Positions 1 through 64,000 of a stretch of DNA of 64,000 nt are shown in pieces. The stretch lies in the IMG/VR virus record IMGVR_UViG_3300030107_002709, positions 68,964 through 132,963 of that record; one strand, 5' to 3'. This DNA comes from a virus. How positions within the stretch are numbered: position 1 is the stretch's first letter; every line of letters begins with the position of its first letter. Below the pieces are notes generated by a model. It searched no databases, had not been told where the DNA came from, and saw only the letters and a program-made list of their open reading frames with translations. Both the position numbers and the translations under genes were made by a program.

Positions 1-2
1 GC

Positions 3-164
3 TCAGGCATCTAGTAAAATATAATCTATTGCGTTTGGATGGTCATGAAGATAAGGAACATCTTCTATAGCATCCTTACCTGCTTCGTAAGAATTGTCTG
101 CATACTCACAGATTTCATGAGTGTGTAACTCATAGTCATGGTAACCAACGGTGTAATGTTTCAT
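3..164 (-). CDS. Small hypothetical protein (53 aa, MKHYTVGYHD...EICEYA...DVPYL)
   Basis: Hand-translated ORF below the track cut-off; ATG overlaps the upstream stop (ATGA); resembles small proteins recalled from cyanophages/Prochlorococcus. Confidence 0.65.
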   Translation of the reverse strand: MKHYTVGYHDYELHTHEICEYADNSYEAGKDAIEDVPYLHDHPNAIDYILLDA

Positions 165-343
165 TGGTGAATCGTGCATAGAACACAGTCAGGACATTCA
201 TACTCTTGTTGATAGTCATGAAGTTTTTGGAGTAAATGTTCGTATTCATCCCACATATATTCAGAACCAGTACGATCCTGATAGCATTCACATGCCTTTA
301 TTAAACGACTAATATCTTTTTCATTCAACTGCATTTTAACCAT
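161..343 (-). CDS. Small hypothetical protein
   Basis: ORF track; AGGA RBS-like sequence upstream; coupled to neighbours. Confidence 0.65.
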   Translation of the reverse strand: MVKMQLNEKDISRLIKACECYQDRTGSEYMWDEYEHLLQKLHDYQQEYECPDCVLCTIHQ

Positions 344-356
344 CCTGCCTGTACTA

Positions 357-1061
357 TTACTTATACTCGATAGTTGGTTTAGATTTTGTTATGTTCCCTG
401 CTACTAACATTTGAATTTCAGATGCATAAGATACATTCCAAGACATAACAAATCTATTTTCCTTGGACATATTTTTTTCTGTTTTGTGTTGCAACCATCC
501 TGGAAAGAATAACACATCTCCCGTCTCAACTTTTATTGGTGTCCATTCCAATCCATCTTGTGCACCAACATCACTAAAATATGCAGGAGATAATGGTTCT
601 CCAAACTTATAAGAAGTTAATGGATTCTTAACTAAAAGATTTCCACCGTTTGGTGGAACATACAAATAAGCAGCAACCGCCATAAGAACTCCATGATGAT
701 TATGTTCTTCAGTATAAGCTCCTTGAGGGTGAACATTAATCCATGATTTAGCAACTGCTCTTTCACAAGCAGGGTTACAGTGCCATTTATGTACTACTTC
801 TCTAGAAGTTCTTAAAACAAATTTTCCAAAATCATCAAACTCTGGCCAGGAATGAGGCATAGGATGGTTTGGATCTTGATCTAAAACAACAGAAGTAACA
901 CCACCATTTTTTTCTGGTGTGGCCATATTCATTGATTTTATAAACCTATCTGATGCTTTAAGAGAATCTATAACTTTATGCTTTAACTTATTTTCAAAAT
1001 CAAAGTCATATTTTGCTCTAAGAATTGTTGGCCAAGGATTATATGCTCGTAATTCACTCAT
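357..1061 (-). CDS. 2OG-Fe(II) oxygenase, TIGR02466-like
   Basis: Motifs SWINV...HNH...YLYVP, GDVLFFPGWLQH and RFVMSWN. Confidence 0.85.
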   Translation of the reverse strand: MSELRAYNPWPTILRAKYDFDFENKLKHKVIDSLKASDRFIKSMNMATPEKNGGVTSVVLDQDPNHPMPHSWPEFDDFGKFVLRTSREVVHKWHCNPACERAVAKSWINVHPQGAYTEEHNHHGVLMAVAAYLYVPPNGGNLLVKNPLTSYKFGEPLSPAYFSDVGAQDGLEWTPIKVETGDVLFFPGWLQHKTEKNMSKENRFVMSWNVSYASEIQMLVAGNITKSKPTIEYK

Positions 1062-1075
1062 GATTAATATAGTTG

Positions 1076-1498
1076 TTATCGTTTACCGCCGTTCATTTGT
1101 TTTAACATTTTCTGAAGCTCTGCTGTAGAACCTACGAACATAGCATTGTTTGTAACCTTACTCGGACCTTTCTTATCCTCATCTAGATCCTTAACTTTCT
1201 TCTGAAGATCCATGAGTTTATCAGTCATGTCTGCTACCTGTTTCATAGCGTTTGTAGCAACTTCATATGCTCTTGGATGCCCTGACTCCTGTGCAACCTC
1301 TAACGCCCCTCTGACTGCCTCCTGACCTTGATCTATGAGACTATACAATTCCCCTCTGGTATATTCATAGTCCTTATCCCTGTCCTCTGAGACATCTCTG
1401 AGTTGATCCTTGCGTTTAGCACAACCACCTTCAGGAGTATTGGATACATCAACATCGAAGATTTCTTCCATGTTCTTTTCAAATATTTCGTCACTCAT
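1076..1498 (-). CDS. gp16: Terminase small subunit (T4 gp16-like)
   Basis: DYEYTR..LY.LI, HPRAYEVA and NNAMFVGSTAELQKML motifs; follows gp15. Confidence 0.93.
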   Translation of the reverse strand: MSDEIFEKNMEEIFDVDVSNTPEGGCAKRKDQLRDVSEDRDKDYEYTRGELYSLIDQGQEAVRGALEVAQESGHPRAYEVATNAMKQVADMTDKLMDLQKKVKDLDEDKKGPSKVTNNAMFVGSTAELQKMLKQMNGGKR

Positions 1499-2295
1499 AA
1501 TATTTCAAACCCACTATTAAATCCAAAATCATCATCAGGTGTTACTAGTATATCATCATTAGCATCAATCTGTCCATCTAGATTCTTATCTGTCTTAGCT
1601 TTGGGTGTATATTCCATCTTAACAGCACGTCTACCAACTGCCTTATCACCAACAGACTCATATACAGTTGCCTTACGAATAATATCTGCCTTGTTGTAAG
1701 GACCATATAGGAATGTCTTAGCAGTAAATTGTAATGTGTATACTACCAACCTACGTTCTAAGAAACTATCATCCCACTCATCTTCCATGTTGATTGAGTT
1801 AAGAGTGATAGCAACATCTTTCTTCTCACTCATATCAGGAACCATGTTCAGAGTGATATTAAAAGCTGGTTGGAAGTATGGTAATATCTGTTCTAGTATT
1901 TGTAATCCTGTATCTTGATCTTTAGATAGTATTCCAAGTTCAAATCCTAGGGTGTATGGTACTGGTACATACTGTACTCTTACCTCACTACCATCACCTT
2001 GTATAACATTTTTATATTTCCTTACTGGACTAGTCTTTCTTGCTGAATCATAATCAATACCAGTCATCTCGAAATACATTCGAGGCATAGTAATAGCAAC
2101 CTTTTGGGTCTTAGGGTTTTCAAATAAACGATAAAGAAACTTATTCTTAGGACCATAACCTAATGCTACTTTCTCAGTTTCTATTACCTCATTGTTGAGT
2201 GGGTCTTTCTTTTTAATTTCTATATTATTAAAAAGAGTACCGAACCCTATAACGGTTCTACGAATTGTTTCGTTATAAAAATGTGTTCCTAACAT
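1495..2295 (-). CDS. gp15: Tail terminator / sheath stabiliser (T4 gp15-like)
   Basis: FYNETIRR...FGTLFNNI, PRMYFE and QILEQILPYFQP motifs; synteny. Confidence 0.93.
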   Translation of the reverse strand: MLGTHFYNETIRRTVIGFGTLFNNIEIKKKDPLNNEVIETEKVALGYGPKNKFLYRLFENPKTQKVAITMPRMYFEMTGIDYDSARKTSPVRKYKNVIQGDGSEVRVQYVPVPYTLGFELGILSKDQDTGLQILEQILPYFQPAFNITLNMVPDMSEKKDVAITLNSINMEDEWDDSFLERRLVVYTLQFTAKTFLYGPYNKADIIRKATVYESVGDKAVGRRAVKMEYTPKAKTDKNLDGQIDANDDILVTPDDDFGFNSGFEIL

Positions 2296-3707
2296 CAGAA
2301 GCTACCTGTAAAATTACCAAACTCACCAAAGGGGTTGTCTTCACCCCAATCAATTAATTCATCAGCACCTGTTTCAAATGCTTTATTCTGATCATACTCA
2401 GAATTAGTATTATCAATCGTACTAAAGGATCCTAATGTATATAGGGCATTAGAATCTACCCCTCTTATCAAGTCACCATCTAGGAAGTCACCAGATTTAT
2501 TCATCATAGCAAGTTCCAAGGTTCCTCCGTTCCAACCAGAAACCTCACCTATAGTATTGGTAGCAAGATCAAACAACTGAGCTCTCTGACCACTAGTTGT
2601 TGTAGTCTCATAAGCATTAATAACATATCTGCTATTAGCAGAATCATAGTAGAACTCACCCTTAGTTGTTGTTGGAGTCTCACCAGTATATGTGTAACGA
2701 TACTTTAATCTAAGATCTTCAAAATTCCAGAAGAAGTATTTAACTAGAGTTGTTGTAGCAAAGATAGGATCAAAACTAGCAGCATGTTCTACGAAGATAG
2801 TACCATCTCCCTGTGAAGCCCAGATCCTATCACCACCTTGATTCTGGAAGTTACCAGCAACAATATATTCTCTTGCTTGGAAATCAACAGATAAGGCAGG
2901 TGCAGCAACAGTTATTGTAGGTGCAGCAGTATATCCAGTACCAGGATCGGTAATAGTAACAGCATTAACAGTACCATTTAAAACAGTACATGTTGCAGTA
3001 GCACGTATATCACCTCCAGCAACATCAGGTGGATCTGAAATTGTAATCAATGGTGCAGTCCTATATCCACTACCACCACCATCAATTGTAATATCATTCA
3101 AACTACCACTTTGTAATGTACCAGTCATAGTAGCAGTAGTACGTGGTGCACTTAGAGATAGTGTAGTAACATATGTGTTCTCTAGTTCTATCTCATCAAT
3201 CTCTGCAATACCAGTATCAAACTCATCAGAACCCTGCTCGTAGATCTCAGCAGTGATCTCATAGTAATAGAGTTTTCCTAACTGATAGAAAGGAGTTTCT
3301 CTCTCAACAAACTTAATTTCGTATGCGTTCTCTGTTAATGGGTAATATATTAAGTCTCCTTCATTAGGTCTATCAGTAATAGTAAGACCTACAGAAGGTA
3401 CTACAGACTGTTCCCATCTTCTCTTAGAGAGAATGAACTTGATCTCATCAGTGATCCTTACACCAAACTGACTGATGAATTCGGATGGAGATCCAAACCC
3501 TTCAACATTAACCAGTAGCATCTCTATCATATATGCTTGGTTATACTCAGAATGTACTACCTCACCAAGAGTCTTATCCCTAAGCATACTCCTAGGAATA
3601 TAGTAAACATCAGTACCAAACAACTTGATTTGTTCATCAACCAAGTCCTGTACTAGATTCTGTTCAGTGGTAACACCACCGTGTTGAGGAAAGTATACTT
3701 TCTTCAT
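2295..3707 (-). CDS. gp14: Neck / head-closure protein (T4 gp14-like) with internal Gly-rich insertion
   Basis: EQNLVQDLVDEQIK.FG.DVYYIPR, RPNEGDLIYYP, PFYQLGK and terminal NPFG motifs. Confidence 0.92.
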   Translation of the reverse strand: MKKVYFPQHGGVTTEQNLVQDLVDEQIKLFGTDVYYIPRSMLRDKTLGEVVHSEYNQAYMIEMLLVNVEGFGSPSEFISQFGVRITDEIKFILSKRRWEQSVVPSVGLTITDRPNEGDLIYYPLTENAYEIKFVERETPFYQLGKLYYYEITAEIYEQGSDEFDTGIAEIDEIELENTYVTTLSLSAPRTTATMTGTLQSGSLNDITIDGGGSGYRTAPLITISDPPDVAGGDIRATATCTVLNGTVNAVTITDPGTGYTAAPTITVAAPALSVDFQAREYIVAGNFQNQGGDRIWASQGDGTIFVEHAASFDPIFATTTLVKYFFWNFEDLRLKYRYTYTGETPTTTKGEFYYDSANSRYVINAYETTTTSGQRAQLFDLATNTIGEVSGWNGGTLELAMMNKSGDFLDGDLIRGVDSNALYTLGSFSTIDNTNSEYDQNKAFETGADELIDWGEDNPFGEFGNFTGSF

Positions 3708-4540
3708 CCTATCATATCCAGTGGTGGTAACTCAAATGTGCTGATGGACTTCTCCATAAGCTCATCAATTTCTTCACATGCTTCTTTGTATATTTGCATA
3801 CCATTTATACTTACTCCACCAGGAAGTTGAACTCCATTAAATTTAATTAAGTTCTGACCCCACTGTTTTTTAAGTAAAGCAGTAGCATACTTCTTAAGGA
3901 AGAAGTCATCCCAGACCTGTGTATATGTTGCTGGATCTAATGCCCTCTCACAATCTATAATCAGGAATTGATCCTTAGTAACTCTATTTACATCAATATC
4001 AATATAAAGTCTATCTGCTCTAGTATTAAATCTATAAGTTACTAAAGATCCTGTATTGATAATCATATCAATGGTCTCGAAGTGTTGCTTAACCATGTAG
4101 TAGTTAACCATATCAACACCACCAAAAGCAAGACCTGTTCCTGAAGTATAGGAAAACAAGTCCATTAAGTAATACTGGTTGTTTAGTCCAAACAAACTAT
4201 TACGAACAAAGTTTGAACTGATACCATAAACCTTAGAGATACCAAAGATGTGTTCTGGTATCTCTAAAAAATTCTTTCTATTTTCCCATGCTGCTGCATC
4301 TGGTGCAGTAGTTGATTGTACTTCGTTCTCTGTTGTAAACCTAGTTACATCATCTTCTGTAAACTGATGCTTCAAATACATCCTTTCGGATCCATCATAA
4401 TGCCTCTCATGGAAATATTGGAGAGCATCATCTATCCGATCATCAATCTGATCATCATCTAAATTAATTTCTAAGACTGGAGCACCTAACTGTCTCAAAC
4501 AGTAATCTTTAAACTCAGCCTTCGTGCTAGGAGCAGCCAT
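3704..4540 (-). CDS. gp13: Neck protein (T4 gp13-like)
   Basis: YCLRQLGAPVLEIN, ALQYF.E.HYDG and QWGQNL.KF.GVQLPGG motifs. Confidence 0.94.
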   Translation of the reverse strand: MAAPSTKAEFKDYCLRQLGAPVLEINLDDDQIDDRIDDALQYFHERHYDGSERMYLKHQFTEDDVTRFTTENEVQSTTAPDAAAWENRKNFLEIPEHIFGISKVYGISSNFVRNSLFGLNNQYYLMDLFSYTSGTGLAFGGVDMVNYYMVKQHFETIDMIINTGSLVTYRFNTRADRLYIDIDVNRVTKDQFLIIDCERALDPATYTQVWDDFFLKKYATALLKKQWGQNLIKFNGVQLPGGVSINGMQIYKEACEEIDELMEKSISTFELPPLDMIG

Positions 4541-4565
4541 ACGAATACCAATAGTTTCCTAAAGG

Positions 4566-4572
4566 TATTTAG
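4566..4572 (-). promoter_or_regulatory. T4-type late promoter variant (CTAAATA) upstream of gp13
   Basis: TATTTAG on + strand, about 25 nt upstream of the gp13 start. Confidence 0.55.
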
Positions 4573-4584
4573 CTTGATGCATTT

Positions 4585-5205
4585 CTACCTTGAATCTAAG
4601 GGGGTAGTTTTCAATAACATATTACATGATATAACTACTCTTTCTTCTTCATGTTCTTGTAACGGAACACCATGAGGAAGATCTGAATGAAATATTAGAA
4701 GTCTTCCAGGAGTGCAGGGCAAACCAAACGAAGGTGAACTCATATTCTTAAATCCTTGTGGTTCTTCTACTATGTTCTTAGTAAAATCATGGAAAATAAT
4801 AGTATGTTTTTCTGGATTTGCTTTTAGATAATAAGCACAAGAAAGAAAGCTTCCACTATGAGTATGAGGAAATAAGAAGTTTCCTTTATCTGAATGATTG
4901 AACCACATACCACCCATGAATAAATCACCTGCTCTCCTATTAGCATAACCATACTCAACCATAAATCCTCTAGCTACCCTAAGAATTTCTTTACTTAGAT
5001 CTTTAAATACAGGTAACCTATGCAGAGTTTGTATAGTAGTATGACTTGAATTTACATTAAGAGCTCCATTACCAGAGGTTTGACCTTTAATATCATCCAG
5101 CATCTCAAGCATTCCTGGAATCAAATCCAAACCTATATTATCATGGCGACAAATAACTTTAGGAAACACCTCATGTATTTGTGCTTCCTTAGAAAGATCA
5201 TGCAT
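4585..5205 (-). CDS. 2OG-Fe(II) oxygenase, TIGR02466-like
   Basis: MWFN...PHTH..S.LS..YY, LLIFHSDLPHGV and RVVISCN motifs. Confidence 0.85.
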   Translation of the reverse strand: MHDLSKEAQIHEVFPKVICRHDNIGLDLIPGMLEMLDDIKGQTSGNGALNVNSSHTTIQTLHRLPVFKDLSKEILRVARGFMVEYGYANRRAGDLFMGGMWFNHSDKGNFLFPHTHSGSFLSCAYYLKANPEKHTIIFHDFTKNIVEEPQGFKNMSSPSFGLPCTPGRLLIFHSDLPHGVPLQEHEEERVVISCNMLLKTTPLDSR

Positions 5206-5689
5206 CAGTTGGCGGTGTATATGGGATTTCAGGATTGTATTCTACTTCTTCTAGGAACCATGCTTCAACAGAAGCAATGTGATCAAAGATTCTCTTCTGC
5301 TCTTGGAATTCACAATACCAATATATTTCATCAGCTCTTACCATACCATCTTCTAGAATATCACTATCACGAATGTGCTCATTCTCTTCTGATTGATTCT
5401 TCAAGAAAGCTTCGATAACCATATTCAAATTATGCCCATGCTTCGCTTCAACCTTTTGCACTAATTCATATAGAGGAATATCTTTCAGTAGAGGTGGGGT
5501 TTCCCTATCAGGATGCTGTTTTAAAACAGGTGTTTTATGTCCATATGATACAGGTTTTCCTTTTTCATCAACGTATATTACATCAGGTGATATTTCTTTT
5601 GGTGTAGTATCCGCAAAGCCTTTTCCAGATTCGCTCATTTTTTCAGATCTAAATAACTCTAGTATAACATATTTATCGTCATAAGACAA
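5198..5689 (-). CDS. Hypothetical protein (probable start at MSESGKG, 5638)
   Basis: ORF track; stop overlaps the next start. Confidence 0.65.
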   Translation of the reverse strand: MSYDDKYVILELFRSEKMSESGKGFADTTPKEISPDVIYVDEKGKPVSYGHKTPVLKQHPDRETPPLLKDIPLYELVQKVEAKHGHNLNMVIEAFLKNQSEENEHIRDSDILEDGMVRADEIYWYCEFQEQKRIFDHIASVEAWFLEEVEYNPEIPYTPPTDA

Positions 5690-5743
5690 CTTGACATAAG
5701 ACGGGTTATACTGTACAATTATAACACATGTGGAATAAGTAAA

Positions 5744-6307
5744 ATGAGTATTAAACTATTGATATTGGAAACTGGCGATACAGTCATAGGTGATATCAAA
5801 GAAGTAATGGACAAAGAAAAGAATGAAGCTTTGGGATATAAAGTTGAAGCTCCTTACACTATAGATTTTATGCCTGGTAGTACTCAAAATCTAAATGAAG
5901 AAGCTCCTAATCCTGATGATGTTCAGCAAGGTGATATTGGATTTAGATTCTGGGCTCCTTTATCTGCAGATAGAGATTTCCAGTTTACTTATGATTTTGT
6001 TAGAGTAGTATATGAACCTCATGAGAGTATTCTAACAGCATACTTAGATGTTCTTGCTAGATATCAGTCAGAGAATACAGTTTTGATAGAACCTGACATG
6101 AAAGAAACTGTAGTCAGTGATGACCCTAAAGAGAATAGAGAGCCTGGAATGGGTGGAAGTCCTGCCGACTTTGCTAATCCAGCAATGGGTCTTGGCCAAA
6201 TGCAAGAAAATGCAACAGTGGAAGATGGTAATTTAAAAATTCTTGTTGACTCAGAAGAACCTAATACAAATCTAGAAGATAATAATCAACCAGTAGTTCC
6301 AGAATAG
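5744..6307 (+). CDS. Hypothetical protein, Sm-like-looking N-terminus plus acidic tail
   Basis: MSIKLLILETGDTVIGDIKE pattern typical of a T4-like cyanophage family. Confidence 0.65.
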   Translation: MSIKLLILETGDTVIGDIKEVMDKEKNEALGYKVEAPYTIDFMPGSTQNLNEEAPNPDDVQQGDIGFRFWAPLSADRDFQFTYDFVRVVYEPHESILTAYLDVLARYQSENTVLIEPDMKETVVSDDPKENREPGMGGSPADFANPAMGLGQMQENATVEDGNLKILVDSEEPNTNLEDNNQPVVPE

Positions 6308-6318
6308 AATATAATATT

Positions 6319-7272
6319 ATGAGTAATACACATATACAAGATCAAATAAGCCAATTTGACTTGCATGACTTGCTAGTAACAAATGAAGAATTTGAAATAC
6401 AAGACATGGGAGACTATGTGATTGTAGATAATATCTTCAAAGATCCAGATGCTGCTCTTGAAGGACTCCTAAAGTTTCCTTCAGACTCTTCTGATGAAGT
6501 TAAAAGACTCATGTACCAAAATGGGGAAACACCTAAGTTTAAAACTCCTAATGGTATAATACAGTTATTTACAAACCAATACTTTGATAATTGGTTTCAA
6601 GAACTTTACAAGATACTAATAGAAGCTGAATTTGTTCCACATCAAGTTAACACATACTTAGAAGATCCTCAATATATGAGCAGTCTCTCCAGAAGTGGAT
6701 TGGTATCTGCCCAGTTACAGCATGATAATATGACCATACACAAACGTGCAAACTGGCCATCTCCTCTGTTGGATTTTGAGTATGCGTGTACAGTATTCTT
6801 GGGTGATAATATAGATCCTGATAATGGTATATCTTTCTATCATCTTTTATACAATGATACTAGATATAAAACCATAGAAGATCTTAAAGATATCCGAGAT
6901 CAGGAAACAATGGAAGCTGTTAAGGATTATTTGAATGTGTTTGTAACAGTTCAACCAGAACTAGAACCATATCAACCATACGAAAAAACAAAGTACTATG
7001 ATAAGCATAGGTTCGTAGAAGCAAAGAAAAATAGAATGGTTATCTATAAATCTGGTCAGTGGATAACAGATGACTATAACAATAAAGGTGAAAGATATAC
7101 ATTTACCACCAGTATTGTTGTTTCTAAACATCAAAAAGAAGGTGAGTTGGGAGATGATCCTGCTCAGAATAAATATACTCCATCACCAAGTAACTTTAAT
7201 GATGAATCATTGAATGAATATACAATGAATAGACCACCAGAAGAACCTCAACAATGGGATAGTGATTATTAA
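6319..7272 (+). CDS. DUF6445-like (2OG oxygenase-fold) protein with degenerate metal ligands
   Basis: VIVDNIFKDPD, GISFY and KKNRMVIY motifs; paralogous to the next ORF. Confidence 0.65.
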   Translation: MSNTHIQDQISQFDLHDLLVTNEEFEIQDMGDYVIVDNIFKDPDAALEGLLKFPSDSSDEVKRLMYQNGETPKFKTPNGIIQLFTNQYFDNWFQELYKILIEAEFVPHQVNTYLEDPQYMSSLSRSGLVSAQLQHDNMTIHKRANWPSPLLDFEYACTVFLGDNIDPDNGISFYHLLYNDTRYKTIEDLKDIRDQETMEAVKDYLNVFVTVQPELEPYQPYEKTKYYDKHRFVEAKKNRMVIYKSGQWITDDYNNKGERYTFTTSIVVSKHQKEGELGDDPAQNKYTPSPSNFNDESLNEYTMNRPPEEPQQWDSDY

Positions 7273-7274
7273 CA

Positions 7275-8111
7275 ATGAGAGATTATACTAAAGACAAACT
7301 AAAACTATCAGAATATAGTCGCTATACAAGTAGAGAGCTAGATGAAATATTTGAACTCTCTGAAGATTGTCCTTTGGAAAATAAAGTTGATGAAGAAACT
7401 GGTCTAAAGTATGTTACTGTTAACAACTTTTTTAAAAGACCAGATTATGTTATAGACTTCTTAAAAACTATACCATCTGAAGATAGGACAAAGAGTATAA
7501 CAGAAGATAGATTTACATACATGAGTAGTAATGCTCCTGGATTTCAACAACCACTAGAAAGTAAATTAGTAGCACAATTGGGTGATGCTATTTACAATCT
7601 AGGAAAAGAAACTGGGTTGCATAAGTATGAAAGAAATCAATGTAGTATGGAGTACTATACAAATACTTGTTATCCTGGAATGAAATCTTGTCAAAACAAC
7701 TGGCTTCCTCATATAGATCCATTTTCAATAGCATGTAACATGTATCTTACTCAATGTAATAATACTGGTACATCCTTTTTTAGATTTGTAACTACAGATG
7801 GAAAAAAATATTATAATTCAGTACAACTTTCAAGATCAAGAAAAGCTTGTATTGAGTATCAAGAAAACTTTGAGGAAGAAAAGAGAAAATCTCATACTAG
7901 AAATCCTATAGAAGGAACTGATCTAGGAGATTGGGTATATTATACTGGAGATTCTGATGATGCTCCATTACCTAAATTTGAAAGATATCATTATATCAAA
8001 GCAGAAAGAAATATGTGCTCTATGTACAGAGGAGCAAGATGGCATGGTATAACATACGATGCTGATAATGAAACAGATATCCGATATTCCCTTGTAGGAA
8101 TAATTAGATAA
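7275..8111 (+). CDS. DUF6445-like 2OG-Fe(II) oxygenase-fold protein
   Basis: VNNFFKRPD, APG, PHID, GTSFF and Y.G..WH motifs. Confidence 0.7.
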   Translation: MRDYTKDKLKLSEYSRYTSRELDEIFELSEDCPLENKVDEETGLKYVTVNNFFKRPDYVIDFLKTIPSEDRTKSITEDRFTYMSSNAPGFQQPLESKLVAQLGDAIYNLGKETGLHKYERNQCSMEYYTNTCYPGMKSCQNNWLPHIDPFSIACNMYLTQCNNTGTSFFRFVTTDGKKYYNSVQLSRSRKACIEYQENFEEEKRKSHTRNPIEGTDLGDWVYYTGDSDDAPLPKFERYHYIKAERNMCSMYRGARWHGITYDADNETDIRYSLVGIIR

Positions 8112-8141
8112 AAAAAGGAGGGGTTTTATCCCCTCCTTTTT
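8110..8141. terminator. Bidirectional intrinsic terminator
   Basis: AAAAAGGAGGGG-TTTTAT-CCCCTCCTTTTT between convergent genes. Confidence 0.9.
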
Positions 8142-8148
8142 AATGTTA

Positions 8149-8427
8149 TCACTTAAAGTGTTTTACTGGTGCATATTTATTATGCAGTTCTTCAGCTTGC
8201 TTTAAAGCAAGTGGATTCTCAAGGTGTTTTATTGTAAATGCAGTCCACTCATTTTCAACTTTGTTCCAATAAGCTTCTAGTGCAGTTCTACTTGAGTCAT
8301 CATCCTCATTGTGCCAATCCCACCTTTCGGGGGTCATGTCTTTGAGTGCTGCCTCTAGGGACTCCAGGGTGCCAGAAGCACCCTTTCCATCTAATCCCCT
8401 TGACGAATAGTCATTTAATTGAGCCAT
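8149..8427 (-). CDS. Hypothetical protein (possible fibre assembly/chaperone)
   Basis: AAGGAG RBS; lies directly downstream of the 2026-aa structural gene. Confidence 0.7.
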   Translation of the reverse strand: MAQLNDYSSRGLDGKGASGTLESLEAALKDMTPERWDWHNEDDDSSRTALEAYWNKVENEWTAFTIKHLENPLALKQAEELHNKYAPVKHFK

Positions 8428-8445
8428 TTTAGTATCTCCTTTAGG

Positions 8446-11400
8446 TTATGCTTGTGATTCCTGCCATGTAATTCTAGCAGATATTGAGTAAGGGTTATTT
8501 AGTGAAACTCCAGAAGAGTCAACTATGTTTCCTACAACTGTTAGAAGGTCAGGTCCATTTGGATAGATACCGTCACCACCTAATATTGAGTTACCCAACG
8601 CACTAATCTTCGATAGGTCGAAGTTAGTTGATGCAGTTTGACCAGATCCAGCACCAGATGCTCTGAACGATAGAATCGTTGAACCAGATGCTAATGTATC
8701 GGTAGAACTATGTCTAACCAATTGACATAGTGATGGGTTTTCAACATTCTCGAAGGTGTCTGTACTCAAGGAAGGATTCAGTCTTAGACTAATCTCTGTC
8801 TCGTGAGTAGTCAAGATACCAACAGAGTCAAGCTTAAGTTGCATTCGGTTGATAATCTCTCTTTCACCTAACGCTCCAGTAATCGAGGAGTCAACTGATG
8901 GAGCCAATCTAATTGAAATTAGAGGCATATCGGTTGGAATCAAGTTCTCGTTACCTGATGGAGCACCAACTGAGAAGGTAGTGCTGTTAGGAACAGCAGG
9001 GTTACCTAAGTTGGAGTTGATTTGTGAGTAGTAGTTTCTTGGGAAGTAATCAGAAGTACCTTCGACATACTTGATGTATACGTAGTAAGTAGATCCTGAC
9101 TGATATGATCTAGTATCGATCACTCTACCATCAACGAAGTATCCATTAGCAACAGAACTTTCATAGATGTTAGTGTTAATCGTTAGAATAGAACCATAGG
9201 ATCCATTATCAAATGGGATTCTGATAAAGTATCTTCTATAGTACCAGTTAACTCTTTCTTCAACGATATTAGAGTTGTTATTTGACTGAGCAGCGTTAGC
9301 AGAACTGTTGGTATACTTATGAGTAATACCAGATGCAGTGAATAGATACGCTTCGTCATCCTGGAATGTACCATCCATGATAACTGATGTACCCCAGTGG
9401 AACAGAGTTCCAACGTAGTTAGGTTCATCACCATTCTCAATCTCGTAACGAGCAGGTAGGTTACCTGATCTAAAGTAAGATTCAGTTAGTAAGTTGTTAT
9501 GCTTGAACTCATGGAAGTACTTAACATGTCCATGCTGATCTTTAAATCCAAAGCGGATCTTACCAGCACCATACCAAGAGTAATCCATGTAGCACATCTG
9601 GATCTTAGAAGTATCCAAGATGTAAGCAGACTTACCAAGTCCATCTCCAGTGTCGATGTTCCAATCTGCTCTCGCAACCTTGGTATCAACTGTCTTCGTC
9701 ATGATAACATCTTCATTAGATGTACCACGATATGATGGTTGAATTGTTATCTGAGTATTGTTAGAGACCTTAACGACCTTGTAACTCATACCACGAATAA
9801 CAACCATGTCCTTCACAAGTAACTGTGATGTAAACTTAGTATCAGTACCAGTAACGATCTGTGAACCCTTAGTTACACTAACAGTTCCAGGAATCTGTTG
9901 TACTGAACTTCTACGGCAGCAGTTAATTGTTTGACCATCCATCTCATAGAAGAATCCGTTCTGGTCGTCAAACATACCAGCACGTACCATACAGTCGCTC
10001 CATGATAGAACAGCTAGTGTTGGGAATCCAGCACCAACGGTCTGTGAAGGAACTTTGTTTAGTAGATATGTGAATTTGAATTCGGTATTGACTGCTAATA
10101 CATCAGTAGTTACGTTAAACTCTGGAGTATCACATTGAATAATCTTAATAGAAAGTTTTGGACTTAACTGGTGTGGTTTGGATGTTGTACATTCTGCAGT
10201 TAGAACTGGATCGAATGTAATTGTCTCACCACTAATTGTTGCAGTTAAAGGTGCATCAAGATCAACTGTTGTTCCATCAATAATCTTATTGATTCTGGTA
10301 TCACCACCGATACCAGTACCAGTTACAGGCATGTTGGTTACAAGTACTGAAGTATCTGCAACAGTTAAGAATGTTGAATCTATTGTACCTGAACATGATT
10401 GAGTCTGTATGGAACCAGATTCAGCAAATGTTAAGTTAACAATTGGAATCTGTGGTGTGAAGTTAATAGCAAGTGAGGTCTGAATACCTTTACCTGACTG
10501 ATAACGGAAATACTTACGAGTCTGTCTGGAGATTCTGGAGTTCGGAGACTTAGAAGTACCGATTTCCATACCACCGTCAAACGGTCTGTGTAAGTAGAAT
10601 CCATCAGGTCTTACATAGATGTAAGAAGGAATCATGTAGTTAGTACCAGACTGAGTGAATGTCCAAGCAGAATCAACGATTAAGTTGTCATCATCAGTAA
10701 TAGCAGTAATCATATGTCCTTCAATAACACCAGGTGAACCACCTGTTGTATTAACGATCTTGATTGTATCACCAATCTTGAAGAATCTCTGGAAGGCAGC
10801 ATTAGTACCTGTGACTCTTCTTGATCCAGCTGTAACAGCAACTGTACCTGTTCCTCCAACTTCACCAGATAGTGCAGCAGAGATCAACTGGTGGAATCCT
10901 GATGAGGTTCCTGTGATGTCTACAATGTTAGTTCCAGCAAGTGCGTCTGCTAGTGACTCACAAAGCTTGAAGTGAGCGTTATCAATAACAACCACATAGT
11001 AGTCCTTATTGTCGGTCAAACCAGAAATAGCACTATTACCATTAGCATCGTAGATAACTCTAGTACCAGTAGCATAGTAGTGGTTGTTAATGTTGATCCA
11101 GTTGTCTGTAGTATCAACATCAGCACCAGAACCATCAAACTGTTTTATAGAAGGTGGAACTTTGAATGGAATTGAAACTTCAAGTTCTTTCTCAGAGATT
11201 GCCTTAACAGTAGTATAAGAACCATCAACAACACCGAAGTCAGCAGTTGTGTTCTCAAACTCTTGAATACCAGAACCAGTAGTACTGAAGTTGATAGTAC
11301 TACCACCAACACTGTTCGCTAATACGAATCTGTCTCCACTAATAGTTTTAATGTAGTAAGAGTTACCACTTGTTAATCCACCAATAGCACCAGAAGCACC

Positions 11401-14400
11401 TGTGTACTTAACAACTTCACCGTTAGAGAACTGGTTAGTTGCAATGTAAATGGAGTTCTTTAATGGGTTATCAAGAACAGCAGTTAGTCTCATTTGTCCA
11501 GTAACACCAGCCAATCTCATTGGGTTAGCACCTGTACTTGACTTGATTCTAAATCTGTTATTATCGATTCTATCAATGTACCATGTACCACTAGCAGTAT
11601 TAGTTCTATTACCATACCAGTCATAGTAGTAATGAACTTCACCCCCAGCTGGGAATGACATTGTAGTGGATTGGTTATTTGTGAATCCGTGGTTTGCATA
11701 GTAGAAACTATCATTGGTTGATGTGTTTCTCTTAATGTGCATCCAGAACATATTGGTTCCACCATCTTCACCAATACCTCTAAAGTAATGGTTCAGTGTG
11801 CTGTAACGATATGCTTGAACGTACCACCAATAGTACCCATTACCACGTAATCTCATGTACTGTCCACCAGACCATCCTTCAGTATAGAAGCTTGATGTCC
11901 AGTAACTCTTACTACCACCATTTCCATAGTGACCACCAATGGTATAACCATAACTAGTTCCACCATTGTTATGGGTATTAACACCATAGTTGTAATCGTC
12001 AGTAATGAAGTCGTAACCACCTTGCCAACGCTCACTGCTACTCAATGGTAGACCTTGTAGGTGATATCCGTAGGTTCTCCAATAAGTACCGAAAGAATAT
12101 CTCCATGCATAGTTCCAATAGTACCACTGTGAACCATATCCACCACGCTCTGGCCTGTTAGTAGAGAAGAACGCTGTCATCTCATAATTCTGACCACCTA
12201 GTCCATAACTACCATCAATTGTCTGGAAGTCATGTCCTGAATAGGTTCCACCCCAGTTCCAATAGTAAGTATAGTAACGTGTATTCCACTGTGCATAACT
12301 CTTATATTCTCTGTAACAGCAATAGCATAATCCAAGCTTGTGCTTACCATATGACCAGTTACCATCCCATGTTCCACTATAAGAATTACTTAAGTCAACA
12401 CGACCATAGTTTAATCTCTGAGAATGATGTAATGCTATGGTTGTATCATTAATTCTCTCGATGAAGTATACCTGCATCCTACGGGTAGAACCGAGTGGAC
12501 GTGCACCTGGGGGTGGATAATAAAGCATCGCATATCCGTTTGAGAGTCTATGGTTGCTATCAAATGTAATCGTATCATTTGCATAATCTACTTGTGACTC
12601 ATCAAATGCTAGAGTATATGTTGACTCATAGTTGTATGGATTTATCTGTGTAGAATCTACATCTCTATTAACTGTAGCTTGTTGAACAGTATCAACGTAT
12701 GGTTGACCATCAGGAGCAGTAGCAGTAGGATCCTGAACCTCAAGTATCTTAGGAGATACAGTGTTAATGAAGTAGAAGTTTGTGTTATCAGCAAATCCGT
12801 GCTCAGAAACTGTGGTTAGATAAACCTTAGAGTTTGTTGTAGGAGCAAGCATTGCTATTCCAGAATTAACTCCAGCAATAACAGCACCAGTTGCTGTACC
12901 ACCACTGTGTACGTGAACAGAAGTATCTGTAACAGGACCTTGACCACCGTTAACATTAACTGTAATTGTTGTTGCAGTTACAGACTCAATCATTACTGAC
13001 TGGTTGTAAACATAGTCAGCACCATTAGCGGTAGCAGCACCAGAAGCACGAGGATATGACTTAACAGTTGAGTTTCCGTCTCCGTTATAATCACAAGTTA
13101 ATTTAATAGATTCAGTCTTAAACTTAATATACTGACCAACTAGTAAACTATGTGCACCAATGGTACAAACCATCTCACCTGAGATTGGGTTATATGATAC
13201 GTCAGTAACATCAATGTTTGATATAGATGAACCTGCGTTACCAGACATATTAGCGTGGTTAGCACAGTAGTAATAAAGGTTCTCAGGAGTAGAGTTGTTA
13301 ACGTAGATTCTTGTATATGCACCAGCTTGTCCAGGAGTTCCATGCTCATAAACATATGTGGTATAAGCAGAACCACCACCGTGAGTACCATCAGCAGTTG
13401 TGGAGAATCTTAGTTGGTGTGATGCTACAGTAACATCGGACAAGTCAAAAGTATAGATACCCTTTCTTGTCATTGGAATAGCTGGATATAATTCACCAAC
13501 CCCATCACCTGTAATATCAATAAGATATTTGTTACCCTCTGCATTAACTCCACTACTTGCAATTTCAAGTGTTGCTGTGGAATCAATACCAGTACCAATA
13601 ATTAATTCTGCATCTTGGAATACACCAGTAACATTACCAAGGAAGAAATCATTTCCTTCTCTACGAAGAATAGTACCACTAGCAGATCCTGTTTGACCTG
13701 TAACTACAGTACCAACAATCCATTCAGATGGAGGAGCAGTTGTAACTGTTAGTTTCGTGATTGCCTGAACAGTAACCTTGTAGTTGTAAAGGTCAGACAC
13801 AATACCAATTGATTGGTCTAGACTGATCTGAGAACCTTGGAAGAACTTACCTGGAATAATAGAAGTATAAACACCCTCTAGTTGTCTAGTTGCTGGTTGA
13901 GCTGATCTTGCCTTGTAGGTAAAGGTTGTAGATGTAGGTACAGCCTGAATAATATATGTACCTTCTGCAGTAACAGATGCAAGACCTGTAACTGTGATAG
14001 GAACACCACTCGTGAGGTTGTGATCGAAACTTGTGGTAACTGTAATAAGCTCGTTACCTTTAACAGCCGCTACTGAAGATATAAAGGGGATTGTAGTATC
14101 TGAAGTAGATGCGAAGAACGATGGAATATTATTAATAGTCTGAATCGTTTCCCACTTAGAAGCTTGTGGTCCGTACTCAAAGTCGGTGTCAACCAAGTTT
14201 TCTGGATTTGATACTCTTAACTTTGATACAGCATCAACAAATGTCTCAGACGGTTCAAACTTAACAGAATCTTCTTCCTCAAGAATTTGAAGTGTGTCTG
14301 TATCAGACATTCCTGTTGTATCATACAGCAATGTTATTGTTGTATGATCGGATGCTGAGTCATAGCTAAACGTACCAGTTTTGGTAGTGTCAGCAAAGTT

Positions 14401-14526
14401 ATAGATAATTTGGTTATCCGTTGTGTTAGTTATCAACAACATTCTTCGCTGGTGCTTATTACCATGCAAAGTAACTGTTCTTGCTGATGCGTCAAACTGA
14501 TAATCAAAGAGCAAGGTTTTTGCCAT
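8446..14526 (-). CDS. Large virion structural / fibre-adhesin-like protein (2026 aa)
   Basis: T/G/S-rich beta repeats (H.L/F..G..V), YYYCANHANM motif, RQTRKYFRYQSGKG and DYSWYGAG motifs seen in cyanophage virion proteins. Confidence 0.8.
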   Translation of the reverse strand: MAKTLLFDYQFDASARTVTLHGNKHQRRMLLITNTTDNQIIYNFADTTKTGTFSYDSASDHTTITLLYDTTGMSDTDTLQILEEEDSVKFEPSETFVDAVSKLRVSNPENLVDTDFEYGPQASKWETIQTINNIPSFFASTSDTTIPFISSVAAVKGNELITVTTSFDHNLTSGVPITVTGLASVTAEGTYIIQAVPTSTTFTYKARSAQPATRQLEGVYTSIIPGKFFQGSQISLDQSIGIVSDLYNYKVTVQAITKLTVTTAPPSEWIVGTVVTGQTGSASGTILRREGNDFFLGNVTGVFQDAELIIGTGIDSTATLEIASSGVNAEGNKYLIDITGDGVGELYPAIPMTRKGIYTFDLSDVTVASHQLRFSTTADGTHGGGSAYTTYVYEHGTPGQAGAYTRIYVNNSTPENLYYYCANHANMSGNAGSSISNIDVTDVSYNPISGEMVCTIGAHSLLVGQYIKFKTESIKLTCDYNGDGNSTVKSYPRASGAATANGADYVYNQSVMIESVTATTITVNVNGGQGPVTDTSVHVHSGGTATGAVIAGVNSGIAMLAPTTNSKVYLTTVSEHGFADNTNFYFINTVSPKILEVQDPTATAPDGQPYVDTVQQATVNRDVDSTQINPYNYESTYTLAFDESQVDYANDTITFDSNHRLSNGYAMLYYPPPGARPLGSTRRMQVYFIERINDTTIALHHSQRLNYGRVDLSNSYSGTWDGNWSYGKHKLGLCYCCYREYKSYAQWNTRYYTYYWNWGGTYSGHDFQTIDGSYGLGGQNYEMTAFFSTNRPERGGYGSQWYYWNYAWRYSFGTYWRTYGYHLQGLPLSSSERWQGGYDFITDDYNYGVNTHNNGGTSYGYTIGGHYGNGGSKSYWTSSFYTEGWSGGQYMRLRGNGYYWWYVQAYRYSTLNHYFRGIGEDGGTNMFWMHIKRNTSTNDSFYYANHGFTNNQSTTMSFPAGGEVHYYYDWYGNRTNTASGTWYIDRIDNNRFRIKSSTGANPMRLAGVTGQMRLTAVLDNPLKNSIYIATNQFSNGEVVKYTGASGAIGGLTSGNSYYIKTISGDRFVLANSVGGSTINFSTTGSGIQEFENTTADFGVVDGSYTTVKAISEKELEVSIPFKVPPSIKQFDGSGADVDTTDNWININNHYYATGTRVIYDANGNSAISGLTDNKDYYVVVIDNAHFKLCESLADALAGTNIVDITGTSSGFHQLISAALSGEVGGTGTVAVTAGSRRVTGTNAAFQRFFKIGDTIKIVNTTGGSPGVIEGHMITAITDDDNLIVDSAWTFTQSGTNYMIPSYIYVRPDGFYLHRPFDGGMEIGTSKSPNSRISRQTRKYFRYQSGKGIQTSLAINFTPQIPIVNLTFAESGSIQTQSCSGTIDSTFLTVADTSVLVTNMPVTGTGIGGDTRINKIIDGTTVDLDAPLTATISGETITFDPVLTAECTTSKPHQLSPKLSIKIIQCDTPEFNVTTDVLAVNTEFKFTYLLNKVPSQTVGAGFPTLAVLSWSDCMVRAGMFDDQNGFFYEMDGQTINCCRRSSVQQIPGTVSVTKGSQIVTGTDTKFTSQLLVKDMVVIRGMSYKVVKVSNNTQITIQPSYRGTSNEDVIMTKTVDTKVARADWNIDTGDGLGKSAYILDTSKIQMCYMDYSWYGAGKIRFGFKDQHGHVKYFHEFKHNNLLTESYFRSGNLPARYEIENGDEPNYVGTLFHWGTSVIMDGTFQDDEAYLFTASGITHKYTNSSANAAQSNNNSNIVEERVNWYYRRYFIRIPFDNGSYGSILTINTNIYESSVANGYFVDGRVIDTRSYQSGSTYYVYIKYVEGTSDYFPRNYYSQINSNLGNPAVPNSTTFSVGAPSGNENLIPTDMPLISIRLAPSVDSSITGALGEREIINRMQLKLDSVGILTTHETEISLRLNPSLSTDTFENVENPSLCQLVRHSSTDTLASGSTILSFRASGAGSGQTASTNFDLSKISALGNSILGGDGIYPNGPDLLTVVGNIVDSSGVSLNNPYSISARITWQESQA

Positions 14527-14617
14527 TTTCTTTTAATCCCCTTTAAATGTTTATGAGTGGTTATTTCAATTCAGTGCAGATCATTTTATATGAAATCTAA
14601 TGTTGATGGTTTTTGGT

Positions 14618-14827
14618 TTACCAACCAAGGGCGGCCATCATGCCCATACTTGTTGTTACTTCTGCAGTAACATCGTCTCTTCGAGCAAATTCTATGCCCC
14701 CAGGAGTTGCTCCGTCATGGAGAACAAGGGTCATTTTCGTAGTATCTACGGTCAATTCTCCAAGAGCTCCAGTAAATGTTGACTGTTGTACTGTAGTACC
14801 TCGTCTCAACTGTACCTGCTTAGTCAT
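14618..14827 (-). CDS. Stand-alone Mtd N-terminal-like domain protein (69 aa)
   Basis: QVQLRRGTT......GALGELTVDT....V.HDG..PGG is the Mtd_N / tail-fibre N-terminal motif; GAGG RBS and own late promoter. Confidence 0.8.
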   Translation of the reverse strand: MTKQVQLRRGTTVQQSTFTGALGELTVDTTKMTLVLHDGATPGGIEFARRDDVTAEVTTSMGMMAALGW

Positions 14828-14854
14828 AGCTATCCCTCGAATTTATGCTTCTTT

Positions 14855-14862
14855 TATTTATA
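14855..14862 (-). promoter_or_regulatory. T4 late promoter TATAAATA
   Basis: Perfect consensus 27 nt upstream of the 69-aa gene. Confidence 0.75.
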
Positions 14863-14878
14863 GAAGTAAAATCTTCAG

Positions 14879-17800
14879 TTATATTATCGTTGCGAACATA
14901 AATGGTGGCTCGAATGTTCTGAGCTCATTGAGAGACTCTCCACTGAGAGTAATTGTTCCCTCCCCAATGTATGCAGATCTGACGAATTTATCATCTGCAC
15001 TACCACCAATTGTTGTAAGAAGAATGTTTTCGTAGTCAACAGTAGCAGATTCAACTCCTCCACTGAAGGCGAATAATGTTCCGTAAGGTGCAGTGTATCC
15101 GAAGCTACGTTTGATGTTGGTAACTTCACCAGATACAGTGTATTGTGCAGTATCTTCTGGAGGATTGTGTGTAAGCTTAATATTGGTAACTGCTCCACCA
15201 ATATCACTGAAGGAACCAGATCCGACATATCCCTTACGTACAAAGGCTTCTGCACCATGACCAAAGATATCATATAGAGTTGTATCTTCGTAATCAACAG
15301 TTGCAGATTCAGCAGCTCCAGATGCAGTGAATAGAGATCCAGATCCAACATGTGATCTTGCACGTGCATCATCAGAATCACCACTAATGGTTGCAGTACC
15401 AGATCCATGATAATGATCTGTCTGTCTCTCATCAAGATTACCAGCAACATATATTGAACCAGAACCAATATTGTTAGGTGTGAATATAGTTCTAGCTTCA
15501 CCACTGAAGGTAACAGTACCAGATCCAGAAAGAATAACTGTTCTTGCTTCAGAACCATTACCTGCAACTGTGTAAAGTAGAGTATCTTCTGGAGGATTTG
15601 TGGTAATTGATTCTGCGGAACCACTTGCTGTGAATAGGGATCCAGATCCAGTCCAATGTTTCGTAATCTGAATATCTGTAACCTGACCAGATATTGTTGC
15701 TGTACCAGAACCAATCCAACTTGGGATCCATCTGATAGATGCTTCTCCAGTGAAGGTAGCAGTACCAGTACCGATTTCTGGAGCTGGTGTAAAGCTTTCT
15801 GCTTTCGTACCAGAAATGGTAATAGAACCAGATCCGATAAATGGTCTTGTTCTGGATGGTGCACCATCGCCACTGATTGTAAATATTCCAGTGCTGATCT
15901 CGCTTGTGGAGATAGATTCTGCTGCACCAAGAGCTGTAAATAGAGATCCAGATCCTGTCTCTGCAAATGTTCTCTGAACATCGGAGACTGCACCAGATAC
16001 AGTTGCAGATCCAGAACCAACCCAGTTCTCTGTATGCTTCTCTGTACCAGCACCTGTCCAAGTATAGAGAACTGTATTCTCTGGAGGATTTGTAGTTGTA
16101 GATTCTGCAGAACCACCAGCAGTAAATAGTGATCCAGATCCAACCCAATCGTCTGTCTGACTTTCGAGTGCTGATCCAGATATAGTAATAGAACCAGATC
16201 CAGACTCTGCAAATGTTCTTTGAATATCCGAAACTGCACCAGAGAATGTTGTGGATCCAGAACCGACCCATCTCTCTGTATGTTTCTCGATACCAGCACC
16301 AACATATGTGTATAGTACTGTGCTTTCTGGAGGATTTGTTCCGATAGATTCGGATGCTCCACTTGCTGTCCAAAGAGATCCAGAACCAACTTCTGATACT
16401 GTACTTCTTTGTGATCCAGAACCACTGATTTCGTATAGACCAATACCATCGATATTTGCAGAGAAACTTTCTGCAGCACCACCAACTGAGAAGAGTGAAC
16501 CAGATGCAGTCCAGTGCTTCGTGATAAGTGGTTCTGGGATTTCTCCAGATGTGAAGTAAGAACCTTGACCAACCCAAGAAGGTGACCATTGATTCTCACT
16601 AATACCAGACCAAACAAATAGTGCAATATCCTCTGGAGGATTAGTACCAACTGCCTCTGCTGCACCACCAGCAGTAAAGACATTACCAGAACCAGTGAGG
16701 ATGTAACGAACCTTGAATGTACATGCACCACCAACTGTGTAAGTACCACTACCAGTGATATGTGGAATGTAACGGGTACTAGCAGTTCCTGATAGAGTAA
16801 CAGATCCAGATCCAATCTCTCGGTATACTGCTTTCTCAATTCTAGTACCACCAATCTGATGAAGAGAAGTACTCTCAGGTGGATTTGTTGTAACAGATTC
16901 AGCAGCACCAGAACCAGTAAATAATGTACCAGAACCAAAGTACCTAACACGGTAGATGAGATCTGCTTCACCAGTGATAGTTGCAGTACCAGATCCTTCA
17001 AATGCACCAGTGTAATTCTCAGAACCAGCACCAGATAGAGTGATAGATCCAGATCCAACTTCTGTTGCTGGAGTAAAGCTTTCTGCCTTAGTACCACCAA
17101 CTGCGAATAGTGCAGTATCTTCTGGAGGATTGGTGGTTGTAGATTCAGCAGCACCACTAGATGTGTATAGTGAACCAGCACCAATATGTCTGAGAGAGAA
17201 GGTGTAATGTGTAGAACCAACAATAGTGAAGAGATATGTTGACTCATAATCAACAGTTGCACTCTCTGCGGCTCCACTAGTAGTAAAGAGACTACCAGAT
17301 CCAATCTCAGGTGCTGGAGTAAAGCTTTCTGCCTTAGTACCAGATATAGTAATAGAACCAGATCCAATGTAAGGTGCTTTAGCAATGCTAACATTAGCTT
17401 CACCAGATACAGTTGCAGATCCAGAACCAATATATCTCTCTGTATGTTTCTCAATACCAGAACCACTGTAAGTCCAAAGACCAATTCCACCTTCAAGAAC
17501 AGCAACCATTTCAACTGCTCCACCAGCAGTGAATAGTGAACCAGAACCATCAAAGTTAGCAAAGGACTTACTCTCTGCACCTGTACCAGATAAGGTAACA
17601 GTACCAGAACCAATCTCAGCATCTGTCTGCCTTTCAACTGCAGCACCAGATAGAGTGATAGATCCAGATCCAGACTCAGCAAATGTCTGACGTTCTGATA
17701 TTCTAGTACCAGCAACTGTGTAGAGTAATGTATCCTCTGGTGGGTTAGTTGTGGTAGACTCAGCTGCACCTCCAGCACTGAATAGAGATCCAGACTGTAC

Positions 17801-20800
17801 AAATCCGTGACCCCAAGTGAATGCATATGTGTTACCAACAAACTGAGGTGCAGTGTAAATGTATGCAGTACCTTCACCAGTTAGAGCTGTTGTAGGTCTT
17901 TCTATTCCTTCACCAGAAACTAGATATGTACCACCCTCACATCCTTCTCTCCAGACGAATGGAGTATTTGCAACACCACCAATTGTGTAAGTACCAGATG
18001 CAGCGAGACCAGGATGTGCAAGTGTGTTGTTGGAACCGTAGTCTTCTTCACCACCCCATTTAACACCAAGGTCACCGTAATCAGCAAATACTGTTGTAGC
18101 ATCAACGATGTTACCTTCGTCATCAACAACAAGTACAGATGGTAATGTATCGCTATAATGCCATGTTCTAGATTCAGCAGCACCACCAAGAGAATTGATG
18201 TTACCAGATCCATAGTACTGCCAACTAAAGCTGTAGGTGTTACCAATAAACTGAGGTGCAGTGAAGATATCATATAGAGTTGTATCTTCGTAATCGTATG
18301 CAACAACCTCTGCTGCACCACCAGTAGCAAATAGTGATCCAGAAGCAATGTGTCCAAATGTTCTAGCAACACCAACGGTATCACTTATTAGACCAAGATG
18401 ATAAGTTCCAGAAGCAGATACAGTATCACTAGATCTCCATAGTTGACTTCCTAGACCAATCCAAATAGATCCATAATCATATTCACCACCATCTTGAGGT
18501 GGATGAACTGTACCTTGATCATCAAACGTAGTAGCACTATCTGTTATTGAACCATTATCATCCTGATATGTTATAGCGGTGAGATTGATATCATAGTTGT
18601 AAGTTCTAGACTCAGCACCACCAACAACAGTAAAGATAGAACCAGTTCCAACCTCACTGAATGTCCTTGCAATAGAATGAGTACCACTTAGATCACCAAG
18701 TGATGTGTCCTCTCCAAATTCTGTCGTGGTAAAGGATTCTGCAGCACCAAGAGCAGTGAATAATGAACCTTCACCAAAGTGTGCATATGCTGGTTTGTAG
18801 ATCTCGAATACTTCACCACCGAAGGTAAGAGTTCCATTTGCAGCAGCACCATTAGTAGCACCCAACCATACCTGACCATGATCCTCGGTGTCGTCACCAA
18901 CATATCCAAAGTCACCATGATCATCAATTGTTGTAACAGTATCAGATATGAAACCATTATCCTCAGTACTAAATGCCTGACTTGCAGATTCGTTATAAGC
19001 ATATGCTCTAGCTTCAACACATCCACCAACACTGAATAATCCACCTGTACCTGGAGGTGCATTCCATACAAAGCTGTATGTGTTACCAATAAACTGTGGA
19101 GCAGTAAAGATATCATATAGACAGGTATCATTCTCAGGTGAGTATGTTGAAGATTCAGCAGCTCCAGATGCAGTGAATAGTGATCCAGAACCAGTAAAGT
19201 TACCAAAGGTGAATGCAGTAGATACAGAACCATCAACAACGTAAGTACCTGTTACTGGTATTGCATCAGCACTGTAAAGTACAGATCCGTAATCATATTC
19301 ACCACCAGACTGAATAGTATCAACACTACCCTGATCATCTGACGTTACTACACTGTCTACTACTAGACCATGATCAGTTGATGTGAATACAACGATAGCA
19401 TTCTGATCATAATCATATGTCCTACACTCGGCAGCACCACCAGCTCTGAATATTGATCCAGATCCAATCTCAACAACAGTACTTGATTGTGAACCAGCAC
19501 CGCCAAGATCTCCAAGTGATGTATCCTCACCAAACTCAGTAGTAGATACACATTCACCAGCACCACCTGTAGAGAATAGAGATCCAACACCAGTGTATAG
19601 ACCCTTACTAAATGACTGAGTAACAGCACCACTATATGTGTAAGTACCAGCAGTAGCATCAACTGCCTGACTGTAGATTATAGATTCGTAATCTTCTTCA
19701 CCATCACTGGTAGGATCAGATACAGATCCATAATTAATAACATCATTAATTGGATGTGTTGCATCAGTTACTAATCCATAATCAGCACTAGAGAAGGATA
19801 CACTAGCAGAGTCATTGTAATCATAAGTTCTAGCTTCTACACATCCACCAATACCAAATAATCCACCCTCAACAAACGGTGCGTTCCAACAGAACCTATA
19901 GGTGTTACCAATAAACTGAGGTGCAGTAAAGATATCGTATAGTACAGTATCCTCAGTAGGTTGATAAACAGCAGACTCAGAAGCACCACCAATAGTAAAG
20001 ATAGAACCACTACCTTCATGTGCGTAAGATGGTTCATACTTAATATCACCAGATTCTTCTTGTGTCTTCTCATCCCCTACTTGTGGGAACGTACCATATG
20101 GTTCAGTTAGATAATCTGGGTTGAGTGCATCAATTTCTTCCTGAGTCCATCTTGCTCTTGTTAGACTTAGAGTATATGTTCCAGAGTTGGATACAACATC
20201 AGATGTGTAAATTACAAATCCGTAATCTTCTGTATCTTCATCGAATAATCCAAAGTCACCATAACTTATTACATCATTAGTTGGATGTGTTAGATCTGTT
20301 ACTGCACCCCAATCAATAGTACTGAATGGAATAACTGGACCAGGAGCATAGTTCCATGTAACACACTCAGCAGCATCAACTATACTGAATAATCCACCTG
20401 TACCTGGAGGTGCATTCCATACGAAGCTATAGGTGTTACCAATGTATGCAGGTGCTGTAAAGATATCAAAGAGACCTGTTGACTCCCAATCAACAGTTGC
20501 AGATTCAGCAGAACCACCAGCAGTGAATAGGGATCCAGAATCTGATACAAAGTTCCAGCAGAAGCTGTAAGTATTGTTAATAAACTGAGGTGCAGTAGTG
20601 AGAGTTACTAATCCAGTTACAGGATATACAGTCTCAGTGTAAATTATTGAACCGTGATCATCCTCACCTTCTTGAATATCAGCAACACCACCCTGATCAA
20701 TATTGGTAGTAGCAGCATCTGTTATTAATCCATAATCATCACTTCCAACTGTGACGATAGAAGATTCGTTATAATCGAATGTTACAGACTCAGCAGCACC

Positions 20801-23800
20801 AAGAGCAGTAAATAGTGATCCAGATCCAACCCAATCCCTAGTTCTAATAGTATTACCAATACCACTTAGATCACCAAGTGATGTGTCTTCACCAAACTCA
20901 GTAGAAGTCTTACTCTCTACAGATCCACCAGCACTGAATAATGAACCACCAGTAGTAGGATCTCTGAATACAACAGAATCTGCACCAATACCTGATGTCT
21001 GAAGTGTTCCTGTTAGAGGATATACTGTAGATGTATGTACAGTTAAACCATAATCCTCTTCACCTTGTTGGATGTTAAGGTCGCCATACTCACCAAATAC
21101 TGTTGCATTATCAACGATGTTACCTTCATCATCAACAGAGAATACATTAATGGAAGACTCGTTGTAATCGAAGGTTACCGATTCAGCAGCACCACCGATG
21201 GTAGGTAAGTTATAGTAACCAACATAACTCCATGCATATCTGTAAGTGTTACCGATATATGCAGGTGCAGTAAAGATATCAAATAGTGCAGTATCTTCAG
21301 TAGGTTGATAACCAACACACTCAGCAGCACCACCTATTGAGTATAGAGAACCTTCACCAATCTGACCCCAGATAGGAATGAATCTAACATCACCAGATTC
21401 TTCTTGTGTCTTCTCATCCCCTACCTGTGGGAATGTACCATAAGGTTTCGTCTCATAGGTGAGTGGTAATTCATCAATCTCTGCCTGAGTCCATCTTGCT
21501 CTTGTTAGACTTAGGTTAAGTGATCCGAATGGAGTAGCAGTAGATGTGAATATAATCTGTCCCTGATCATACTCTCCACCATACTGAGGTTCTGCTACAG
21601 AACCATAGTCATCAACTACAGTTACAGAATCAACTATTAATCCATTATCTTCTGTTCCATATGGAATAGTTGATGATTCGTTGTATGCCCATGATATAGA
21701 TTCTGCAACTCCATTAAGAGTGAACAATCCACCTGTACCTGGAGGTGCATTCCATACAAAGCTATAGGTGTTACCAATGTATGCTGGTGCAGTGTAGATA
21801 TCAAATAGTGTTGTAGCATCACCAAGTTCTGTCGTGCTAACACATTCACTAGCTCCACCAGCACTGAATAGTGATCCACCTTGTGTAGGATCTCTGAATA
21901 CAGTAGCACTTGGAGAAGTACCAGATGTCTGGAGTGTTCCTGTAAGTGGGAGAACTGTGCTAGTCCAGAATACCCAACCATAATCCTCTTCACCACCAGA
22001 CTGAGGTGCAGTAATATCTGTTCTATTATCAAAGACAGTAGCAGCATCTGTTATAAGACCACTATCATCAGTAGTGAATACAACGATAGAATTCTCATTG
22101 TAATCATATGTTATGGACTCAGCTGCACCACCGATAGTTGGTACTGACGCATAACCAGTGTAATTCCAGCAGAAGCTATAGGTGTTACCTATACTTGCAG
22201 GTGAAGTATAGATATCGAATAGTGTTGTAGAATCTCCAAGTTCTGTTGTAGATACACATTCTGCAGCACCACCCACAGTTGGTATACTACCACTACCAGC
22301 AGGTGCTCTCCATACAAATCTATATGTGTTACCAATCCATTCAGGTGCAGTGAATATATCAATAGATCCTGTAAGAGGATATACTGTCTCACCATAGATT
22401 ACTGAACCATAATCATTCTCTGCTTCTTGTGGAAGTGCTACACTACCATCATCAAAATGATCAGTTAGATAATTTGTAGCATCTGTTACTAATCCTATAT
22501 CCTCAGTAGTGAAGGTAACAATAGAAGACTCGTTATAATCGAATGTTACAGACTCGGCAGCTCCACCGACTCTGGACATAGCACCAGAACCAGATTCACT
22601 GAAGGTAGCAGTTGCAACCATGCTACCAGCATAGTATCTACCACCAACTATCTGGAATATACCAGTTGTATTTGGTTCTACAGTTACAGATTCAGAAGCA
22701 CCACCAACTGAGAATAGAGATCCAGAACCAGTTTGACCCCAGACAGGAATGAATCGAAGATGACCTGCTTCTTCTTGTGTCTTCTCATCCCCTACCTGTG
22801 GGAATGTACCATATGGTTTGGTAGTATATTCTGGATTAAGTTCATCAATCTGTGCCTGAGTCCACAATTCTCTTGTGAGACTGAAGGTGAATGTTCCCTG
22901 TGCAGAATTAGCAGTAGAAGTGTAAGTAACTAAACCATAATTCTCTTCACCACCATACTGAACTTCTGTAACGTCACCAAGATCAACATCAGTAGTAGCA
23001 GCATCTATTACAAGACCACTATCTTCACTACTAAATGGTACAACTGTACTATCACTATAATCAAATACAACTTTCTCAACTCCACCACCAATTCTTGATA
23101 TAGAACCAGATCCAATCTCTCTAAAGATAACATATTCAGTAGCAGCACCACTAAGATCTCCTAATGAAGTATCTTCACCAAGCTCAGTAGTACTCTTACT
23201 CTCTACAGCACCAAGAGCAGTGAATATGGATACAGGATCTGCAATGTATCTTCTCTGGAAGGAATAAGTCTCACCAAAGAACTGTAGATTGGTGATGCTA
23301 TATGATCCAACTAGAGGATATGCAACAGAACTATAAAGAACAGAACCATAATCATCTTCACCCTCTTGTATATCAGCAACATTACCTTGATCAACTACTA
23401 CTGCTGCATCTGTTATCAGACCATTATCATCTGTTGAGTATGGAACGATAGATGATTCATTGTAATCGAAGGTGACTTTTTCAGCTCCACCACCAATTCT
23501 GGATATAGCACCAGATCCAATCTCTCTAAATGTTGCTTGAAGGTTAGTATATGCACCAGACCAAGTAAACAGTGCAATATCTTCAACTGGTTGATATCCA
23601 ACTGCCTCGGAAGCTCCTCCCATACTGAAGAGGTTACCACTCTGTACGAATCCATGACCCCAAGTGAATGAATAGGTATCAAAGTTATGACCTTCGGTAT
23701 CAGAAAGACCTGGATTAGTTGGATCGAAATAATTCTCTGGAGTTGAATCATTAATAACTTTAGGATCAGTCCTGATAGTAAGTCCACCCATTGAGGTTGC

Positions 23801-25243
23801 AACACCCTCATGCCAGATGTACCACCAGTTCTCTGATAACCATCCTTCAGTAACAAGACCCCAATTCTCTGAGTCAACTGGACTATCTGTTATTGATCCC
23901 CAGTTCTGAGTACTGTATCCAATCGTAGCAGTTTCATCATATCCATATGTTCTTAGTATTGCTACACCACCAGTTACAGGTAGAGAACCAGATCCTGTCC
24001 AATGATATTGGAACTTAAGATTACTATATGCACCAGACCAATTGAATAGAGTGGTCTCTCCTCCAACTACACTATCAGTTCTACACTCAGCAGATCCACC
24101 AGCACTGAATAGAGATCCAGATGCAGTCCAATGTGGTGCATTGGTTGTAAAGTCTTGACCAGTGATATGGATAGATCCTTCACCTTCCCAGTACCTAGCG
24201 TAAGTACCATCTCCTTGAATATCATAGAGAGCAACGAACTCATAGGTTCCAGTATTCGCCTCTACGTTATTCCATATAATTCCACCATTATCATATTCAC
24301 CAGCAGTAACTGGTTTGGTTGTTGTACCAAGATCTTCAGTCTCACTAAATCCATACCAAACTAATCCATTATCTTCTGTCTCTAATGTAAATCCTGACTC
24401 TTCATTAAACTCATGTACAAACTTCTCAATACCAGCACTTCCGAATGAAGCATCACCAGACATGATCTCACGACTTGTCTTGGAGTATGTCTCTCCACCA
24501 GTTAGACTGAATAATGTTGTCTTGTCTCCAAATTCTGTAGAGGTCTTAGTCTCTGAGAGACCACTTGCAGCGAATAGACCACCTGAACCTGTTCTGTCTG
24601 TAGTAAAGCTATAAGTATTAAATTCTGCCCAAGGTGCACTATTAAACTCACAATATGCTGTTGCACCTCTTACATCACCTATGTTGTATACAAATCCCCA
24701 AGATTCTTCTCCTCCATCTTTAGGATCTAGTATACCCCCAAAGTCCAAAAGACTTGGGACTGCATCGACAGCTCCCAAGTCTTCTGTGGTGAATGGTACG
24801 AATAAAAATTCGTTCCAATCTAATGTTGTTGTTACCTCACAAGTACCAGATACAGTAAGCCCACCAGAACCTAACCAGAACGCACTGCTGCGTTCCATAC
24901 CACCGCCCATCTCAAATAGGGATCCAGTACCAACCCAGAACTTCCTGATGCCTTCTACGGCGGTAGAGGCGAGGTGAGCAGTTCCATCAGCAACAAAATT
25001 ACCATGACTGAAGCTTACTCTTGATATTCCACCAGATATAGTTGCTGTTCCAAATGGGTAATGATCTGTTGATATGGAGATTTCTCCATAACTATCTTGA
25101 CTTAAATTACTTTCTGCTTCTAAATTTGTCGGAGCATCACCTATCGATCCATAATCATCCGTTACGTTAAGGACAGTAACATCGCCGTAACTTTCGGTAG
25201 AGTATAGAGAAATCGTATTTGAATCGTAGGTGTATTTGTTCAT
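14879..25243 (-). CDS. Giant acidic repeat protein (3454 aa), putative virion fibre scaffold
   Basis: Uninterrupted 10.4-kb ORF in the late cluster; dozens of GSGSLF..GAAES repeats and about 17 triple-DxG units. Confidence 0.8.
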   Translation of the reverse strand: MNKYTYDSNTISLYSTESYGDVTVLNVTDDYGSIGDAPTNLEAESNLSQDSYGEISISTDHYPFGTATISGGISRVSFSHGNFVADGTAHLASTAVEGIRKFWVGTGSLFEMGGGMERSSAFWLGSGGLTVSGTCEVTTTLDWNEFLFVPFTTEDLGAVDAVPSLLDFGGILDPKDGGEESWGFVYNIGDVRGATAYCEFNSAPWAEFNTYSFTTDRTGSGGLFAASGLSETKTSTEFGDKTTLFSLTGGETYSKTSREIMSGDASFGSAGIEKFVHEFNEESGFTLETEDNGLVWYGFSETEDLGTTTKPVTAGEYDNGGIIWNNVEANTGTYEFVALYDIQGDGTYARYWEGEGSIHITGQDFTTNAPHWTASGSLFSAGGSAECRTDSVVGGETTLFNWSGAYSNLKFQYHWTGSGSLPVTGGVAILRTYGYDETATIGYSTQNWGSITDSPVDSENWGLVTEGWLSENWWYIWHEGVATSMGGLTIRTDPKVINDSTPENYFDPTNPGLSDTEGHNFDTYSFTWGHGFVQSGNLFSMGGASEAVGYQPVEDIALFTWSGAYTNLQATFREIGSGAISRIGGGAEKVTFDYNESSIVPYSTDDNGLITDAAVVVDQGNVADIQEGEDDYGSVLYSSVAYPLVGSYSITNLQFFGETYSFQRRYIADPVSIFTALGAVESKSTTELGEDTSLGDLSGAATEYVIFREIGSGSISRIGGGVEKVVFDYSDSTVVPFSSEDSGLVIDAATTDVDLGDVTEVQYGGEENYGLVTYTSTANSAQGTFTFSLTRELWTQAQIDELNPEYTTKPYGTFPQVGDEKTQEEAGHLRFIPVWGQTGSGSLFSVGGASESVTVEPNTTGIFQIVGGRYYAGSMVATATFSESGSGAMSRVGGAAESVTFDYNESSIVTFTTEDIGLVTDATNYLTDHFDDGSVALPQEAENDYGSVIYGETVYPLTGSIDIFTAPEWIGNTYRFVWRAPAGSGSIPTVGGAAECVSTTELGDSTTLFDIYTSPASIGNTYSFCWNYTGYASVPTIGGAAESITYDYNENSIVVFTTDDSGLITDAATVFDNRTDITAPQSGGEEDYGWVFWTSTVLPLTGTLQTSGTSPSATVFRDPTQGGSLFSAGGASECVSTTELGDATTLFDIYTAPAYIGNTYSFVWNAPPGTGGLFTLNGVAESISWAYNESSTIPYGTEDNGLIVDSVTVVDDYGSVAEPQYGGEYDQGQIIFTSTATPFGSLNLSLTRARWTQAEIDELPLTYETKPYGTFPQVGDEKTQEESGDVRFIPIWGQIGEGSLYSIGGAAECVGYQPTEDTALFDIFTAPAYIGNTYRYAWSYVGYYNLPTIGGAAESVTFDYNESSINVFSVDDEGNIVDNATVFGEYGDLNIQQGEEDYGLTVHTSTVYPLTGTLQTSGIGADSVVFRDPTTGGSLFSAGGSVESKTSTEFGEDTSLGDLSGIGNTIRTRDWVGSGSLFTALGAAESVTFDYNESSIVTVGSDDYGLITDAATTNIDQGGVADIQEGEDDHGSIIYTETVYPVTGLVTLTTAPQFINNTYSFCWNFVSDSGSLFTAGGSAESATVDWESTGLFDIFTAPAYIGNTYSFVWNAPPGTGGLFSIVDAAECVTWNYAPGPVIPFSTIDWGAVTDLTHPTNDVISYGDFGLFDEDTEDYGFVIYTSDVVSNSGTYTLSLTRARWTQEEIDALNPDYLTEPYGTFPQVGDEKTQEESGDIKYEPSYAHEGSGSIFTIGGASESAVYQPTEDTVLYDIFTAPQFIGNTYRFCWNAPFVEGGLFGIGGCVEARTYDYNDSASVSFSSADYGLVTDATHPINDVINYGSVSDPTSDGEEDYESIIYSQAVDATAGTYTYSGAVTQSFSKGLYTGVGSLFSTGGAGECVSTTEFGEDTSLGDLGGAGSQSSTVVEIGSGSIFRAGGAAECRTYDYDQNAIVVFTSTDHGLVVDSVVTSDDQGSVDTIQSGGEYDYGSVLYSADAIPVTGTYVVDGSVSTAFTFGNFTGSGSLFTASGAAESSTYSPENDTCLYDIFTAPQFIGNTYSFVWNAPPGTGGLFSVGGCVEARAYAYNESASQAFSTEDNGFISDTVTTIDDHGDFGYVGDDTEDHGQVWLGATNGAAANGTLTFGGEVFEIYKPAYAHFGEGSLFTALGAAESFTTTEFGEDTSLGDLSGTHSIARTFSEVGTGSIFTVVGGAESRTYNYDINLTAITYQDDNGSITDSATTFDDQGTVHPPQDGGEYDYGSIWIGLGSQLWRSSDTVSASGTYHLGLISDTVGVARTFGHIASGSLFATGGAAEVVAYDYEDTTLYDIFTAPQFIGNTYSFSWQYYGSGNINSLGGAAESRTWHYSDTLPSVLVVDDEGNIVDATTVFADYGDLGVKWGGEEDYGSNNTLAHPGLAASGTYTIGGVANTPFVWREGCEGGTYLVSGEGIERPTTALTGEGTAYIYTAPQFVGNTYAFTWGHGFVQSGSLFSAGGAAESTTTNPPEDTLLYTVAGTRISERQTFAESGSGSITLSGAAVERQTDAEIGSGTVTLSGTGAESKSFANFDGSGSLFTAGGAVEMVAVLEGGIGLWTYSGSGIEKHTERYIGSGSATVSGEANVSIAKAPYIGSGSITISGTKAESFTPAPEIGSGSLFTTSGAAESATVDYESTYLFTIVGSTHYTFSLRHIGAGSLYTSSGAAESTTTNPPEDTALFAVGGTKAESFTPATEVGSGSITLSGAGSENYTGAFEGSGTATITGEADLIYRVRYFGSGTLFTGSGAAESVTTNPPESTSLHQIGGTRIEKAVYREIGSGSVTLSGTASTRYIPHITGSGTYTVGGACTFKVRYILTGSGNVFTAGGAAEAVGTNPPEDIALFVWSGISENQWSPSWVGQGSYFTSGEIPEPLITKHWTASGSLFSVGGAAESFSANIDGIGLYEISGSGSQRSTVSEVGSGSLWTASGASESIGTNPPESTVLYTYVGAGIEKHTERWVGSGSTTFSGAVSDIQRTFAESGSGSITISGSALESQTDDWVGSGSLFTAGGSAESTTTNPPENTVLYTWTGAGTEKHTENWVGSGSATVSGAVSDVQRTFAETGSGSLFTALGAAESISTSEISTGIFTISGDGAPSRTRPFIGSGSITISGTKAESFTPAPEIGTGTATFTGEASIRWIPSWIGSGTATISGQVTDIQITKHWTGSGSLFTASGSAESITTNPPEDTLLYTVAGNGSEARTVILSGSGTVTFSGEARTIFTPNNIGSGSIYVAGNLDERQTDHYHGSGTATISGDSDDARARSHVGSGSLFTASGAAESATVDYEDTTLYDIFGHGAEAFVRKGYVGSGSFSDIGGAVTNIKLTHNPPEDTAQYTVSGEVTNIKRSFGYTAPYGTLFAFSGGVESATVDYENILLTTIGGSADDKFVRSAYIGEGTITLSGESLNELRTFEPPFMFATII

Positions 25244-25254
25244 ACTTTACGAAA

Positions 25255-25288
25255 ACAATAAGAAGGGGGTGGAATATCTCCAACCCCC
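25255..25288 (-). terminator. Intrinsic terminator/attenuator between the 341-aa gene and the giant gene
   Basis: GGGGGTGGA-ATATC-TCCAACCCCC stem followed on the minus strand by TTCTTATTGTTTT. Confidence 0.7.
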
Positions 25289-25316
25289 ATCCTAATATAC
25301 TTAATAGTATTAATGA

Positions 25317-26342
25317 TCAGTCGAGGCTGATGTTCAATGTAACCTTAATTTGGTCACCGTTGTTCTGAATTGGGTATGGACCATTTGTAAATCTTTCAGC
25401 GAACATTATGCTGCTGTAAAGAGTTAGGTTACCAGTTCCATCCAATGCAGGAGTTGTGGTGAAGGTTGATGTTGAAGGTGTACTAAAGATTGTGTATGTC
25501 TGCTCTGTAGTTGTAGTGTTTGAAGTACCACGTGCAATGTAAATAACATCGCCTGGTTGTAAACCGTGAGCTTGAGTAACAGTTACTGAAGTATAGTCAA
25601 GTGTGATACTTGGATCAGTAGCACCCTGAATGTTATCAGTTAGAGCAACAGCAGCGTTAGCAGCATCAACGAGATAGATACGTCTTTGAGCACGATCAAT
25701 ACCACCAATAACTGTAGCGGCTGGAACAGCAGTGTTACCACCAATAGTCATTCCGATTGTAATGTTGTCCATTACGGAAGCTACGTTAGGAAGTGTGATA
25801 TAGTCGTTACCAATAACTCCAATACATACGTTTGAGTTATCACCCTTTGTTATAGTAGTAGCAGCAGCACCAACAGCAGCATCAGCAACACCTTGCACAG
25901 CAAGAGGCATATTGTTTGCTCTTACAATGTAGTAACCATATACGTTACCAGCAGCAGCATCAAATGTGAAAGTCTGTTCTGGGTAAGTAGCAGTTGTTAC
26001 AACACCAGCAGTAGCATCTTGATTAATTTTCCACTGCCCACCATTTAGGAGAATACCATACTGTTCAGTATAATCGTAACGTGATTCAGTACGGTTGTTT
26101 ACACATGTAGGATAACCTGTGTTTACAGTTTGACCATACTTGTTTGTATTACCATCTTGGTATGGTTCATAGTATGCTGTCGCACTAGGCACGTCTGCTT
26201 CAGCAGGGGTGGTGTCAGTAGTGTAAAGCTTAAGAATTAGATCCCTTGGTGCATTATCCTCTCTATCCAAAACGAAGTTGTTCTGGTTAACGAGATAACG
26301 AAGTGACTCAAGTTCGCCAATATTAGGTACTAGCAGTGCCAT
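25317..26342 (-). CDS. Virion structural protein (341 aa)
   Basis: MALLVPNIGE..LKLY..D.TP.E.D and FAERF..GP....NGDQIKVT termini typical of phage fibre/structural proteins; GGAG RBS. Confidence 0.75.
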   Translation of the reverse strand: MALLVPNIGELESLRYLVNQNNFVLDREDNAPRDLILKLYTTDTTPAEADVPSATAYYEPYQDGNTNKYGQTVNTGYPTCVNNRTESRYDYTEQYGILLNGGQWKINQDATAGVVTTATYPEQTFTFDAAAGNVYGYYIVRANNMPLAVQGVADAAVGAAATTITKGDNSNVCIGVIGNDYITLPNVASVMDNITIGMTIGGNTAVPAATVIGGIDRAQRRIYLVDAANAAVALTDNIQGATDPSITLDYTSVTVTQAHGLQPGDVIYIARGTSNTTTTEQTYTIFSTPSTSTFTTTPALDGTGNLTLYSSIMFAERFTNGPYPIQNNGDQIKVTLNISLD

Positions 26343-26384
26343 TTAATTTGTCTCCGAAAATCGTTTGTGTTGCTTACTTACGTT

Positions 26385-26392
26385 TATTTATA
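26385..26392 (-). promoter_or_regulatory. T4 late promoter TATAAATA
   Basis: Perfect consensus upstream of the 341-aa gene. Confidence 0.75.
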
Positions 26393-26416
26393 AAATAATC
26401 GCTCCTCGATTATTTA

Positions 26417-27121
26417 TCAAAGGAAAACTTTAAGAGATAACATAAATCTCCTAATCTGGTTTACCTGGTCAACTCGGAACCGTAACATATCCCCAGCTAT
26501 TAAATCTTTATCCCAATTAGTTAAAACATCACCAGATGCTTTCAAGTTTCCATTAATGGTTGGTTTATCACCACCAGTTATAGTTTGGAAGTTGGGAAAA
26601 TCGTTGAATGTACATTTCTGTACGTCCATAATAAGAATACCAACTACATCTGAAGTTAGTGTCCACGACTGGATTCTTCCAGTTACATCTATCTGTAGTT
26701 CACCTTTCTCTCCAGTGTTCATATCTACAGAACCACTACCATAAACAAAATTAATTGTTCTAGTAAGATCTGCAGTTGTTGATTGAGCAACAGTGAAAAG
26801 CTTATCTCCAGCAGAAGGTGGAGTTGGGAATATTATCTTACTCCCACTAACAGTATAATCTACTCCTGGATGTTGAAGTAATCCATTAATAGAAACAATT
26901 AACTGTCCTTCATTTGTTGGAAAGTATGGAGTGCCTCCTTCTGTTAAATCAAATTCTGTTCTCGTTCCATCGAACTGAGCAGTGAAATCATCAAGAACCT
27001 CATTATTATTCTGCAAATACTTTGCAGGTATATCATAATTTACACCAACTGCAAATTTCTTCTTGGCCTCAGAAACTATATTATAGTTTTGAGATTGTAC
27101 TGATACATTATAGGTAGGCAT
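26417..27121 (-). CDS. Baseplate/fibre-connector-like structural protein
   Basis: FDGT...F.L....L.VSINGLLQ.PG.DYTVSG..I.F..PP repeat module, also present in gp7. Confidence 0.7.
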   Translation of the reverse strand: MPTYNVSVQSQNYNIVSEAKKKFAVGVNYDIPAKYLQNNNEVLDDFTAQFDGTRTEFDLTEGGTPYFPTNEGQLIVSINGLLQHPGVDYTVSGSKIIFPTPPSAGDKLFTVAQSTTADLTRTINFVYGSGSVDMNTGEKGELQIDVTGRIQSWTLTSDVVGILIMDVQKCTFNDFPNFQTITGGDKPTINGNLKASGDVLTNWDKDLIAGDMLRFRVDQVNQIRRFMLSLKVFL

Positions 27122-27456
27122 CAGGAAACTCCAGGTGTTACTTCTATTATTCCTTCAATAACTCTTGACTTAGTACCTGAAGGTGCAGTCAAAAGAATAT
27201 CATAAACATACCTTCGAGCTTCTAAGGTAGTTGATGTAGCATTAGGAAGGGTTATTGATAATTGTCCGTTATATCTGTCTGGAAAATCAACTGTAAAGTC
27301 TGTTGATGTAGATGAAGTAAAACTTCGTTTCAATTTCGCTACAGCACTATAACCAGTTAAATTTAACGGTGTTGTATTCGCTTCATTCTGAATATTAAAG
27401 GTCGCACTAAAGTCGGTTCCTTTCTCACAAATTAAATTTATTGGTATAGCAGCCAT
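27121..27456 (-). CDS. Small structural protein (BppU/Ig-like type)
   Basis: I..G.DFS..F.....LNLTGY...RYVYD......RVIEG...VTPGV motif. Confidence 0.7.
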   Translation of the reverse strand: MAAIPINLICEKGTDFSATFNIQNEANTTPLNLTGYSAVAKLKRSFTSSTSTDFTVDFPDRYNGQLSITLPNATSTTLEARRYVYDILLTAPSGTKSRVIEGIIEVTPGVS

Positions 27457-27464
27457 CTGACATA

Positions 27465-27494
27465 TAAAGAACCCCTCACTATTTAGCGAGGGGG
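27465..27494 (-). terminator. Terminator-like hairpin with embedded late promoter variant (CTAAATA)
   Basis: Minus strand CCCCTCGCTA-AA-TAGTGAGGGG followed by TTCTTT. Confidence 0.55.
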
Positions 27495-27501
27495 AACTTT
27501 G

Positions 27502-27744
27502 TTATTCGGTTGGAGGTGTTTCTGGTGTTTCCGTTTCTGGTACTGGTAATGGTTCAGCATTAACTTCACCAGTCAAAATACCAAGGGTTTCTAGTCCACC
27601 CTGAAGCTTTGTACGATACTCTCTAAGACGAATAAGTTCTGTCTCTGCCTTAGAAATTTTATCGTTAGCATCAGAAAGTTGTTTAGTAAACTCTTCTCTC
27701 AACGCAGCTGGTTCCATAGGACCAGCATTTGGTGTTTGGGTCAT
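27502..27744 (-). CDS. Hypothetical coiled-coil protein
   Basis: ORF track; heptad pattern. Confidence 0.65.
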   Translation of the reverse strand: MTQTPNAGPMEPAALREEFTKQLSDANDKISKAETELIRLREYRTKLQGGLETLGILTGEVNAEPLPVPETETPETPPTE

Positions 27745-27759
27745 AATAAGTGATCGATC

Positions 27760-27957
27760 TTACTTATTTATTATAGCACGAATCATCGATTTTAGCTCAG
27801 CAAGTTCGGATTTTACCATCTGTAATTCCATATCAGAATATTTTGATCGAGCTCTTGCTGCTCTAATCTGATCAAATGCTTTCTTATCCTTATTGATTAT
27901 AGCACCAGTTTCCGAGTCTCTATAAAGACCGTCCTCACCTTCTACTTGGATATCCAT
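27760..27957 (-). CDS. Conserved small protein downstream of the VrlC-like gene
   Basis: VEG...LYRD..TGAIIN motif with C-terminal coiled coil. Confidence 0.75.
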   Translation of the reverse strand: MDIQVEGEDGLYRDSETGAIINKDKKAFDQIRAARARSKYSDMELQMVKSELAELKSMIRAIINK

Positions 27958-30900
27958 TAGAAGGATGCTACTGCTCTTATATCTTGTAGTTTAGGTACGT
28001 ATGCTGGATTATCAGAATTCATAACAACCTTAACTGCAAAGGAAGTAAACTCAGGTAAGTTAGAGATACTAAATGGAATCTCCTGATATGAATCTTGCTT
28101 CTCAAAGAGACCAGATATTTCATTCTCTGGAGTAGGAGCTAATTCAATATCAGCCTTACCATCTTCATTAAAGAACTTCCATTCAATATCATCAAAATTA
28201 ACTTCGCTTGATTCTTCCTTAATCTTATAAAGAACTTTAATATCATCAATATTTCTTAAGTTAGTAGTAATCTTAACATCTATTGATGTACCTGGATTCT
28301 CTATAGCAATTTCCTTGGTAACATACTTAGCAATACCAGAAGTATTCTTAGAGGAATCTTCAGAAACATGTCCTACACCATTTTGCAATGTTGCAGTTTT
28401 TACTTCCCACCAAGTTTCAGTATTAGCTTCTTGACCAACAAAACTAAGTAGATCAGTAACCCTGAATATATCATTCTGTTGATCTGTTGGATCCTTCTTC
28501 CTTTCATAAGGTGAAAGTGCTGTTACTTTAGAAGTAAAGTCATCATTGATAGGTTGTTTATTATTAAACAATACTAGTTCTTGAGTCTTAGCATCCCATT
28601 CAACAACTGTACCACTAATCTTATCTAGATATAGATCATCAGTAGTATCTGAAGTTGTTGTTTGCTGTTCGTTATATCGATTAACAGTTGTACCTACAGT
28701 AAATGTAGGTGTTTTAAGACTGGATCCAGCATCTGTAATTGTAGTTACAGTATTCAAAGATGCATCAGCTCCAAATGTTAGAGTCTCTCTTGCTTTAAAG
28801 GATCCTTCATTAGTTATCTGAACAGTCATTGTACTTGTACCACTATCCCAACCTATAATAGTACCAGCACCACCAGCAATATCAGCAACCTCTGATGTAG
28901 CAGCTACAGTTGTACTATTGATAGACTGAGGAACTGTTATAGCAGCACCACTATGACCTGTTATAGCAAATGTAACAATTGGATAAAGCTTTATAATTTG
29001 ATTCTGTCTACCATATCTACTCTCACTTCCAGTAGGATTCTCGATTCTATTAGATATAGTCTTAACAGAACTAGTTCTAAGATCGATAATAGGAGATAGT
29101 GTTGATTGAGTAGATGAAAGATCTAACTTATAAACTAAAGAATTTGCAATATCATTTCTTAATGCATTAATTCTAGAAGCTAACACCTTCTGGTTTATAA
29201 AGAAATGTTCTTGTTTAATAAATGTCTTCTCATAATCAGATTGAGAATAAGAAACATAATTAACAGGACCGCTATCTACAGGAACTATGTTAGTTGTTTT
29301 AACAGATGATTCTATTTTTGTTTGTGGGAATGAAAGATAACCAATATCAGCATACAATTTCTCAAATTTCTTATTGAGAGAAATTAATCCACCTGATCCA
29401 CCACCAATAGCATTAGAGCTTGCATTAGTTGTAGATACAATATTAAATGAATCAATACCAGAGTTCTCAACTGTGAATAATGTAGTATTCATAGAAGATG
29501 CTGAGATACCACCAGTCTCTTTAAGACCCTTGAAGAATGCAAATGACTTACCACTATCTTCAAATCCGTGATCTCTATGTGTAACTTCAATATACTTATT
29601 ATTTCCTCTAAATCTTTCTAGAGTTGCACTACTACTTGCTTCAGCACTTGTACGTATGGAATTATCATCCATAGTTTCATAACCTATGTTATCATTTGTT
29701 AACATAACACTAGCAGTCCTAGAGATATCAAACTCTGCTCTGTTAAGCTGGAACTTAATATCTTCCTTAAGGTTCTCTGTCCAAGAATCCACGTTCTGTG
29801 ATCTGTAAACAGATCCCAATCCAGGTTGTACTGTAACAGTTCCTGAACCTGCAGGTTCTCCAACTTCAGAAGCCCAGACTTCATAATCAGTAGAATCGGT
29901 CTCGATAACAAAAGCATACTCTGTATCATTCTGCAAATATACAGGATAATCAAATTCAAATTCAGTTGGTACACTACCAGCAACATCAGTTACCAGATTA
30001 GTTGATACACCCATTCTTACAGCAGGTGTATCAATTTTTACAACTCCTTCTACAGCAGCACCAGCATTACCAGAACCAGTTCCAGCAATAACAATAGATG
30101 GAGCACTTGTATACCCAGAACCAGATATAGAAACTTCAGAATTAAATAACTTACCACCAGATATTCCTAATGTTCCAGTCGCAGTAGTACCACCTGGTAA
30201 CTGTGGACTCTCAATAGTCATTGCTGCACTATCATAATTAGATCCAGCACTAATGACCTTAAGATCAACAACTGATCCAGAATCTTTAGCAATAGTAACA
30301 GATATTGAAGTGTTATTTGTATTATTAGCTAGAGTTATTGATGGAGCAATAAGTTGTTCCCCTGATTGGAAAGAATTACCATTGTTATTAGATAAAACTA
30401 ATGTATATACTTGATCTGCTGATACAGGAATCTTATCTGCAGCTCCTGGTAATACTTCAATACCAGTTCTATCAAATATTTTAAATATAGGTCCAGTAGC
30501 ACCTGATATTTGTCCAGTTACAATTTCACCAACCTCAAGAGATGTTTCTTGTGATACATAGAACTTCAACTTTGTTTCAGGTGAAATAGTCTTCTCTGTA
30601 CCAGGAACAATATAACTTCCTGGCTTACCACTTACTGTATTGGTAATATAAGTTCTTACAGGAACCTTAGATGCCTTCTTATTAAAGAAAAGATATAAAC
30701 TAGTAACAAATACACCACCCTCATATCCTTCTATCTTAAATGTTTGTGCTAATGGACTTGGTTTCTTCTGTGTACTTGTATCAAGATCAACAATCTGCTT
30801 ACCTTCATTAGACTTGAGGTATGCAGGTAATGTTGAAACAATACTACCAGGATTAGAAGGTAGTATTCCAGTAGGATAGTATTTAACTTCAGTATATGTT

Positions 30901-33900
30901 TCTACAGTGTCTTTATTACTATCTGTAGAGCTCGAAGTAAATCTAATTGTTTTCTCACCAGTTGTGAATTGTAACTGTTCAGAAGTGGTATCGTAACTTG
31001 TATTGTAGATATAGTTATTCCAAGTAGTTCCTTGTGTTGGGGCATAACCATTAGGTATTATAATAAGACCACTAGCATTACCACCATCATCTGTGATAAT
31101 ATCAGATCCAAATGTTGATAATGAATTACCAGGAATTCCTGTAAATCTTAGATCGGGAGTAGTCCATCTACTAACACTCCTACCCTCTATGAAAGGATAG
31201 ATCTTTGTATTAGGCTTCATCCTACGAACAGTAAACTTAACTGCTTTAGATCTAGCAAATTGTTGTAATGAAGTAGCAACAGCAGTTTCACCAACTAACT
31301 TTGTATTAATTCCTTTACCAGTCTCATTATTCTGTGGACTGATATTAGAAGAACTTGCTACATTAGCAATCTTAACTGTGGATGCTACTTGATCAGAATT
31401 GATATCAGAAAGAGGTCCAATATTAAAGAAGTTCTGATTTGATCCAACCCAGTTTACCGAATAAGAATTATACAAGCTTGAATATGCATCACGTACATTA
31501 TTCTTAGCAAGGAATATAGTATAAAGTGATGTGTTGTTATCAGATATTAAAGGAGCATCTGTATTCTCATACCATGAATCTACAGGTGTATCGAGAGATG
31601 CATCACCAACATATTGAATAACAACAAATGGGTTTGGATTGATAGTCTTTGTAGCAAAGCTATTATCTAATAACGATAGATTAGAATATGGAAGAGTAAT
31701 AACATCACTAGATCTCCTATATCCAGCAACTACTCTTTCATCTTCTTTTGTATTAACTTCGATTAAATCAAATGAATCTTCCTTAGACTGTGCTCTCAAT
31801 ACAGATTGTTTCGTATCAATTGAACACTTATAATCATTAGACTTAAGGTTACCTACCTTATGAGTCTCGAAGTTATCTACAACAAATCCACTCTTGAATC
31901 TTTCAAGTCCTACTTCATCCTTGATCTGCATATTTAATGCTTGCTGCTCAAGAACACTGAGGAGTGTATAGTACTCTAACCTTTCAACACGCTTCTCTAA
32001 CTTACCAATATCACGCATTGTATAACGCTTGTTATCAACAGGGATAACACGAACATCATTACTTGTTGTGGTATATGCAGGTATGTAAAGATAAGTTAAA
32101 GGTATAGCATCATCGATACCCTCTGGTCTTGATGGGTTAAGTGAAGAGTTACCTTCCTTGACTATAAATTCACCTTTCTTAGTCAAGAAGATACCATCAA
32201 TTCTATCAAGATATTGATTTTGATAGAATGATATAGTATAAGGAAGATTTGAATCTGATGCTGGACAACTAGAAACAACACCACCACTACCATTAAACTG
32301 GTTGAAAGAAGACTCTGTATAAATCGACTTATCTTGGAAACCAGTGATAGTAGATTCAGTATCAACTTTTGGTCTAAAGTCAATAACATCTCTGAGGTTT
32401 GTTATACCATATACAGATGAGTTAAATGTAGGAATATCATCAGCAGAAACACCTGCTTCATGTACATAAGAATCAACCACACAGAAATCACCCTGTGAAT
32501 GATCGAAATAATCAAATGATGCTAATAACTGACCAGTAGGTAAATCAAAACCAGGTTTAATAACAATACGAGATACATCATATAAAGTATCACGTTGACC
32601 ATCATCAAATGTGAATCTATTAGTTACATCAGTACCGCTAATTAAATTACCAGCAGTATCTACATTTGGAGGTGCAGTTGAAGAACCTTCATAAACATAA
32701 TTGAGTTTAACAACATCAGAATATGATACTGCATTAATTTCAGTTGCATTAATATCCTGTCCTCTCAAAGGAAGAACTCTATCTCCTACAGGTTTAATAA
32801 CAATCTGTTTGTTTTTAACAATAGTCTTCAACCTAGGTCTAGACTTAGTAATTTCTAATGTTGCTGTAAGCTTAAGAGTAGGGAAGACACCAGCACCTGT
32901 TACTTCACCAAAATAATTCGTAGGAAGTGTTATACTAACACTACCAGCAGTTAGTCCAGTAGCAGTATCAGTAGAAGTTGCAACATCTACAGCAGAAGCT
33001 GGAACGTATACAATATCTCCAGTTTCTACAGCAGTTGCATTTCCTTTCTTAAGAACAGTAAGAATAAAATTATTTTCTCTAAACTCTACAAATTTCTGTG
33101 TACCAAATTCCAACTGTGCCTTGAATGTTACTTTTCCACCAGTGGAAGATGAATCCAATACAAAATCTTTTCTTTGGTAGTACTTAATAGCAGTATCATC
33201 AACATTCTTAACTAGTGATTTAATCTGCTTACTACCAGTTGGGAATATTAGAGTAGATCTAGATCCATTTTCAATCTTTGGTCTTACTCTTAGTACAGTT
33301 GTACTACTTATAGTAGAAGGAAGTAAGGAATCTAAGTATATTCTTGATTTCTTAGTTCCTTGTGGTGAAGTTGCTTGCTGTACTATTGCCTGAATAAGGT
33401 TGTTGTTTGCATCACTAAACTGAACCAAATCTCCTTGTACAAGACTCTTCGATGCATCACCACCAAAACCTGTACACTCAATATACTGGTTGCCCTCTAC
33501 ACCACTAAAACTAAAGTCAGTTATAGTAGTACTAGTAACATACTTCTCTCTAAACAACTCAACATCACTAGTGAATAGATTAGGTGCTAAAGCTCCTTCA
33601 GGTGCTACACCAAACCTACACCACATAGATTTAACATTCTGTGGTGTGTATGTTTGTACAACATTCTTAAACAATACAGCACGTACTATTGCTTCATTAC
33701 CAGCAACAAAACTAGTAGAAGTAGTTTTAACCACTACTGCTGGAGGTGATGAGTAGACATTAGATAATGCATCTCTATTTTTAATAGTCGCTGCAGCATA
33801 ACCATCTGCAGAATCTATAGTGGAAGTTATAACAGATGTATCATATGATACACCATCTACAATTAAAGTCTCTAATGCACCATAGTTATTTCCTCTATGA

Positions 33901-36176
33901 TCCACAACAAAATGAGATATAGTATTCTCTCTAGCAATTCTTAGAGAATTTCCTTTCTCATCAAATATAGTTTCTCCCTGAACAAACTCTCCATTAAGAA
34001 CCTTACAATAGATTCTATTACCAGAAGATAGAAGACCGTTTGGTGATCCTTCTATTACTCCATAAGCACCACTCTTACTACCAGTAATATACGTACCAGC
34101 TTTGAATGGAGTGTTATCTGGTGAAGGAATAGGTATATCACTATCTACAGTTATCTTGGTTAAGAAAGTTGGATTGAAATACGACATCTTGAAAGTCGTA
34201 TTATATTTGCTTGTTCCAGCAATTCTTCCTTTAGAAAGAATAGTATCAGAATCTGGATTAAATCCAACACCTCTTTCTTGTAAATGGAAATCCTTAGGCT
34301 TAGCAAGACCAATTGTAGGAACAATCATCTCACTATAAGAAACTATGTAACCAAATACATCAGTTGAAGTAGATTGTTCTGCTCCATTTTCTGAGAAATA
34401 AAGTCTAGTTCTATTATCAGTACCACTATCAACAGTAGTGAAATCTCTCAAATGTGTATCAACAATATCTCTTGGTCCGATAAAAGTGAATTCAACATAA
34501 GAAGCACTTCCTTTAAAAGAAGATGGGAAGTCTGCATTAGAACCACTAAATTTGGAATAAGCAAGAGTTGTAAGTTCTACTGCTTCATTAGCATTACCAG
34601 AACCACCTTTTCTTACCCAAAAACTTCCATGTGATGATTCCCATGAAGTTGGTTTAATTTCGCTAAATGTCGTACCAGCCGCAGTTGATGTAATATTAAT
34701 AAGTACAGTTTTAATTGCTACATCAGCATCAGATGTAAATGCTCTTCTATTACGAGTTTGTTTATGTGAAGCTATTACCTTACCATCAGTTTTATCTTCT
34801 GTACTATTAAGACCTAATGATCCATCACCAAATGTACTATTGAGATATAGTGTTGGGTATGCTGTTAACTCAGCATCAAATGAATTTAAAGGAACTGAAT
34901 TATAAGTATTAGTTAGATAGAAGCTTGCAAGACCACTATGCTTAAGAGTTATATTATCTCTCTCAAGTGATTCTCTTGATTTGTTAACAGTTAGATACTT
35001 ACTCTCTTTATTAACAATCTCATATCCCTTAATGTATGCTTTACCAACTCCTACTGCTGCAATCATCTTTTGAGATGCTTCAGTGAGAGTTAAACCATTA
35101 ACCGTTCCATCAACACCTACACCATAAAGACCTTTGTTACCGTCTTTCTGGTAATACTCTCTTAATTCTGTTGGGAATGATTCAACAACATAATCACCAG
35201 ACTCATCATATGTTCTTCTAGCTAGAGTCTCTTCAATTACATTGTATTCTGCTTGTTTTACCTTCTTCTGTACAGATCCCTTCTTAACAGTTAGAAGTTG
35301 TATGAAATTGCTGTCTGTAGAAGCATTATAATCATACTTAGCTAATCCTAGAGTGATTGATAAACGATGAGCACCAGGAGCACTAAAGTTTGCAAATCCT
35401 CTTGCTTGATCATAGAGTGTTGAATCCTCTTCAGGAGTGATTAAAGACTCTGTGATTTTAAATCCAACCTTAGCAGATGGTATATCAATATATGGTTCTA
35501 GAATGATAAGATCAGAATCATTACGAACAAAATGACCATTAACAAAATAGATACCTTCTTCTACTTGTACAGCAGAAGCAAAACCCATTGCTGGACTGGT
35601 GATAGAAGTCTCTACATCAGTATCAGGATCCTTTAAAGTAATAGAAGTAGGTAGAACACTTCCATCAGTTCCAACTACCATAAGTGGAGTATTTACTCCA
35701 TCAATAACTTCTAGAGTCTCACCTTGTCTAAAAGTAGACTCATTGTTAGAATTACCACTGCTAGTATAGTTCACATATAGTGTGTCTGCAGTTGTAGTGG
35801 TACTATATCTAGTGGATACAACTGTACCAGTAACGCCAGATGTGATGCCTTTTAACGTCTGACCTACTAGTTGCTTAATATCATATTTTTTGAAGACAAT
35901 ATTACCTCCCTCTGATACTGCAACTTCAGTAACAGAAGAAAGTTTAACGTAATCTAGTTTATTGTTTAATCCTACTTCACCAGGAATAACTAGATCACCT
36001 TGTTTAAATTGTTTACGTCCAATAGATTCAATCTGATTTTGGAGTACAGATTGAAGTTGAGTTAGTTCTCTCGCTTGTATTGAATATCCAGGTCGAAAAA
36101 GAAGTCGATAAAAATTCTTAGACGCACTGTAGTCATCATAGTATGGACTTACATTTAGATTCGTCTTTTGTGGCAT
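27957..36176 (-). CDS. VrlC-like / DUF4815 large baseplate-associated protein (2739 aa)
   Basis: NLNVSPYYDD...LFRPG..IQARELTQLQS, APGAHRL, LARRTYDESGDY and RYTMRDIGKLEKRV motifs. Confidence 0.88.
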   Translation of the reverse strand: MPQKTNLNVSPYYDDYSASKNFYRLLFRPGYSIQARELTQLQSVLQNQIESIGRKQFKQGDLVIPGEVGLNNKLDYVKLSSVTEVAVSEGGNIVFKKYDIKQLVGQTLKGITSGVTGTVVSTRYSTTTTADTLYVNYTSSGNSNNESTFRQGETLEVIDGVNTPLMVVGTDGSVLPTSITLKDPDTDVETSITSPAMGFASAVQVEEGIYFVNGHFVRNDSDLIILEPYIDIPSAKVGFKITESLITPEEDSTLYDQARGFANFSAPGAHRLSITLGLAKYDYNASTDSNFIQLLTVKKGSVQKKVKQAEYNVIEETLARRTYDESGDYVVESFPTELREYYQKDGNKGLYGVGVDGTVNGLTLTEASQKMIAAVGVGKAYIKGYEIVNKESKYLTVNKSRESLERDNITLKHSGLASFYLTNTYNSVPLNSFDAELTAYPTLYLNSTFGDGSLGLNSTEDKTDGKVIASHKQTRNRRAFTSDADVAIKTVLINITSTAAGTTFSEIKPTSWESSHGSFWVRKGGSGNANEAVELTTLAYSKFSGSNADFPSSFKGSASYVEFTFIGPRDIVDTHLRDFTTVDSGTDNRTRLYFSENGAEQSTSTDVFGYIVSYSEMIVPTIGLAKPKDFHLQERGVGFNPDSDTILSKGRIAGTSKYNTTFKMSYFNPTFLTKITVDSDIPIPSPDNTPFKAGTYITGSKSGAYGVIEGSPNGLLSSGNRIYCKVLNGEFVQGETIFDEKGNSLRIARENTISHFVVDHRGNNYGALETLIVDGVSYDTSVITSTIDSADGYAAATIKNRDALSNVYSSPPAVVVKTTSTSFVAGNEAIVRAVLFKNVVQTYTPQNVKSMWCRFGVAPEGALAPNLFTSDVELFREKYVTSTTITDFSFSGVEGNQYIECTGFGGDASKSLVQGDLVQFSDANNNLIQAIVQQATSPQGTKKSRIYLDSLLPSTISSTTVLRVRPKIENGSRSTLIFPTGSKQIKSLVKNVDDTAIKYYQRKDFVLDSSSTGGKVTFKAQLEFGTQKFVEFRENNFILTVLKKGNATAVETGDIVYVPASAVDVATSTDTATGLTAGSVSITLPTNYFGEVTGAGVFPTLKLTATLEITKSRPRLKTIVKNKQIVIKPVGDRVLPLRGQDINATEINAVSYSDVVKLNYVYEGSSTAPPNVDTAGNLISGTDVTNRFTFDDGQRDTLYDVSRIVIKPGFDLPTGQLLASFDYFDHSQGDFCVVDSYVHEAGVSADDIPTFNSSVYGITNLRDVIDFRPKVDTESTITGFQDKSIYTESSFNQFNGSGGVVSSCPASDSNLPYTISFYQNQYLDRIDGIFLTKKGEFIVKEGNSSLNPSRPEGIDDAIPLTYLYIPAYTTTSNDVRVIPVDNKRYTMRDIGKLEKRVERLEYYTLLSVLEQQALNMQIKDEVGLERFKSGFVVDNFETHKVGNLKSNDYKCSIDTKQSVLRAQSKEDSFDLIEVNTKEDERVVAGYRRSSDVITLPYSNLSLLDNSFATKTINPNPFVVIQYVGDASLDTPVDSWYENTDAPLISDNNTSLYTIFLAKNNVRDAYSSLYNSYSVNWVGSNQNFFNIGPLSDINSDQVASTVKIANVASSSNISPQNNETGKGINTKLVGETAVATSLQQFARSKAVKFTVRRMKPNTKIYPFIEGRSVSRWTTPDLRFTGIPGNSLSTFGSDIITDDGGNASGLIIIPNGYAPTQGTTWNNYIYNTSYDTTSEQLQFTTGEKTIRFTSSSTDSNKDTVETYTEVKYYPTGILPSNPGSIVSTLPAYLKSNEGKQIVDLDTSTQKKPSPLAQTFKIEGYEGGVFVTSLYLFFNKKASKVPVRTYITNTVSGKPGSYIVPGTEKTISPETKLKFYVSQETSLEVGEIVTGQISGATGPIFKIFDRTGIEVLPGAADKIPVSADQVYTLVLSNNNGNSFQSGEQLIAPSITLANNTNNTSISVTIAKDSGSVVDLKVISAGSNYDSAAMTIESPQLPGGTTATGTLGISGGKLFNSEVSISGSGYTSAPSIVIAGTGSGNAGAAVEGVVKIDTPAVRMGVSTNLVTDVAGSVPTEFEFDYPVYLQNDTEYAFVIETDSTDYEVWASEVGEPAGSGTVTVQPGLGSVYRSQNVDSWTENLKEDIKFQLNRAEFDISRTASVMLTNDNIGYETMDDNSIRTSAEASSSATLERFRGNNKYIEVTHRDHGFEDSGKSFAFFKGLKETGGISASSMNTTLFTVENSGIDSFNIVSTTNASSNAIGGGSGGLISLNKKFEKLYADIGYLSFPQTKIESSVKTTNIVPVDSGPVNYVSYSQSDYEKTFIKQEHFFINQKVLASRINALRNDIANSLVYKLDLSSTQSTLSPIIDLRTSSVKTISNRIENPTGSESRYGRQNQIIKLYPIVTFAITGHSGAAITVPQSINSTTVAATSEVADIAGGAGTIIGWDSGTSTMTVQITNEGSFKARETLTFGADASLNTVTTITDAGSSLKTPTFTVGTTVNRYNEQQTTTSDTTDDLYLDKISGTVVEWDAKTQELVLFNNKQPINDDFTSKVTALSPYERKKDPTDQQNDIFRVTDLLSFVGQEANTETWWEVKTATLQNGVGHVSEDSSKNTSGIAKYVTKEIAIENPGTSIDVKITTNLRNIDDIKVLYKIKEESSEVNFDDIEWKFFNEDGKADIELAPTPENEISGLFEKQDSYQEIPFSISNLPEFTSFAVKVVMNSDNPAYVPKLQDIRAVASF

Positions 36177-36201
36177 CGTAAACCAAAGCTAACATGGAAG
36201 A

Positions 36202-38019
36202 TTAGAATTCGATTACTAGCTTGATGTCCTCTATTTGGTCAGCAGCTCTAGTAATCAGTCTCCTGTTCTCTATGTATACGAGTTCTCCAGAGTTATTCTT
36301 GATCTCTGGATTCGCCAAACCACTTGCAAATGTTACGCCTTCGGTAGTTGATGAGTATGTGCTATCAGGGTTAACTGATACAGAAGTACCACCATCAACG
36401 ATAGCAGAACTTGAATTGTTTTCAAATGCTCTTACTACTCCATTATCAGTATGTGCTTTAGGTGATTGGAAGTACTTAAGAATACCACCATTACCATTAC
36501 CATCTGCAGTCCAAGAAACAACTGTTCCTTTAGCAGTTCCAGCACCACCATTTAAAGTTTGTGTGATTGTATTATCTTTTCCGAAAGAAGAACTAGTAAG
36601 ACCAGTTCCATTAACTCTTACGGCGTATACACCAGAAAGGGTGTTTGCAGTAGCAAAGTTTGTTGATCCCCACTGCAGTGGATCTTTAATAAGTCCGATT
36701 CTACGGAAGTCATTATCAACTGGGAAGTCTCCAGATCCTTCTGCATAGGTCAAACGGACGTTAACCATAACACGCTTGCCGTTAAGCTCCTGTGCAAGAT
36801 TAGCACCATGACCACCTGCAGGTGGAATGATAACTTCAAGAGCACCACGAGCAGTGGCATTAATGTTCTCAGCAGTACTTAAAGTATCATCAGAGAATAG
36901 ACCATAAGCATTTCCACCAGCACCAGTACCTGTACCAGACTTAAGTGCAACACTACCATAAGTATAACCTGTACCTGGAGTCTGAACTTCAACAGCACTT
37001 ACAGCACCAGTATTATCAGTGGTAACCTTAGCAACACCATCTGCTCCATCTCCTAAGATAGGAGCATATAGAGTAGCACCAGTAGGAAGAGCAGATCCAG
37101 CATCTGAAATTAAGATGGTATCAATAGCACCATCTACAGCAGCAGGTCCAGCATATGTGCCGATAGGCATGAAGTCACTGGATAGGAAATCCATGACCTG
37201 TTGTGTGGTCATTGTATAAAGATACTTCCAACGATAATCGTCAGTAGGACCAGTATATACACCAGAAGCATAGTTATTTGCTGTAGTAGGCATATCAGAT
37301 GCTAAACCACCACCAGCAGTTATATCTTCCTTATTGTAAATACACTTGAATACTTCATAGTTATTGTTCATAACATAGAACTTAGAAGCTCCTAATGAAG
37401 TTGCTCCTGTAGCAGCAGCCTTTGCAGTACCACCTGAAGCAGGTGCAGCACTGTAGTCAGGCTTGTACATATCAAACTTAGGGTTGGTAACTGTGTTCCA
37501 GTTATAACGTGAAACTACAGAAACAACATTGGATGACTCTACCCTTTTAGCAGCAATGAGCTCGTCATAGATACTCTGCTTTTCTTCTTGGTTGTCTAAA
37601 GGAGCAGGTGCATTCGTTTCATCGGCAATACGATACACACCACCTTTAGCTTCAGCACCAGTATCAGAACCACCTGTATATCCCTTAATTACGTTACCAG
37701 CAGTCGGTGTACCAGCAGCAGGGGAAGGAGAATAAACAAGAATTGAATTAGGATTTACCTTGCGGATAGTTGCTTTCCATGTTGTAGATCCATATGCAGT
37801 AGCACCAGCAGCACCAGCATCATACACTTCTTCACCGACATTAAATGCAGTAGCATTAGGATCATAGATCTCTAGATACGAATCCCATTGATCCGAACGA
37901 CCAACGAAGAAATACATTCGTGCACGATCCGCACTAGTATCGTTTGCACCTTCCGTAAGGGATTCTAGAAATTGTTGTGCATTAAAAATGCGAAACTTTT
38001 CTGATATGATTGCCGACAT
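36202..38019 (-). CDS. gp8: Baseplate wedge subunit (T4 gp8-like)
   Basis: SAIISEKFRIFNA, FYVMN...VFKC, WKYLYT and RAADQIEDIKLVIEF motifs. Confidence 0.9.
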   Translation of the reverse strand: MSAIISEKFRIFNAQQFLESLTEGANDTSADRARMYFFVGRSDQWDSYLEIYDPNATAFNVGEEVYDAGAAGATAYGSTTWKATIRKVNPNSILVYSPSPAAGTPTAGNVIKGYTGGSDTGAEAKGGVYRIADETNAPAPLDNQEEKQSIYDELIAAKRVESSNVVSVVSRYNWNTVTNPKFDMYKPDYSAAPASGGTAKAAATGATSLGASKFYVMNNNYEVFKCIYNKEDITAGGGLASDMPTTANNYASGVYTGPTDDYRWKYLYTMTTQQVMDFLSSDFMPIGTYAGPAAVDGAIDTILISDAGSALPTGATLYAPILGDGADGVAKVTTDNTGAVSAVEVQTPGTGYTYGSVALKSGTGTGAGGNAYGLFSDDTLSTAENINATARGALEVIIPPAGGHGANLAQELNGKRVMVNVRLTYAEGSGDFPVDNDFRRIGLIKDPLQWGSTNFATANTLSGVYAVRVNGTGLTSSSFGKDNTITQTLNGGAGTAKGTVVSWTADGNGNGGILKYFQSPKAHTDNGVVRAFENNSSSAIVDGGTSVSVNPDSTYSSTTEGVTFASGLANPEIKNNSGELVYIENRRLITRAADQIEDIKLVIEF

Positions 38020-38060
38020 AATTGAAAATTGGGTAGTTTTGTACTACAGGATATCCGAGT

Positions 38061-38068
38061 TATTTATA
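38061..38068 (-). promoter_or_regulatory. T4 late promoter TATAAATA
   Basis: Perfect consensus upstream of gp8. Confidence 0.75.
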
Positions 38069-38069
38069 T

Positions 38070-41000
38070 TTATACTTGTCTAACTACAGTTCCTGCAGTT
38101 TCAGTTGTTAGACCTGAAGGTTGAATACTATCTGAACTACCGTAATCAACGATAAAACGATCAGATAATTTTGAACTATAAGCGATACGGAACTTACCGA
38201 CTTGTATCACACCTGTTGCATCGAATGCAGCAGTAGTTGATACCATAACATTAGAGTCAGTCCAATCAAAATCACTGTCTAATATTGTTGCGGAAAGAAC
38301 TGCCGTTGTTGAAGTACCCATACCGATAGTAGGAGCATTGGTAGGAGTTGTTAACCTAACTGCACCAGTCATTGATAATGTATTATCAAGCTCAATCTGT
38401 TTGATTGAATGGGTCAACGATGTAGTTGTTCCCATTGCAGACTGTGTAATAGAATGTGGTATAGTCAAATGTATTTCTGTTGCTCCAACAGAAACCTTAT
38501 TATCCCGAATTAGTTGTTGAGTAACTTTAACTTGATCACTCTGAGAAGATGCTGCAGCAACACTATGAGTAAACTCATATGCTAACTGTGTTGCTTCCCC
38601 AACCAATGATGTAGTATTTAGATCACTAAGACCAGTTATAGTGTCTTCAAATTTACGGATGTATTTGGTATCGAACTGTCTAGTCTTCTTGATGATATCA
38701 TAACCACGAGAGACGTTAACAATAGGAGCAGCAGTATATCCACTACCACCAGATTCTAAAATAACATCAATAACATTACCACCATCAACAATAACATGTG
38801 CTTTAGCACCACCACCATTTAGATCAACTGGTTCAAATGTTAATACTGGTGGTGTATCATAATTATGAGCTTGTGGATTAGAACCAAGAACAGTTTTATT
38901 CCAATTCAATGATGTTACAGTATCTCCTGTAATAACTGCTTTAATATCAAGACCTTCTCCTTTAGTATCACCATTATAATTGCTAACAGAGATAACACCT
39001 ACGTTATCACCTATTTGCGTATCTTCAACATGACTCAATGATTTAGATTCTCTAGGAGTTAATTTGACTGTTCTATAATCAGTCTCACCATCGATCTTAA
39101 TATGATCACCAGGTTCTAATGAGGTTATAGTAGGTTTGACCCTATCATACAACCAAGATACACTATCCTTCCTAAGAATTCTACCACCATCAACATCATT
39201 ATATGTAACTGCTGTGGTAAGAGCAGATAAATCAACCTCAGTATAAGATGCAGTCTGAAGATCAGTATTTGCAGCAATTCTTAGAGGTTTGGTAAGATCA
39301 ATCTTAGGATTCTGAGCAATGAGAGTAACATCCCATCCACTAGCAGTTTGGTTATACTTCCTAACCATACCAATAGTTGTATACACGTCAGGTGTTGGGA
39401 AAGAGTTATCTGTAAATTGATAAACTACTGCACCATCTCTTACAGCTGAAATGAAAGTAGCATATTCTGCAGAACCACCAGTAACTGTAATAGTTACTTC
39501 ATTAAAGAAACGATCTGGTTCTACATTAAATGCATCTAATAACTGATCAATAGAAGTACCTGTTAATAGAACTATACCAACACTCTGACCTTTCTTTAAA
39601 GCTTGACTGAATGTAATACTAGACTCATTTATAGTATATGCAGTATTCCTCTTCTGTAATATCCCATCAATATAAACAAAAGCAAATCTATCATCATCAA
39701 CAACTACTACATCACCAGTCTTTTCATCTCTCATAATGAATGGTCCAGTAATAGATCCATTAAAGTTATCTTCTTGTAAACTCATCCTCACATAACCACC
39801 AATATTATGTGCAAAGAACTTATCTACAGCAAGAGGTTCTTGAACAGTTAATGTATTCAGATTCTGTTTCCACTTAGGTGCTTCTGAAAATAGAATTCTA
39901 TCAGGATCACTAGCACCAGCAGATCTCTTGATATAATAAGAATTCAATCTAGGGAACGTCTCATCATACTTAGCATTCTGGAAGATACCATTAATACCAA
40001 CTATAAGATTATGCTCAACCTCAGTTTTTACTGGTGTATTATCAGTATAATATAACTCAAACTCTTTATTTTCATTGTTGAAATAATCTGGTAGAGACTT
40101 AACTACAGTACTACCATTTAATATAGACTCAACATTCAAGAACAGAGAATTTAAAGCAGATACCACAGTATCACACTCTGTGAATACATTATCCTTAGCA
40201 AGGATGTTTATATTAGTTAATGTTCTTAAAGTAGTCCAGTTACCAGTTCTTTGATTATTATCTTCAACCTTAGTGAATAAGTTTGGACCCTTATTAATAG
40301 TTTTAGTAACTATTTGAATGTAACTATTCAATGCAGATTCTACTTCAGCACAAGTTGTTACGTAAGGACCATTAGGATCAGCAAGGACAGTAGCATCTTC
40401 ATAAGGAACAATAGTAGTATATGTGCCAGTTGGAAGATTGTTCTTCATTGCCTCAACCATAAGTTGAGTTGCTTTTGTGTAAGCAGCAATACTCTCTTCT
40501 TTCTGATCTACTATATGATTAAGTTTATTCTTGTAATAATATCTCTCGCCAAAATCAACAACATTCCAGTTACCACCATATCTTATATGGTATACCATTG
40601 CATCTATAAGATACTCAGTATCTCGTTGACACTTATCTTCATTAGGTATTACCAAGCTTGGATATGTTGCTTTTGTCCAACCAATAGTCTCTTCTGAAAT
40701 ATACTTCTTATTTCCTTCAATGAGCTTAGCAGCATCCATAAACTTACCATTATTAATTCTACTAAATGAGAAGGTCATCTCATCAATATTATTGATAGTG
40801 GAATAAACAGTTGTAGTTGCTCCAATGCCCACGTTTAGTACACCTGTACCAGTAACAGTAACAGGACCATAATTAGTGGTTCCACTATTATTAACAGTTG
40901 TACTAATATTCTGAGCTGGGTATGCAATGTTTGCTGCTTTGGAAACTTTAATCTGTGTAGAACTTAGTATCTCAGTAACTGTAGTACCTTCATCAAATTG

Positions 41001-44000
41001 ATTACCACTACTTACATTCATTCCTACACATATACCTAAAGTAGAAGGAAGTGTAACAACATCCTGTCCTTGAGATACGGTACAGTTCTTAACTGATATA
41101 TCCCAATTCCTTGCTGCAGCAATACACAAGTTCATAGTATATTTGTATATCTCAACAGCAGAAGCTTCTACAGTTGTCTCGTTGAAATACTCTGTTGCTG
41201 CATGATGAGAAGCACTATTACCACCAAATCTAAGATCGTGTTCGTAAGCATCTAAAATTAATCCAACATCTCTAACACACTTAGATTCTTTAGTATTCCA
41301 AGTTAAGTTAGGATACTTAGATTTACCATATCCAACTGCTTCTTCTTGGATGAAATTCCTATTAAAACGCAATTGATTAGCAGCATCAATCCATGTACCT
41401 TCTTTTTGGAAGATAGGTCTAATCTTTTTCAAATACTGAAGATTCTTGGAAGCTTCCTTAAATTGGAATAATCTTCCAATAAACTTAGTTGCTGAAATTG
41501 TATTATTACCTTCTTGTCTAGTACCAAATGGTGCTGCAGCAAAAGTAATCTTATCACCAGATACAGTATAAGCAGTCTCTGGCTCTTGTAATACTGCATC
41601 TAATGTTATGGTTAAAGCCATAGCATTATATGGAGTTATTGGATTGTTAGTAGCAGCATCAACAATAGTAAATTCTCTTGTACCAGAGATATTACCATAC
41701 TGATCAAAAGTACCATCAAATGCTGGAGTGAGTTTAATCTCTTTAGCAATTAATCCAGATGTATCACTTGCTTTCTCTGTGAGAGATCCATTACCTCTTA
41801 ATACATTAATATCCTTAGATAAGTTTACAATAGTTTGATGATATCTTTTACTATCAACAATACTTGCATTATTACTATCCTTATCCCAAAGCTTAAGTGT
41901 TGAAACTTGAGTAGTCTTAGAATTATTACTTACCTTTACATCTACCTTCGCATCTATATTAAGCTCACCAAACATCTTAAATCCAGCTGGATGAACTGAG
42001 TCCTTAATAAGATCTCTCCAGTCTTCTATTTGTGTCTTAGACTCGATAACATAAGAATAATCCTGATAGAATTTATTATCTGCTATCTTGTGAGTTCTTA
42101 CACCAACTTTACCTTTATCAGAAGTATAAGTACCAAGATTATCATAATACGATCTTAGATCAGTAGAAAACTCTGCCTTCTGAACAGAAACTATTGTGCC
42201 AGTTGAATTACTGGCACTACCAGTAAGAGTTTGACCTACAATAAATTCACCTTTAGTTACAGATACCTTAAGAATATTAGATCCAATTCTCCATCCACCA
42301 TTAGTAACATTACCCTCTGCAAGTCCAGAGGTTACCTTTTCTCCACTTAAGAAATCATCTGTTGTGTCTAAAATAATAACATCACTTGCCTTATGCTTTC
42401 TTAATATTGAAGTATCATTCCAAATTCCAGATCCATTAAATTCAAGTTGTACATTCTTTGGAGATCCTATAGAAGAACCCAAAGCAAATATTCTAATATC
42501 ACCTTCAACAACCTTAAGCTCTGGTTTGTATGTGTAATTCTTTCCTTTGTTTGTTACAATAACATTTGCTATTCTGTTATCAGCAGTTTTTAAAACATCA
42601 AACCTTGCTTCGGATCCATCACCATCAACTACAACAACTTTTGGTTTAGAGTAATTGAATCCAGCTTTGTTGATTGTAACACCAACAATATTCTTTTCTA
42701 CAGGATCCCATTGTGCAGTAACATCAGCAGTTCTACTGCTATCTAATTCTGCTCCTAATACACCAGGAACTTTTCTGTAACCAGAACCAAGATTAGATAC
42801 CTCAACTTCAGCAATACCACCAGTTGCACCTTTAGATTTCGTAGTATACTTGATATTCCCAGTTCCATACCATTCAGGATTTTCTGTTAACTCATAGACA
42901 AACCTATCAGTTGTAACAAATGATACTTTAACTCCTGTACCAGTAGACTGGGTAGAAGATGTAAGTGCATCAGAAATTAATTTCTGCCCTTGTAATGGAT
43001 CATTGATAAGCTCAATATAATTGTTATTATCAACAATACTTGTAGTTGGACCAATTCTTATTTGCTTAGTTCCATCTACCATTGTTCTCACTACAGACTT
43101 ATAGTAATACCTTTGATAAGATCTAGGTACTCTCTTAGTCAATATACCATTAAGATCAACATCACCAATTCTAGGACCATATCCAAACTTCACATATGAG
43201 TAAGAACCTGCAGTACCAGGAGTACCAATATTAACAACTTCTGGTGCAATAATATTATCATTCTGACTAGGAGATATAATAAACTCAGATTCACCATTTG
43301 TGTAATGACTTAGATCAAATCTATATTGATAATACTCTTGTATCTTAAGGTTGGGTGATATTTCATATGGACCAGAAACAGATGAAGATATCTTTGTTAC
43401 AATCTTATAATCTGTAACAATATCAATATCAATTAATTTCTTAGGTTCACTCTCATCAAACAGTGTAGCTTGATCTGTAATCTTATATGGAGTAAAGTCT
43501 CCATTCGCAAAGAATCCTTGATTGTGTTCTACAATCAGTTTGTTATTATCATATGAAATGATTGTAGGATCTAATGATGTACCTGTAACAGGAAGCAATT
43601 CACCAACAGTGAATCTATAATTAGATCCATATAATGTAACAACTTCATTGTCGAAATGATCTATATCACTAGTATTATTCTGTGCCCTTGTGACAGTTAC
43701 TGATTTGGTAGACTCTGATATAGAGTTTACCTTAACAATCTCATCACCTATTGATAGAAGATCATTTTTTGATAACCCACTAATAGAATCTAATTTTAAT
43801 ACAGTCTCACCAGTAGCGAATCCAATATGATCGACTACTAAACGTAGACGTTGAGTATTAGTAGAAGCACCTGATCTGTTTAATGATGTATCCTCAACAG
43901 TAAGAATATCACCCTTTCTATAACTAGATCCTTTAGTTGTAATAACAACAGATTCTACATATCCCAATCCTGTGCTATCAACATTCTTCACAACTATAGT

Positions 44001-47000
44001 TGCTTTTGCATTATTGGAGTCGCCGACTTTCCCTAAATCAGTTCTAGCAGCATTCTGATCAACAAATATAAGCTCTACATCTTCATATGTGTTTGCTGCA
44101 TAATCAGCACCAGAATTAACCAAATCAGATCTTCCCAATCCAGGATCATCAATCTGTGTTGATAATGTTAGTGATTTGATATCAATCTCTTGTGTTGCTC
44201 CTAATTGAACATAGTAAGTTGTTGTTGAGATAGAATCATCAGGATCTATTTCAACATATACAACATCTCCTACACCAAGTGCATGATCACCATCAGTTTC
44301 AACTAATGCAATATTTGTATTAACAATGAATGGTATTAAACCTGTACTTAAACTTGTAGTTGATAAGATCTCTGCACCAACTGTGTTTAGTAGATTGTTA
44401 CTTCTAAGAAAGTATCCTGCCTGTTGTGCAAAAGTACCAGTCAACACTTTAAGCTTAACAGAATTTCTCTTATCAGTAGTTTCAATTACTTCACCTGTTG
44501 CTATTACAGAATCGGATTTGTTAACAGTACCATTAGTTAACTCTACAATCGCACCAGCAGTGAATGTAGCATTTGTATTGAGGATGATATTAATACTAAG
44601 TGTTGTGGAGTCAAATAAACCTGTTTGATCAAATGTTCCCGTAACATCTTCTAAAACTAAGATCTTACCATCAAGAACATCACCAACAACTTTACCAGAT
44701 ACTCCAGATGATGTTTGTGTTATGGTATCTCCACCAAAGACATAACAATTTTCCGTAATCTGAACTTTAGCTACTCTCTTTGCATCCGTAGCTTGTAGTT
44801 CTTCTACAGTATTTCCTTTAACTGCTGAAATGGTTCCAGCAGCATCTACACCACCAGTACCAGTATCATCTAGAACAATAGATGAACCAACTTTAAAATT
44901 ATCAGATGAGCTGTATACCTGAAATGCGTCTAAACTACCAGAAGAAACGTCTTTAACAACTCCCCTAGTCTTACGACCATTATCAGGTGTATCGACCCCA
45001 CGGAGGCGTACAGCGTCCAATGGGAGATCATTCTGTGTTTGATTCTGATCGTAGTTAGCAGCAAGAGGCAAAGAATAGAAATTCTCACCAATCAGATATG
45101 GAAATTCTGGATCACCTAGATTATCAAATGTCGCAAAATATGCGTATGTTCCATTCGGATATTCTGGTGTTACACAATATCTTCCGTTATTCCTATCTAC
45201 AGTTCCGTATCTATCTGCGTAATAATAATCTTGTATGAATGATCCTAGCGGATATGTAACAAGAGATGGTCCATTTGGTCTAGTTCCATACTTCAAATAT
45301 CCTGATTGCATCCTCACAACGCTACTAGAAGAATCTACAGGATCAGAATATCCGTAAGGACCGTATATAGGGTTACCATCATACGCAAATCCAATGATAG
45401 GAGAATGATTAGTTCCCGTATCATTTCCTCTAAGTGTTGGTGGATATGATACAGTACCATAATTTTGGAACCCTCTATCATTAAGATGAGAGATTCCCCA
45501 TTCAGAATCTAATATCTCTTCTACAAATCTATTCTTAATCCACTCATATATTGAAGAACTTGCAAGTGCACCAGAACCACTTGGTATGACTTGGATTACA
45601 ACATTTCCTTCACTATAGAAAGATCCACCATTTACTTTAGTGCATCCAGATATTTGTCCAGTAGCAGATACTTGAGCAGTATATTCTGCATATCTACCTC
45701 TTCCTAGAGCATCAACTATTCTAATAGTTGGAGGAGCAGAATAATATTCACCAGGATCAGTAACTACTAAGCTTGTTATTGCTCCTTGTGTGATAACAGG
45801 TGTTAATACCGCATTCCTACCAGATACTATTTCAACAATAGGAGCAGCAGTATACGAACCAGCATCATCTATTCTAACAGACTCAACTACAGTACCAGAC
45901 AACACAGCAGTTGCCTTATATGGTTCACTATTAACAAGTACATAAGGAGGTCTGGAATAACCACTTCCTTGTGTAGTAACATCTATCTTGGTAAGACCAC
46001 CATAAAACACGCCATCTTGATGCTTATGGGTATATACTAGAGATCCATCTACTAGAATACCAAAATCTTTTCTTGGAGTCTTGTATACCTCAGTAGTTGT
46101 GATAGCATTCTTTCTAATAGTTCTTAAGAAGGATTGCTCGACAACTGTCTTTGTAGCAGGTATTGTCTGATTAAAGAACATAGTCCTATTAACAGGTACA
46201 CCACTAGTACAGATATAATAATTGTTATCATCACTAAAGATTCTCTGTATACCAGGTATAACATCATTTACAGATGCTTGTGTTCTGGGATCTCCTGATA
46301 GTGCAGTATAATTAGCAGCATCATTAGGTAACCATCTAACAGTACCATCAGTTTTCTTAATTTTAGGATCAACTGTATCAAATCCAGAATCTTCTACTAC
46401 TAAAGGTTCACCCTCAATACCATATGGTGTTGAAGTAGTAGGTGATAAATTATAAACTACACCAAGTGCTATAAATTCAACATTATTTCCTTTAACTCTA
46501 TTATCACTATAAACTGATGATCCTTTATTATGAGTTCTAGTTAATTTCCTATTCTTAATTTTAAATTGACGTATAGTTTTATTGGAATACTCAATAACCT
46601 CACCATCTATAAATATCCTCCCTTCTTTCTCCCATCCAAAAGTAGAATCAACATCTATAACATCTCCTGTTTGATCAGCAGAATCAATTGCTTTTTTAAG
46701 AGTAGTCTTGCTTGCTATAGTAAACTGATTGTTAATTGTAGATGGAGCAAGAATCAATTCCCATACAACAGCACCATCAACAGGTTCTAATTTCTTTATG
46801 TTATCTACTACTGCTGAAGCATAGTTATCTCCAGTCTCAGTAATAACCTTACCAATTAAATCTCTAGGATTACCACTTGTAACAACTACCTTTAAAGCAT
46901 GGACATTAATCCAATCAGACTCTGATGATTTAAGTGTAGTATCCTTTGGAAAATAAACATCATTATCTTCACTACTTACAAGAGAATTGAAGATAAACTG

Positions 47001-47609
47001 AATAGAACGCTTAGTACCCTTTGATTTGTAGAAAGAAGAGATGTTCTTTATAAGGGTTCTCTTATCGATCTCACCACGCAAGTACTTCTCAGGTATACCA
47101 GCAAGATATTCTGACTCAAAGCTCTGTATAAGGGCATACAAGAACAGATTACTAAGGTTTTCTACCTTAACATCTGCTGCATGTGTACCTGCAGTAGTAG
47201 AAACGTATGTACTGAGCTTATAAAGATCTCCAAGTTCAGTATTACCACTTACACCCCTAGCAACACCATTAAACTGATTAGATGTCTTTGATGCATAGAA
47301 GAATATCTCATCATCAATTTTAGCAAGTCCACTATCAGGGAACCCTTCAGTCGATAGTACATTTATACTAGTATCTGAGATCCCAGTTATACCAACGGTT
47401 TTCGAGGACTGTGTTAGAACCTCTTTATCGTAATAATTAATATCACGATATTTTGTTAAATTTGTAATAATGTCTAAAACACCACCACTAAGCTCTTGTT
47501 GAGCATAGTAAGATTTGAGGAACTTAACGAAGTACTCATAGTCCTCTACGATGAATCCAGGTAACTGACTTTCAATCAGTGCCGAGATATTTTTAGACTT
47601 TACGTTCAT
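38070..47609 (-). CDS. gp7: Baseplate wedge initiator (T4 gp7-like, 3179 aa)
   Basis: IESQLP.FI...Y..FV.FL..YY, FY.SKGT, YQDYSYVI.S and HPAGFKMFG motifs; internal HSPIIGFAYDGNPIYGPYG (YHYH-like) segment; lies between gp6 and gp8. Confidence 0.88.
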   Translation of the reverse strand: MNVKSKNISALIESQLPGFIVEDYEYFVKFLKSYYAQQELSGGVLDIITNLTKYRDINYYDKEVLTQSSKTVGITGISDTSINVLSTEGFPDSGLAKIDDEIFFYASKTSNQFNGVARGVSGNTELGDLYKLSTYVSTTAGTHAADVKVENLSNLFLYALIQSFESEYLAGIPEKYLRGEIDKRTLIKNISSFYKSKGTKRSIQFIFNSLVSSEDNDVYFPKDTTLKSSESDWINVHALKVVVTSGNPRDLIGKVITETGDNYASAVVDNIKKLEPVDGAVVWELILAPSTINNQFTIASKTTLKKAIDSADQTGDVIDVDSTFGWEKEGRIFIDGEVIEYSNKTIRQFKIKNRKLTRTHNKGSSVYSDNRVKGNNVEFIALGVVYNLSPTTSTPYGIEGEPLVVEDSGFDTVDPKIKKTDGTVRWLPNDAANYTALSGDPRTQASVNDVIPGIQRIFSDDNNYYICTSGVPVNRTMFFNQTIPATKTVVEQSFLRTIRKNAITTTEVYKTPRKDFGILVDGSLVYTHKHQDGVFYGGLTKIDVTTQGSGYSRPPYVLVNSEPYKATAVLSGTVVESVRIDDAGSYTAAPIVEIVSGRNAVLTPVITQGAITSLVVTDPGEYYSAPPTIRIVDALGRGRYAEYTAQVSATGQISGCTKVNGGSFYSEGNVVIQVIPSGSGALASSSIYEWIKNRFVEEILDSEWGISHLNDRGFQNYGTVSYPPTLRGNDTGTNHSPIIGFAYDGNPIYGPYGYSDPVDSSSSVVRMQSGYLKYGTRPNGPSLVTYPLGSFIQDYYYADRYGTVDRNNGRYCVTPEYPNGTYAYFATFDNLGDPEFPYLIGENFYSLPLAANYDQNQTQNDLPLDAVRLRGVDTPDNGRKTRGVVKDVSSGSLDAFQVYSSSDNFKVGSSIVLDDTGTGGVDAAGTISAVKGNTVEELQATDAKRVAKVQITENCYVFGGDTITQTSSGVSGKVVGDVLDGKILVLEDVTGTFDQTGLFDSTTLSINIILNTNATFTAGAIVELTNGTVNKSDSVIATGEVIETTDKRNSVKLKVLTGTFAQQAGYFLRSNNLLNTVGAEILSTTSLSTGLIPFIVNTNIALVETDGDHALGVGDVVYVEIDPDDSISTTTYYVQLGATQEIDIKSLTLSTQIDDPGLGRSDLVNSGADYAANTYEDVELIFVDQNAARTDLGKVGDSNNAKATIVVKNVDSTGLGYVESVVITTKGSSYRKGDILTVEDTSLNRSGASTNTQRLRLVVDHIGFATGETVLKLDSISGLSKNDLLSIGDEIVKVNSISESTKSVTVTRAQNNTSDIDHFDNEVVTLYGSNYRFTVGELLPVTGTSLDPTIISYDNNKLIVEHNQGFFANGDFTPYKITDQATLFDESEPKKLIDIDIVTDYKIVTKISSSVSGPYEISPNLKIQEYYQYRFDLSHYTNGESEFIISPSQNDNIIAPEVVNIGTPGTAGSYSYVKFGYGPRIGDVDLNGILTKRVPRSYQRYYYKSVVRTMVDGTKQIRIGPTTSIVDNNNYIELINDPLQGQKLISDALTSSTQSTGTGVKVSFVTTDRFVYELTENPEWYGTGNIKYTTKSKGATGGIAEVEVSNLGSGYRKVPGVLGAELDSSRTADVTAQWDPVEKNIVGVTINKAGFNYSKPKVVVVDGDGSEARFDVLKTADNRIANVIVTNKGKNYTYKPELKVVEGDIRIFALGSSIGSPKNVQLEFNGSGIWNDTSILRKHKASDVIILDTTDDFLSGEKVTSGLAEGNVTNGGWRIGSNILKVSVTKGEFIVGQTLTGSASNSTGTIVSVQKAEFSTDLRSYYDNLGTYTSDKGKVGVRTHKIADNKFYQDYSYVIESKTQIEDWRDLIKDSVHPAGFKMFGELNIDAKVDVKVSNNSKTTQVSTLKLWDKDSNNASIVDSKRYHQTIVNLSKDINVLRGNGSLTEKASDTSGLIAKEIKLTPAFDGTFDQYGNISGTREFTIVDAATNNPITPYNAMALTITLDAVLQEPETAYTVSGDKITFAAAPFGTRQEGNNTISATKFIGRLFQFKEASKNLQYLKKIRPIFQKEGTWIDAANQLRFNRNFIQEEAVGYGKSKYPNLTWNTKESKCVRDVGLILDAYEHDLRFGGNSASHHAATEYFNETTVEASAVEIYKYTMNLCIAAARNWDISVKNCTVSQGQDVVTLPSTLGICVGMNVSSGNQFDEGTTVTEILSSTQIKVSKAANIAYPAQNISTTVNNSGTTNYGPVTVTGTGVLNVGIGATTTVYSTINNIDEMTFSFSRINNGKFMDAAKLIEGNKKYISEETIGWTKATYPSLVIPNEDKCQRDTEYLIDAMVYHIRYGGNWNVVDFGERYYYKNKLNHIVDQKEESIAAYTKATQLMVEAMKNNLPTGTYTTIVPYEDATVLADPNGPYVTTCAEVESALNSYIQIVTKTINKGPNLFTKVEDNNQRTGNWTTLRTLTNINILAKDNVFTECDTVVSALNSLFLNVESILNGSTVVKSLPDYFNNENKEFELYYTDNTPVKTEVEHNLIVGINGIFQNAKYDETFPRLNSYYIKRSAGASDPDRILFSEAPKWKQNLNTLTVQEPLAVDKFFAHNIGGYVRMSLQEDNFNGSITGPFIMRDEKTGDVVVVDDDRFAFVYIDGILQKRNTAYTINESSITFSQALKKGQSVGIVLLTGTSIDQLLDAFNVEPDRFFNEVTITVTGGSAEYATFISAVRDGAVVYQFTDNSFPTPDVYTTIGMVRKYNQTASGWDVTLIAQNPKIDLTKPLRIAANTDLQTASYTEVDLSALTTAVTYNDVDGGRILRKDSVSWLYDRVKPTITSLEPGDHIKIDGETDYRTVKLTPRESKSLSHVEDTQIGDNVGVISVSNYNGDTKGEGLDIKAVITGDTVTSLNWNKTVLGSNPQAHNYDTPPVLTFEPVDLNGGGAKAHVIVDGGNVIDVILESGGSGYTAAPIVNVSRGYDIIKKTRQFDTKYIRKFEDTITGLSDLNTTSLVGEATQLAYEFTHSVAAASSQSDQVKVTQQLIRDNKVSVGATEIHLTIPHSITQSAMGTTTSLTHSIKQIELDNTLSMTGAVRLTTPTNAPTIGMGTSTTAVLSATILDSDFDWTDSNVMVSTTAAFDATGVIQVGKFRIAYSSKLSDRFIVDYGSSDSIQPSGLTTETAGTVVRQV

Positions 47610-49414
47610 TCTGGAACTGCACTAAAGTTGGATTTGGAAATATCAACATCAAGATATAGTTCTCGTACAGCATCTACATCTCTTGATGCAGGTTCTACAC
47701 GGATTTCAATTTTATTATCATTAAAACTTCCCTTAATAATAGTAAGATCATATAATTTAATTTCACCATGAGTGTAATCAATATCACCTACACCTTTCTT
47801 AAGGTATACTTTCTCACCAGTAAGAGAATTCAGTCTATATAGGTCTATTTTACCGAAGGTATCATCCTCCAAATACACTGTGAAGGAAGGATACTCACTA
47901 ACTACGAAACCAGTTGACTTCATTACTGATGCATCACAAGAATCTTTAAACTCATTTACAAAACAAAGTTCATAATAATAAGTAGAATTTAATATAGGAT
48001 AGAAATCCTTTCTAAGGGTTACATTAGTAATGTTTGAATTAATGGAACCATCAGCACCATCTATAACTGATGCAAATCTACTATGACGGAATCTACCATT
48101 AAACTTTTCTGTCTCTGCAGAAGCAATGTAATCTTCAACTGCTTTAATAACTTTAGATTGAATTTCTACTTTACTTAAAGTGGTCTTGGAAGTTTTGAAA
48201 CTTATTGTTGAATTAAGTTCGATATAAAGAATAGAAGGATCAACAATTACAGGTGTAACAGAAGCAACTGAATAATTCTTTAAAGCTTTAACTATTTCAT
48301 TTTTAGTATATGATGAAATAGTACTAGCATTATCTGGTTTAATTGCGATCTTTACTTTTCCAAATTCAGGAGGATTATCTTCCTCTCCACCGAATGTAAT
48401 GATATCTGATATAGAAGCATAAACCTTCTTAATAATAGAAACATAGTCATCTGCTGTAACTGCCCTGTCCTGAGTCGCAAAACTCTTTGGAGCCTGTTTC
48501 TTGATGGAAGAGACTGATTCTGGATTAGCACCTCCTGTAGAGGCATTTACGAGGGTTACAGAGGTTCCATATGGAAAGCTATTACTAGGATTGAGTTTAT
48601 CATGTATCAAACCAGAAAAATTAAATGTCTTTGCTCCATTCGTAGTATCTGCAGATGTAGTAAGATAAGTTATCTCTACAAAACTTCCATTATCTAACTT
48701 TTTACCGAATACTCCATCACCAAAAAATATTTCATAATTCTCATCTTCTATTTCTTCTACGAAATAGACTTCCGATGTACCATCAAGGTTTAAAATGTTC
48801 TCTGCACTACTAAATGTTAAGAAAGATGTATCTCCTTGCTGTTTATACACCTTTACACGGATACTTGATACATCTGTACCAGTATTATTGATAATAAAAC
48901 GCTGATTTTTAAGAGCAGTATTAATTGTGTAAGACTGAGTTAATAAAGTACCTTGATATATGTCGATTCCCTCATATGTTGCTGTATTATTAACAAGAGG
49001 AGCTTCCTGATCTTCAATTACGACATATTGATATAGAGTATCATCGTAATTAGTAACAAATCCTGTTCCTTGCTTTAGTACAAGTGTATCAGGAGTAACA
49101 CCACTACCTTGATAATCAACTACAAAATCAACAGTTGCTTTTGGAGCAGTTGCTGATCTAGGTCTATACCCAATTTGCTTTGCTAAGCTTACAACATTGT
49201 CTCTTAGAGTAGCGGAATCAAGAAACATCTCATTTACCACCATATTGGTGTTAAATGCTGTATAATAAGTGTTGTATGCTAAAACATCTAAAAACGTAGT
49301 GATAGCAGACCCTTCAAAGTCATAGTCAGTAAAATCTGACTGTGCTCTCATGTAGTCTTTAAGTGCGGCCTTAATATCCGCAAAGTCTAAATTAGCAACT
49401 TGAGTATAAGGCAT
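47606..49414 (-). CDS. gp6: Baseplate wedge subunit (T4 gp6-like)
   Basis: LDF..IK..LK.Y...Q..FTDYDFEGS, LAYNTYY, FGDG..GK and RAVTADDY motifs. Confidence 0.94.
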   Translation of the reverse strand: MPYTQVANLDFADIKAALKDYMRAQSDFTDYDFEGSAITTFLDVLAYNTYYTAFNTNMVVNEMFLDSATLRDNVVSLAKQIGYRPRSATAPKATVDFVVDYQGSGVTPDTLVLKQGTGFVTNYDDTLYQYVVIEDQEAPLVNNTATYEGIDIYQGTLLTQSYTINTALKNQRFIINNTGTDVSSIRVKVYKQQGDTSFLTFSSAENILNLDGTSEVYFVEEIEDENYEIFFGDGVFGKKLDNGSFVEITYLTTSADTTNGAKTFNFSGLIHDKLNPSNSFPYGTSVTLVNASTGGANPESVSSIKKQAPKSFATQDRAVTADDYVSIIKKVYASISDIITFGGEEDNPPEFGKVKIAIKPDNASTISSYTKNEIVKALKNYSVASVTPVIVDPSILYIELNSTISFKTSKTTLSKVEIQSKVIKAVEDYIASAETEKFNGRFRHSRFASVIDGADGSINSNITNVTLRKDFYPILNSTYYYELCFVNEFKDSCDASVMKSTGFVVSEYPSFTVYLEDDTFGKIDLYRLNSLTGEKVYLKKGVGDIDYTHGEIKLYDLTIIKGSFNDNKIEIRVEPASRDVDAVRELYLDVDISKSNFSAVPE

Positions 49415-49812
49415 TATCGGGTACGATTAAGGAAGAACTCAATATCTTGAGGTGGAAGATCATCTCTACCTGTAATAGAGAAAGCTAGATGCACTTCAAA
49501 TCCATTCTGATCAAAATCAGGCATTACACTAAGTTGTAGTATATTAATCCTAGGTTCATATTCGACTAAGCAATCTTCTACCGCAGTCTGAACAAGACCT
49601 GCTGTAGCATAGTCTAGTGGTTCAAACAAATAGCTACGGACATCAGATCCAAAGTTACTGTCATATAATCTTTCTCCCTTCTCTGTAAGAAGGATATTTA
49701 TTACCGCTTGTTTAATAGCAGCATTCTCCTTCTTCACAAGTAGATCATTCGTGATCTTATTTCTTGTGAAAGAAAGAGAAAAGTCCTTAAACTTTGTAAC
49801 GGTAGGCATCAA
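49414..49812 (-). CDS. gp25: Baseplate wedge / sheath initiator (T4 gp25-like)
   Basis: AIKQAV.NILLT..GER.Y...FGS....LFE and YEPRI motifs. Confidence 0.92.
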   Translation of the reverse strand: MMPTVTKFKDFSLSFTRNKITNDLLVKKENAAIKQAVINILLTEKGERLYDSNFGSDVRSYLFEPLDYATAGLVQTAVEDCLVEYEPRINILQLSVMPDFDQNGFEVHLAFSITGRDDLPPQDIEFFLNRTR

Positions 49813-49840
49813 GCATAGTTTGAGTAATATATTATGTATA

Positions 49841-50431
49841 TCACTTTATTGGTCTTAATACTTTCAATGGACCTGCTGCAGCACCTTCACATACATCAAA
49901 TGCTATAGAAACACGAATACCATCCGTATCATGAGGAGGAACCCAATGTGGTATATCTGCAGAGAATATAATAAGATCTCCTTTCTTATTCTTTACATGT
50001 ACATTCTCGAAAACCTTTGGCCTTACTTGGAAGTCGAACCATGTACCGTCTGTAGGACCACCACAATATAAGATACATGATGCCCATGATACAGGTGGAC
50101 AATTAGGAGCACCAGCATCTCTATGACAATGTACACCGAGACCTTCACCTTTCCTAAAAGTATTTGCCCACATTCTTACATTTAATCCATCATGAAAAAT
50201 TCTGCGGATAGCAGGCATCATAATATTATGAATAACTGTATCATCCAAATGATTATAAGCTCCTGATCTACCACCAAGAGCATCCGTCTTTTTATATTCT
50301 GAATACGCACCATTAGCAGCTCCTATATCAGGACCAAGTGATTTAACGTATTCTTCTGTCTCTATAACACGATTGTATAATACATCACATTCTGCATCAC
50401 TTAACCAATTAGGAATAATAGTATGATCCAT
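49841..50431 (-). CDS. 2OG-Fe(II) oxygenase
   Basis: MWAN......HCH, GDLIIF....HWV and RVSIAFD motifs. Confidence 0.8.
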   Translation of the reverse strand: MDHTIIPNWLSDAECDVLYNRVIETEEYVKSLGPDIGAANGAYSEYKKTDALGGRSGAYNHLDDTVIHNIMMPAIRRIFHDGLNVRMWANTFRKGEGLGVHCHRDAGAPNCPPVSWASCILYCGGPTDGTWFDFQVRPKVFENVHVKNKKGDLIIFSADIPHWVPPHDTDGIRVSIAFDVCEGAAAGPLKVLRPIK

Positions 50432-50432
50432 G

Positions 50433-51014
50433 TTACCAAGCCCATGATACTGCTGAGTAACGTCTTCCTTTCGTTACCTCATTAACACCATGAGGAAATA
50501 GGAATAGAGAAGGGAACATAACAATATCACCCTTACCTAGATTAATAGTATAATCATCCCAAAAATATAAATCAGCACCTTCATAGTCATCATTGAGATT
50601 TAATATAAAGCTCAATATTGGTATTCCTTTTTCTTTACCATCAAATAATGAATGGATATGATCATGATGTTGTCTCATGATTTGATCACTACTATAACGA
50701 TTAAATCTTAATCCTGCAATCTTACTTAATATACTATTAGTTCTAATTGATGGATACGTATATTTCTTACTATACTCATTACCAGCATGTATTAAATGAG
50801 GTGTAAGTAACAAATGGAGATCTGATGTCGTATTTTGAACATCAATCTCCATTGTTTTTTCCGAGTTAAAAGAATCTAAATCACTATTGTACCAAGTATG
50901 AGGTTCCCAGTCTCTTGTTTCGGTATCTTTAACAACATAGTCACAGAGATTGGGAGGTATAATGCCTTTTTCTACATGGATAAAATCTTTTAGATGTGTA
51001 TCAGGGTTGTTCAC
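50433..51014 (-). CDS. 2OG-Fe(II) oxygenase, prolyl-4-hydroxylase-like
   Basis: HHD, LNDDYEG, MFPS.FLFPH.V and G.RYS motifs; GTG start. Confidence 0.88.
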   Translation of the reverse strand: MNNPDTHLKDFIHVEKGIIPPNLCDYVVKDTETRDWEPHTWYNSDLDSFNSEKTMEIDVQNTTSDLHLLLTPHLIHAGNEYSKKYTYPSIRTNSILSKIAGLRFNRYSSDQIMRQHHDHIHSLFDGKEKGIPILSFILNLNDDYEGADLYFWDDYTINLGKGDIVMFPSLFLFPHGVNEVTKGRRYSAVSWAW

Positions 51015-51153
51015 GTGGATATAGGTCTTCAGTTTTCGCTTTATTAATATCTCTCTTTTTTGTTTTCTTCAACCAGACATCAGCATCTGCTTCTGTGAGC
51101 AGAGTGCTGATTTCTTCTTCTGGTCTAGGATTCGTCTGATACAGGTCTGACAT
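51001..51153 (-). CDS. Small hypothetical protein (50 aa, MSDLYQTNPRPEEEIS...)
   Basis: Hand-translated ORF filling the gap and overlapping both neighbours. Confidence 0.55.
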   Translation of the reverse strand: MSDLYQTNPRPEEEISTLLTEADADVWLKKTKKRDINKAKTEDLYPREQP

Positions 51154-51508
51154 GATCTTCTAATGTTTTTTGTAATTGGTCTATCTTATCGTTTTGTTGT
51201 AAGATGATCTGTTCAAGAGCACCAAATCTATGGTACATATCAGCAGTCTTATCTAAGATCTTATCGAACATATCCTGAGTCATATCGGGTGGCTCATCTG
51301 GATATAGCATTAATGGATCGGGTAGACCGCTATCAGTATCCATTGCCCTTGCATGAGTACCATCAGGATATCTAATATTAGGATTATACGTCTCAGCAGC
51401 AGGAGTTCCTGCAGGAGGTACATATCCTTCGGGTATTCTATCTGGAGAAGAACTCACAGAGATATTATAGTCGGGATCATGTGGCGACCCCGTATTTTCA
51501 GTAGTCAT
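51125..51508 (-). CDS. Hypothetical protein
   Basis: ORF track. Confidence 0.6.
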   Translation of the reverse strand: MTTENTGSPHDPDYNISVSSSPDRIPEGYVPPAGTPAAETYNPNIRYPDGTHARAMDTDSGLPDPLMLYPDEPPDMTQDMFDKILDKTADMYHRFGALEQIILQQNDKIDQLQKTLEDHVRPVSDES

Positions 51509-51543
51509 AATAGTTTATATTCGGAGCTTTCGGCGATAGGCGA

Positions 51544-51672
51544 TTACTCGCTTGCCTCTGGATTATACTTTTCACGTTCCTCGGTATCTACATTACCGTC
51601 CTTATCATCATCCCAGTCTTCCCTATACTGAAGGTTCCTAGGTTTTCCAACCACATAGTTGAATTCAGTCAT
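51544..51672 (-). CDS. Small hypothetical protein (42 aa)
   Basis: Hand-translated; ATGA-coupled to the upstream ORF. Confidence 0.45.
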   Translation of the reverse strand: MTEFNYVVGKPRNLQYREDWDDDKDGNVDTEEREKYNPEASE

Positions 51673-51818
51673 TTTCTTCCTTGTCCTCGGTAGCGTTTCT
51701 TAGCTCCATTGCGAGAGCTGGCACTGTATTTAGTATGCTTCCCCATTCCCTGTCGAGATTTCTTGGGTATTGCTTCTACATATTCGCCAGCACTCAATGA
51801 TCCTTTACTTCTCGCCAT
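51669..51818 (-). CDS. Small basic conserved protein (49 aa, ...PKKSRQG.GK.TKYSASSRN..KKRYRGQGR)
   Basis: Hand-translated; motif recalled as conserved next to the PAAR gene in T4-like cyanophages. Confidence 0.75.
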   Translation of the reverse strand: MARSKGSLSAGEYVEAIPKKSRQGMGKHTKYSASSRNGAKKRYRGQGRK

Positions 51819-51855
51819 ATTAATCTTGCAAAGTACTTATATTATAACACACCCG

Positions 51856-52191
51856 TCAACTAGTGATAACTCTGATTGCAGCTGCAGCACCTACACGAAT
51901 GTTAGTACTAGCATTTAAAACATCTCCCATCTTAGCAAGTCTCTTACCATTAATTAATACCTTGGGTGAACCTGATGCAATAACTGTTCGGTCATTACTG
52001 CAAGGAGATGGATTAGACGTACAAGTCATTCCAGGACTGTTAGGCATTTTATCTCCATCCCTGATAGGTTGAAAACCATTAATCAGAACTTTCAGTTCAG
52101 GAGTGGTAGGAGTCATCGTGAACGGAGAGCCTGTGCATGGACAGGAAGCACCTGTATCGACTATTCCTTTATAAAGTGTTGGTGCAGACAT
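51856..52191 (-). CDS. PAAR-like spike tip protein (T4 gp5.4-like)
   Basis: VLING....R.GD and GS.KVLINGK.LA..GD repeats with Cys residues. Confidence 0.85.
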   Translation of the reverse strand: MSAPTLYKGIVDTGASCPCTGSPFTMTPTTPELKVLINGFQPIRDGDKMPNSPGMTCTSNPSPCSNDRTVIASGSPKVLINGKRLAKMGDVLNASTNIRVGAAAAIRVITS

Positions 52192-52196
52192 CGGAA

Positions 52197-52514
52197 TTAT
52201 AGGGAGGGAGTGTTAATATCATCCAAGTATACCGTAGGTGTCCTCTTTGAAAGGGCACTAAGGCGAGCTTCGATATCTGTGAGACGTACTCCATGATTTG
52301 TCCGAGGGGCAGCATGGGAGTTTTCTTCAAGCTTACGAAGTCTTTCTTCTACACTATCTAGGTACTCTGCTACCTTTATATGTGTTTCCCCTTCAGGTGG
52401 TCTGTACATCAATGTAGGTGTCTCCAATGCTCTCACTCTTTGGAGTAGCTCTGAGACTTGGTTCTCTAGGCGTTTGGTCGGACTGAGTTGATTGGTATCT
52501 TGCTGATGCTGCAT
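52197..52514 (-). CDS. Hypothetical coiled-coil protein (probable start MQHQQD)
   Basis: ORF track; LMYRPP motif. Confidence 0.55.
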   Translation of the reverse strand: MQHQQDTNQLSPTKRLENQVSELLQRVRALETPTLMYRPPEGETHIKVAEYLDSVEERLRKLEENSHAAPRTNHGVRLTDIEARLSALSKRTPTVYLDDINTPSL

Positions 52515-52602
52515 GGTCGAAGTAATCACAGAATTGGTCAAAGTTGTTGAGTGCCTCTTCATATGTCCAAGAGGATGGACTTTTTTCGGGATTTTTTGTC
52601 AC
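52393..52602 (-). CDS. Hypothetical protein
   Basis: ORF track; first ORF after the late promoter. Confidence 0.5.
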   Translation of the reverse strand: MTKNPEKSPSSWTYEEALNNFDQFCDYFDHAASARYQSTQSDQTPREPSLRATPKSESIGDTYIDVQTT

Positions 52603-52650
52603 GGAAATTTTTTTGGAATTTAGGGTTTTGAGATTTCAATTTTGTAAAAA

Positions 52651-52658
52651 TATTTATA
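52651..52658 (-). promoter_or_regulatory. T4 late promoter TATAAATA heading the structural module
   Basis: Perfect consensus just downstream of the early-region terminator. Confidence 0.7.
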
Positions 52659-52720
52659 TGTCGTTGGGATACTTTTGTAGGTTAGCTCTTTTGAATTTTC
52701 GCTCGGGCCATCGGGGCATA

Positions 52721-52749
52721 CAAAAAAGGGGGCAAATCACTGCCCCCTG
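52721..52749 (-). terminator. Intrinsic terminator at the early/late boundary
   Basis: Minus strand AGGGGGCA-GTGATT-TGCCCCCT followed by a T-run. Confidence 0.85.
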
Positions 52750-52757
52750 TGAAATCC

Positions 52758-52946
52758 TTATGCCTCCACGTCCATCCATCTGAACTGTGAAATCGTGCCG
52801 ACCCTCCAAATTGTGATTGGTTCGCCGATCTCTTGTGACCAGTTGAATGCCATGTCGGACGCTGCTTCAAATCCAGTAGCGACAAACTCACAAATCATGT
52901 CGTTGAATTCGCCTGTGGATTTTGGTTGAATTGCCCAAGTGGTCAT
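52758..52946 (-). CDS. Small early hypothetical protein (MTTWAIQP...)
   Basis: ORF track with start trimmed; TATAAT upstream at about 52977-52982. Confidence 0.6.
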   Translation of the reverse strand: MTTWAIQPKSTGEFNDMICEFVATGFEAASDMAFNWSQEIGEPITIWRVGTISQFRWMDVEA

Positions 52947-52987
52947 GCGTTGGATCCCTGTGTTGTTTACTCTATTATTATACATGG

Positions 52988-53770
52988 TCAGTCAGCAAAT
53001 ACAATGGTCGGTGACGAGTCCTTAACAAACTGTTGTACTTTGTCTTGTTGGATTTTGATCACGGTCTGACTGTTCTTATTTGCTTTGCTTAGTCCAAGCA
53101 TTGCCTTGATGCCATTGTTGCTAGTCACCCTAAGACGCAGACCAATATCAATACCAGACCCAATGTCATTTATGCCTTTGCCTGGTGCTATGAATATAAT
53201 CTTACGACTTGACTTGCCACGCCCTTGCACTAATACTGGTTTGTATTGTTGTTTTAATAATTTCACTAAAGGGGTGGCAGCATGGTCTATAATGTAAAGG
53301 GTGTCTGCCTCAGTGTCTGCCACTACCAGTTTGAATCCCGTTTGCTTATCGCATACCTGTTCCTGGAGAAACTTGGTAATTTGCGTTGACGTGATTTTCG
53401 ATAGTGCTGCCTCACAGCATTTACTATACCAATCACGGACTTCAGAGATATCAGGGACAACGCTGTTTTCTCTAGCGTACTTAATGAATCTGAAGTAGTC
53501 CGTAAATACTGTTCTGTCGATGATGCCATCTGTGTTAGAGGTGTTGATCCAATCAAACGACCCATTGGCAAGACCTTTCTTTCTTTTGATAGAAATGGGA
53601 ACATTGCCTGCCATTGCGTCTGCTTTATTCTTTGTCCCTCCAAGATGAGTGACAGGGCAATCGAAATAATTACGATTGTTGAGAAGTTCAATGACAGCAT
53701 GTTCATTAGCAATGCCTTCGTAGTGGGTTGATCCGTTGGTTTTAAACATTTGATTATGCGTGATCGACAC
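52988..53770 (-). CDS. Putative PD-(D/E)XK-type endonuclease
   Basis: G..NE..V...L, GGT..KAD and ISIK pattern resembling the E...D...xxK nuclease core. Confidence 0.5.
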   Translation of the reverse strand: MSITHNQMFKTNGSTHYEGIANEHAVIELLNNRNYFDCPVTHLGGTKNKADAMAGNVPISIKRKKGLANGSFDWINTSNTDGIIDRTVFTDYFRFIKYARENSVVPDISEVRDWYSKCCEAALSKITSTQITKFLQEQVCDKQTGFKLVVADTEADTLYIIDHAATPLVKLLKQQYKPVLVQGRGKSSRKIIFIAPGKGINDIGSGIDIGLRLRVTSNNGIKAMLGLSKANKNSQTVIKIQQDKVQQFVKDSSPTIVFAD

Positions 53771-53796
53771 GCTGTAAGGTGAATAAAAAAAGTGAC

Positions 53797-53958
53797 CTAG
53801 TGGCGGTCACTTATATTCCAATGACCCGTAGGGTGTGATTGGAATTCAAAATTTCTAGAGTGCATAGCGGTTAGTGCTGCCATGACTGCTTTGTCTTTAA
53901 GACATGATTCGGACATCAATACTTGATTGTCGAATGCTTTAATGAGTTTGTTGTTCAT
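53797..53958 (-). CDS. Small early protein (53 aa, MNNKLIKAFDNQVLMSE...HWNISDRH)
   Basis: Hand-translated; TATAAT 6 nt before the ATG. Confidence 0.65.
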   Translation of the reverse strand: MNNKLIKAFDNQVLMSESCLKDKAVMAALTAMHSRNFEFQSHPTGHWNISDRH

Positions 53959-54000
53959 GTCTTAATTATAATGGGTGAGGTGTGCTAATGGTCAAAGCTT

Positions 54001-54022
54001 GTGACACTTAGTAAGGTTGCAC
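54001..54022. promoter_or_regulatory. 22-bp palindromic early-promoter element, copy A
   Basis: GTGACACTT-AGTA-AGGTTGCAC; 30 bp upstream of minus-strand TATAAT (53965-53970). Confidence 0.6.
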
Positions 54023-54157
54023 CTCTGCCCTCATGCCGACCTCTAAAAATGTTTCAATAAAGTTCAGAGCATCGGCATATGATCTGAAGTTGACCAGGCG
54101 TGGGTGACGCTGATGCCCCACCCAATACCTGACAGTTGTTGTTGATGATGATCGCAT
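54008..54157 (-). CDS. Small hypothetical protein (49 aa)
   Basis: Hand-translated MRSSSTTTVRYW...; TAATG coupling. Confidence 0.55.
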   Translation of the reverse strand: MRSSSTTTVRYWVGHQRHPRLVNFRSYADALNFIETFLEVGMRAEVQPY

Positions 54158-54462
54158 TAATTGAAAATGGCGTTAGTTTGGACTTGAGAGACAAGAACGG
54201 ATTCTTGTCTGAATTGTTTTTTGTATGCTGCTGCTATGCAGTTCATAGAGAGCATATGTTCATCAAGTTCAGAATCTGCGATCTCAATGTAAAAGATTTT
54301 AGTCTTTTCAAATTGACCTTTCCAGATGCCTTCACCGTCAATGAATGTGCCATACTCGAAATGTGGCATGATTTCACGTCTTATGAAATCGTTCATCATA
54401 TGGTCAGTAACAGTGCCCTCGTTGGGGATGTCTCTGCCCATTGTGAGTTCAAGTCTAATCAT
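54157..54462 (-). CDS. DUF3574-like protein
   Basis: EL..GR.IP..G.V, G.G.WKG..E.TKI and YK.QF.QESVL motifs. Confidence 0.75.
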   Translation of the reverse strand: MIRLELTMGRDIPNEGTVTDHMMNDFIRREIMPHFEYGTFIDGEGIWKGQFEKTKIFYIEIADSELDEHMLSMNCIAAAYKKQFRQESVLVSQVQTNAIFN

Positions 54463-54475
54463 GGAAACTTGTTGA

Positions 54476-54748
54476 CTACTCCTTAATAATATCATGACCA
54501 AAGGATCTTTCAACCTTTGGTGGGACACTTGTTACATTGTCCACGAGCTCTTCCAATAACTCCTCATCAAATGTACATGATATATCATCACAAATTTCTT
54601 GCCGTGATGCGTATTCATTGAGGTCACGTTGGATCGTATCAAATACAAATCGCTCCATGTCCTTCCAGTCCATACCATCACAAATGATTTGGGTGTACTG
54701 CTCAATGAGTTCTTCCCATTGTTCAGTTGTTAGTTCAGGTGCTTTCAT
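54476..54748 (-). CDS. Small acidic early protein
   Basis: ORF track; paralogous to 55972-56217. Confidence 0.7.
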   Translation of the reverse strand: MKAPELTTEQWEELIEQYTQIICDGMDWKDMERFVFDTIQRDLNEYASRQEICDDISCTFDEELLEELVDNVTSVPPKVERSFGHDIIKE

Positions 54749-54754
54749 GGAAAT

Positions 54755-54907
54755 AAAAAAGAAAAGTGTGGAGTCTTCAAAACTCTTATTTTTATAACGG
54801 ATGAGTTACCGTGAGTACAAGAGGTCTCCAAACATAAAGAGCAGTTTTCCACAGCGTGTACCAAAGGACATCTGATTGTTGCTCACCCCTGCCTTGCGTC
54901 TCCACAT
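54755..54907 (-). ncRNA. Candidate structured small RNA (about 145 nt)
   Basis: Upstream -10 box; 5' TGTGGAG pairs with 3' CTCCACA followed by a U-run; nested AGGGGT/ACCTCT and GAGCA/TGCTC helices. Confidence 0.5.
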
Positions 54908-54921
54908 TTATAATATAGCAA

Positions 54922-54944
54922 TAAAAAACCCCCTTGAGGGGGTT
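54922..54944 (-). terminator. Intrinsic terminator
   Basis: AACCCCC-TTGA-GGGGGTT with a minus-strand T-run, directly after ORF 54951-55226. Confidence 0.8.
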
Positions 54945-54950
54945 GGGTGT

Positions 54951-55226
54951 TCACTTTGCAAACTGTCTCACATATGTGTTGAGTTTGGCGAAGTCCTGAA
55001 GTAGCATTGCTATTTCATAATTGTGAATTGCCCAACGTGCTTTAATGTCCTGGACATAGCGTGATGGGGTGATGAGTTTAGCAGATGAGGGACGGCGTGG
55101 TGCTGATACCTTGACTGCCTTCACTTTTCTCACTGTTGCAGTGACCTTCTTAGGGGTCTTGACTGGTGTTACCTTACGTGCTGCAACCTTACGGGTGCGA
55201 GTCTTGCGAGGTGTTGCAACGGTCAT
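54951..55226 (-). CDS. Small protein with Lys/Arg-rich, histone-H1-like N-terminus
   Basis: ORF track; composition. Confidence 0.7.
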   Translation of the reverse strand: MTVATPRKTRTRKVAARKVTPVKTPKKVTATVRKVKAVKVSAPRRPSSAKLITPSRYVQDIKARWAIHNYEIAMLLQDFAKLNTYVRQFAK

Positions 55227-55409
55227 GCGTGTTATTCATTTGAACTCCCTTATTGTACATGATATTGGTATCATGTTACGAGAATCGTTACACATTGAAA
55301 CAATACAAAAAAATCAGGCCGCCCGTGGTCAGTTGGGAGACTGTCCCGATGTCTGTTGTAATCCGTTACAATTGGATGATTTGGGGTCAAAATCGTGTAT
55401 TATAAGGAT

Positions 55410-55589
55410 ATGAAATTCACCGATCAGTTTTCAGTTGCTCTCGACTCGCAAGAGTACGATCAACTTCAGGAGATGTTCTCCTTCTGTGCTCAGTTCGATT
55501 TCACCGAGCATCACGATTCTGAAATCTTTGACCGTCTCTGGGATAAGGTTTTAGACGCAGATCACAAAGTCCTTTCATCCGATTCTTAA
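55410..55589 (+). CDS. Small acidic early protein (start MKFTDQ)
   Basis: TATTAT (55398-55403) 6 nt before the ATG. Confidence 0.65.
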   Translation: MKFTDQFSVALDSQEYDQLQEMFSFCAQFDFTEHHDSEIFDRLWDKVLDADHKVLSSDS

Positions 55590-55590
55590 A

Positions 55591-55767
55591 ATGAGCACAC
55601 ATCCTCACACTCTTGAAAATCTTGCAGAGTCAATCTATGAAGAGATTGTCGCTGCTAACTTCAGAGACCTTGAGAGGTCAGATGAAGAACTGGTCTATGC
55701 TATCGCATGTGACCGTGCTCAGATCGAGTACAATGACCTAGTTCACGATTACATCAACGGATTATGA
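55591..55767 (+). CDS. Small acidic protein (58 aa, MSTHPHTLENLAESIYEE...)
   Basis: Hand-translated; fills the operon gap. Confidence 0.6.
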   Translation: MSTHPHTLENLAESIYEEIVAANFRDLERSDEELVYAIACDRAQIEYNDLVHDYINGL

Positions 55768-55979
55768 AATATCCTTTGCGTGAGATCGACCCACAATGGT
55801 CATTCGAGTACATGAAGTGCGACCCCACAGATTTCTTGGTCGCACTTTATGAGGATTACTGTTTACATCACGGTCTGCCTCTGGTATCTGCTGATGAACA
55901 GGACATCTACCACATGCCTCCAAAACAGAGAGCATGGATTCATTCATTTATTGTAATTTGGGATTCACTCCATGCCTGA
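55764..55979 (+). CDS. Small hypothetical protein
   Basis: ORF track; ATGA coupling. Confidence 0.65.
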   Translation: MKYPLREIDPQWSFEYMKCDPTDFLVALYEDYCLHHGLPLVSADEQDIYHMPPKQRAWIHSFIVIWDSLHA

Positions 55980-56217
55980 GTACAACGACTGCACCTATGA
56001 CCAATTGGTCGAAGACTATGCAGATATCGTCATTGACCGTATGGACTTCCAAGAACTCTATGAGTTTGCAAGGGAGACAGTCATTGACCGATTAGAAAAC
56101 ATGACTGAGAGGGGATTAATCGATCACATCAACGAGGTCGAATGTGATGAGACCGCAGATGAAATCATCTCCACTCATTACGGAATCAACCCACCAGACT
56201 GTTACATCACTGACTGA
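55972..56217 (+). CDS. Small acidic early protein
   Basis: ORF track; paralogue of 54476-54748. Confidence 0.7.
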   Translation: MPEYNDCTYDQLVEDYADIVIDRMDFQELYEFARETVIDRLENMTERGLIDHINEVECDETADEIISTHYGINPPDCYITD

Positions 56218-56375
56218 TGAAAATTGAACTCACAGAGAATCAGGTCAGCTTGATTCTCTACTGTCTTGAGGGGTACGTTCAAGGCAATGACGATCACGAT
56301 CTATGTGACGAGGTTGACGAGATCTTCGAGGTCTTAGAGAACATAGAGTTTTCCACAACCCCTGTGGAAAACTAA
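56217..56375 (+). CDS. Small acidic protein (52 aa, ends FSTTPVEN)
   Basis: Hand-translated; TGATG coupling; followed by a terminator. Confidence 0.6.
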   Translation: MKIELTENQVSLILYCLEGYVQGNDDHDLCDEVDEIFEVLENIEFSTTPVEN

Positions 56376-56382
56376 TCCTGAT

Positions 56383-56406
56383 ACCCCACTTCGAGTGGGG
56401 TTTCTT
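56383..56406 (+). terminator. Intrinsic terminator
   Basis: ACCCCACT-TCG-AGTGGGGT-TTCTT. Confidence 0.8.
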
Positions 56407-56616
56407 CATGTTCGATTTCTATAGTGTCATACCCTATAGGTAGGATATCTCTATAGTACTTCAAAAGCTCTTCCGTCTGCTCCTTTAGCTCTAAATCGAA
56501 ATCCATTAGACATCTCCAATAGGGTATTACTAATTATAACACGAAAGTGTTAAATTTACAATTATTAAAAAAACTGACTTTCTCAAATTAATGAAAAAGT
56601 CAGTTTTCTGCTTTTC

Positions 56617-56847
56617 TTAAACTTCTTCACAAAGAGAATAGAAGTATTCCTGTGGAAAACTCTTATTGTATGCTGTGGAAAAGTTGTTCAAATGTCTTGA
56701 AGTTGTCCTGGACCATTTCTTCTCTGTCTTGCAGTATCCTATCTCTGGGACATATGCTGCGACTGGTGTTTCATAAGAGAAGAAAACCTCTGTGCCATTC
56801 TTGTAGATGACTTTAGACTGGTTTGATCCGAGTTGGCGAAGTTGCAT
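56617..56847 (-). CDS. Conserved phage early protein (start MQLRQLGSNQ)
   Basis: FFSYETPVAA and T.KKWS.TTSRH.N motifs; own promoter. Confidence 0.75.
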   Translation of the reverse strand: MQLRQLGSNQSKVIYKNGTEVFFSYETPVAAYVPEIGYCKTEKKWSRTTSRHLNNFSTAYNKSFPQEYFYSLCEEV

Positions 56848-56911
56848 TGAATGAACGTGCTTTGTTGACTCTCTTAATATAGTCCATCCTGGGCACAATG
56901 GGTGACAACGT

Positions 56912-56933
56912 GTGCCACTAAAAAAAGTGACCA
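56912..56933. promoter_or_regulatory. 22-bp palindromic early-promoter element, copy C
   Basis: GTGCCACTA-AAAA-AAGTGACCA; 30 bp upstream of minus-strand TATATT (56876-56881). Confidence 0.6.
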
Positions 56934-56968
56934 TTGCTGATCACTTTCTTGTCTGGTGTATTGTAATA

Positions 56969-57118
56969 TTATTGTTGTGAATAGTAATAATCTCCCTCAT
57001 CCTTGAACTTTCGGTCTCGTTTCTTCTTAGATCGTGATTTGTTCTGTACTTTTAACCCATATTGCTCCTCTACTTGGTCGATGTCGGTGTAACTGTCTAG
57101 TTTATAGTTCTTGGTCAT
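56969..57118 (-). CDS. Small hypothetical protein (49 aa)
   Basis: Hand-translated MTKNYKLDSY... Confidence 0.5.
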   Translation of the reverse strand: MTKNYKLDSYTDIDQVEEQYGLKVQNKSRSKKKRDRKFKDEGDYYYSQQ

Positions 57119-57143
57119 GAGTTCGTATTGACTACACTAATAT

Positions 57144-57389
57144 TTATTGGTCGCCTTTGATCAATTCTAGGGTATTATCCCTAATTGATGTATTAATATA
57201 GCGTCCAATGCTTTTATTTGTATCAATTAGTACTTTTTGTACTGTTTTTGCAAATTCTTCGATGTTTTTGCAATTATATTCATATTCTTTGTCAATATTG
57301 CCGTTAAATGTTACAAATACACGCTTTTCTTCACATTTTATGCGAAATACAGCACTTGAATCGATGTTTTCAAAGACTATTGGGGTCAT
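57144..57389 (-). CDS. KTSC-like domain protein
   Basis: SSAV..I......V.F......Y.Y and SIGRYIN..IR pattern. Confidence 0.6.
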   Translation of the reverse strand: MTPIVFENIDSSAVFRIKCEEKRVFVTFNGNIDKEYEYNCKNIEEFAKTVQKVLIDTNKSIGRYINTSIRDNTLELIKGDQ

Positions 57390-57401
57390 TTGCGTTAATG
57401 G

Positions 57402-57530
57402 TTAAAATGTGAAAGCTGAAAAACCCAAAATACTTAAAAAGTGAGTTTTTTGACTTTTTAAGAAATCACAAAAACTCAAAAAGACAGAAAAGTGCCTTTT
57501 ATCACATTTTGGGTTTCTCAGACTCTCCAT
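57402..57530 (-). ncRNA. Candidate structured RNA or leader (about 125 nt)
   Basis: 16-bp closing helix, 10-bp and 8-bp hairpins, 9-bp pseudoknot; mismatches resolve as G-U only on the minus strand; -10 box directly upstream. Confidence 0.55.
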
Positions 57531-57572
57531 AATGTAATAATACACGATTTCCGAGGAATTTGGTGGGTCTGT

Positions 57573-57594
57573 GTGCCACTTTGAGAACTGGAAC
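57573..57594. promoter_or_regulatory. 22-bp palindromic early-promoter element, copy D
   Basis: GTGCCACTT-TGAG-AACTGGAAC; 30 bp upstream of minus-strand TATTAT (57537-57542). Confidence 0.6.
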
Positions 57595-57779
57595 AACCTT
57601 GCTTGACTTTCGATCCCTTGCGGGCTTAGACAACAAGAACAGAGCACCTTACCTATATTTTTTTAATGATTTATAAAGTTTTCCACAATCCACAAATAAC
57701 CTGTGGAAAACCCAGTCATACCAATGTGCGGAAGGTTACTGAAGGATACTATCCATTGTATACTTTATGCATACTATGT

Positions 57780-57992
57780 TCATGCCTTAAAATACTTGTC
57801 TAATACAGTTATTTGATCCTCATAACGTGCTATTTTATCAAGCTCTTGTGCTATTGCTCCTGTTATGTCTGAATGTTCACCTATACCTACAGATGCATTC
57901 AAATATACTTCAATATTAGCACGACACATCTCTATCTCACCATGTGCATGTACTGTTAGTGCTTTCATTAATACTGCTCTTTGTGATGCCAT
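57780..57992 (-). CDS. Conserved small phage protein
   Basis: AN.EVYL...VGIGEH.DI..AI..ELD motif; GAGG RBS. Confidence 0.75.
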   Translation of the reverse strand: MASQRAVLMKALTVHAHGEIEMCRANIEVYLNASVGIGEHSDITGAIAQELDKIARYEDQITVLDKYFKA

Positions 57993-58088
57993 GATGATAA
58001 CCTCTTATTGTTTATATTATACCATATCTATGATCATTTGTCTTTATTCTTTCGTTTTGTTAATTGATTGTTATGTGTTATTGGTATT

Positions 58089-58355
58089 CTATCTTTCTTT
58101 CTTAAGGGCGTACCAGGTTTCTTCAAATCTTTCTTGATTTGTTTGAGCTTCTTTAAATGCTCTTTGATTGCATGACTGTCCATTGTTATTATTCCAGTGT
58201 TTGATTACACCTGCAACAATAAAACAATTAGTAGTGAGATAAGAAATGAAAATAATACTACGTATGATAGTAATGTAGTTGTCGTAGGGTTTAGTCTTCT
58301 CATCAGAGTAACTGCCCAATGCATATTTCCAGACATTAAACAGTTTCGATATCAT
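58089..58355 (-). CDS. Small membrane protein
   Basis: WKYALGS.SD.KT..YDN...IR and TN.FIVAGVI.HW motifs. Confidence 0.65.
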   Translation of the reverse strand: MISKLFNVWKYALGSYSDEKTKPYDNYITIIRSIIFISYLTTNCFIVAGVIKHWNNNNGQSCNQRAFKEAQTNQERFEETWYALKKER

Positions 58356-58596
58356 ACTCTATTACTATCTTCTTACTTGACCTCTTGCTTGAGTTTAATG
58401 TCTCGTAATGTGTGTATTCTCCTTCCATTAATCTTTTCATTAATTTATGATCGAGCCCTGATAAGAACTCTGCGTTATTAATTGCTTTTATTACTGATTG
58501 TAATGCAGTTGGTTTTTCGTTTTCAAAACCAGCGAGATCATTGTTCTTTGCCTTTTCAAGTGCCTTATCAATGTCTATGCTAAATTCATCACTCAT
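58336..58596 (-). CDS. Hypothetical protein
   Basis: ORF track; KKIVIEY C-terminal motif. Confidence 0.6.
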   Translation of the reverse strand: MSDEFSIDIDKALEKAKNNDLAGFENEKPTALQSVIKAINNAEFLSGLDHKLMKRLMEGEYTHYETLNSSKRSSKKIVIEYDIETV

Positions 58597-58738
58597 GATG
58601 GTTCTTGGTAATCATCTTCCATTTCACAAGCTCTACGATGTTGTTCCTTCTCGTATTCAAATTGTGACGCATGATCATGGTGTATAATAGTTTTAGCATC
58701 GAACTCACTGTTAGTAGCATTTGGATTGGCTTTGATTG

Positions 58739-58984
58739 TTAATCCCATGGCTGGTTCTTAAATTCTAATAGTTTGTTTCTTATGTGCATAGGGGCACATT
58801 GTATGAGTGTATCAATCTCTGCCTCAGTAAGCTTGAGATGATGCACCTTCAAAGGTACAGTTGGATGATGGTCGTCATCATCATTTAATATTGGTGTGCA
58901 TACGGCACGACATGTCTCATCTTGTTCATCTTCACGACATACTTCAAGACATTCAAAATACCTTTCATGTTTATCTTCTGTCAT
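58739..58984 (-). CDS. Small Cys-containing protein
   Basis: YFECLEVC...CRAVC motif. Confidence 0.6.
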   Translation of the reverse strand: MTEDKHERYFECLEVCREDEQDETCRAVCTPILNDDDDHHPTVPLKVHHLKLTEAEIDTLIQCAPMHIRNKLLEFKNQPWD

Positions 58985-59388
58985 TTCTTTCTCTCTCTAC
59001 TGATTTCATGGCCAAATATTCAACAAGCAAGTATATCCATGCTGTTCCTAATACTATGATTAAGAACACACGAATAGAACTAGGGCTTGTATCAATCATT
59101 TCTGTTCATTGAACTGATCAGGTAGACTCTTGTTGAACCGATCTATGTCCCACTTCTCCCATGTTTTATATGGTACAATGAAACATTGTTTGACGAACCA
59201 CTCTGCCCATAGGAAGGCAACAATGACTGCATCAAGTGGATCTTTCGGGTATTTCGGCATTTGTGATCTCTATCCTTATAGGTTCGTTTAATCGTTGAAA
59301 TATGTTATTGACTGCGTATGCAGTGAATACCTGTGGAATAATGAATGCAACCATCGCTACTATCCAAAAGATATAGTAATAGTTCTCT

Positions 59389-59571
59389 TTATTCTGTGTC
59401 CTCATTAGTTAGCTCTTTCCAATGTGAATACATTTGTCCAAACATCATACCTTCATGTGATTTTAAATCATCACCGTCAAGTATTTCTATTTGACGTTTC
59501 GATAGTTTTCCCTTCTGGAGTTCTTTGTACTCTTGGGGGAATTGGGCGATTCGCTTTGCGATGTTGCTCAT
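59389..59571 (-). CDS. Small hypothetical protein
   Basis: ORF track. Confidence 0.55.
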   Translation of the reverse strand: MSNIAKRIAQFPQEYKELQKGKLSKRQIEILDGDDLKSHEGMMFGQMYSHWKELTNEDTE

Positions 59572-59716
59572 TCTTTAACTGTCTCTCCATCTCGTATTCA
59601 AGTGTGGTTAAATGATCATTCAAGAAATGCTCATACTCATTATCTTCAATAAGATCATGTAAATGTGCGATGTGCTCAAGTGCGAACGTGAGCTTGGTTT
59701 CCAGATTTAATGTCAT
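59477..59716 (-). CDS. Small hypothetical protein
   Basis: ORF track; L.FALEH...L..LIE.NEY...L...L....YE.ERQL pattern. Confidence 0.55.
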   Translation of the reverse strand: MTLNLETKLTFALEHIAHLHDLIEDNEYEHFLNDHLTTLEYEMERQLKNEQHRKANRPIPPRVQRTPEGKTIETSNRNT

Positions 59717-60233
59717 CTAAGGTAAATAGCGATTTTAATTCAAGATCGTGGTCATGCCATAGAAATGGCTCGTAGTTCTTTCTATCTACTATGGTAACAA
59801 CTCGCTCCACATTATATCCTAGTTCACGACACACATCAACTGCGAGTAATGCAGATGCACCTGTTGTGGTAACATCCTCTAATACTGCTATTTTCGCTCC
59901 CTTTGGGGGTAATGGTCCTTCGACCTGCGACTGTGTTCCGTGTCCTTTGGGTGTCTTGCGGATGATGAGAGCATCCAATGGTCTCCATGTCTGATAAGAC
60001 ATCATCGCAACTGCTGATACAAGTGGATCAGCACCTAGTGTGAGACCTGCTACTGCACTAATATCTTTATCAATGTGATCAAGTATTAATGTAGAACAAT
60101 AGTATAAACCCTGACCTGATAAGGTGAGTGGTTTACAGTTTACATAGTATTTTGATTTCTCACCTGATGAGAGTGTGTAGTCTCCCTCCTTATAACATTT
60201 GTCTACAATGTATTTGAGTAACTCGTCTTCCAT
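59676..60233 (-). CDS. pyrE: Orotate phosphoribosyltransferase (auxiliary metabolic gene)
   Basis: TLSSG..S.YY, GLTLGADP, RK..K.HGT and PRPP-binding VLEDVTTTGAS. Confidence 0.93.
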   Translation of the reverse strand: MEDELLKYIVDKCYKEGDYTLSSGEKSKYYVNCKPLTLSGQGLYYCSTLILDHIDKDISAVAGLTLGADPLVSAVAMMSYQTWRPLDALIIRKTPKGHGTQSQVEGPLPPKGAKIAVLEDVTTTGASALLAVDVCRELGYNVERVVTIVDRKNYEPFLWHDHDLELKSLFTLDDIKSGNQAHVRT

Positions 60234-60234
60234 G

Positions 60235-60480
60235 CTATCGTGGTGTTCTCCAAGTATCTAGTTGGTCTACCAACCATTCTTTCTTGGGTACATCAGTGTG
60301 ACAGTAACGGCACTGTAATGATGTCCATGATAAATGGTAGATTCTCATCTTAGTCTCACAGTGTGGACATTTGAGATCCTTACCATTCTTACCAGCACGT
60401 GTACGACCAGTAACCTGTTCAAAATGCTCTACGACCTTGCCGTTAACATCTAATTTCTTTTGGGACTGTAATGGGGTCAT
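60235..60480 (-). CDS. Zinc-ribbon protein
   Basis: CPHC...CRYC; start trimmed to lie downstream of the promoter. Confidence 0.7.
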   Translation of the reverse strand: MTPLQSQKKLDVNGKVVEHFEQVTGRTRAGKNGKDLKCPHCETKMRIYHLSWTSLQCRYCHTDVPKKEWLVDQLDTWRTPR

Positions 60481-60511
60481 AATTTGGGCGGCGAGCTCCG
60501 AATACATGTAC

Positions 60512-60574
60512 ATTATATACAAGTATAGGGAGAAAGTCAACCCCTTGTGGGGTGGACAGTTAAGAAACTTACCC
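60512..60574 (-). promoter_or_regulatory. Sigma70-type early promoter with upstream palindrome-like element (copy E)
   Basis: TTGACT (60535-60540)-17 bp-TATAAT (60512-60517); TGGACAGTT-AAGA-AACTTACCC at 60553-60574. Confidence 0.75.
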
Positions 60575-60592
60575 AAACTTAATATAACTGTA

Positions 60593-60925
60593 CTAAATCT
60601 TTGGTATCTTACTGTAGTATTTTGATAGTTGTGGTATTAGATCGCTCTCGACCTTATCCACGATATCATCAACCACGTTAACATCCAAATCCATGAATGG
60701 TGGAATGATGCCAAGTATACGAAGAAGTCCATCAACAAATAATGCTAAACATGTAAATCCTAATATCATACTGATAATGGTAGCATCACGATTATGTTTA
60801 GCCATTGATAGGCGGTCAATTTCCTTTGCTTCATCAACGGCAGCCTTGATTAGTTGATCTACTTCTTTTTTAGTGTAGAATTGTCCTATTCCAGGTATGT
60901 CGTGTATGTTTGGAGTCATTTGCAT
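60593..60925 (-). CDS. Conserved membrane protein
   Basis: HNR.A.IIS..LG...LAL..DGLLR.LG.IPPF motif. Confidence 0.7.
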   Translation of the reverse strand: MQMTPNIHDIPGIGQFYTKKEVDQLIKAAVDEAKEIDRLSMAKHNRDATIISMILGFTCLALFVDGLLRILGIIPPFMDLDVNVVDDIVDKVESDLIPQLSKYYSKIPKI

Positions 60926-61128
60926 TTACCAGTGTAATATGCATCGAAGTATGCTACTATACCAAATGAGACTACATTTCCTTTACTAATCCATTCATCG
61001 ATACATTTGTATATATCGTCATTGTGTTCGGCTTTGGACCATTTGTCCTTAAGTATCTTGAAACAATAACGGCGAAGCTTTAACACTTCATCATTAGTAG
61101 AATCGTTGTCCATTGTAGTCTCTTCCAA
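60916..61128 (-). CDS. Small hypothetical protein
   Basis: ORF track. Confidence 0.55.
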   Translation of the reverse strand: MEETTMDNDSTNDEVLKLRRYCFKILKDKWSKAEHNDDIYKCIDEWISKGNVVSFGIVAYFDAYYTGKCK

Positions 61129-61348
61129 CCTCTATTTCAATGGTATTGAATAATCTATTTAAGGATTGAGCAAATGATCGGTAACCAGTACCAACATATA
61201 ATTGGCCAAGTACAACTGATACTGTTGCTGCACCCCAAAAGATATAATAGAATCGTGATTTCACTTGATTACGTGCTTTGGTTACTTTATATTGTGGCCA
61301 CTCAGGTTTAGGTGATACTGGTGGTTCTGGGTAGTTAGTTTCAGTCAT
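61094..61348 (-). CDS. Small membrane protein
   Basis: KSRFYYIFWGAAT.SVV.GQ.YVG.GY motif. Confidence 0.65.
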   Translation of the reverse strand: MTETNYPEPPVSPKPEWPQYKVTKARNQVKSRFYYIFWGAATVSVVLGQLYVGTGYRSFAQSLNRLFNTIEIEVGRDYNGQRFY

Positions 61349-61475
61349 AATTAGGCATAAATTCTTGTAACAATGTCCTCAAATCAGGACATAATATAAT
61401 AAATAGTGGTAGAATTGGAGAACAAGATGTAACCAAACGGTATTCGTTATGTTATTCAAATTCGAGGGCAAACAC

Positions 61476-61664
61476 ATGCACAATATTCTATCAAGCAACC
61501 AGCTAGCAGAATGGAATCATTTTAATGATTTAAGCATCGAGTCACAAGACCATCTAGAAAAGATAAATGATTATTACGACTGTATGCTGGAATGTGAGAT
61601 GGATCACACACCCAAATCAATCTGTAAGGTGATTCTGCAACCTGAGAATTCAGATTACTATTAG
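61476..61664 (+). CDS. Small Cys-containing protein (MHNILSSNQLAEW...)
   Basis: GAGG RBS; upstream ATAAATA (61399-61405); downstream terminator. Confidence 0.7.
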   Translation: MHNILSSNQLAEWNHFNDLSIESQDHLEKINDYYDCMLECEMDHTPKSICKVILQPENSDYY

Positions 61665-61684
61665 AACAATCTACAAACTATCAC

Positions 61685-61710
61685 AAGACCTCTAAAAGGG
61701 GTCTTTTTTT
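61685..61710 (+). terminator. Intrinsic terminator
   Basis: AAGACCTCT-AAA-AGGGGTCTT-TTTTT. Confidence 0.7.
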
Positions 61711-61907
61711 ATGTTATCTTGTAAATCTAGATCCTGAACCATGTCCAAGACCTTATCAGAGCTCTCTAGTTGATGCAATGACCATAGTATTTGGGATAAC
61801 TCCTTAATAATGTATGGTCTCTCATTACGTGAAGCATGATGTAAGGCATTTCTAATCATGCCTTCTGCTTCGTTAATGTTTTCTTGGGTGACTTGACTAA
61901 GTGCCAT
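61692..61907 (-). CDS. Small conserved phage protein
   Basis: MALS.......EA...IRNAL..A.R.E.P motif. Confidence 0.65.
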   Translation of the reverse strand: MALSQVTQENINEAEGMIRNALHHASRNERPYIIKELSQILWSLHQLESSDKVLDMVQDLDLQDNIKKDPF

Positions 61908-62179
61908 AGTGTGTACTGTTCAGGTTTAAGTTTGAGTCTTTTGATTTGTTTACAGACATCATCATAGTCTCTAAACCATGATCGATTGAATGTATTCTTT
62001 TTAACTGGATGTAAGTACCAAGGCATTGTATTTGATATGTTACCATTACCATTGCCTAGTTCCCATTTAGCATCGGACTTGACTGTGGTATACTCTGGTA
62101 ATTTATCACTCCTGGTCTTACGTGGTTTAGTGTTTAATGCTTTAACATTAGCATCAAACGCTCTTTGTGTCTTCGGCAT
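61856..62179 (-). CDS. Hypothetical basic protein
   Basis: ORF track. Confidence 0.55.
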   Translation of the reverse strand: MPKTQRAFDANVKALNTKPRKTRSDKLPEYTTVKSDAKWELGNGNGNISNTMPWYLHPVKKNTFNRSWFRDYDDVCKQIKRLKLKPEQYTLWHLVKSPKKTLTKQKA

Positions 62180-62450
62180 GAGTGTGCTTTAGTTTACCAG
62201 ACATTTCATAGGCTTCCTTGTTACCACCATGACCATGTGCTATACCTAGTTCATGCATCTTAGCATGTTCATCGATTGGATCACGTAAGTCTTTCTTACC
62301 TGCACCCAATGTAAGATATAGTCCATAACCAACTAATCCAAAGACAATAAGTCCTATGAATATAATAATACCAAGACCTGGTTCAACTAATGGTTGTTTC
62401 TCCCATGTACCAGGTAAATGGTATACTGATGGTTTTGCTAGAAAGATCAT
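62154..62450 (-). CDS. psbN: PsbN-like photosystem II assembly factor with N- and C-terminal extensions
   Basis: Transmembrane helix followed by GYGLYLTLG..KKDLRDPIDEH, matching PsbN GY.LY..FG.....LRDPF.EH. Confidence 0.75.
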   Translation of the reverse strand: MIFLAKPSVYHLPGTWEKQPLVEPGLGIIIFIGLIVFGLVGYGLYLTLGAGKKDLRDPIDEHAKMHELGIAHGHGGNKEAYEMSGKLKHTHAEDTKSV

Positions 62451-62752
62451 AACTTGCCTTCTGCTTTTAGTTCATCGATAGCAGCATTGTATGCATCAAC
62501 ATCAATCTCACTAACGAGATAGTTATAACCAATAAGCTTACGACCTTCATTAGTCTCAAGCTTATCTGTTATCTCCTTATCACTCAACTTTAGTTTTTGA
62601 ATGCGTCTCATGCAAGCACTAGACTTATTAAGGAAATATCGTTTGTATGATGATAGTAACAGTAAGTTTGGTTCTTGTTGTTCTTCAACAACAGGCTCTG
62701 CTACTACATCAACAGTCTCTTCAACTTCAGTTGGAATGGATTGAACCTTCAT
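62447..62752 (-). CDS. Hypothetical protein
   Basis: ORF track. Confidence 0.55.
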   Translation of the reverse strand: MKVQSIPTEVEETVDVVAEPVVEEQQEPNLLLLSSYKRYFLNKSSACMRRIQKLKLSDKEITDKLETNEGRKLIGYNYLVSEIDVDAYNAAIDELKAEGKL

Positions 62753-62854
62753 AGTTTACACTCGGTACATAGTTTTAATAGTTCTTCAATTTCTGCTTTA
62801 AACTTTGCTTTATCTGCTTCAGAGTTAGACTGGACAAACTTAATAGTAAGTTCA

Positions 62855-63103
62855 TCAAGCATCCTCTGCAGCTCTTCTGTAGACTTCTCTGAGGTCATCT
62901 TCCAAGTAAAAATGAGTAGACTCGTTTATATATGTTCTTGGATCCATCCACTCGAAGAACTCATCAGCGAAGCAAATAGCATCATCTGTTCTGTCTTCTT
63001 GGATTAGACACAAGAATCTCTCCTCAACCCAGTCACAAATGTCACTCCGTTGAGATGATATTCTAATCGTCATTTCTTCAGATTCCCCAGTGTCAGGATT
63101 CAT
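62855..63103 (-). CDS. Small acidic hypothetical protein
   Basis: ORF track. Confidence 0.6.
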   Translation of the reverse strand: MNPDTGESEEMTIRISSQRSDICDWVEERFLCLIQEDRTDDAICFADEFFEWMDPRTYINESTHFYLEDDLREVYRRAAEDA

Positions 63104-63335
63104 ACGTTAGTATGTTATTGAGGTGATCGTAAGTAACAAATGTCTTTGATTTTGGTAACAGTTTATTAACTGCTGCTGCAAAGTCATTAGGATACTTACC
63201 AAACAATCTCCAATAACGATCAACCTGATCATCATCTAAATCAGCACGTGGTACAACTGGTGTACGATACGTACCCTTTTCATTTACTGTTGGTACATCA
63301 ATAAGTTCCAACAGTTCGTCACGAATTAGATTCAT
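63093..63335 (-). CDS. Hypothetical protein (start MNLIRDEL)
   Basis: ORF track, start trimmed. Confidence 0.55.
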   Translation of the reverse strand: MNLIRDELLELIDVPTVNEKGTYRTPVVPRADLDDDQVDRYWRLFGKYPNDFAAAVNKLLPKSKTFVTYDHLNNILTYES

Positions 63336-63389
63336 AGTTAAGAGATGGTTATACAGTAATTTAGCACAGAAATGGACAAGCGTCAACCC

Positions 63390-63731
63390 CTATCTAAGAT
63401 AGAGGTATCCACCTGCCCAGTCTGCTCTTGCTATGCACTCACCATATGATACTTCATCTAATAGATTGTAACGTACAATCTTTGCTGGTCCTCTCCATGA
63501 TGCTGGTTTGAATACATCACCAGTCTTCTTATCAATGAATGCATGTACACTCTCTTGATTGTTGATCATCATGATCTTCCAATACTTACGACCTTCAACA
63601 ACATCAAATACTGTATCAAGACATGCATTTCCACCATATCTTCTATCGAAATTCTTTTGTAGTGCTTGACCGAGTATAATAACTCTGTCTGCTACTTTCA
63701 TTGTGTCTGGGTAGAATGCTGTTTTGGTCAT
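63390..63731 (-). CDS. Conserved phage protein (start MTKTAF)
   Basis: GRKY.KI, VHAFIDKKTG.V.KPASW..PAK..RY.L and ADWAGGYLY motifs. Confidence 0.75.
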   Translation of the reverse strand: MTKTAFYPDTMKVADRVIILGQALQKNFDRRYGGNACLDTVFDVVEGRKYWKIMMINNQESVHAFIDKKTGDVFKPASWRGPAKIVRYNLLDEVSYGECIARADWAGGYLYLR

Positions 63732-63762
63732 GACTTCTGGGTGTCCTTTGATTGGTATGTAC

Positions 63763-64000
63763 CTAGTATAAGGGTAATTTGTTCCCAATGGTAGAAATAC
63801 GGTCAGTTTGTAAACTGGCATACTCCTTGTGGAGCTCACACCCATAGTATGATCTATTATTCTTCTTGGATACCATCGCAGTAGTACCTGATCCCATAAA
63901 GGGATCGATTACAATATCACCCTCCTCAGAACCTGCTAGAATGCATGGTTCAATCAAATCAGGTGGGTAGCAAGCGAAATGAGCACCCTTATAAGGTTTG
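63763..64000 (-). CDS. Site-specific DNA amino-methyltransferase (N4-C/N6-A, beta class), 3' end only
   Basis: KPYKGAHFACYPPDLIEPCI...GDIVIDPFMGSGTT (SAM-binding motif I near the C-terminus); ORF runs off the window edge. Confidence 0.88.
   Translation of the reverse strand, partial: KPYKGAHFACYPPDLIEPCILAGSEEGDIVIDPFMGSGTTAMVSKKNNRSYYGCELHKEYASLQTDRISTIGNKLPLY

Follow-up and report, generated by a model that had tools for sequence, protein, structure and literature searches.

Why should a lytic phage carry a cluster of perfect binding sites for the replication initiator of its host? T4-like cyanophages account for the death of a large fraction of the main primary producers in the ocean. A 2010 review gave a predicted origin for only one cyanomyophage (Syn9), those of the others being unknown (PMC2984593), and we found no publication on such box clusters in cyanophages. 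Host-initiator sites that are conserved as an array, and always at one place in the genome, would give a concrete handle on the start of cyanophage replication, and the cultured models S-PM2 and Syn9 also carry the cluster described below. The phage studied here is an uncultured T4-like virus of marine cyanobacteria (a cyanomyophage); it is AT-rich, with 38% G+C, and contains many T-rich words. The window is the whole 64-kb stretch analysed, part of a record of 132,963 bases.

Seven perfect DnaA boxes within 2.9 kb

The nonamer TTTTCCACA occurred seven times in the window, starting at 54845, 56349 and 57679 on the plus strand and at 56363, 56651, 56674 and 57702 on the minus strand, and all seven sites were exact matches to the cyanobacterial DnaA box. 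Positions and strands were as given in the initial annotation, as was the geometry of two inverted pairs and one direct pair. The annotation had noticed no further copy in the window, and there was none in the whole record either (CheckV completeness 70%, genome-wide counts covering about 70% of the genome), all seven lying inside 2.9 kb. The sites and the elements around them are as follows.

54845..54853, plus strand: DnaA box 1 (AGTTTTCCACAG), exact match
54927..54944, minus strand: terminator-like hairpin belonging to gene 54951-55226; read on the minus strand, it lies upstream of box 1
56349..56371, both strands: boxes 2 (plus) and 3 (minus), inverted pair with 5 nt between, exact matches
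56383..56401, plus strand: terminator-like hairpin at a convergent junction
56507..56616, minus strand: AT-rich intergenic region between pairs 2/3 and 4/5, by composition
56561-56533, minus strand: sigma-70-like site TTGTAA-17-TATAAT
56570-56607: hairpin in the AT-rich intergenic region
56651..56682, minus strand: boxes 4 and 5, tandem, 23 nt start to start, exact matches
57679..57710, both strands: boxes 6 (plus) and 7 (minus), inverted, 23 nt start to start with 14 nt between, exact matches

Counted against background, as the initial annotation had suggested, the seven copies compare with a chance expectation of 1.03 (sd 0.89) per 64-kb window, and none of 100 dinucleotide-preserving shuffles reached seven. 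The control word (TTTTCCACA reversed without complementing) had two copies in the whole record and was scarce in every record searched. Among 9-mers with at least four copies inside 6 kb, TTTTCCACA topped the list, and the remaining clustered 9-mers sit in a repetitive coding stretch at 13-24 kb of the window. The excess was limited to the perfect form. Sites with at most one mismatch were at chance level (23 vs 24.3 expected); of the 16 one-mismatch sites, not one fell between 54,000 and 58,500. The loose consensus TTWTNCACA, which the initial annotation had said the nonamer fits, was not enriched (10 found vs 10.06 expected). The word common to the copies reaches about 11-13 nt, (A)GTTTTCCACA(G). 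A longer mobile repeat was considered and rejected, as agreement among the copies spans 11-13 nt only, or 19 nt (at 89%) for one pair.

The nonamer and its spacing match those of cyanobacterial hosts

The nonamer had been called the cyanobacterial form of the box, and this agrees with its description in PMC4674748 as the species-specific DnaA box of cyanobacteria and with an array in a host-family genome (G013). This genome packs five perfect boxes into 125 nt, at spacings of 12 and 22 nt, and the array is 220-345 nt upstream of dnaN, an ORF in which each of the three DnaN domains is present. Host-family genomes held 1-25 perfect boxes in total, in most of them not in genome-wide excess over the reversed control. 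Because pairs of TTTTCCACA were found in many non-cyanobacterial phyla, the host cannot be named from the motif by itself.

In the phage loci the box was preceded by G in 194 of 308 cases and followed by G or A in 280 of 308; the host counts were 13 of 23 and 19 of 23, respectively, for 23 boxes hand-picked from nine paired or clustered places. For same-orientation neighbours up to 60 nt apart (n = 49), 22 spacings were 11-12 nt and 19 were 21-23 nt, and inverted pairs had spacing peaks at 13-14, 23-24 and 34-35 nt; box spacings follow the helical repeat. Boxes were under-represented in ORFs (39% of them in ORFs covering 65% of the bases), and the coding ones were read in varied frames and strands. 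The phage sites resemble cyanobacterial oriC in the identical 9-mer, the similar flanks and the 11-12- and 21-23-nt spacing, as in the G013 array. Unlike oriC, they belong to a lytic phage and do not lie beside dnaN or dnaA.

The boxes sit at gene junctions and inside two genes

Box 1 lies in an intergenic leader, with a minus-strand terminator on one side and gene 54476-54748 on the other. Boxes 2/3 overlap the last nine codons of a small ORF (56217-56375), just ahead of the terminator-like hairpin, and boxes 4/5 lie inside the 3' end of gene 56617-56934 (phrog_5643), where the two boxes, each in a different frame, encode F-S-T and F-P-Q; in all, four of the seven boxes overlap ORFs. Boxes 6/7 are directly upstream (on the minus strand) of a conserved cassette. 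Two of the box pairs can form hairpins, one of which scored as terminator-like.

The AT-rich tracts reported near the boxes are present. The stretch 56528-56627 (78% A+T) shares the highest A+T content of any 100-nt window in the record, several others coming within 1-3% of it, and pairs 2/3 and 4/5 flank the interval that holds it (56372-56650). At most two boxes fall within 60 nt and four within 334 nt (56349-56682). A single block like that of oriC, beside an unwinding element, was not found in the window; instead, the boxes extend over 2.9 kb, paired at junctions between genes and within two genes.

Cumulative GC skew across the record was monotonic with its extremes at the record ends, and gave neither an origin signal nor a switch of strand composition at the site. 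In T4-like genomes skew follows transcription and is hence weak evidence on origins. With a crude ORF model, the largest gene-free gaps were not in the cluster region. No recognisable DNA-binding domain was found in the 19 local ORFs (only Pfam domains of unknown function matched). A phage-encoded DnaA-like binder was rejected: the DnaA C-terminal domain family reached 14.6 bits against a cut-off of 31.5, leaving no DnaA domain IV above cut-off encoded in the record, and Pfam gave nothing locally. The window held no tRNAs, and the T4 late-promoter word TATAAATA occurred six times (7.1 expected), never in the cluster.

Boxes are kept while the DNA around them changes

The initial annotation had made its proposal depend on positional conservation in relatives, and such conservation was seen both in a diverged relative, in which box 1 and pair 6/7 are in place, and in the recurring position of the cluster in cyanomyophages. 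The relative (G001; 65-89% DNA identity to this phage) also carries seven boxes, all in the first 3.3 kb, the remaining 17.6 kb being free of them. Box 1 has the same place and orientation there, within a block (54815-54853) identical in both phages, and boxes 6/7 are both kept around a diverged 14-nt spacer. At the site of pair 2/3, the relative has two tandem boxes 12 nt apart and ORF 56217-56375 is absent; the hairpin that boxes 2/3 can form is therefore not conserved, the boxes are. The neighbouring hairpin at 56383..56401 is kept, with changes only in its loop. Pair 4/5 (two of the seven boxes) is not kept; instead, a different gene of the relative holds two tandem boxes spaced 21 nt apart. 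The total is thus seven in both phages, despite one rearranged pair and two relocated boxes.

Population variation pointed the same way at pair 6/7. In four runs, none of the 40 substitutions and none of the nine indels listed fell in a box, and the 14-nt spacer of this pair had three substitutions and four indels among the variants listed (50 further differences are not among them).

Box clusters recur at one genomic position

In IMG/VR, at least 122 loci had an inverted box pair. Some phage contigs carry six or seven boxes inside 0.2-1 kb, next to cyanophage gene families (the large records of loci L066 and L027 being outside the set searched for this), and other cyanophage contigs have seven within 176-310 nt at 11-12-nt spacing, an oriC-like layout. 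We anchored eight loci with at least 6.3 kb of upstream DNA on gene 6: seven had at least one box and six at least two, at -5.2 to -8.1 kb, and the boxes of this window lie at -5.4 to -8.3 kb. The clusters of S-PM2 and Syn9 are about -8.0 kb and about -6.1 kb from gene 6, respectively. Near-identical DNA among phage records was limited to a single 125-nt match.

The cluster is optional in the group. Two boxes inside 1 kb are absent from 10 of 16 named cyanomyophage isolates, S-CAM4 among them, and in P-HM1 there are just two boxes, separated by about 890 nt. The cluster therefore cannot be an indispensable origin component and, because it or any box at the cassette is often absent, the function of the boxes must be dispensable in many relatives.

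Boxes 6/7 adjoin a conserved non-coding cassette

In this phage, as in S-PM2 and Syn9, the box cluster adjoins one and the same conserved cassette. The cassette runs, on the minus strand, from a -10-like site through a core of about 110 nt to a second -10-like site, AT-rich inverted repeats and a small conserved gene.

57559..57660, minus strand: core of the conserved single-copy non-coding cassette, starting with the -10-like TATAGG at 57657-57652
57542-57537, minus strand: second -10-like hexamer, TATTAT, a conserved column in the cassette alignment
57416-57521, minus strand: AT-rich block of imperfect inverted repeats, directly downstream of the second hexamer
57144..57389, minus strand: gene for an 81-aa protein (phrog_4357) downstream of the cassette, function not known

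The record has one copy of the cassette (nhmmer, E 1.2e-25). The core matched unannotated DNA of S-CAM4, ACG-2014e/j and S-RIM32 at 70-80% identity, and 19 IMG/VR loci share the cassette; its alignment contains two invariant blocks that are an artefact of the search pattern, which required them. Counterparts of phrog_4357 in S-MbCM7 and S-PM2 are annotated as T4-GC 805. Boxes were absent from 14 of 21 cassette loci, including that of S-CAM4.

Box 6 ends 21 nt upstream of TATAGG, part of a putative promoter. By manual count, this distance is also 21 nt in G001 and a second locus (L365) and 18-28 nt in three more box-bearing loci. The consensus promoter scan flagged neither putative cassette promoter, and our reading of the alignment gave no good -35 element in box-less cassettes either; some relatives and Syn9 have a full TTGACA-N17-TATAAT-type site at the position of the second hexamer. 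In two studies, RNA contigs stop at 57519 while DNA contigs continue past it, a weak hint of a promoter at the second hexamer; the RNA-run contigs cover parts of the stretch only, and the uncovered parts carry no information. A structured RNA was rejected, as RNAalifold on 19 cassette cores gave four invariant pairs at -0.41 kcal/mol and no covariation. Rfam had no match at gathering threshold in the window, nor any with E up to 1 in 54300-58300.

Possible roles of the boxes

We consider it probable that the seven nonamers are docking sites for host DnaA that selection has kept in the phage. Binding by DnaA, the assignment of promoters and all functional consequences discussed here are inferences from the sequence; the excess, clustering, host-box identity, conservation, recurrence, phased spacing and intergenic bias of the boxes were observed. 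The boxes occupy a leader and a convergent terminator junction, flank an AT-rich promoter region and border the cassette on its upstream side. The explanation that we favour overall, somewhat less firmly than docking itself, is that selected candidate DnaA sites at these control points modulate promoters or read-through. If DnaA does dock, the chance that it gates a promoter or an R-loop origin falls a little short of even, and regulation of phage promoters by DnaA may fit the anatomy at least as well as an origin or a decoy.

During infection, host DnaA would dock on the high-affinity boxes and, as pairs on one helix face, would modulate promoter opening or read-through. Relative to the first promoter-like site of the cassette, the bound DnaA would sit at about -34 to -65, like MotA at T4 R-loop-origin promoters. 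Through this, early transcription of the phage, and perhaps its first replication round, would depend on the state of the host initiator. The promoters in this geometry are putative, and gating through them may occur. The arrangement suggests that host replication control and phage development are linked directly at the molecular level.

The initial annotation had contrasted the phage with T4, which initiates from promoter-driven R-loops, and the T4 review agrees; its account of R-loop origins proceeds without mention of DnaA (PMC3016281). T4 oriF (uvsY) and oriG combine an activator-dependent promoter with an AT-rich downstream unwinding element and are R-loop primed (PMC3016281). The cassette is like them in form only: in a T4-like genome, -10-like sites are followed by the AT-rich block 57416-57521, and the putative protein site (boxes 6/7) is about where a MotA box would sit. 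It is unlike them in that the putative activator is the host initiator rather than a phage protein, the promoters are predicted and the boxes are optional. Cyanomyophages lack motA and asiA (PMC2984593). A more speculative and rather improbable extension is that DnaA replaces MotA at R-loop origins in some T4-like cyanophages, licensing the origin transcript. If so, the first phage replication round would be coupled to host DnaA state and, through it, to cell cycle, energy and light status.

Host DnaA is used by P1 oriR, in the stimulation of lambda pR and by pSC101. The phage studied here is like these in having host DnaA boxes on a mobile replicon; in the known systems they serve an origin or origin-activating transcription. 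Those are temperate phages or plasmids that rely on the host replisome. The present phage differs in being T4-like and lytic, a type described as encoding its own replisome and recombination-dependent replication (PMC3016281, PMC2984593). A T4-type lytic phage that used the host initiator despite having its own replisome would be unusual.

The initial annotation had proposed that the phage recruits host DnaA for an origin or titrates it; the identity and conservation of the boxes support the idea of sites for host DnaA, but the dispersed boxes and uninformative skew single out neither role. DnaA-box clusters outside oriC are found in E. coli (datA) and Bacillus subtilis, and in a comparable sink the phage boxes would have no local cis-function and would soak up host DnaA as phage genomes multiply, which may halt new initiation of the host chromosome or shift DnaA-regulated host genes. 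We regard such pure titration as unlikely, also given docking. Like the bacterial clusters, the phage boxes are of high-affinity type and away from the chromosomal origin, and could lower free DnaA: seven are perfect within 2.9 kb, with no one-mismatch sites in the cluster, and a few phage copies would probably outnumber the 1-25 boxes of a host-family genome. The constant number of seven despite the turnover of positions, and tandem pairs that have arisen inside different genes in the two phages, also fit a sink, as they would fit selection for dose and not for place. Unlike the bacterial clusters they are virus-borne, and their fixed position by a conserved cassette argues for a local role. 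Three boxes kept in exact place, clusters at one genomic position across deeply diverged phages, the intergenic preference and the many relatives without a cluster all speak against a sink, and a pure sink would not need to adjoin the same cassette in three phages. About as unlikely, again also given docking, is an origin of the oriC kind, at which DnaA would oligomerise and melt AT-rich DNA, and a phage helicase would load for theta-type initiation. The joint most AT-rich window between pairs 2/3 and 4/5, the dense arrays on other cyanophage contigs and the single theta origin predicted for Syn9 (PMC2984593) are in its favour; it is opposed by the lack of a dense array in this window, the monotonic skew, the absence of the cluster from many relatives with the same type of replication module, and the initiator-free start of T4-type replisomes from R-loops or D-loops as described in the T4 review (PMC3016281).

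That the resemblance to DnaA boxes is coincidental, and the sites serve another phage or host protein or act as RNA hairpins, seems improbable. DnaA binding here is predicted, two pairs can form hairpins (one terminator-like), and most of the small neighbouring ORFs have no known function; yet single, tandem and inverted layouts interchange between relatives, leaving the hairpins unconserved, the 9-mer, its flanks and its 11-12- and 21-23-nt spacing match the host array upstream of dnaN, and the local ORFs and Rfam offered neither a DNA-binding domain nor an RNA family. A functionless chance or neutral repeat, which the base composition of the phage could favour, is hardly credible in view of the shuffles, the rarity of the control word, the boxes kept beside a diverging spacer and the recurrence of the cluster at one position across genera.

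Read depth around box 1

For the 86-nt segment 54814-54899, which contains box 1, contig depth was about 10-fold higher in both DNA and RNA runs. As a similar DNA excess matches the RNA excess, the latter is no sign of high expression; the depth indicates that many co-occurring genomes share this segment.

Source phage and enrichment of the box word

Genes of the window include one for a baseplate wedge protein of the T4 gp6 type, genes for 2OG-Fe(II) oxygenases and numerous small ones from cyanophage families. No named phage has a gp6 more than 58.7% identical to that of the window, the best matches all being cyanomyophages, and near-identical DNA of the locus was found in marine metagenomes of several studies. 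The source is an uncultured T4-like cyanomyophage with 38% G+C.

The initial annotation had reported a cluster of seven exact copies of the 9-mer TTTTCCACA, read as DnaA boxes, and all seven were confirmed in the window at the same places and on the same strands.

Boxes of the cluster and their settings.
54845, plus: box 1, in a conserved leader, downstream of a terminator on the minus strand
56349, plus, and 56363, minus: inverted pair 2/3, at a convergent junction directly before a terminator-like hairpin
56651 and 56674, minus: tandem pair 4/5, at the 3' end of a gene
57679, plus, and 57702, minus: inverted pair 6/7, between the gene at 57780-57992 and a conserved non-coding stretch

The seven copies compare with 1.03 expected in the window, and none of 100 shuffles reached seven. 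A genome-wide count, which the same annotation had suggested as a check, found no further copy in the whole 132,963-base record (incomplete, at 70% by the CheckV estimate), in which a control word, the 9-mer reversed without complementing, occurs twice. TTTTCCACA also ranked first among the 9-mers present four or more times within 6 kb; the remaining clustered 9-mers are part of a long repetitive coding stretch at window 13000-24000, where many 9-mers recur. The loose DnaA consensus TTWTNCACA was not enriched (10 copies vs 10.06 expected) and one-mismatch variants were at chance level, with 0 of 16 inside the cluster, so the excess is confined to the perfect form. The word common to the box copies reaches about (A)GTTTTCCACA(G); it does not sit in a longer repeat.

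The box word in cyanobacterial hosts

According to PMC4674748, cyanobacteria have TTTTCCACA as their species-specific DnaA box, present in oriC next to dnaN; binding assays in Anabaena are cited there. The 11 genomes examined from the marine picocyanobacterial family each hold 1-25 perfect boxes, which in most of the genomes are no commoner than the reversed control and are locally grouped in pairs and small arrays. One of these genomes (G013) has five boxes in 125 nt, at spacings of 12 and 22 nt; an ORF that lies 220-345 nt downstream of them contains all three beta-clamp (DnaN) domains. In 23 host boxes from nine hand-picked places with paired or clustered boxes, the preceding base is G in 13 and the following base is G in 13 and A in 6; the corresponding counts for 308 phage boxes are 194, 172 and 108. 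Inverted pairs of TTTTCCACA are present in many non-cyanobacterial phyla as well. The motif agrees with a cyanobacterial host but alone does not name the host.

Four picocyanobacterial genomes (L255, L256, L258 and L260) have in common an inverted pair of perfect boxes 44-45 nt apart, which in L255 is flanked by genes of families DUF1818 and DUF2811. The pair may mark a conserved host locus under DnaA regulation, away from dnaN.

Conservation of the boxes in a relative and in natural populations

The diverged relative G001 is a contig of 20.9 kb, with 96% identity in gp6 and 65-89% identity to the window in the DNA of this region. Its seven boxes all fall in the first 3.3 kb, and the control word is absent. 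The positional conservation to which the initial annotation had looked holds here in part. Box 1 keeps its place and orientation within a stretch identical in both phages, and pair 6/7 keeps its 23-nt geometry around a diverged 14-nt spacer. The site of pair 2/3 is rearranged: the small ORF is absent and two tandem boxes lie 12 nt apart, so that boxes remain although the hairpin is lost. Conservation does not extend to boxes 4/5: the corresponding tandem pair of G001, 21 nt apart, lies instead within the G001 copy of the next gene, and its boxes encode V-E-N twice. In the window, the coding boxes translate as F-S-T, F-P-Q and V-E-N in differing frames and strands, which indicates that the DNA word is conserved and not the peptide.

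Population variation was profiled by comparing contigs from two DNA and two RNA runs with the stretch. The boxes were free of the 40 listed substitutions and the 9 listed indels, 50 further differences being outside the list, and the spacer of pair 6/7 received three of these substitutions and four of these indels. In variant contigs, box 6 is followed by a different spacer and then again by the reverse box.

In a DNA run and two RNA runs, the 86-nt intergenic block at 54814-54899 that includes box 1 had a contig depth about 10-fold above its flanks, and all five of its differences from the window fall at 54859-54868. This suggests a short element common to many co-occurring phage genomes.

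Spacing and intergenic bias

Spacings were compiled from 85 phage loci (30-45% G+C, crudely de-duplicated) and the window. Among 49 same-orientation neighbours at most 60 nt apart, the spacing is 11-12 nt in 22 and 21-23 nt in 19. Spacings of inverted pairs peak at 13-14, 23-24 and 34-35 nt, a class that was selected by the scan and is thus biased. Steps of ~10.5 nt put the sites on one helix face, the arrangement expected of a protein that binds DNA cooperatively, and the cyanobacterial host array has the same-face phasing of the phage boxes. The boxes also avoid ORFs: with crudely modelled ORFs, those of at least 60 aa span 65% of the bases and contain 39% of 224 boxes, and those of at least 80 aa span 48% and contain 19%. 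The segment 56372-56650, flanked by pairs 2/3 and 4/5, contains a sigma-70-like site and a 100-nt interval tied for the highest A+T content in the record.

A conserved non-coding cassette beside pair 6/7

Local genes are mostly on the minus strand, and pair 6/7 adjoins a non-coding element on that strand (the cassette) with 70-80% identity to unannotated DNA of S-CAM4, ACG-2014e/j and S-RIM32. The cassette is common to 19 IMG/VR loci and occurs in many cyanomyophages, with or without DnaA boxes.

Features of the cassette region, 57416-57680 with flanks, in minus-strand order.
57657-57652, minus: -10-like hexamer TATAGG, at the end of an A-rich tract
57559-57660, minus: cassette core, ~110 nt
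57542-57537, minus: second -10-like hexamer, TATTAT
57416-57521, minus: AT-rich imperfect inverted repeats
57144-57389, minus: 81-aa gene (T4-GC 805 / phrog_4357) downstream of the cassette

The core occurs once in the record (nhmmer E 1.2e-25; nothing further at E up to 10), and no conserved RNA fold was found in it. Another 81-aa ORF, at 57402-57647, overlaps the cassette; it lacks conservation and is unlikely to be a gene. Boxes lie upstream of the cassette in 7 of 21 aligned loci, invariably at the same edge. S-PM2 and Syn9 have the order of the window (boxes, cassette, AT-rich repeats), and in S-PM2 a homologue of the 81-aa gene also follows the repeats.

The end of box 6 lies 21 nt upstream of the first -10-like hexamer. 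If TATAGG acts as a promoter, box 6 would cover about -34 to -42 and box 7 about -57 to -65. The second -10-like site is a full TTGACA-N17-TATAAT-type site in some relatives and in Syn9. We keep both promoters putative because a consensus promoter scan called neither, a good -35 element is missing from box-less cassettes too, and the one hint of expression is weak, namely RNA contigs from two studies that end at 57519, where DNA contigs continue. The corresponding transcript starts would lie at about 57645 and about 57530.

The promoter-like word AAATCGTGTATTAT... occurs at 55390-55412, preceding the plus-strand operon 55395-56375, and again on the opposite strand at 57528-57550, at the second -10-like site of the cassette, possibly as a motif that early promoters share. 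In two DNA runs, contigs connect 57490/57494 with 57701/57678 and so omit or replace ~183-210 nt of the cassette core, and natural variants appear to differ in the 57490-57701 segment. In the S-PM2 RefSeq record (L378), tRNA genes are annotated over the box and cassette region at 19177-19333; ARAGORN found no tRNA within this interval, and the feature coordinates in this copy look misplaced.

Recurrence across cyanophages

A scan of IMG/VR for inverted pairs returned at least 122 loci, and among those listed many have 33-41% G+C and 3-7 boxes. Counted over entire records, the boxes again concentrate at one locus: a complete 182-kb genome has 4 of its 6 boxes within 660 nt, two other records have 7 of 9 and 6 of 6 within 1 kb, and three shorter contigs have seven boxes in 176-310 nt. 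The genes beside the boxes in these records are of cyanophage families; one such family matched 106 phage records (tblastn), ~96 with cyanophage names and 10 marine or uncultured.

In a sample chosen independently of the boxes, 80 loci anchored on gp6, eight included 6.3 kb or more of the DNA upstream of gene 6, the other 72 being too short to judge. Between -5.2 and -8.1 kb, at least one box was present in seven of the eight and at least two in six, the eight including G001 and two others with identical offsets that may be the same phage. The window boxes lie at -5.4 to -8.3 kb relative to gene 6. Of 16 named isolates searched in full, five (Syn9, S-PM2, S-SM1, S-SM2 and Syn33) have at least two boxes within 60 nt; the S-PM2 triple, in the box region 19231-19264, is ~8.0 kb and the Syn9 pair, in the box region 52565-52597, ~6.1 kb upstream of gene 6. 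Across its whole genome, P-HM1 has two boxes ~890 nt apart, and the whole genomes of the other ten (ACG-2014f_Syn7803C7, S-WAM2, Sf-CH1b, S-MbCM7, S-RSM4, P-SSM2, P-SSM4, P-HM2, P-RSM4 and S-CAM4) have only 0-4 scattered copies. The box cluster is widespread and position-fixed, yet optional.

Ten contigs (L268-L276 and L282) have a gp6 segment 92-98% identical, and only G001 spans the box region. Eight stop upstream of gene 6 without reaching that region, L272 and L273 within 0.6 kb of the gene and six 3.8-5.5 kb from it, and another (L282) begins within gene 6. The upstream contig ends probably reflect assembly breakage in a hypervariable small-gene region.

Possible roles of the boxes

The best-supported statement is that the boxes are probably docking sites for host DnaA, maintained by selection; the functional readings that follow are inferences. 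The initial annotation had proposed an origin opened by host DnaA or a DnaA decoy. Titration of host DnaA is plausible as a side effect or the main effect, given seven perfect sites per phage genome vs 1-25 per host genome, but conservation of position and the preference for intergenic DNA speak for a local role over pure titration. The dispersed layout of the boxes in the window and their being optional among relatives are evidence against a DnaA-dependent origin of the oriC style; a theta origin was predicted in the Syn9 genome paper, as cited in the review PMC2984593.

We favour local control at conserved control regions, where DnaA, once bound, would tune read-through or the opening of promoters. 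At the cassette, it could possibly license an origin transcript, as MotA does at T4 oriF and oriG. These T4 origins are described, in PMC3016281, as a promoter plus an AT-rich unwinding element with R-loop priming, and motA and asiA are absent from cyanomyophages (PMC2984593).

Titles and abstracts yielded nothing on DnaA-box arrays in cyanophages, most subscription journals being outside the coverage. DnaA-box clusters outside oriC are a known kind, as are DnaA boxes on plasmids and temperate phages. Against that background, the conserved array of host-type boxes in lytic T4-like phages is a novel form of these known arrangements.

Other genes of the region

Two paralogous small genes of DUF7326 (phrog_1352), at 54476-54748 and 55972-56217 on opposite strands, lie within the cluster region. 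Beside the baseplate genes, an ORF of 3179 aa at 38070-47609 probably encodes a giant structural or fibre protein.
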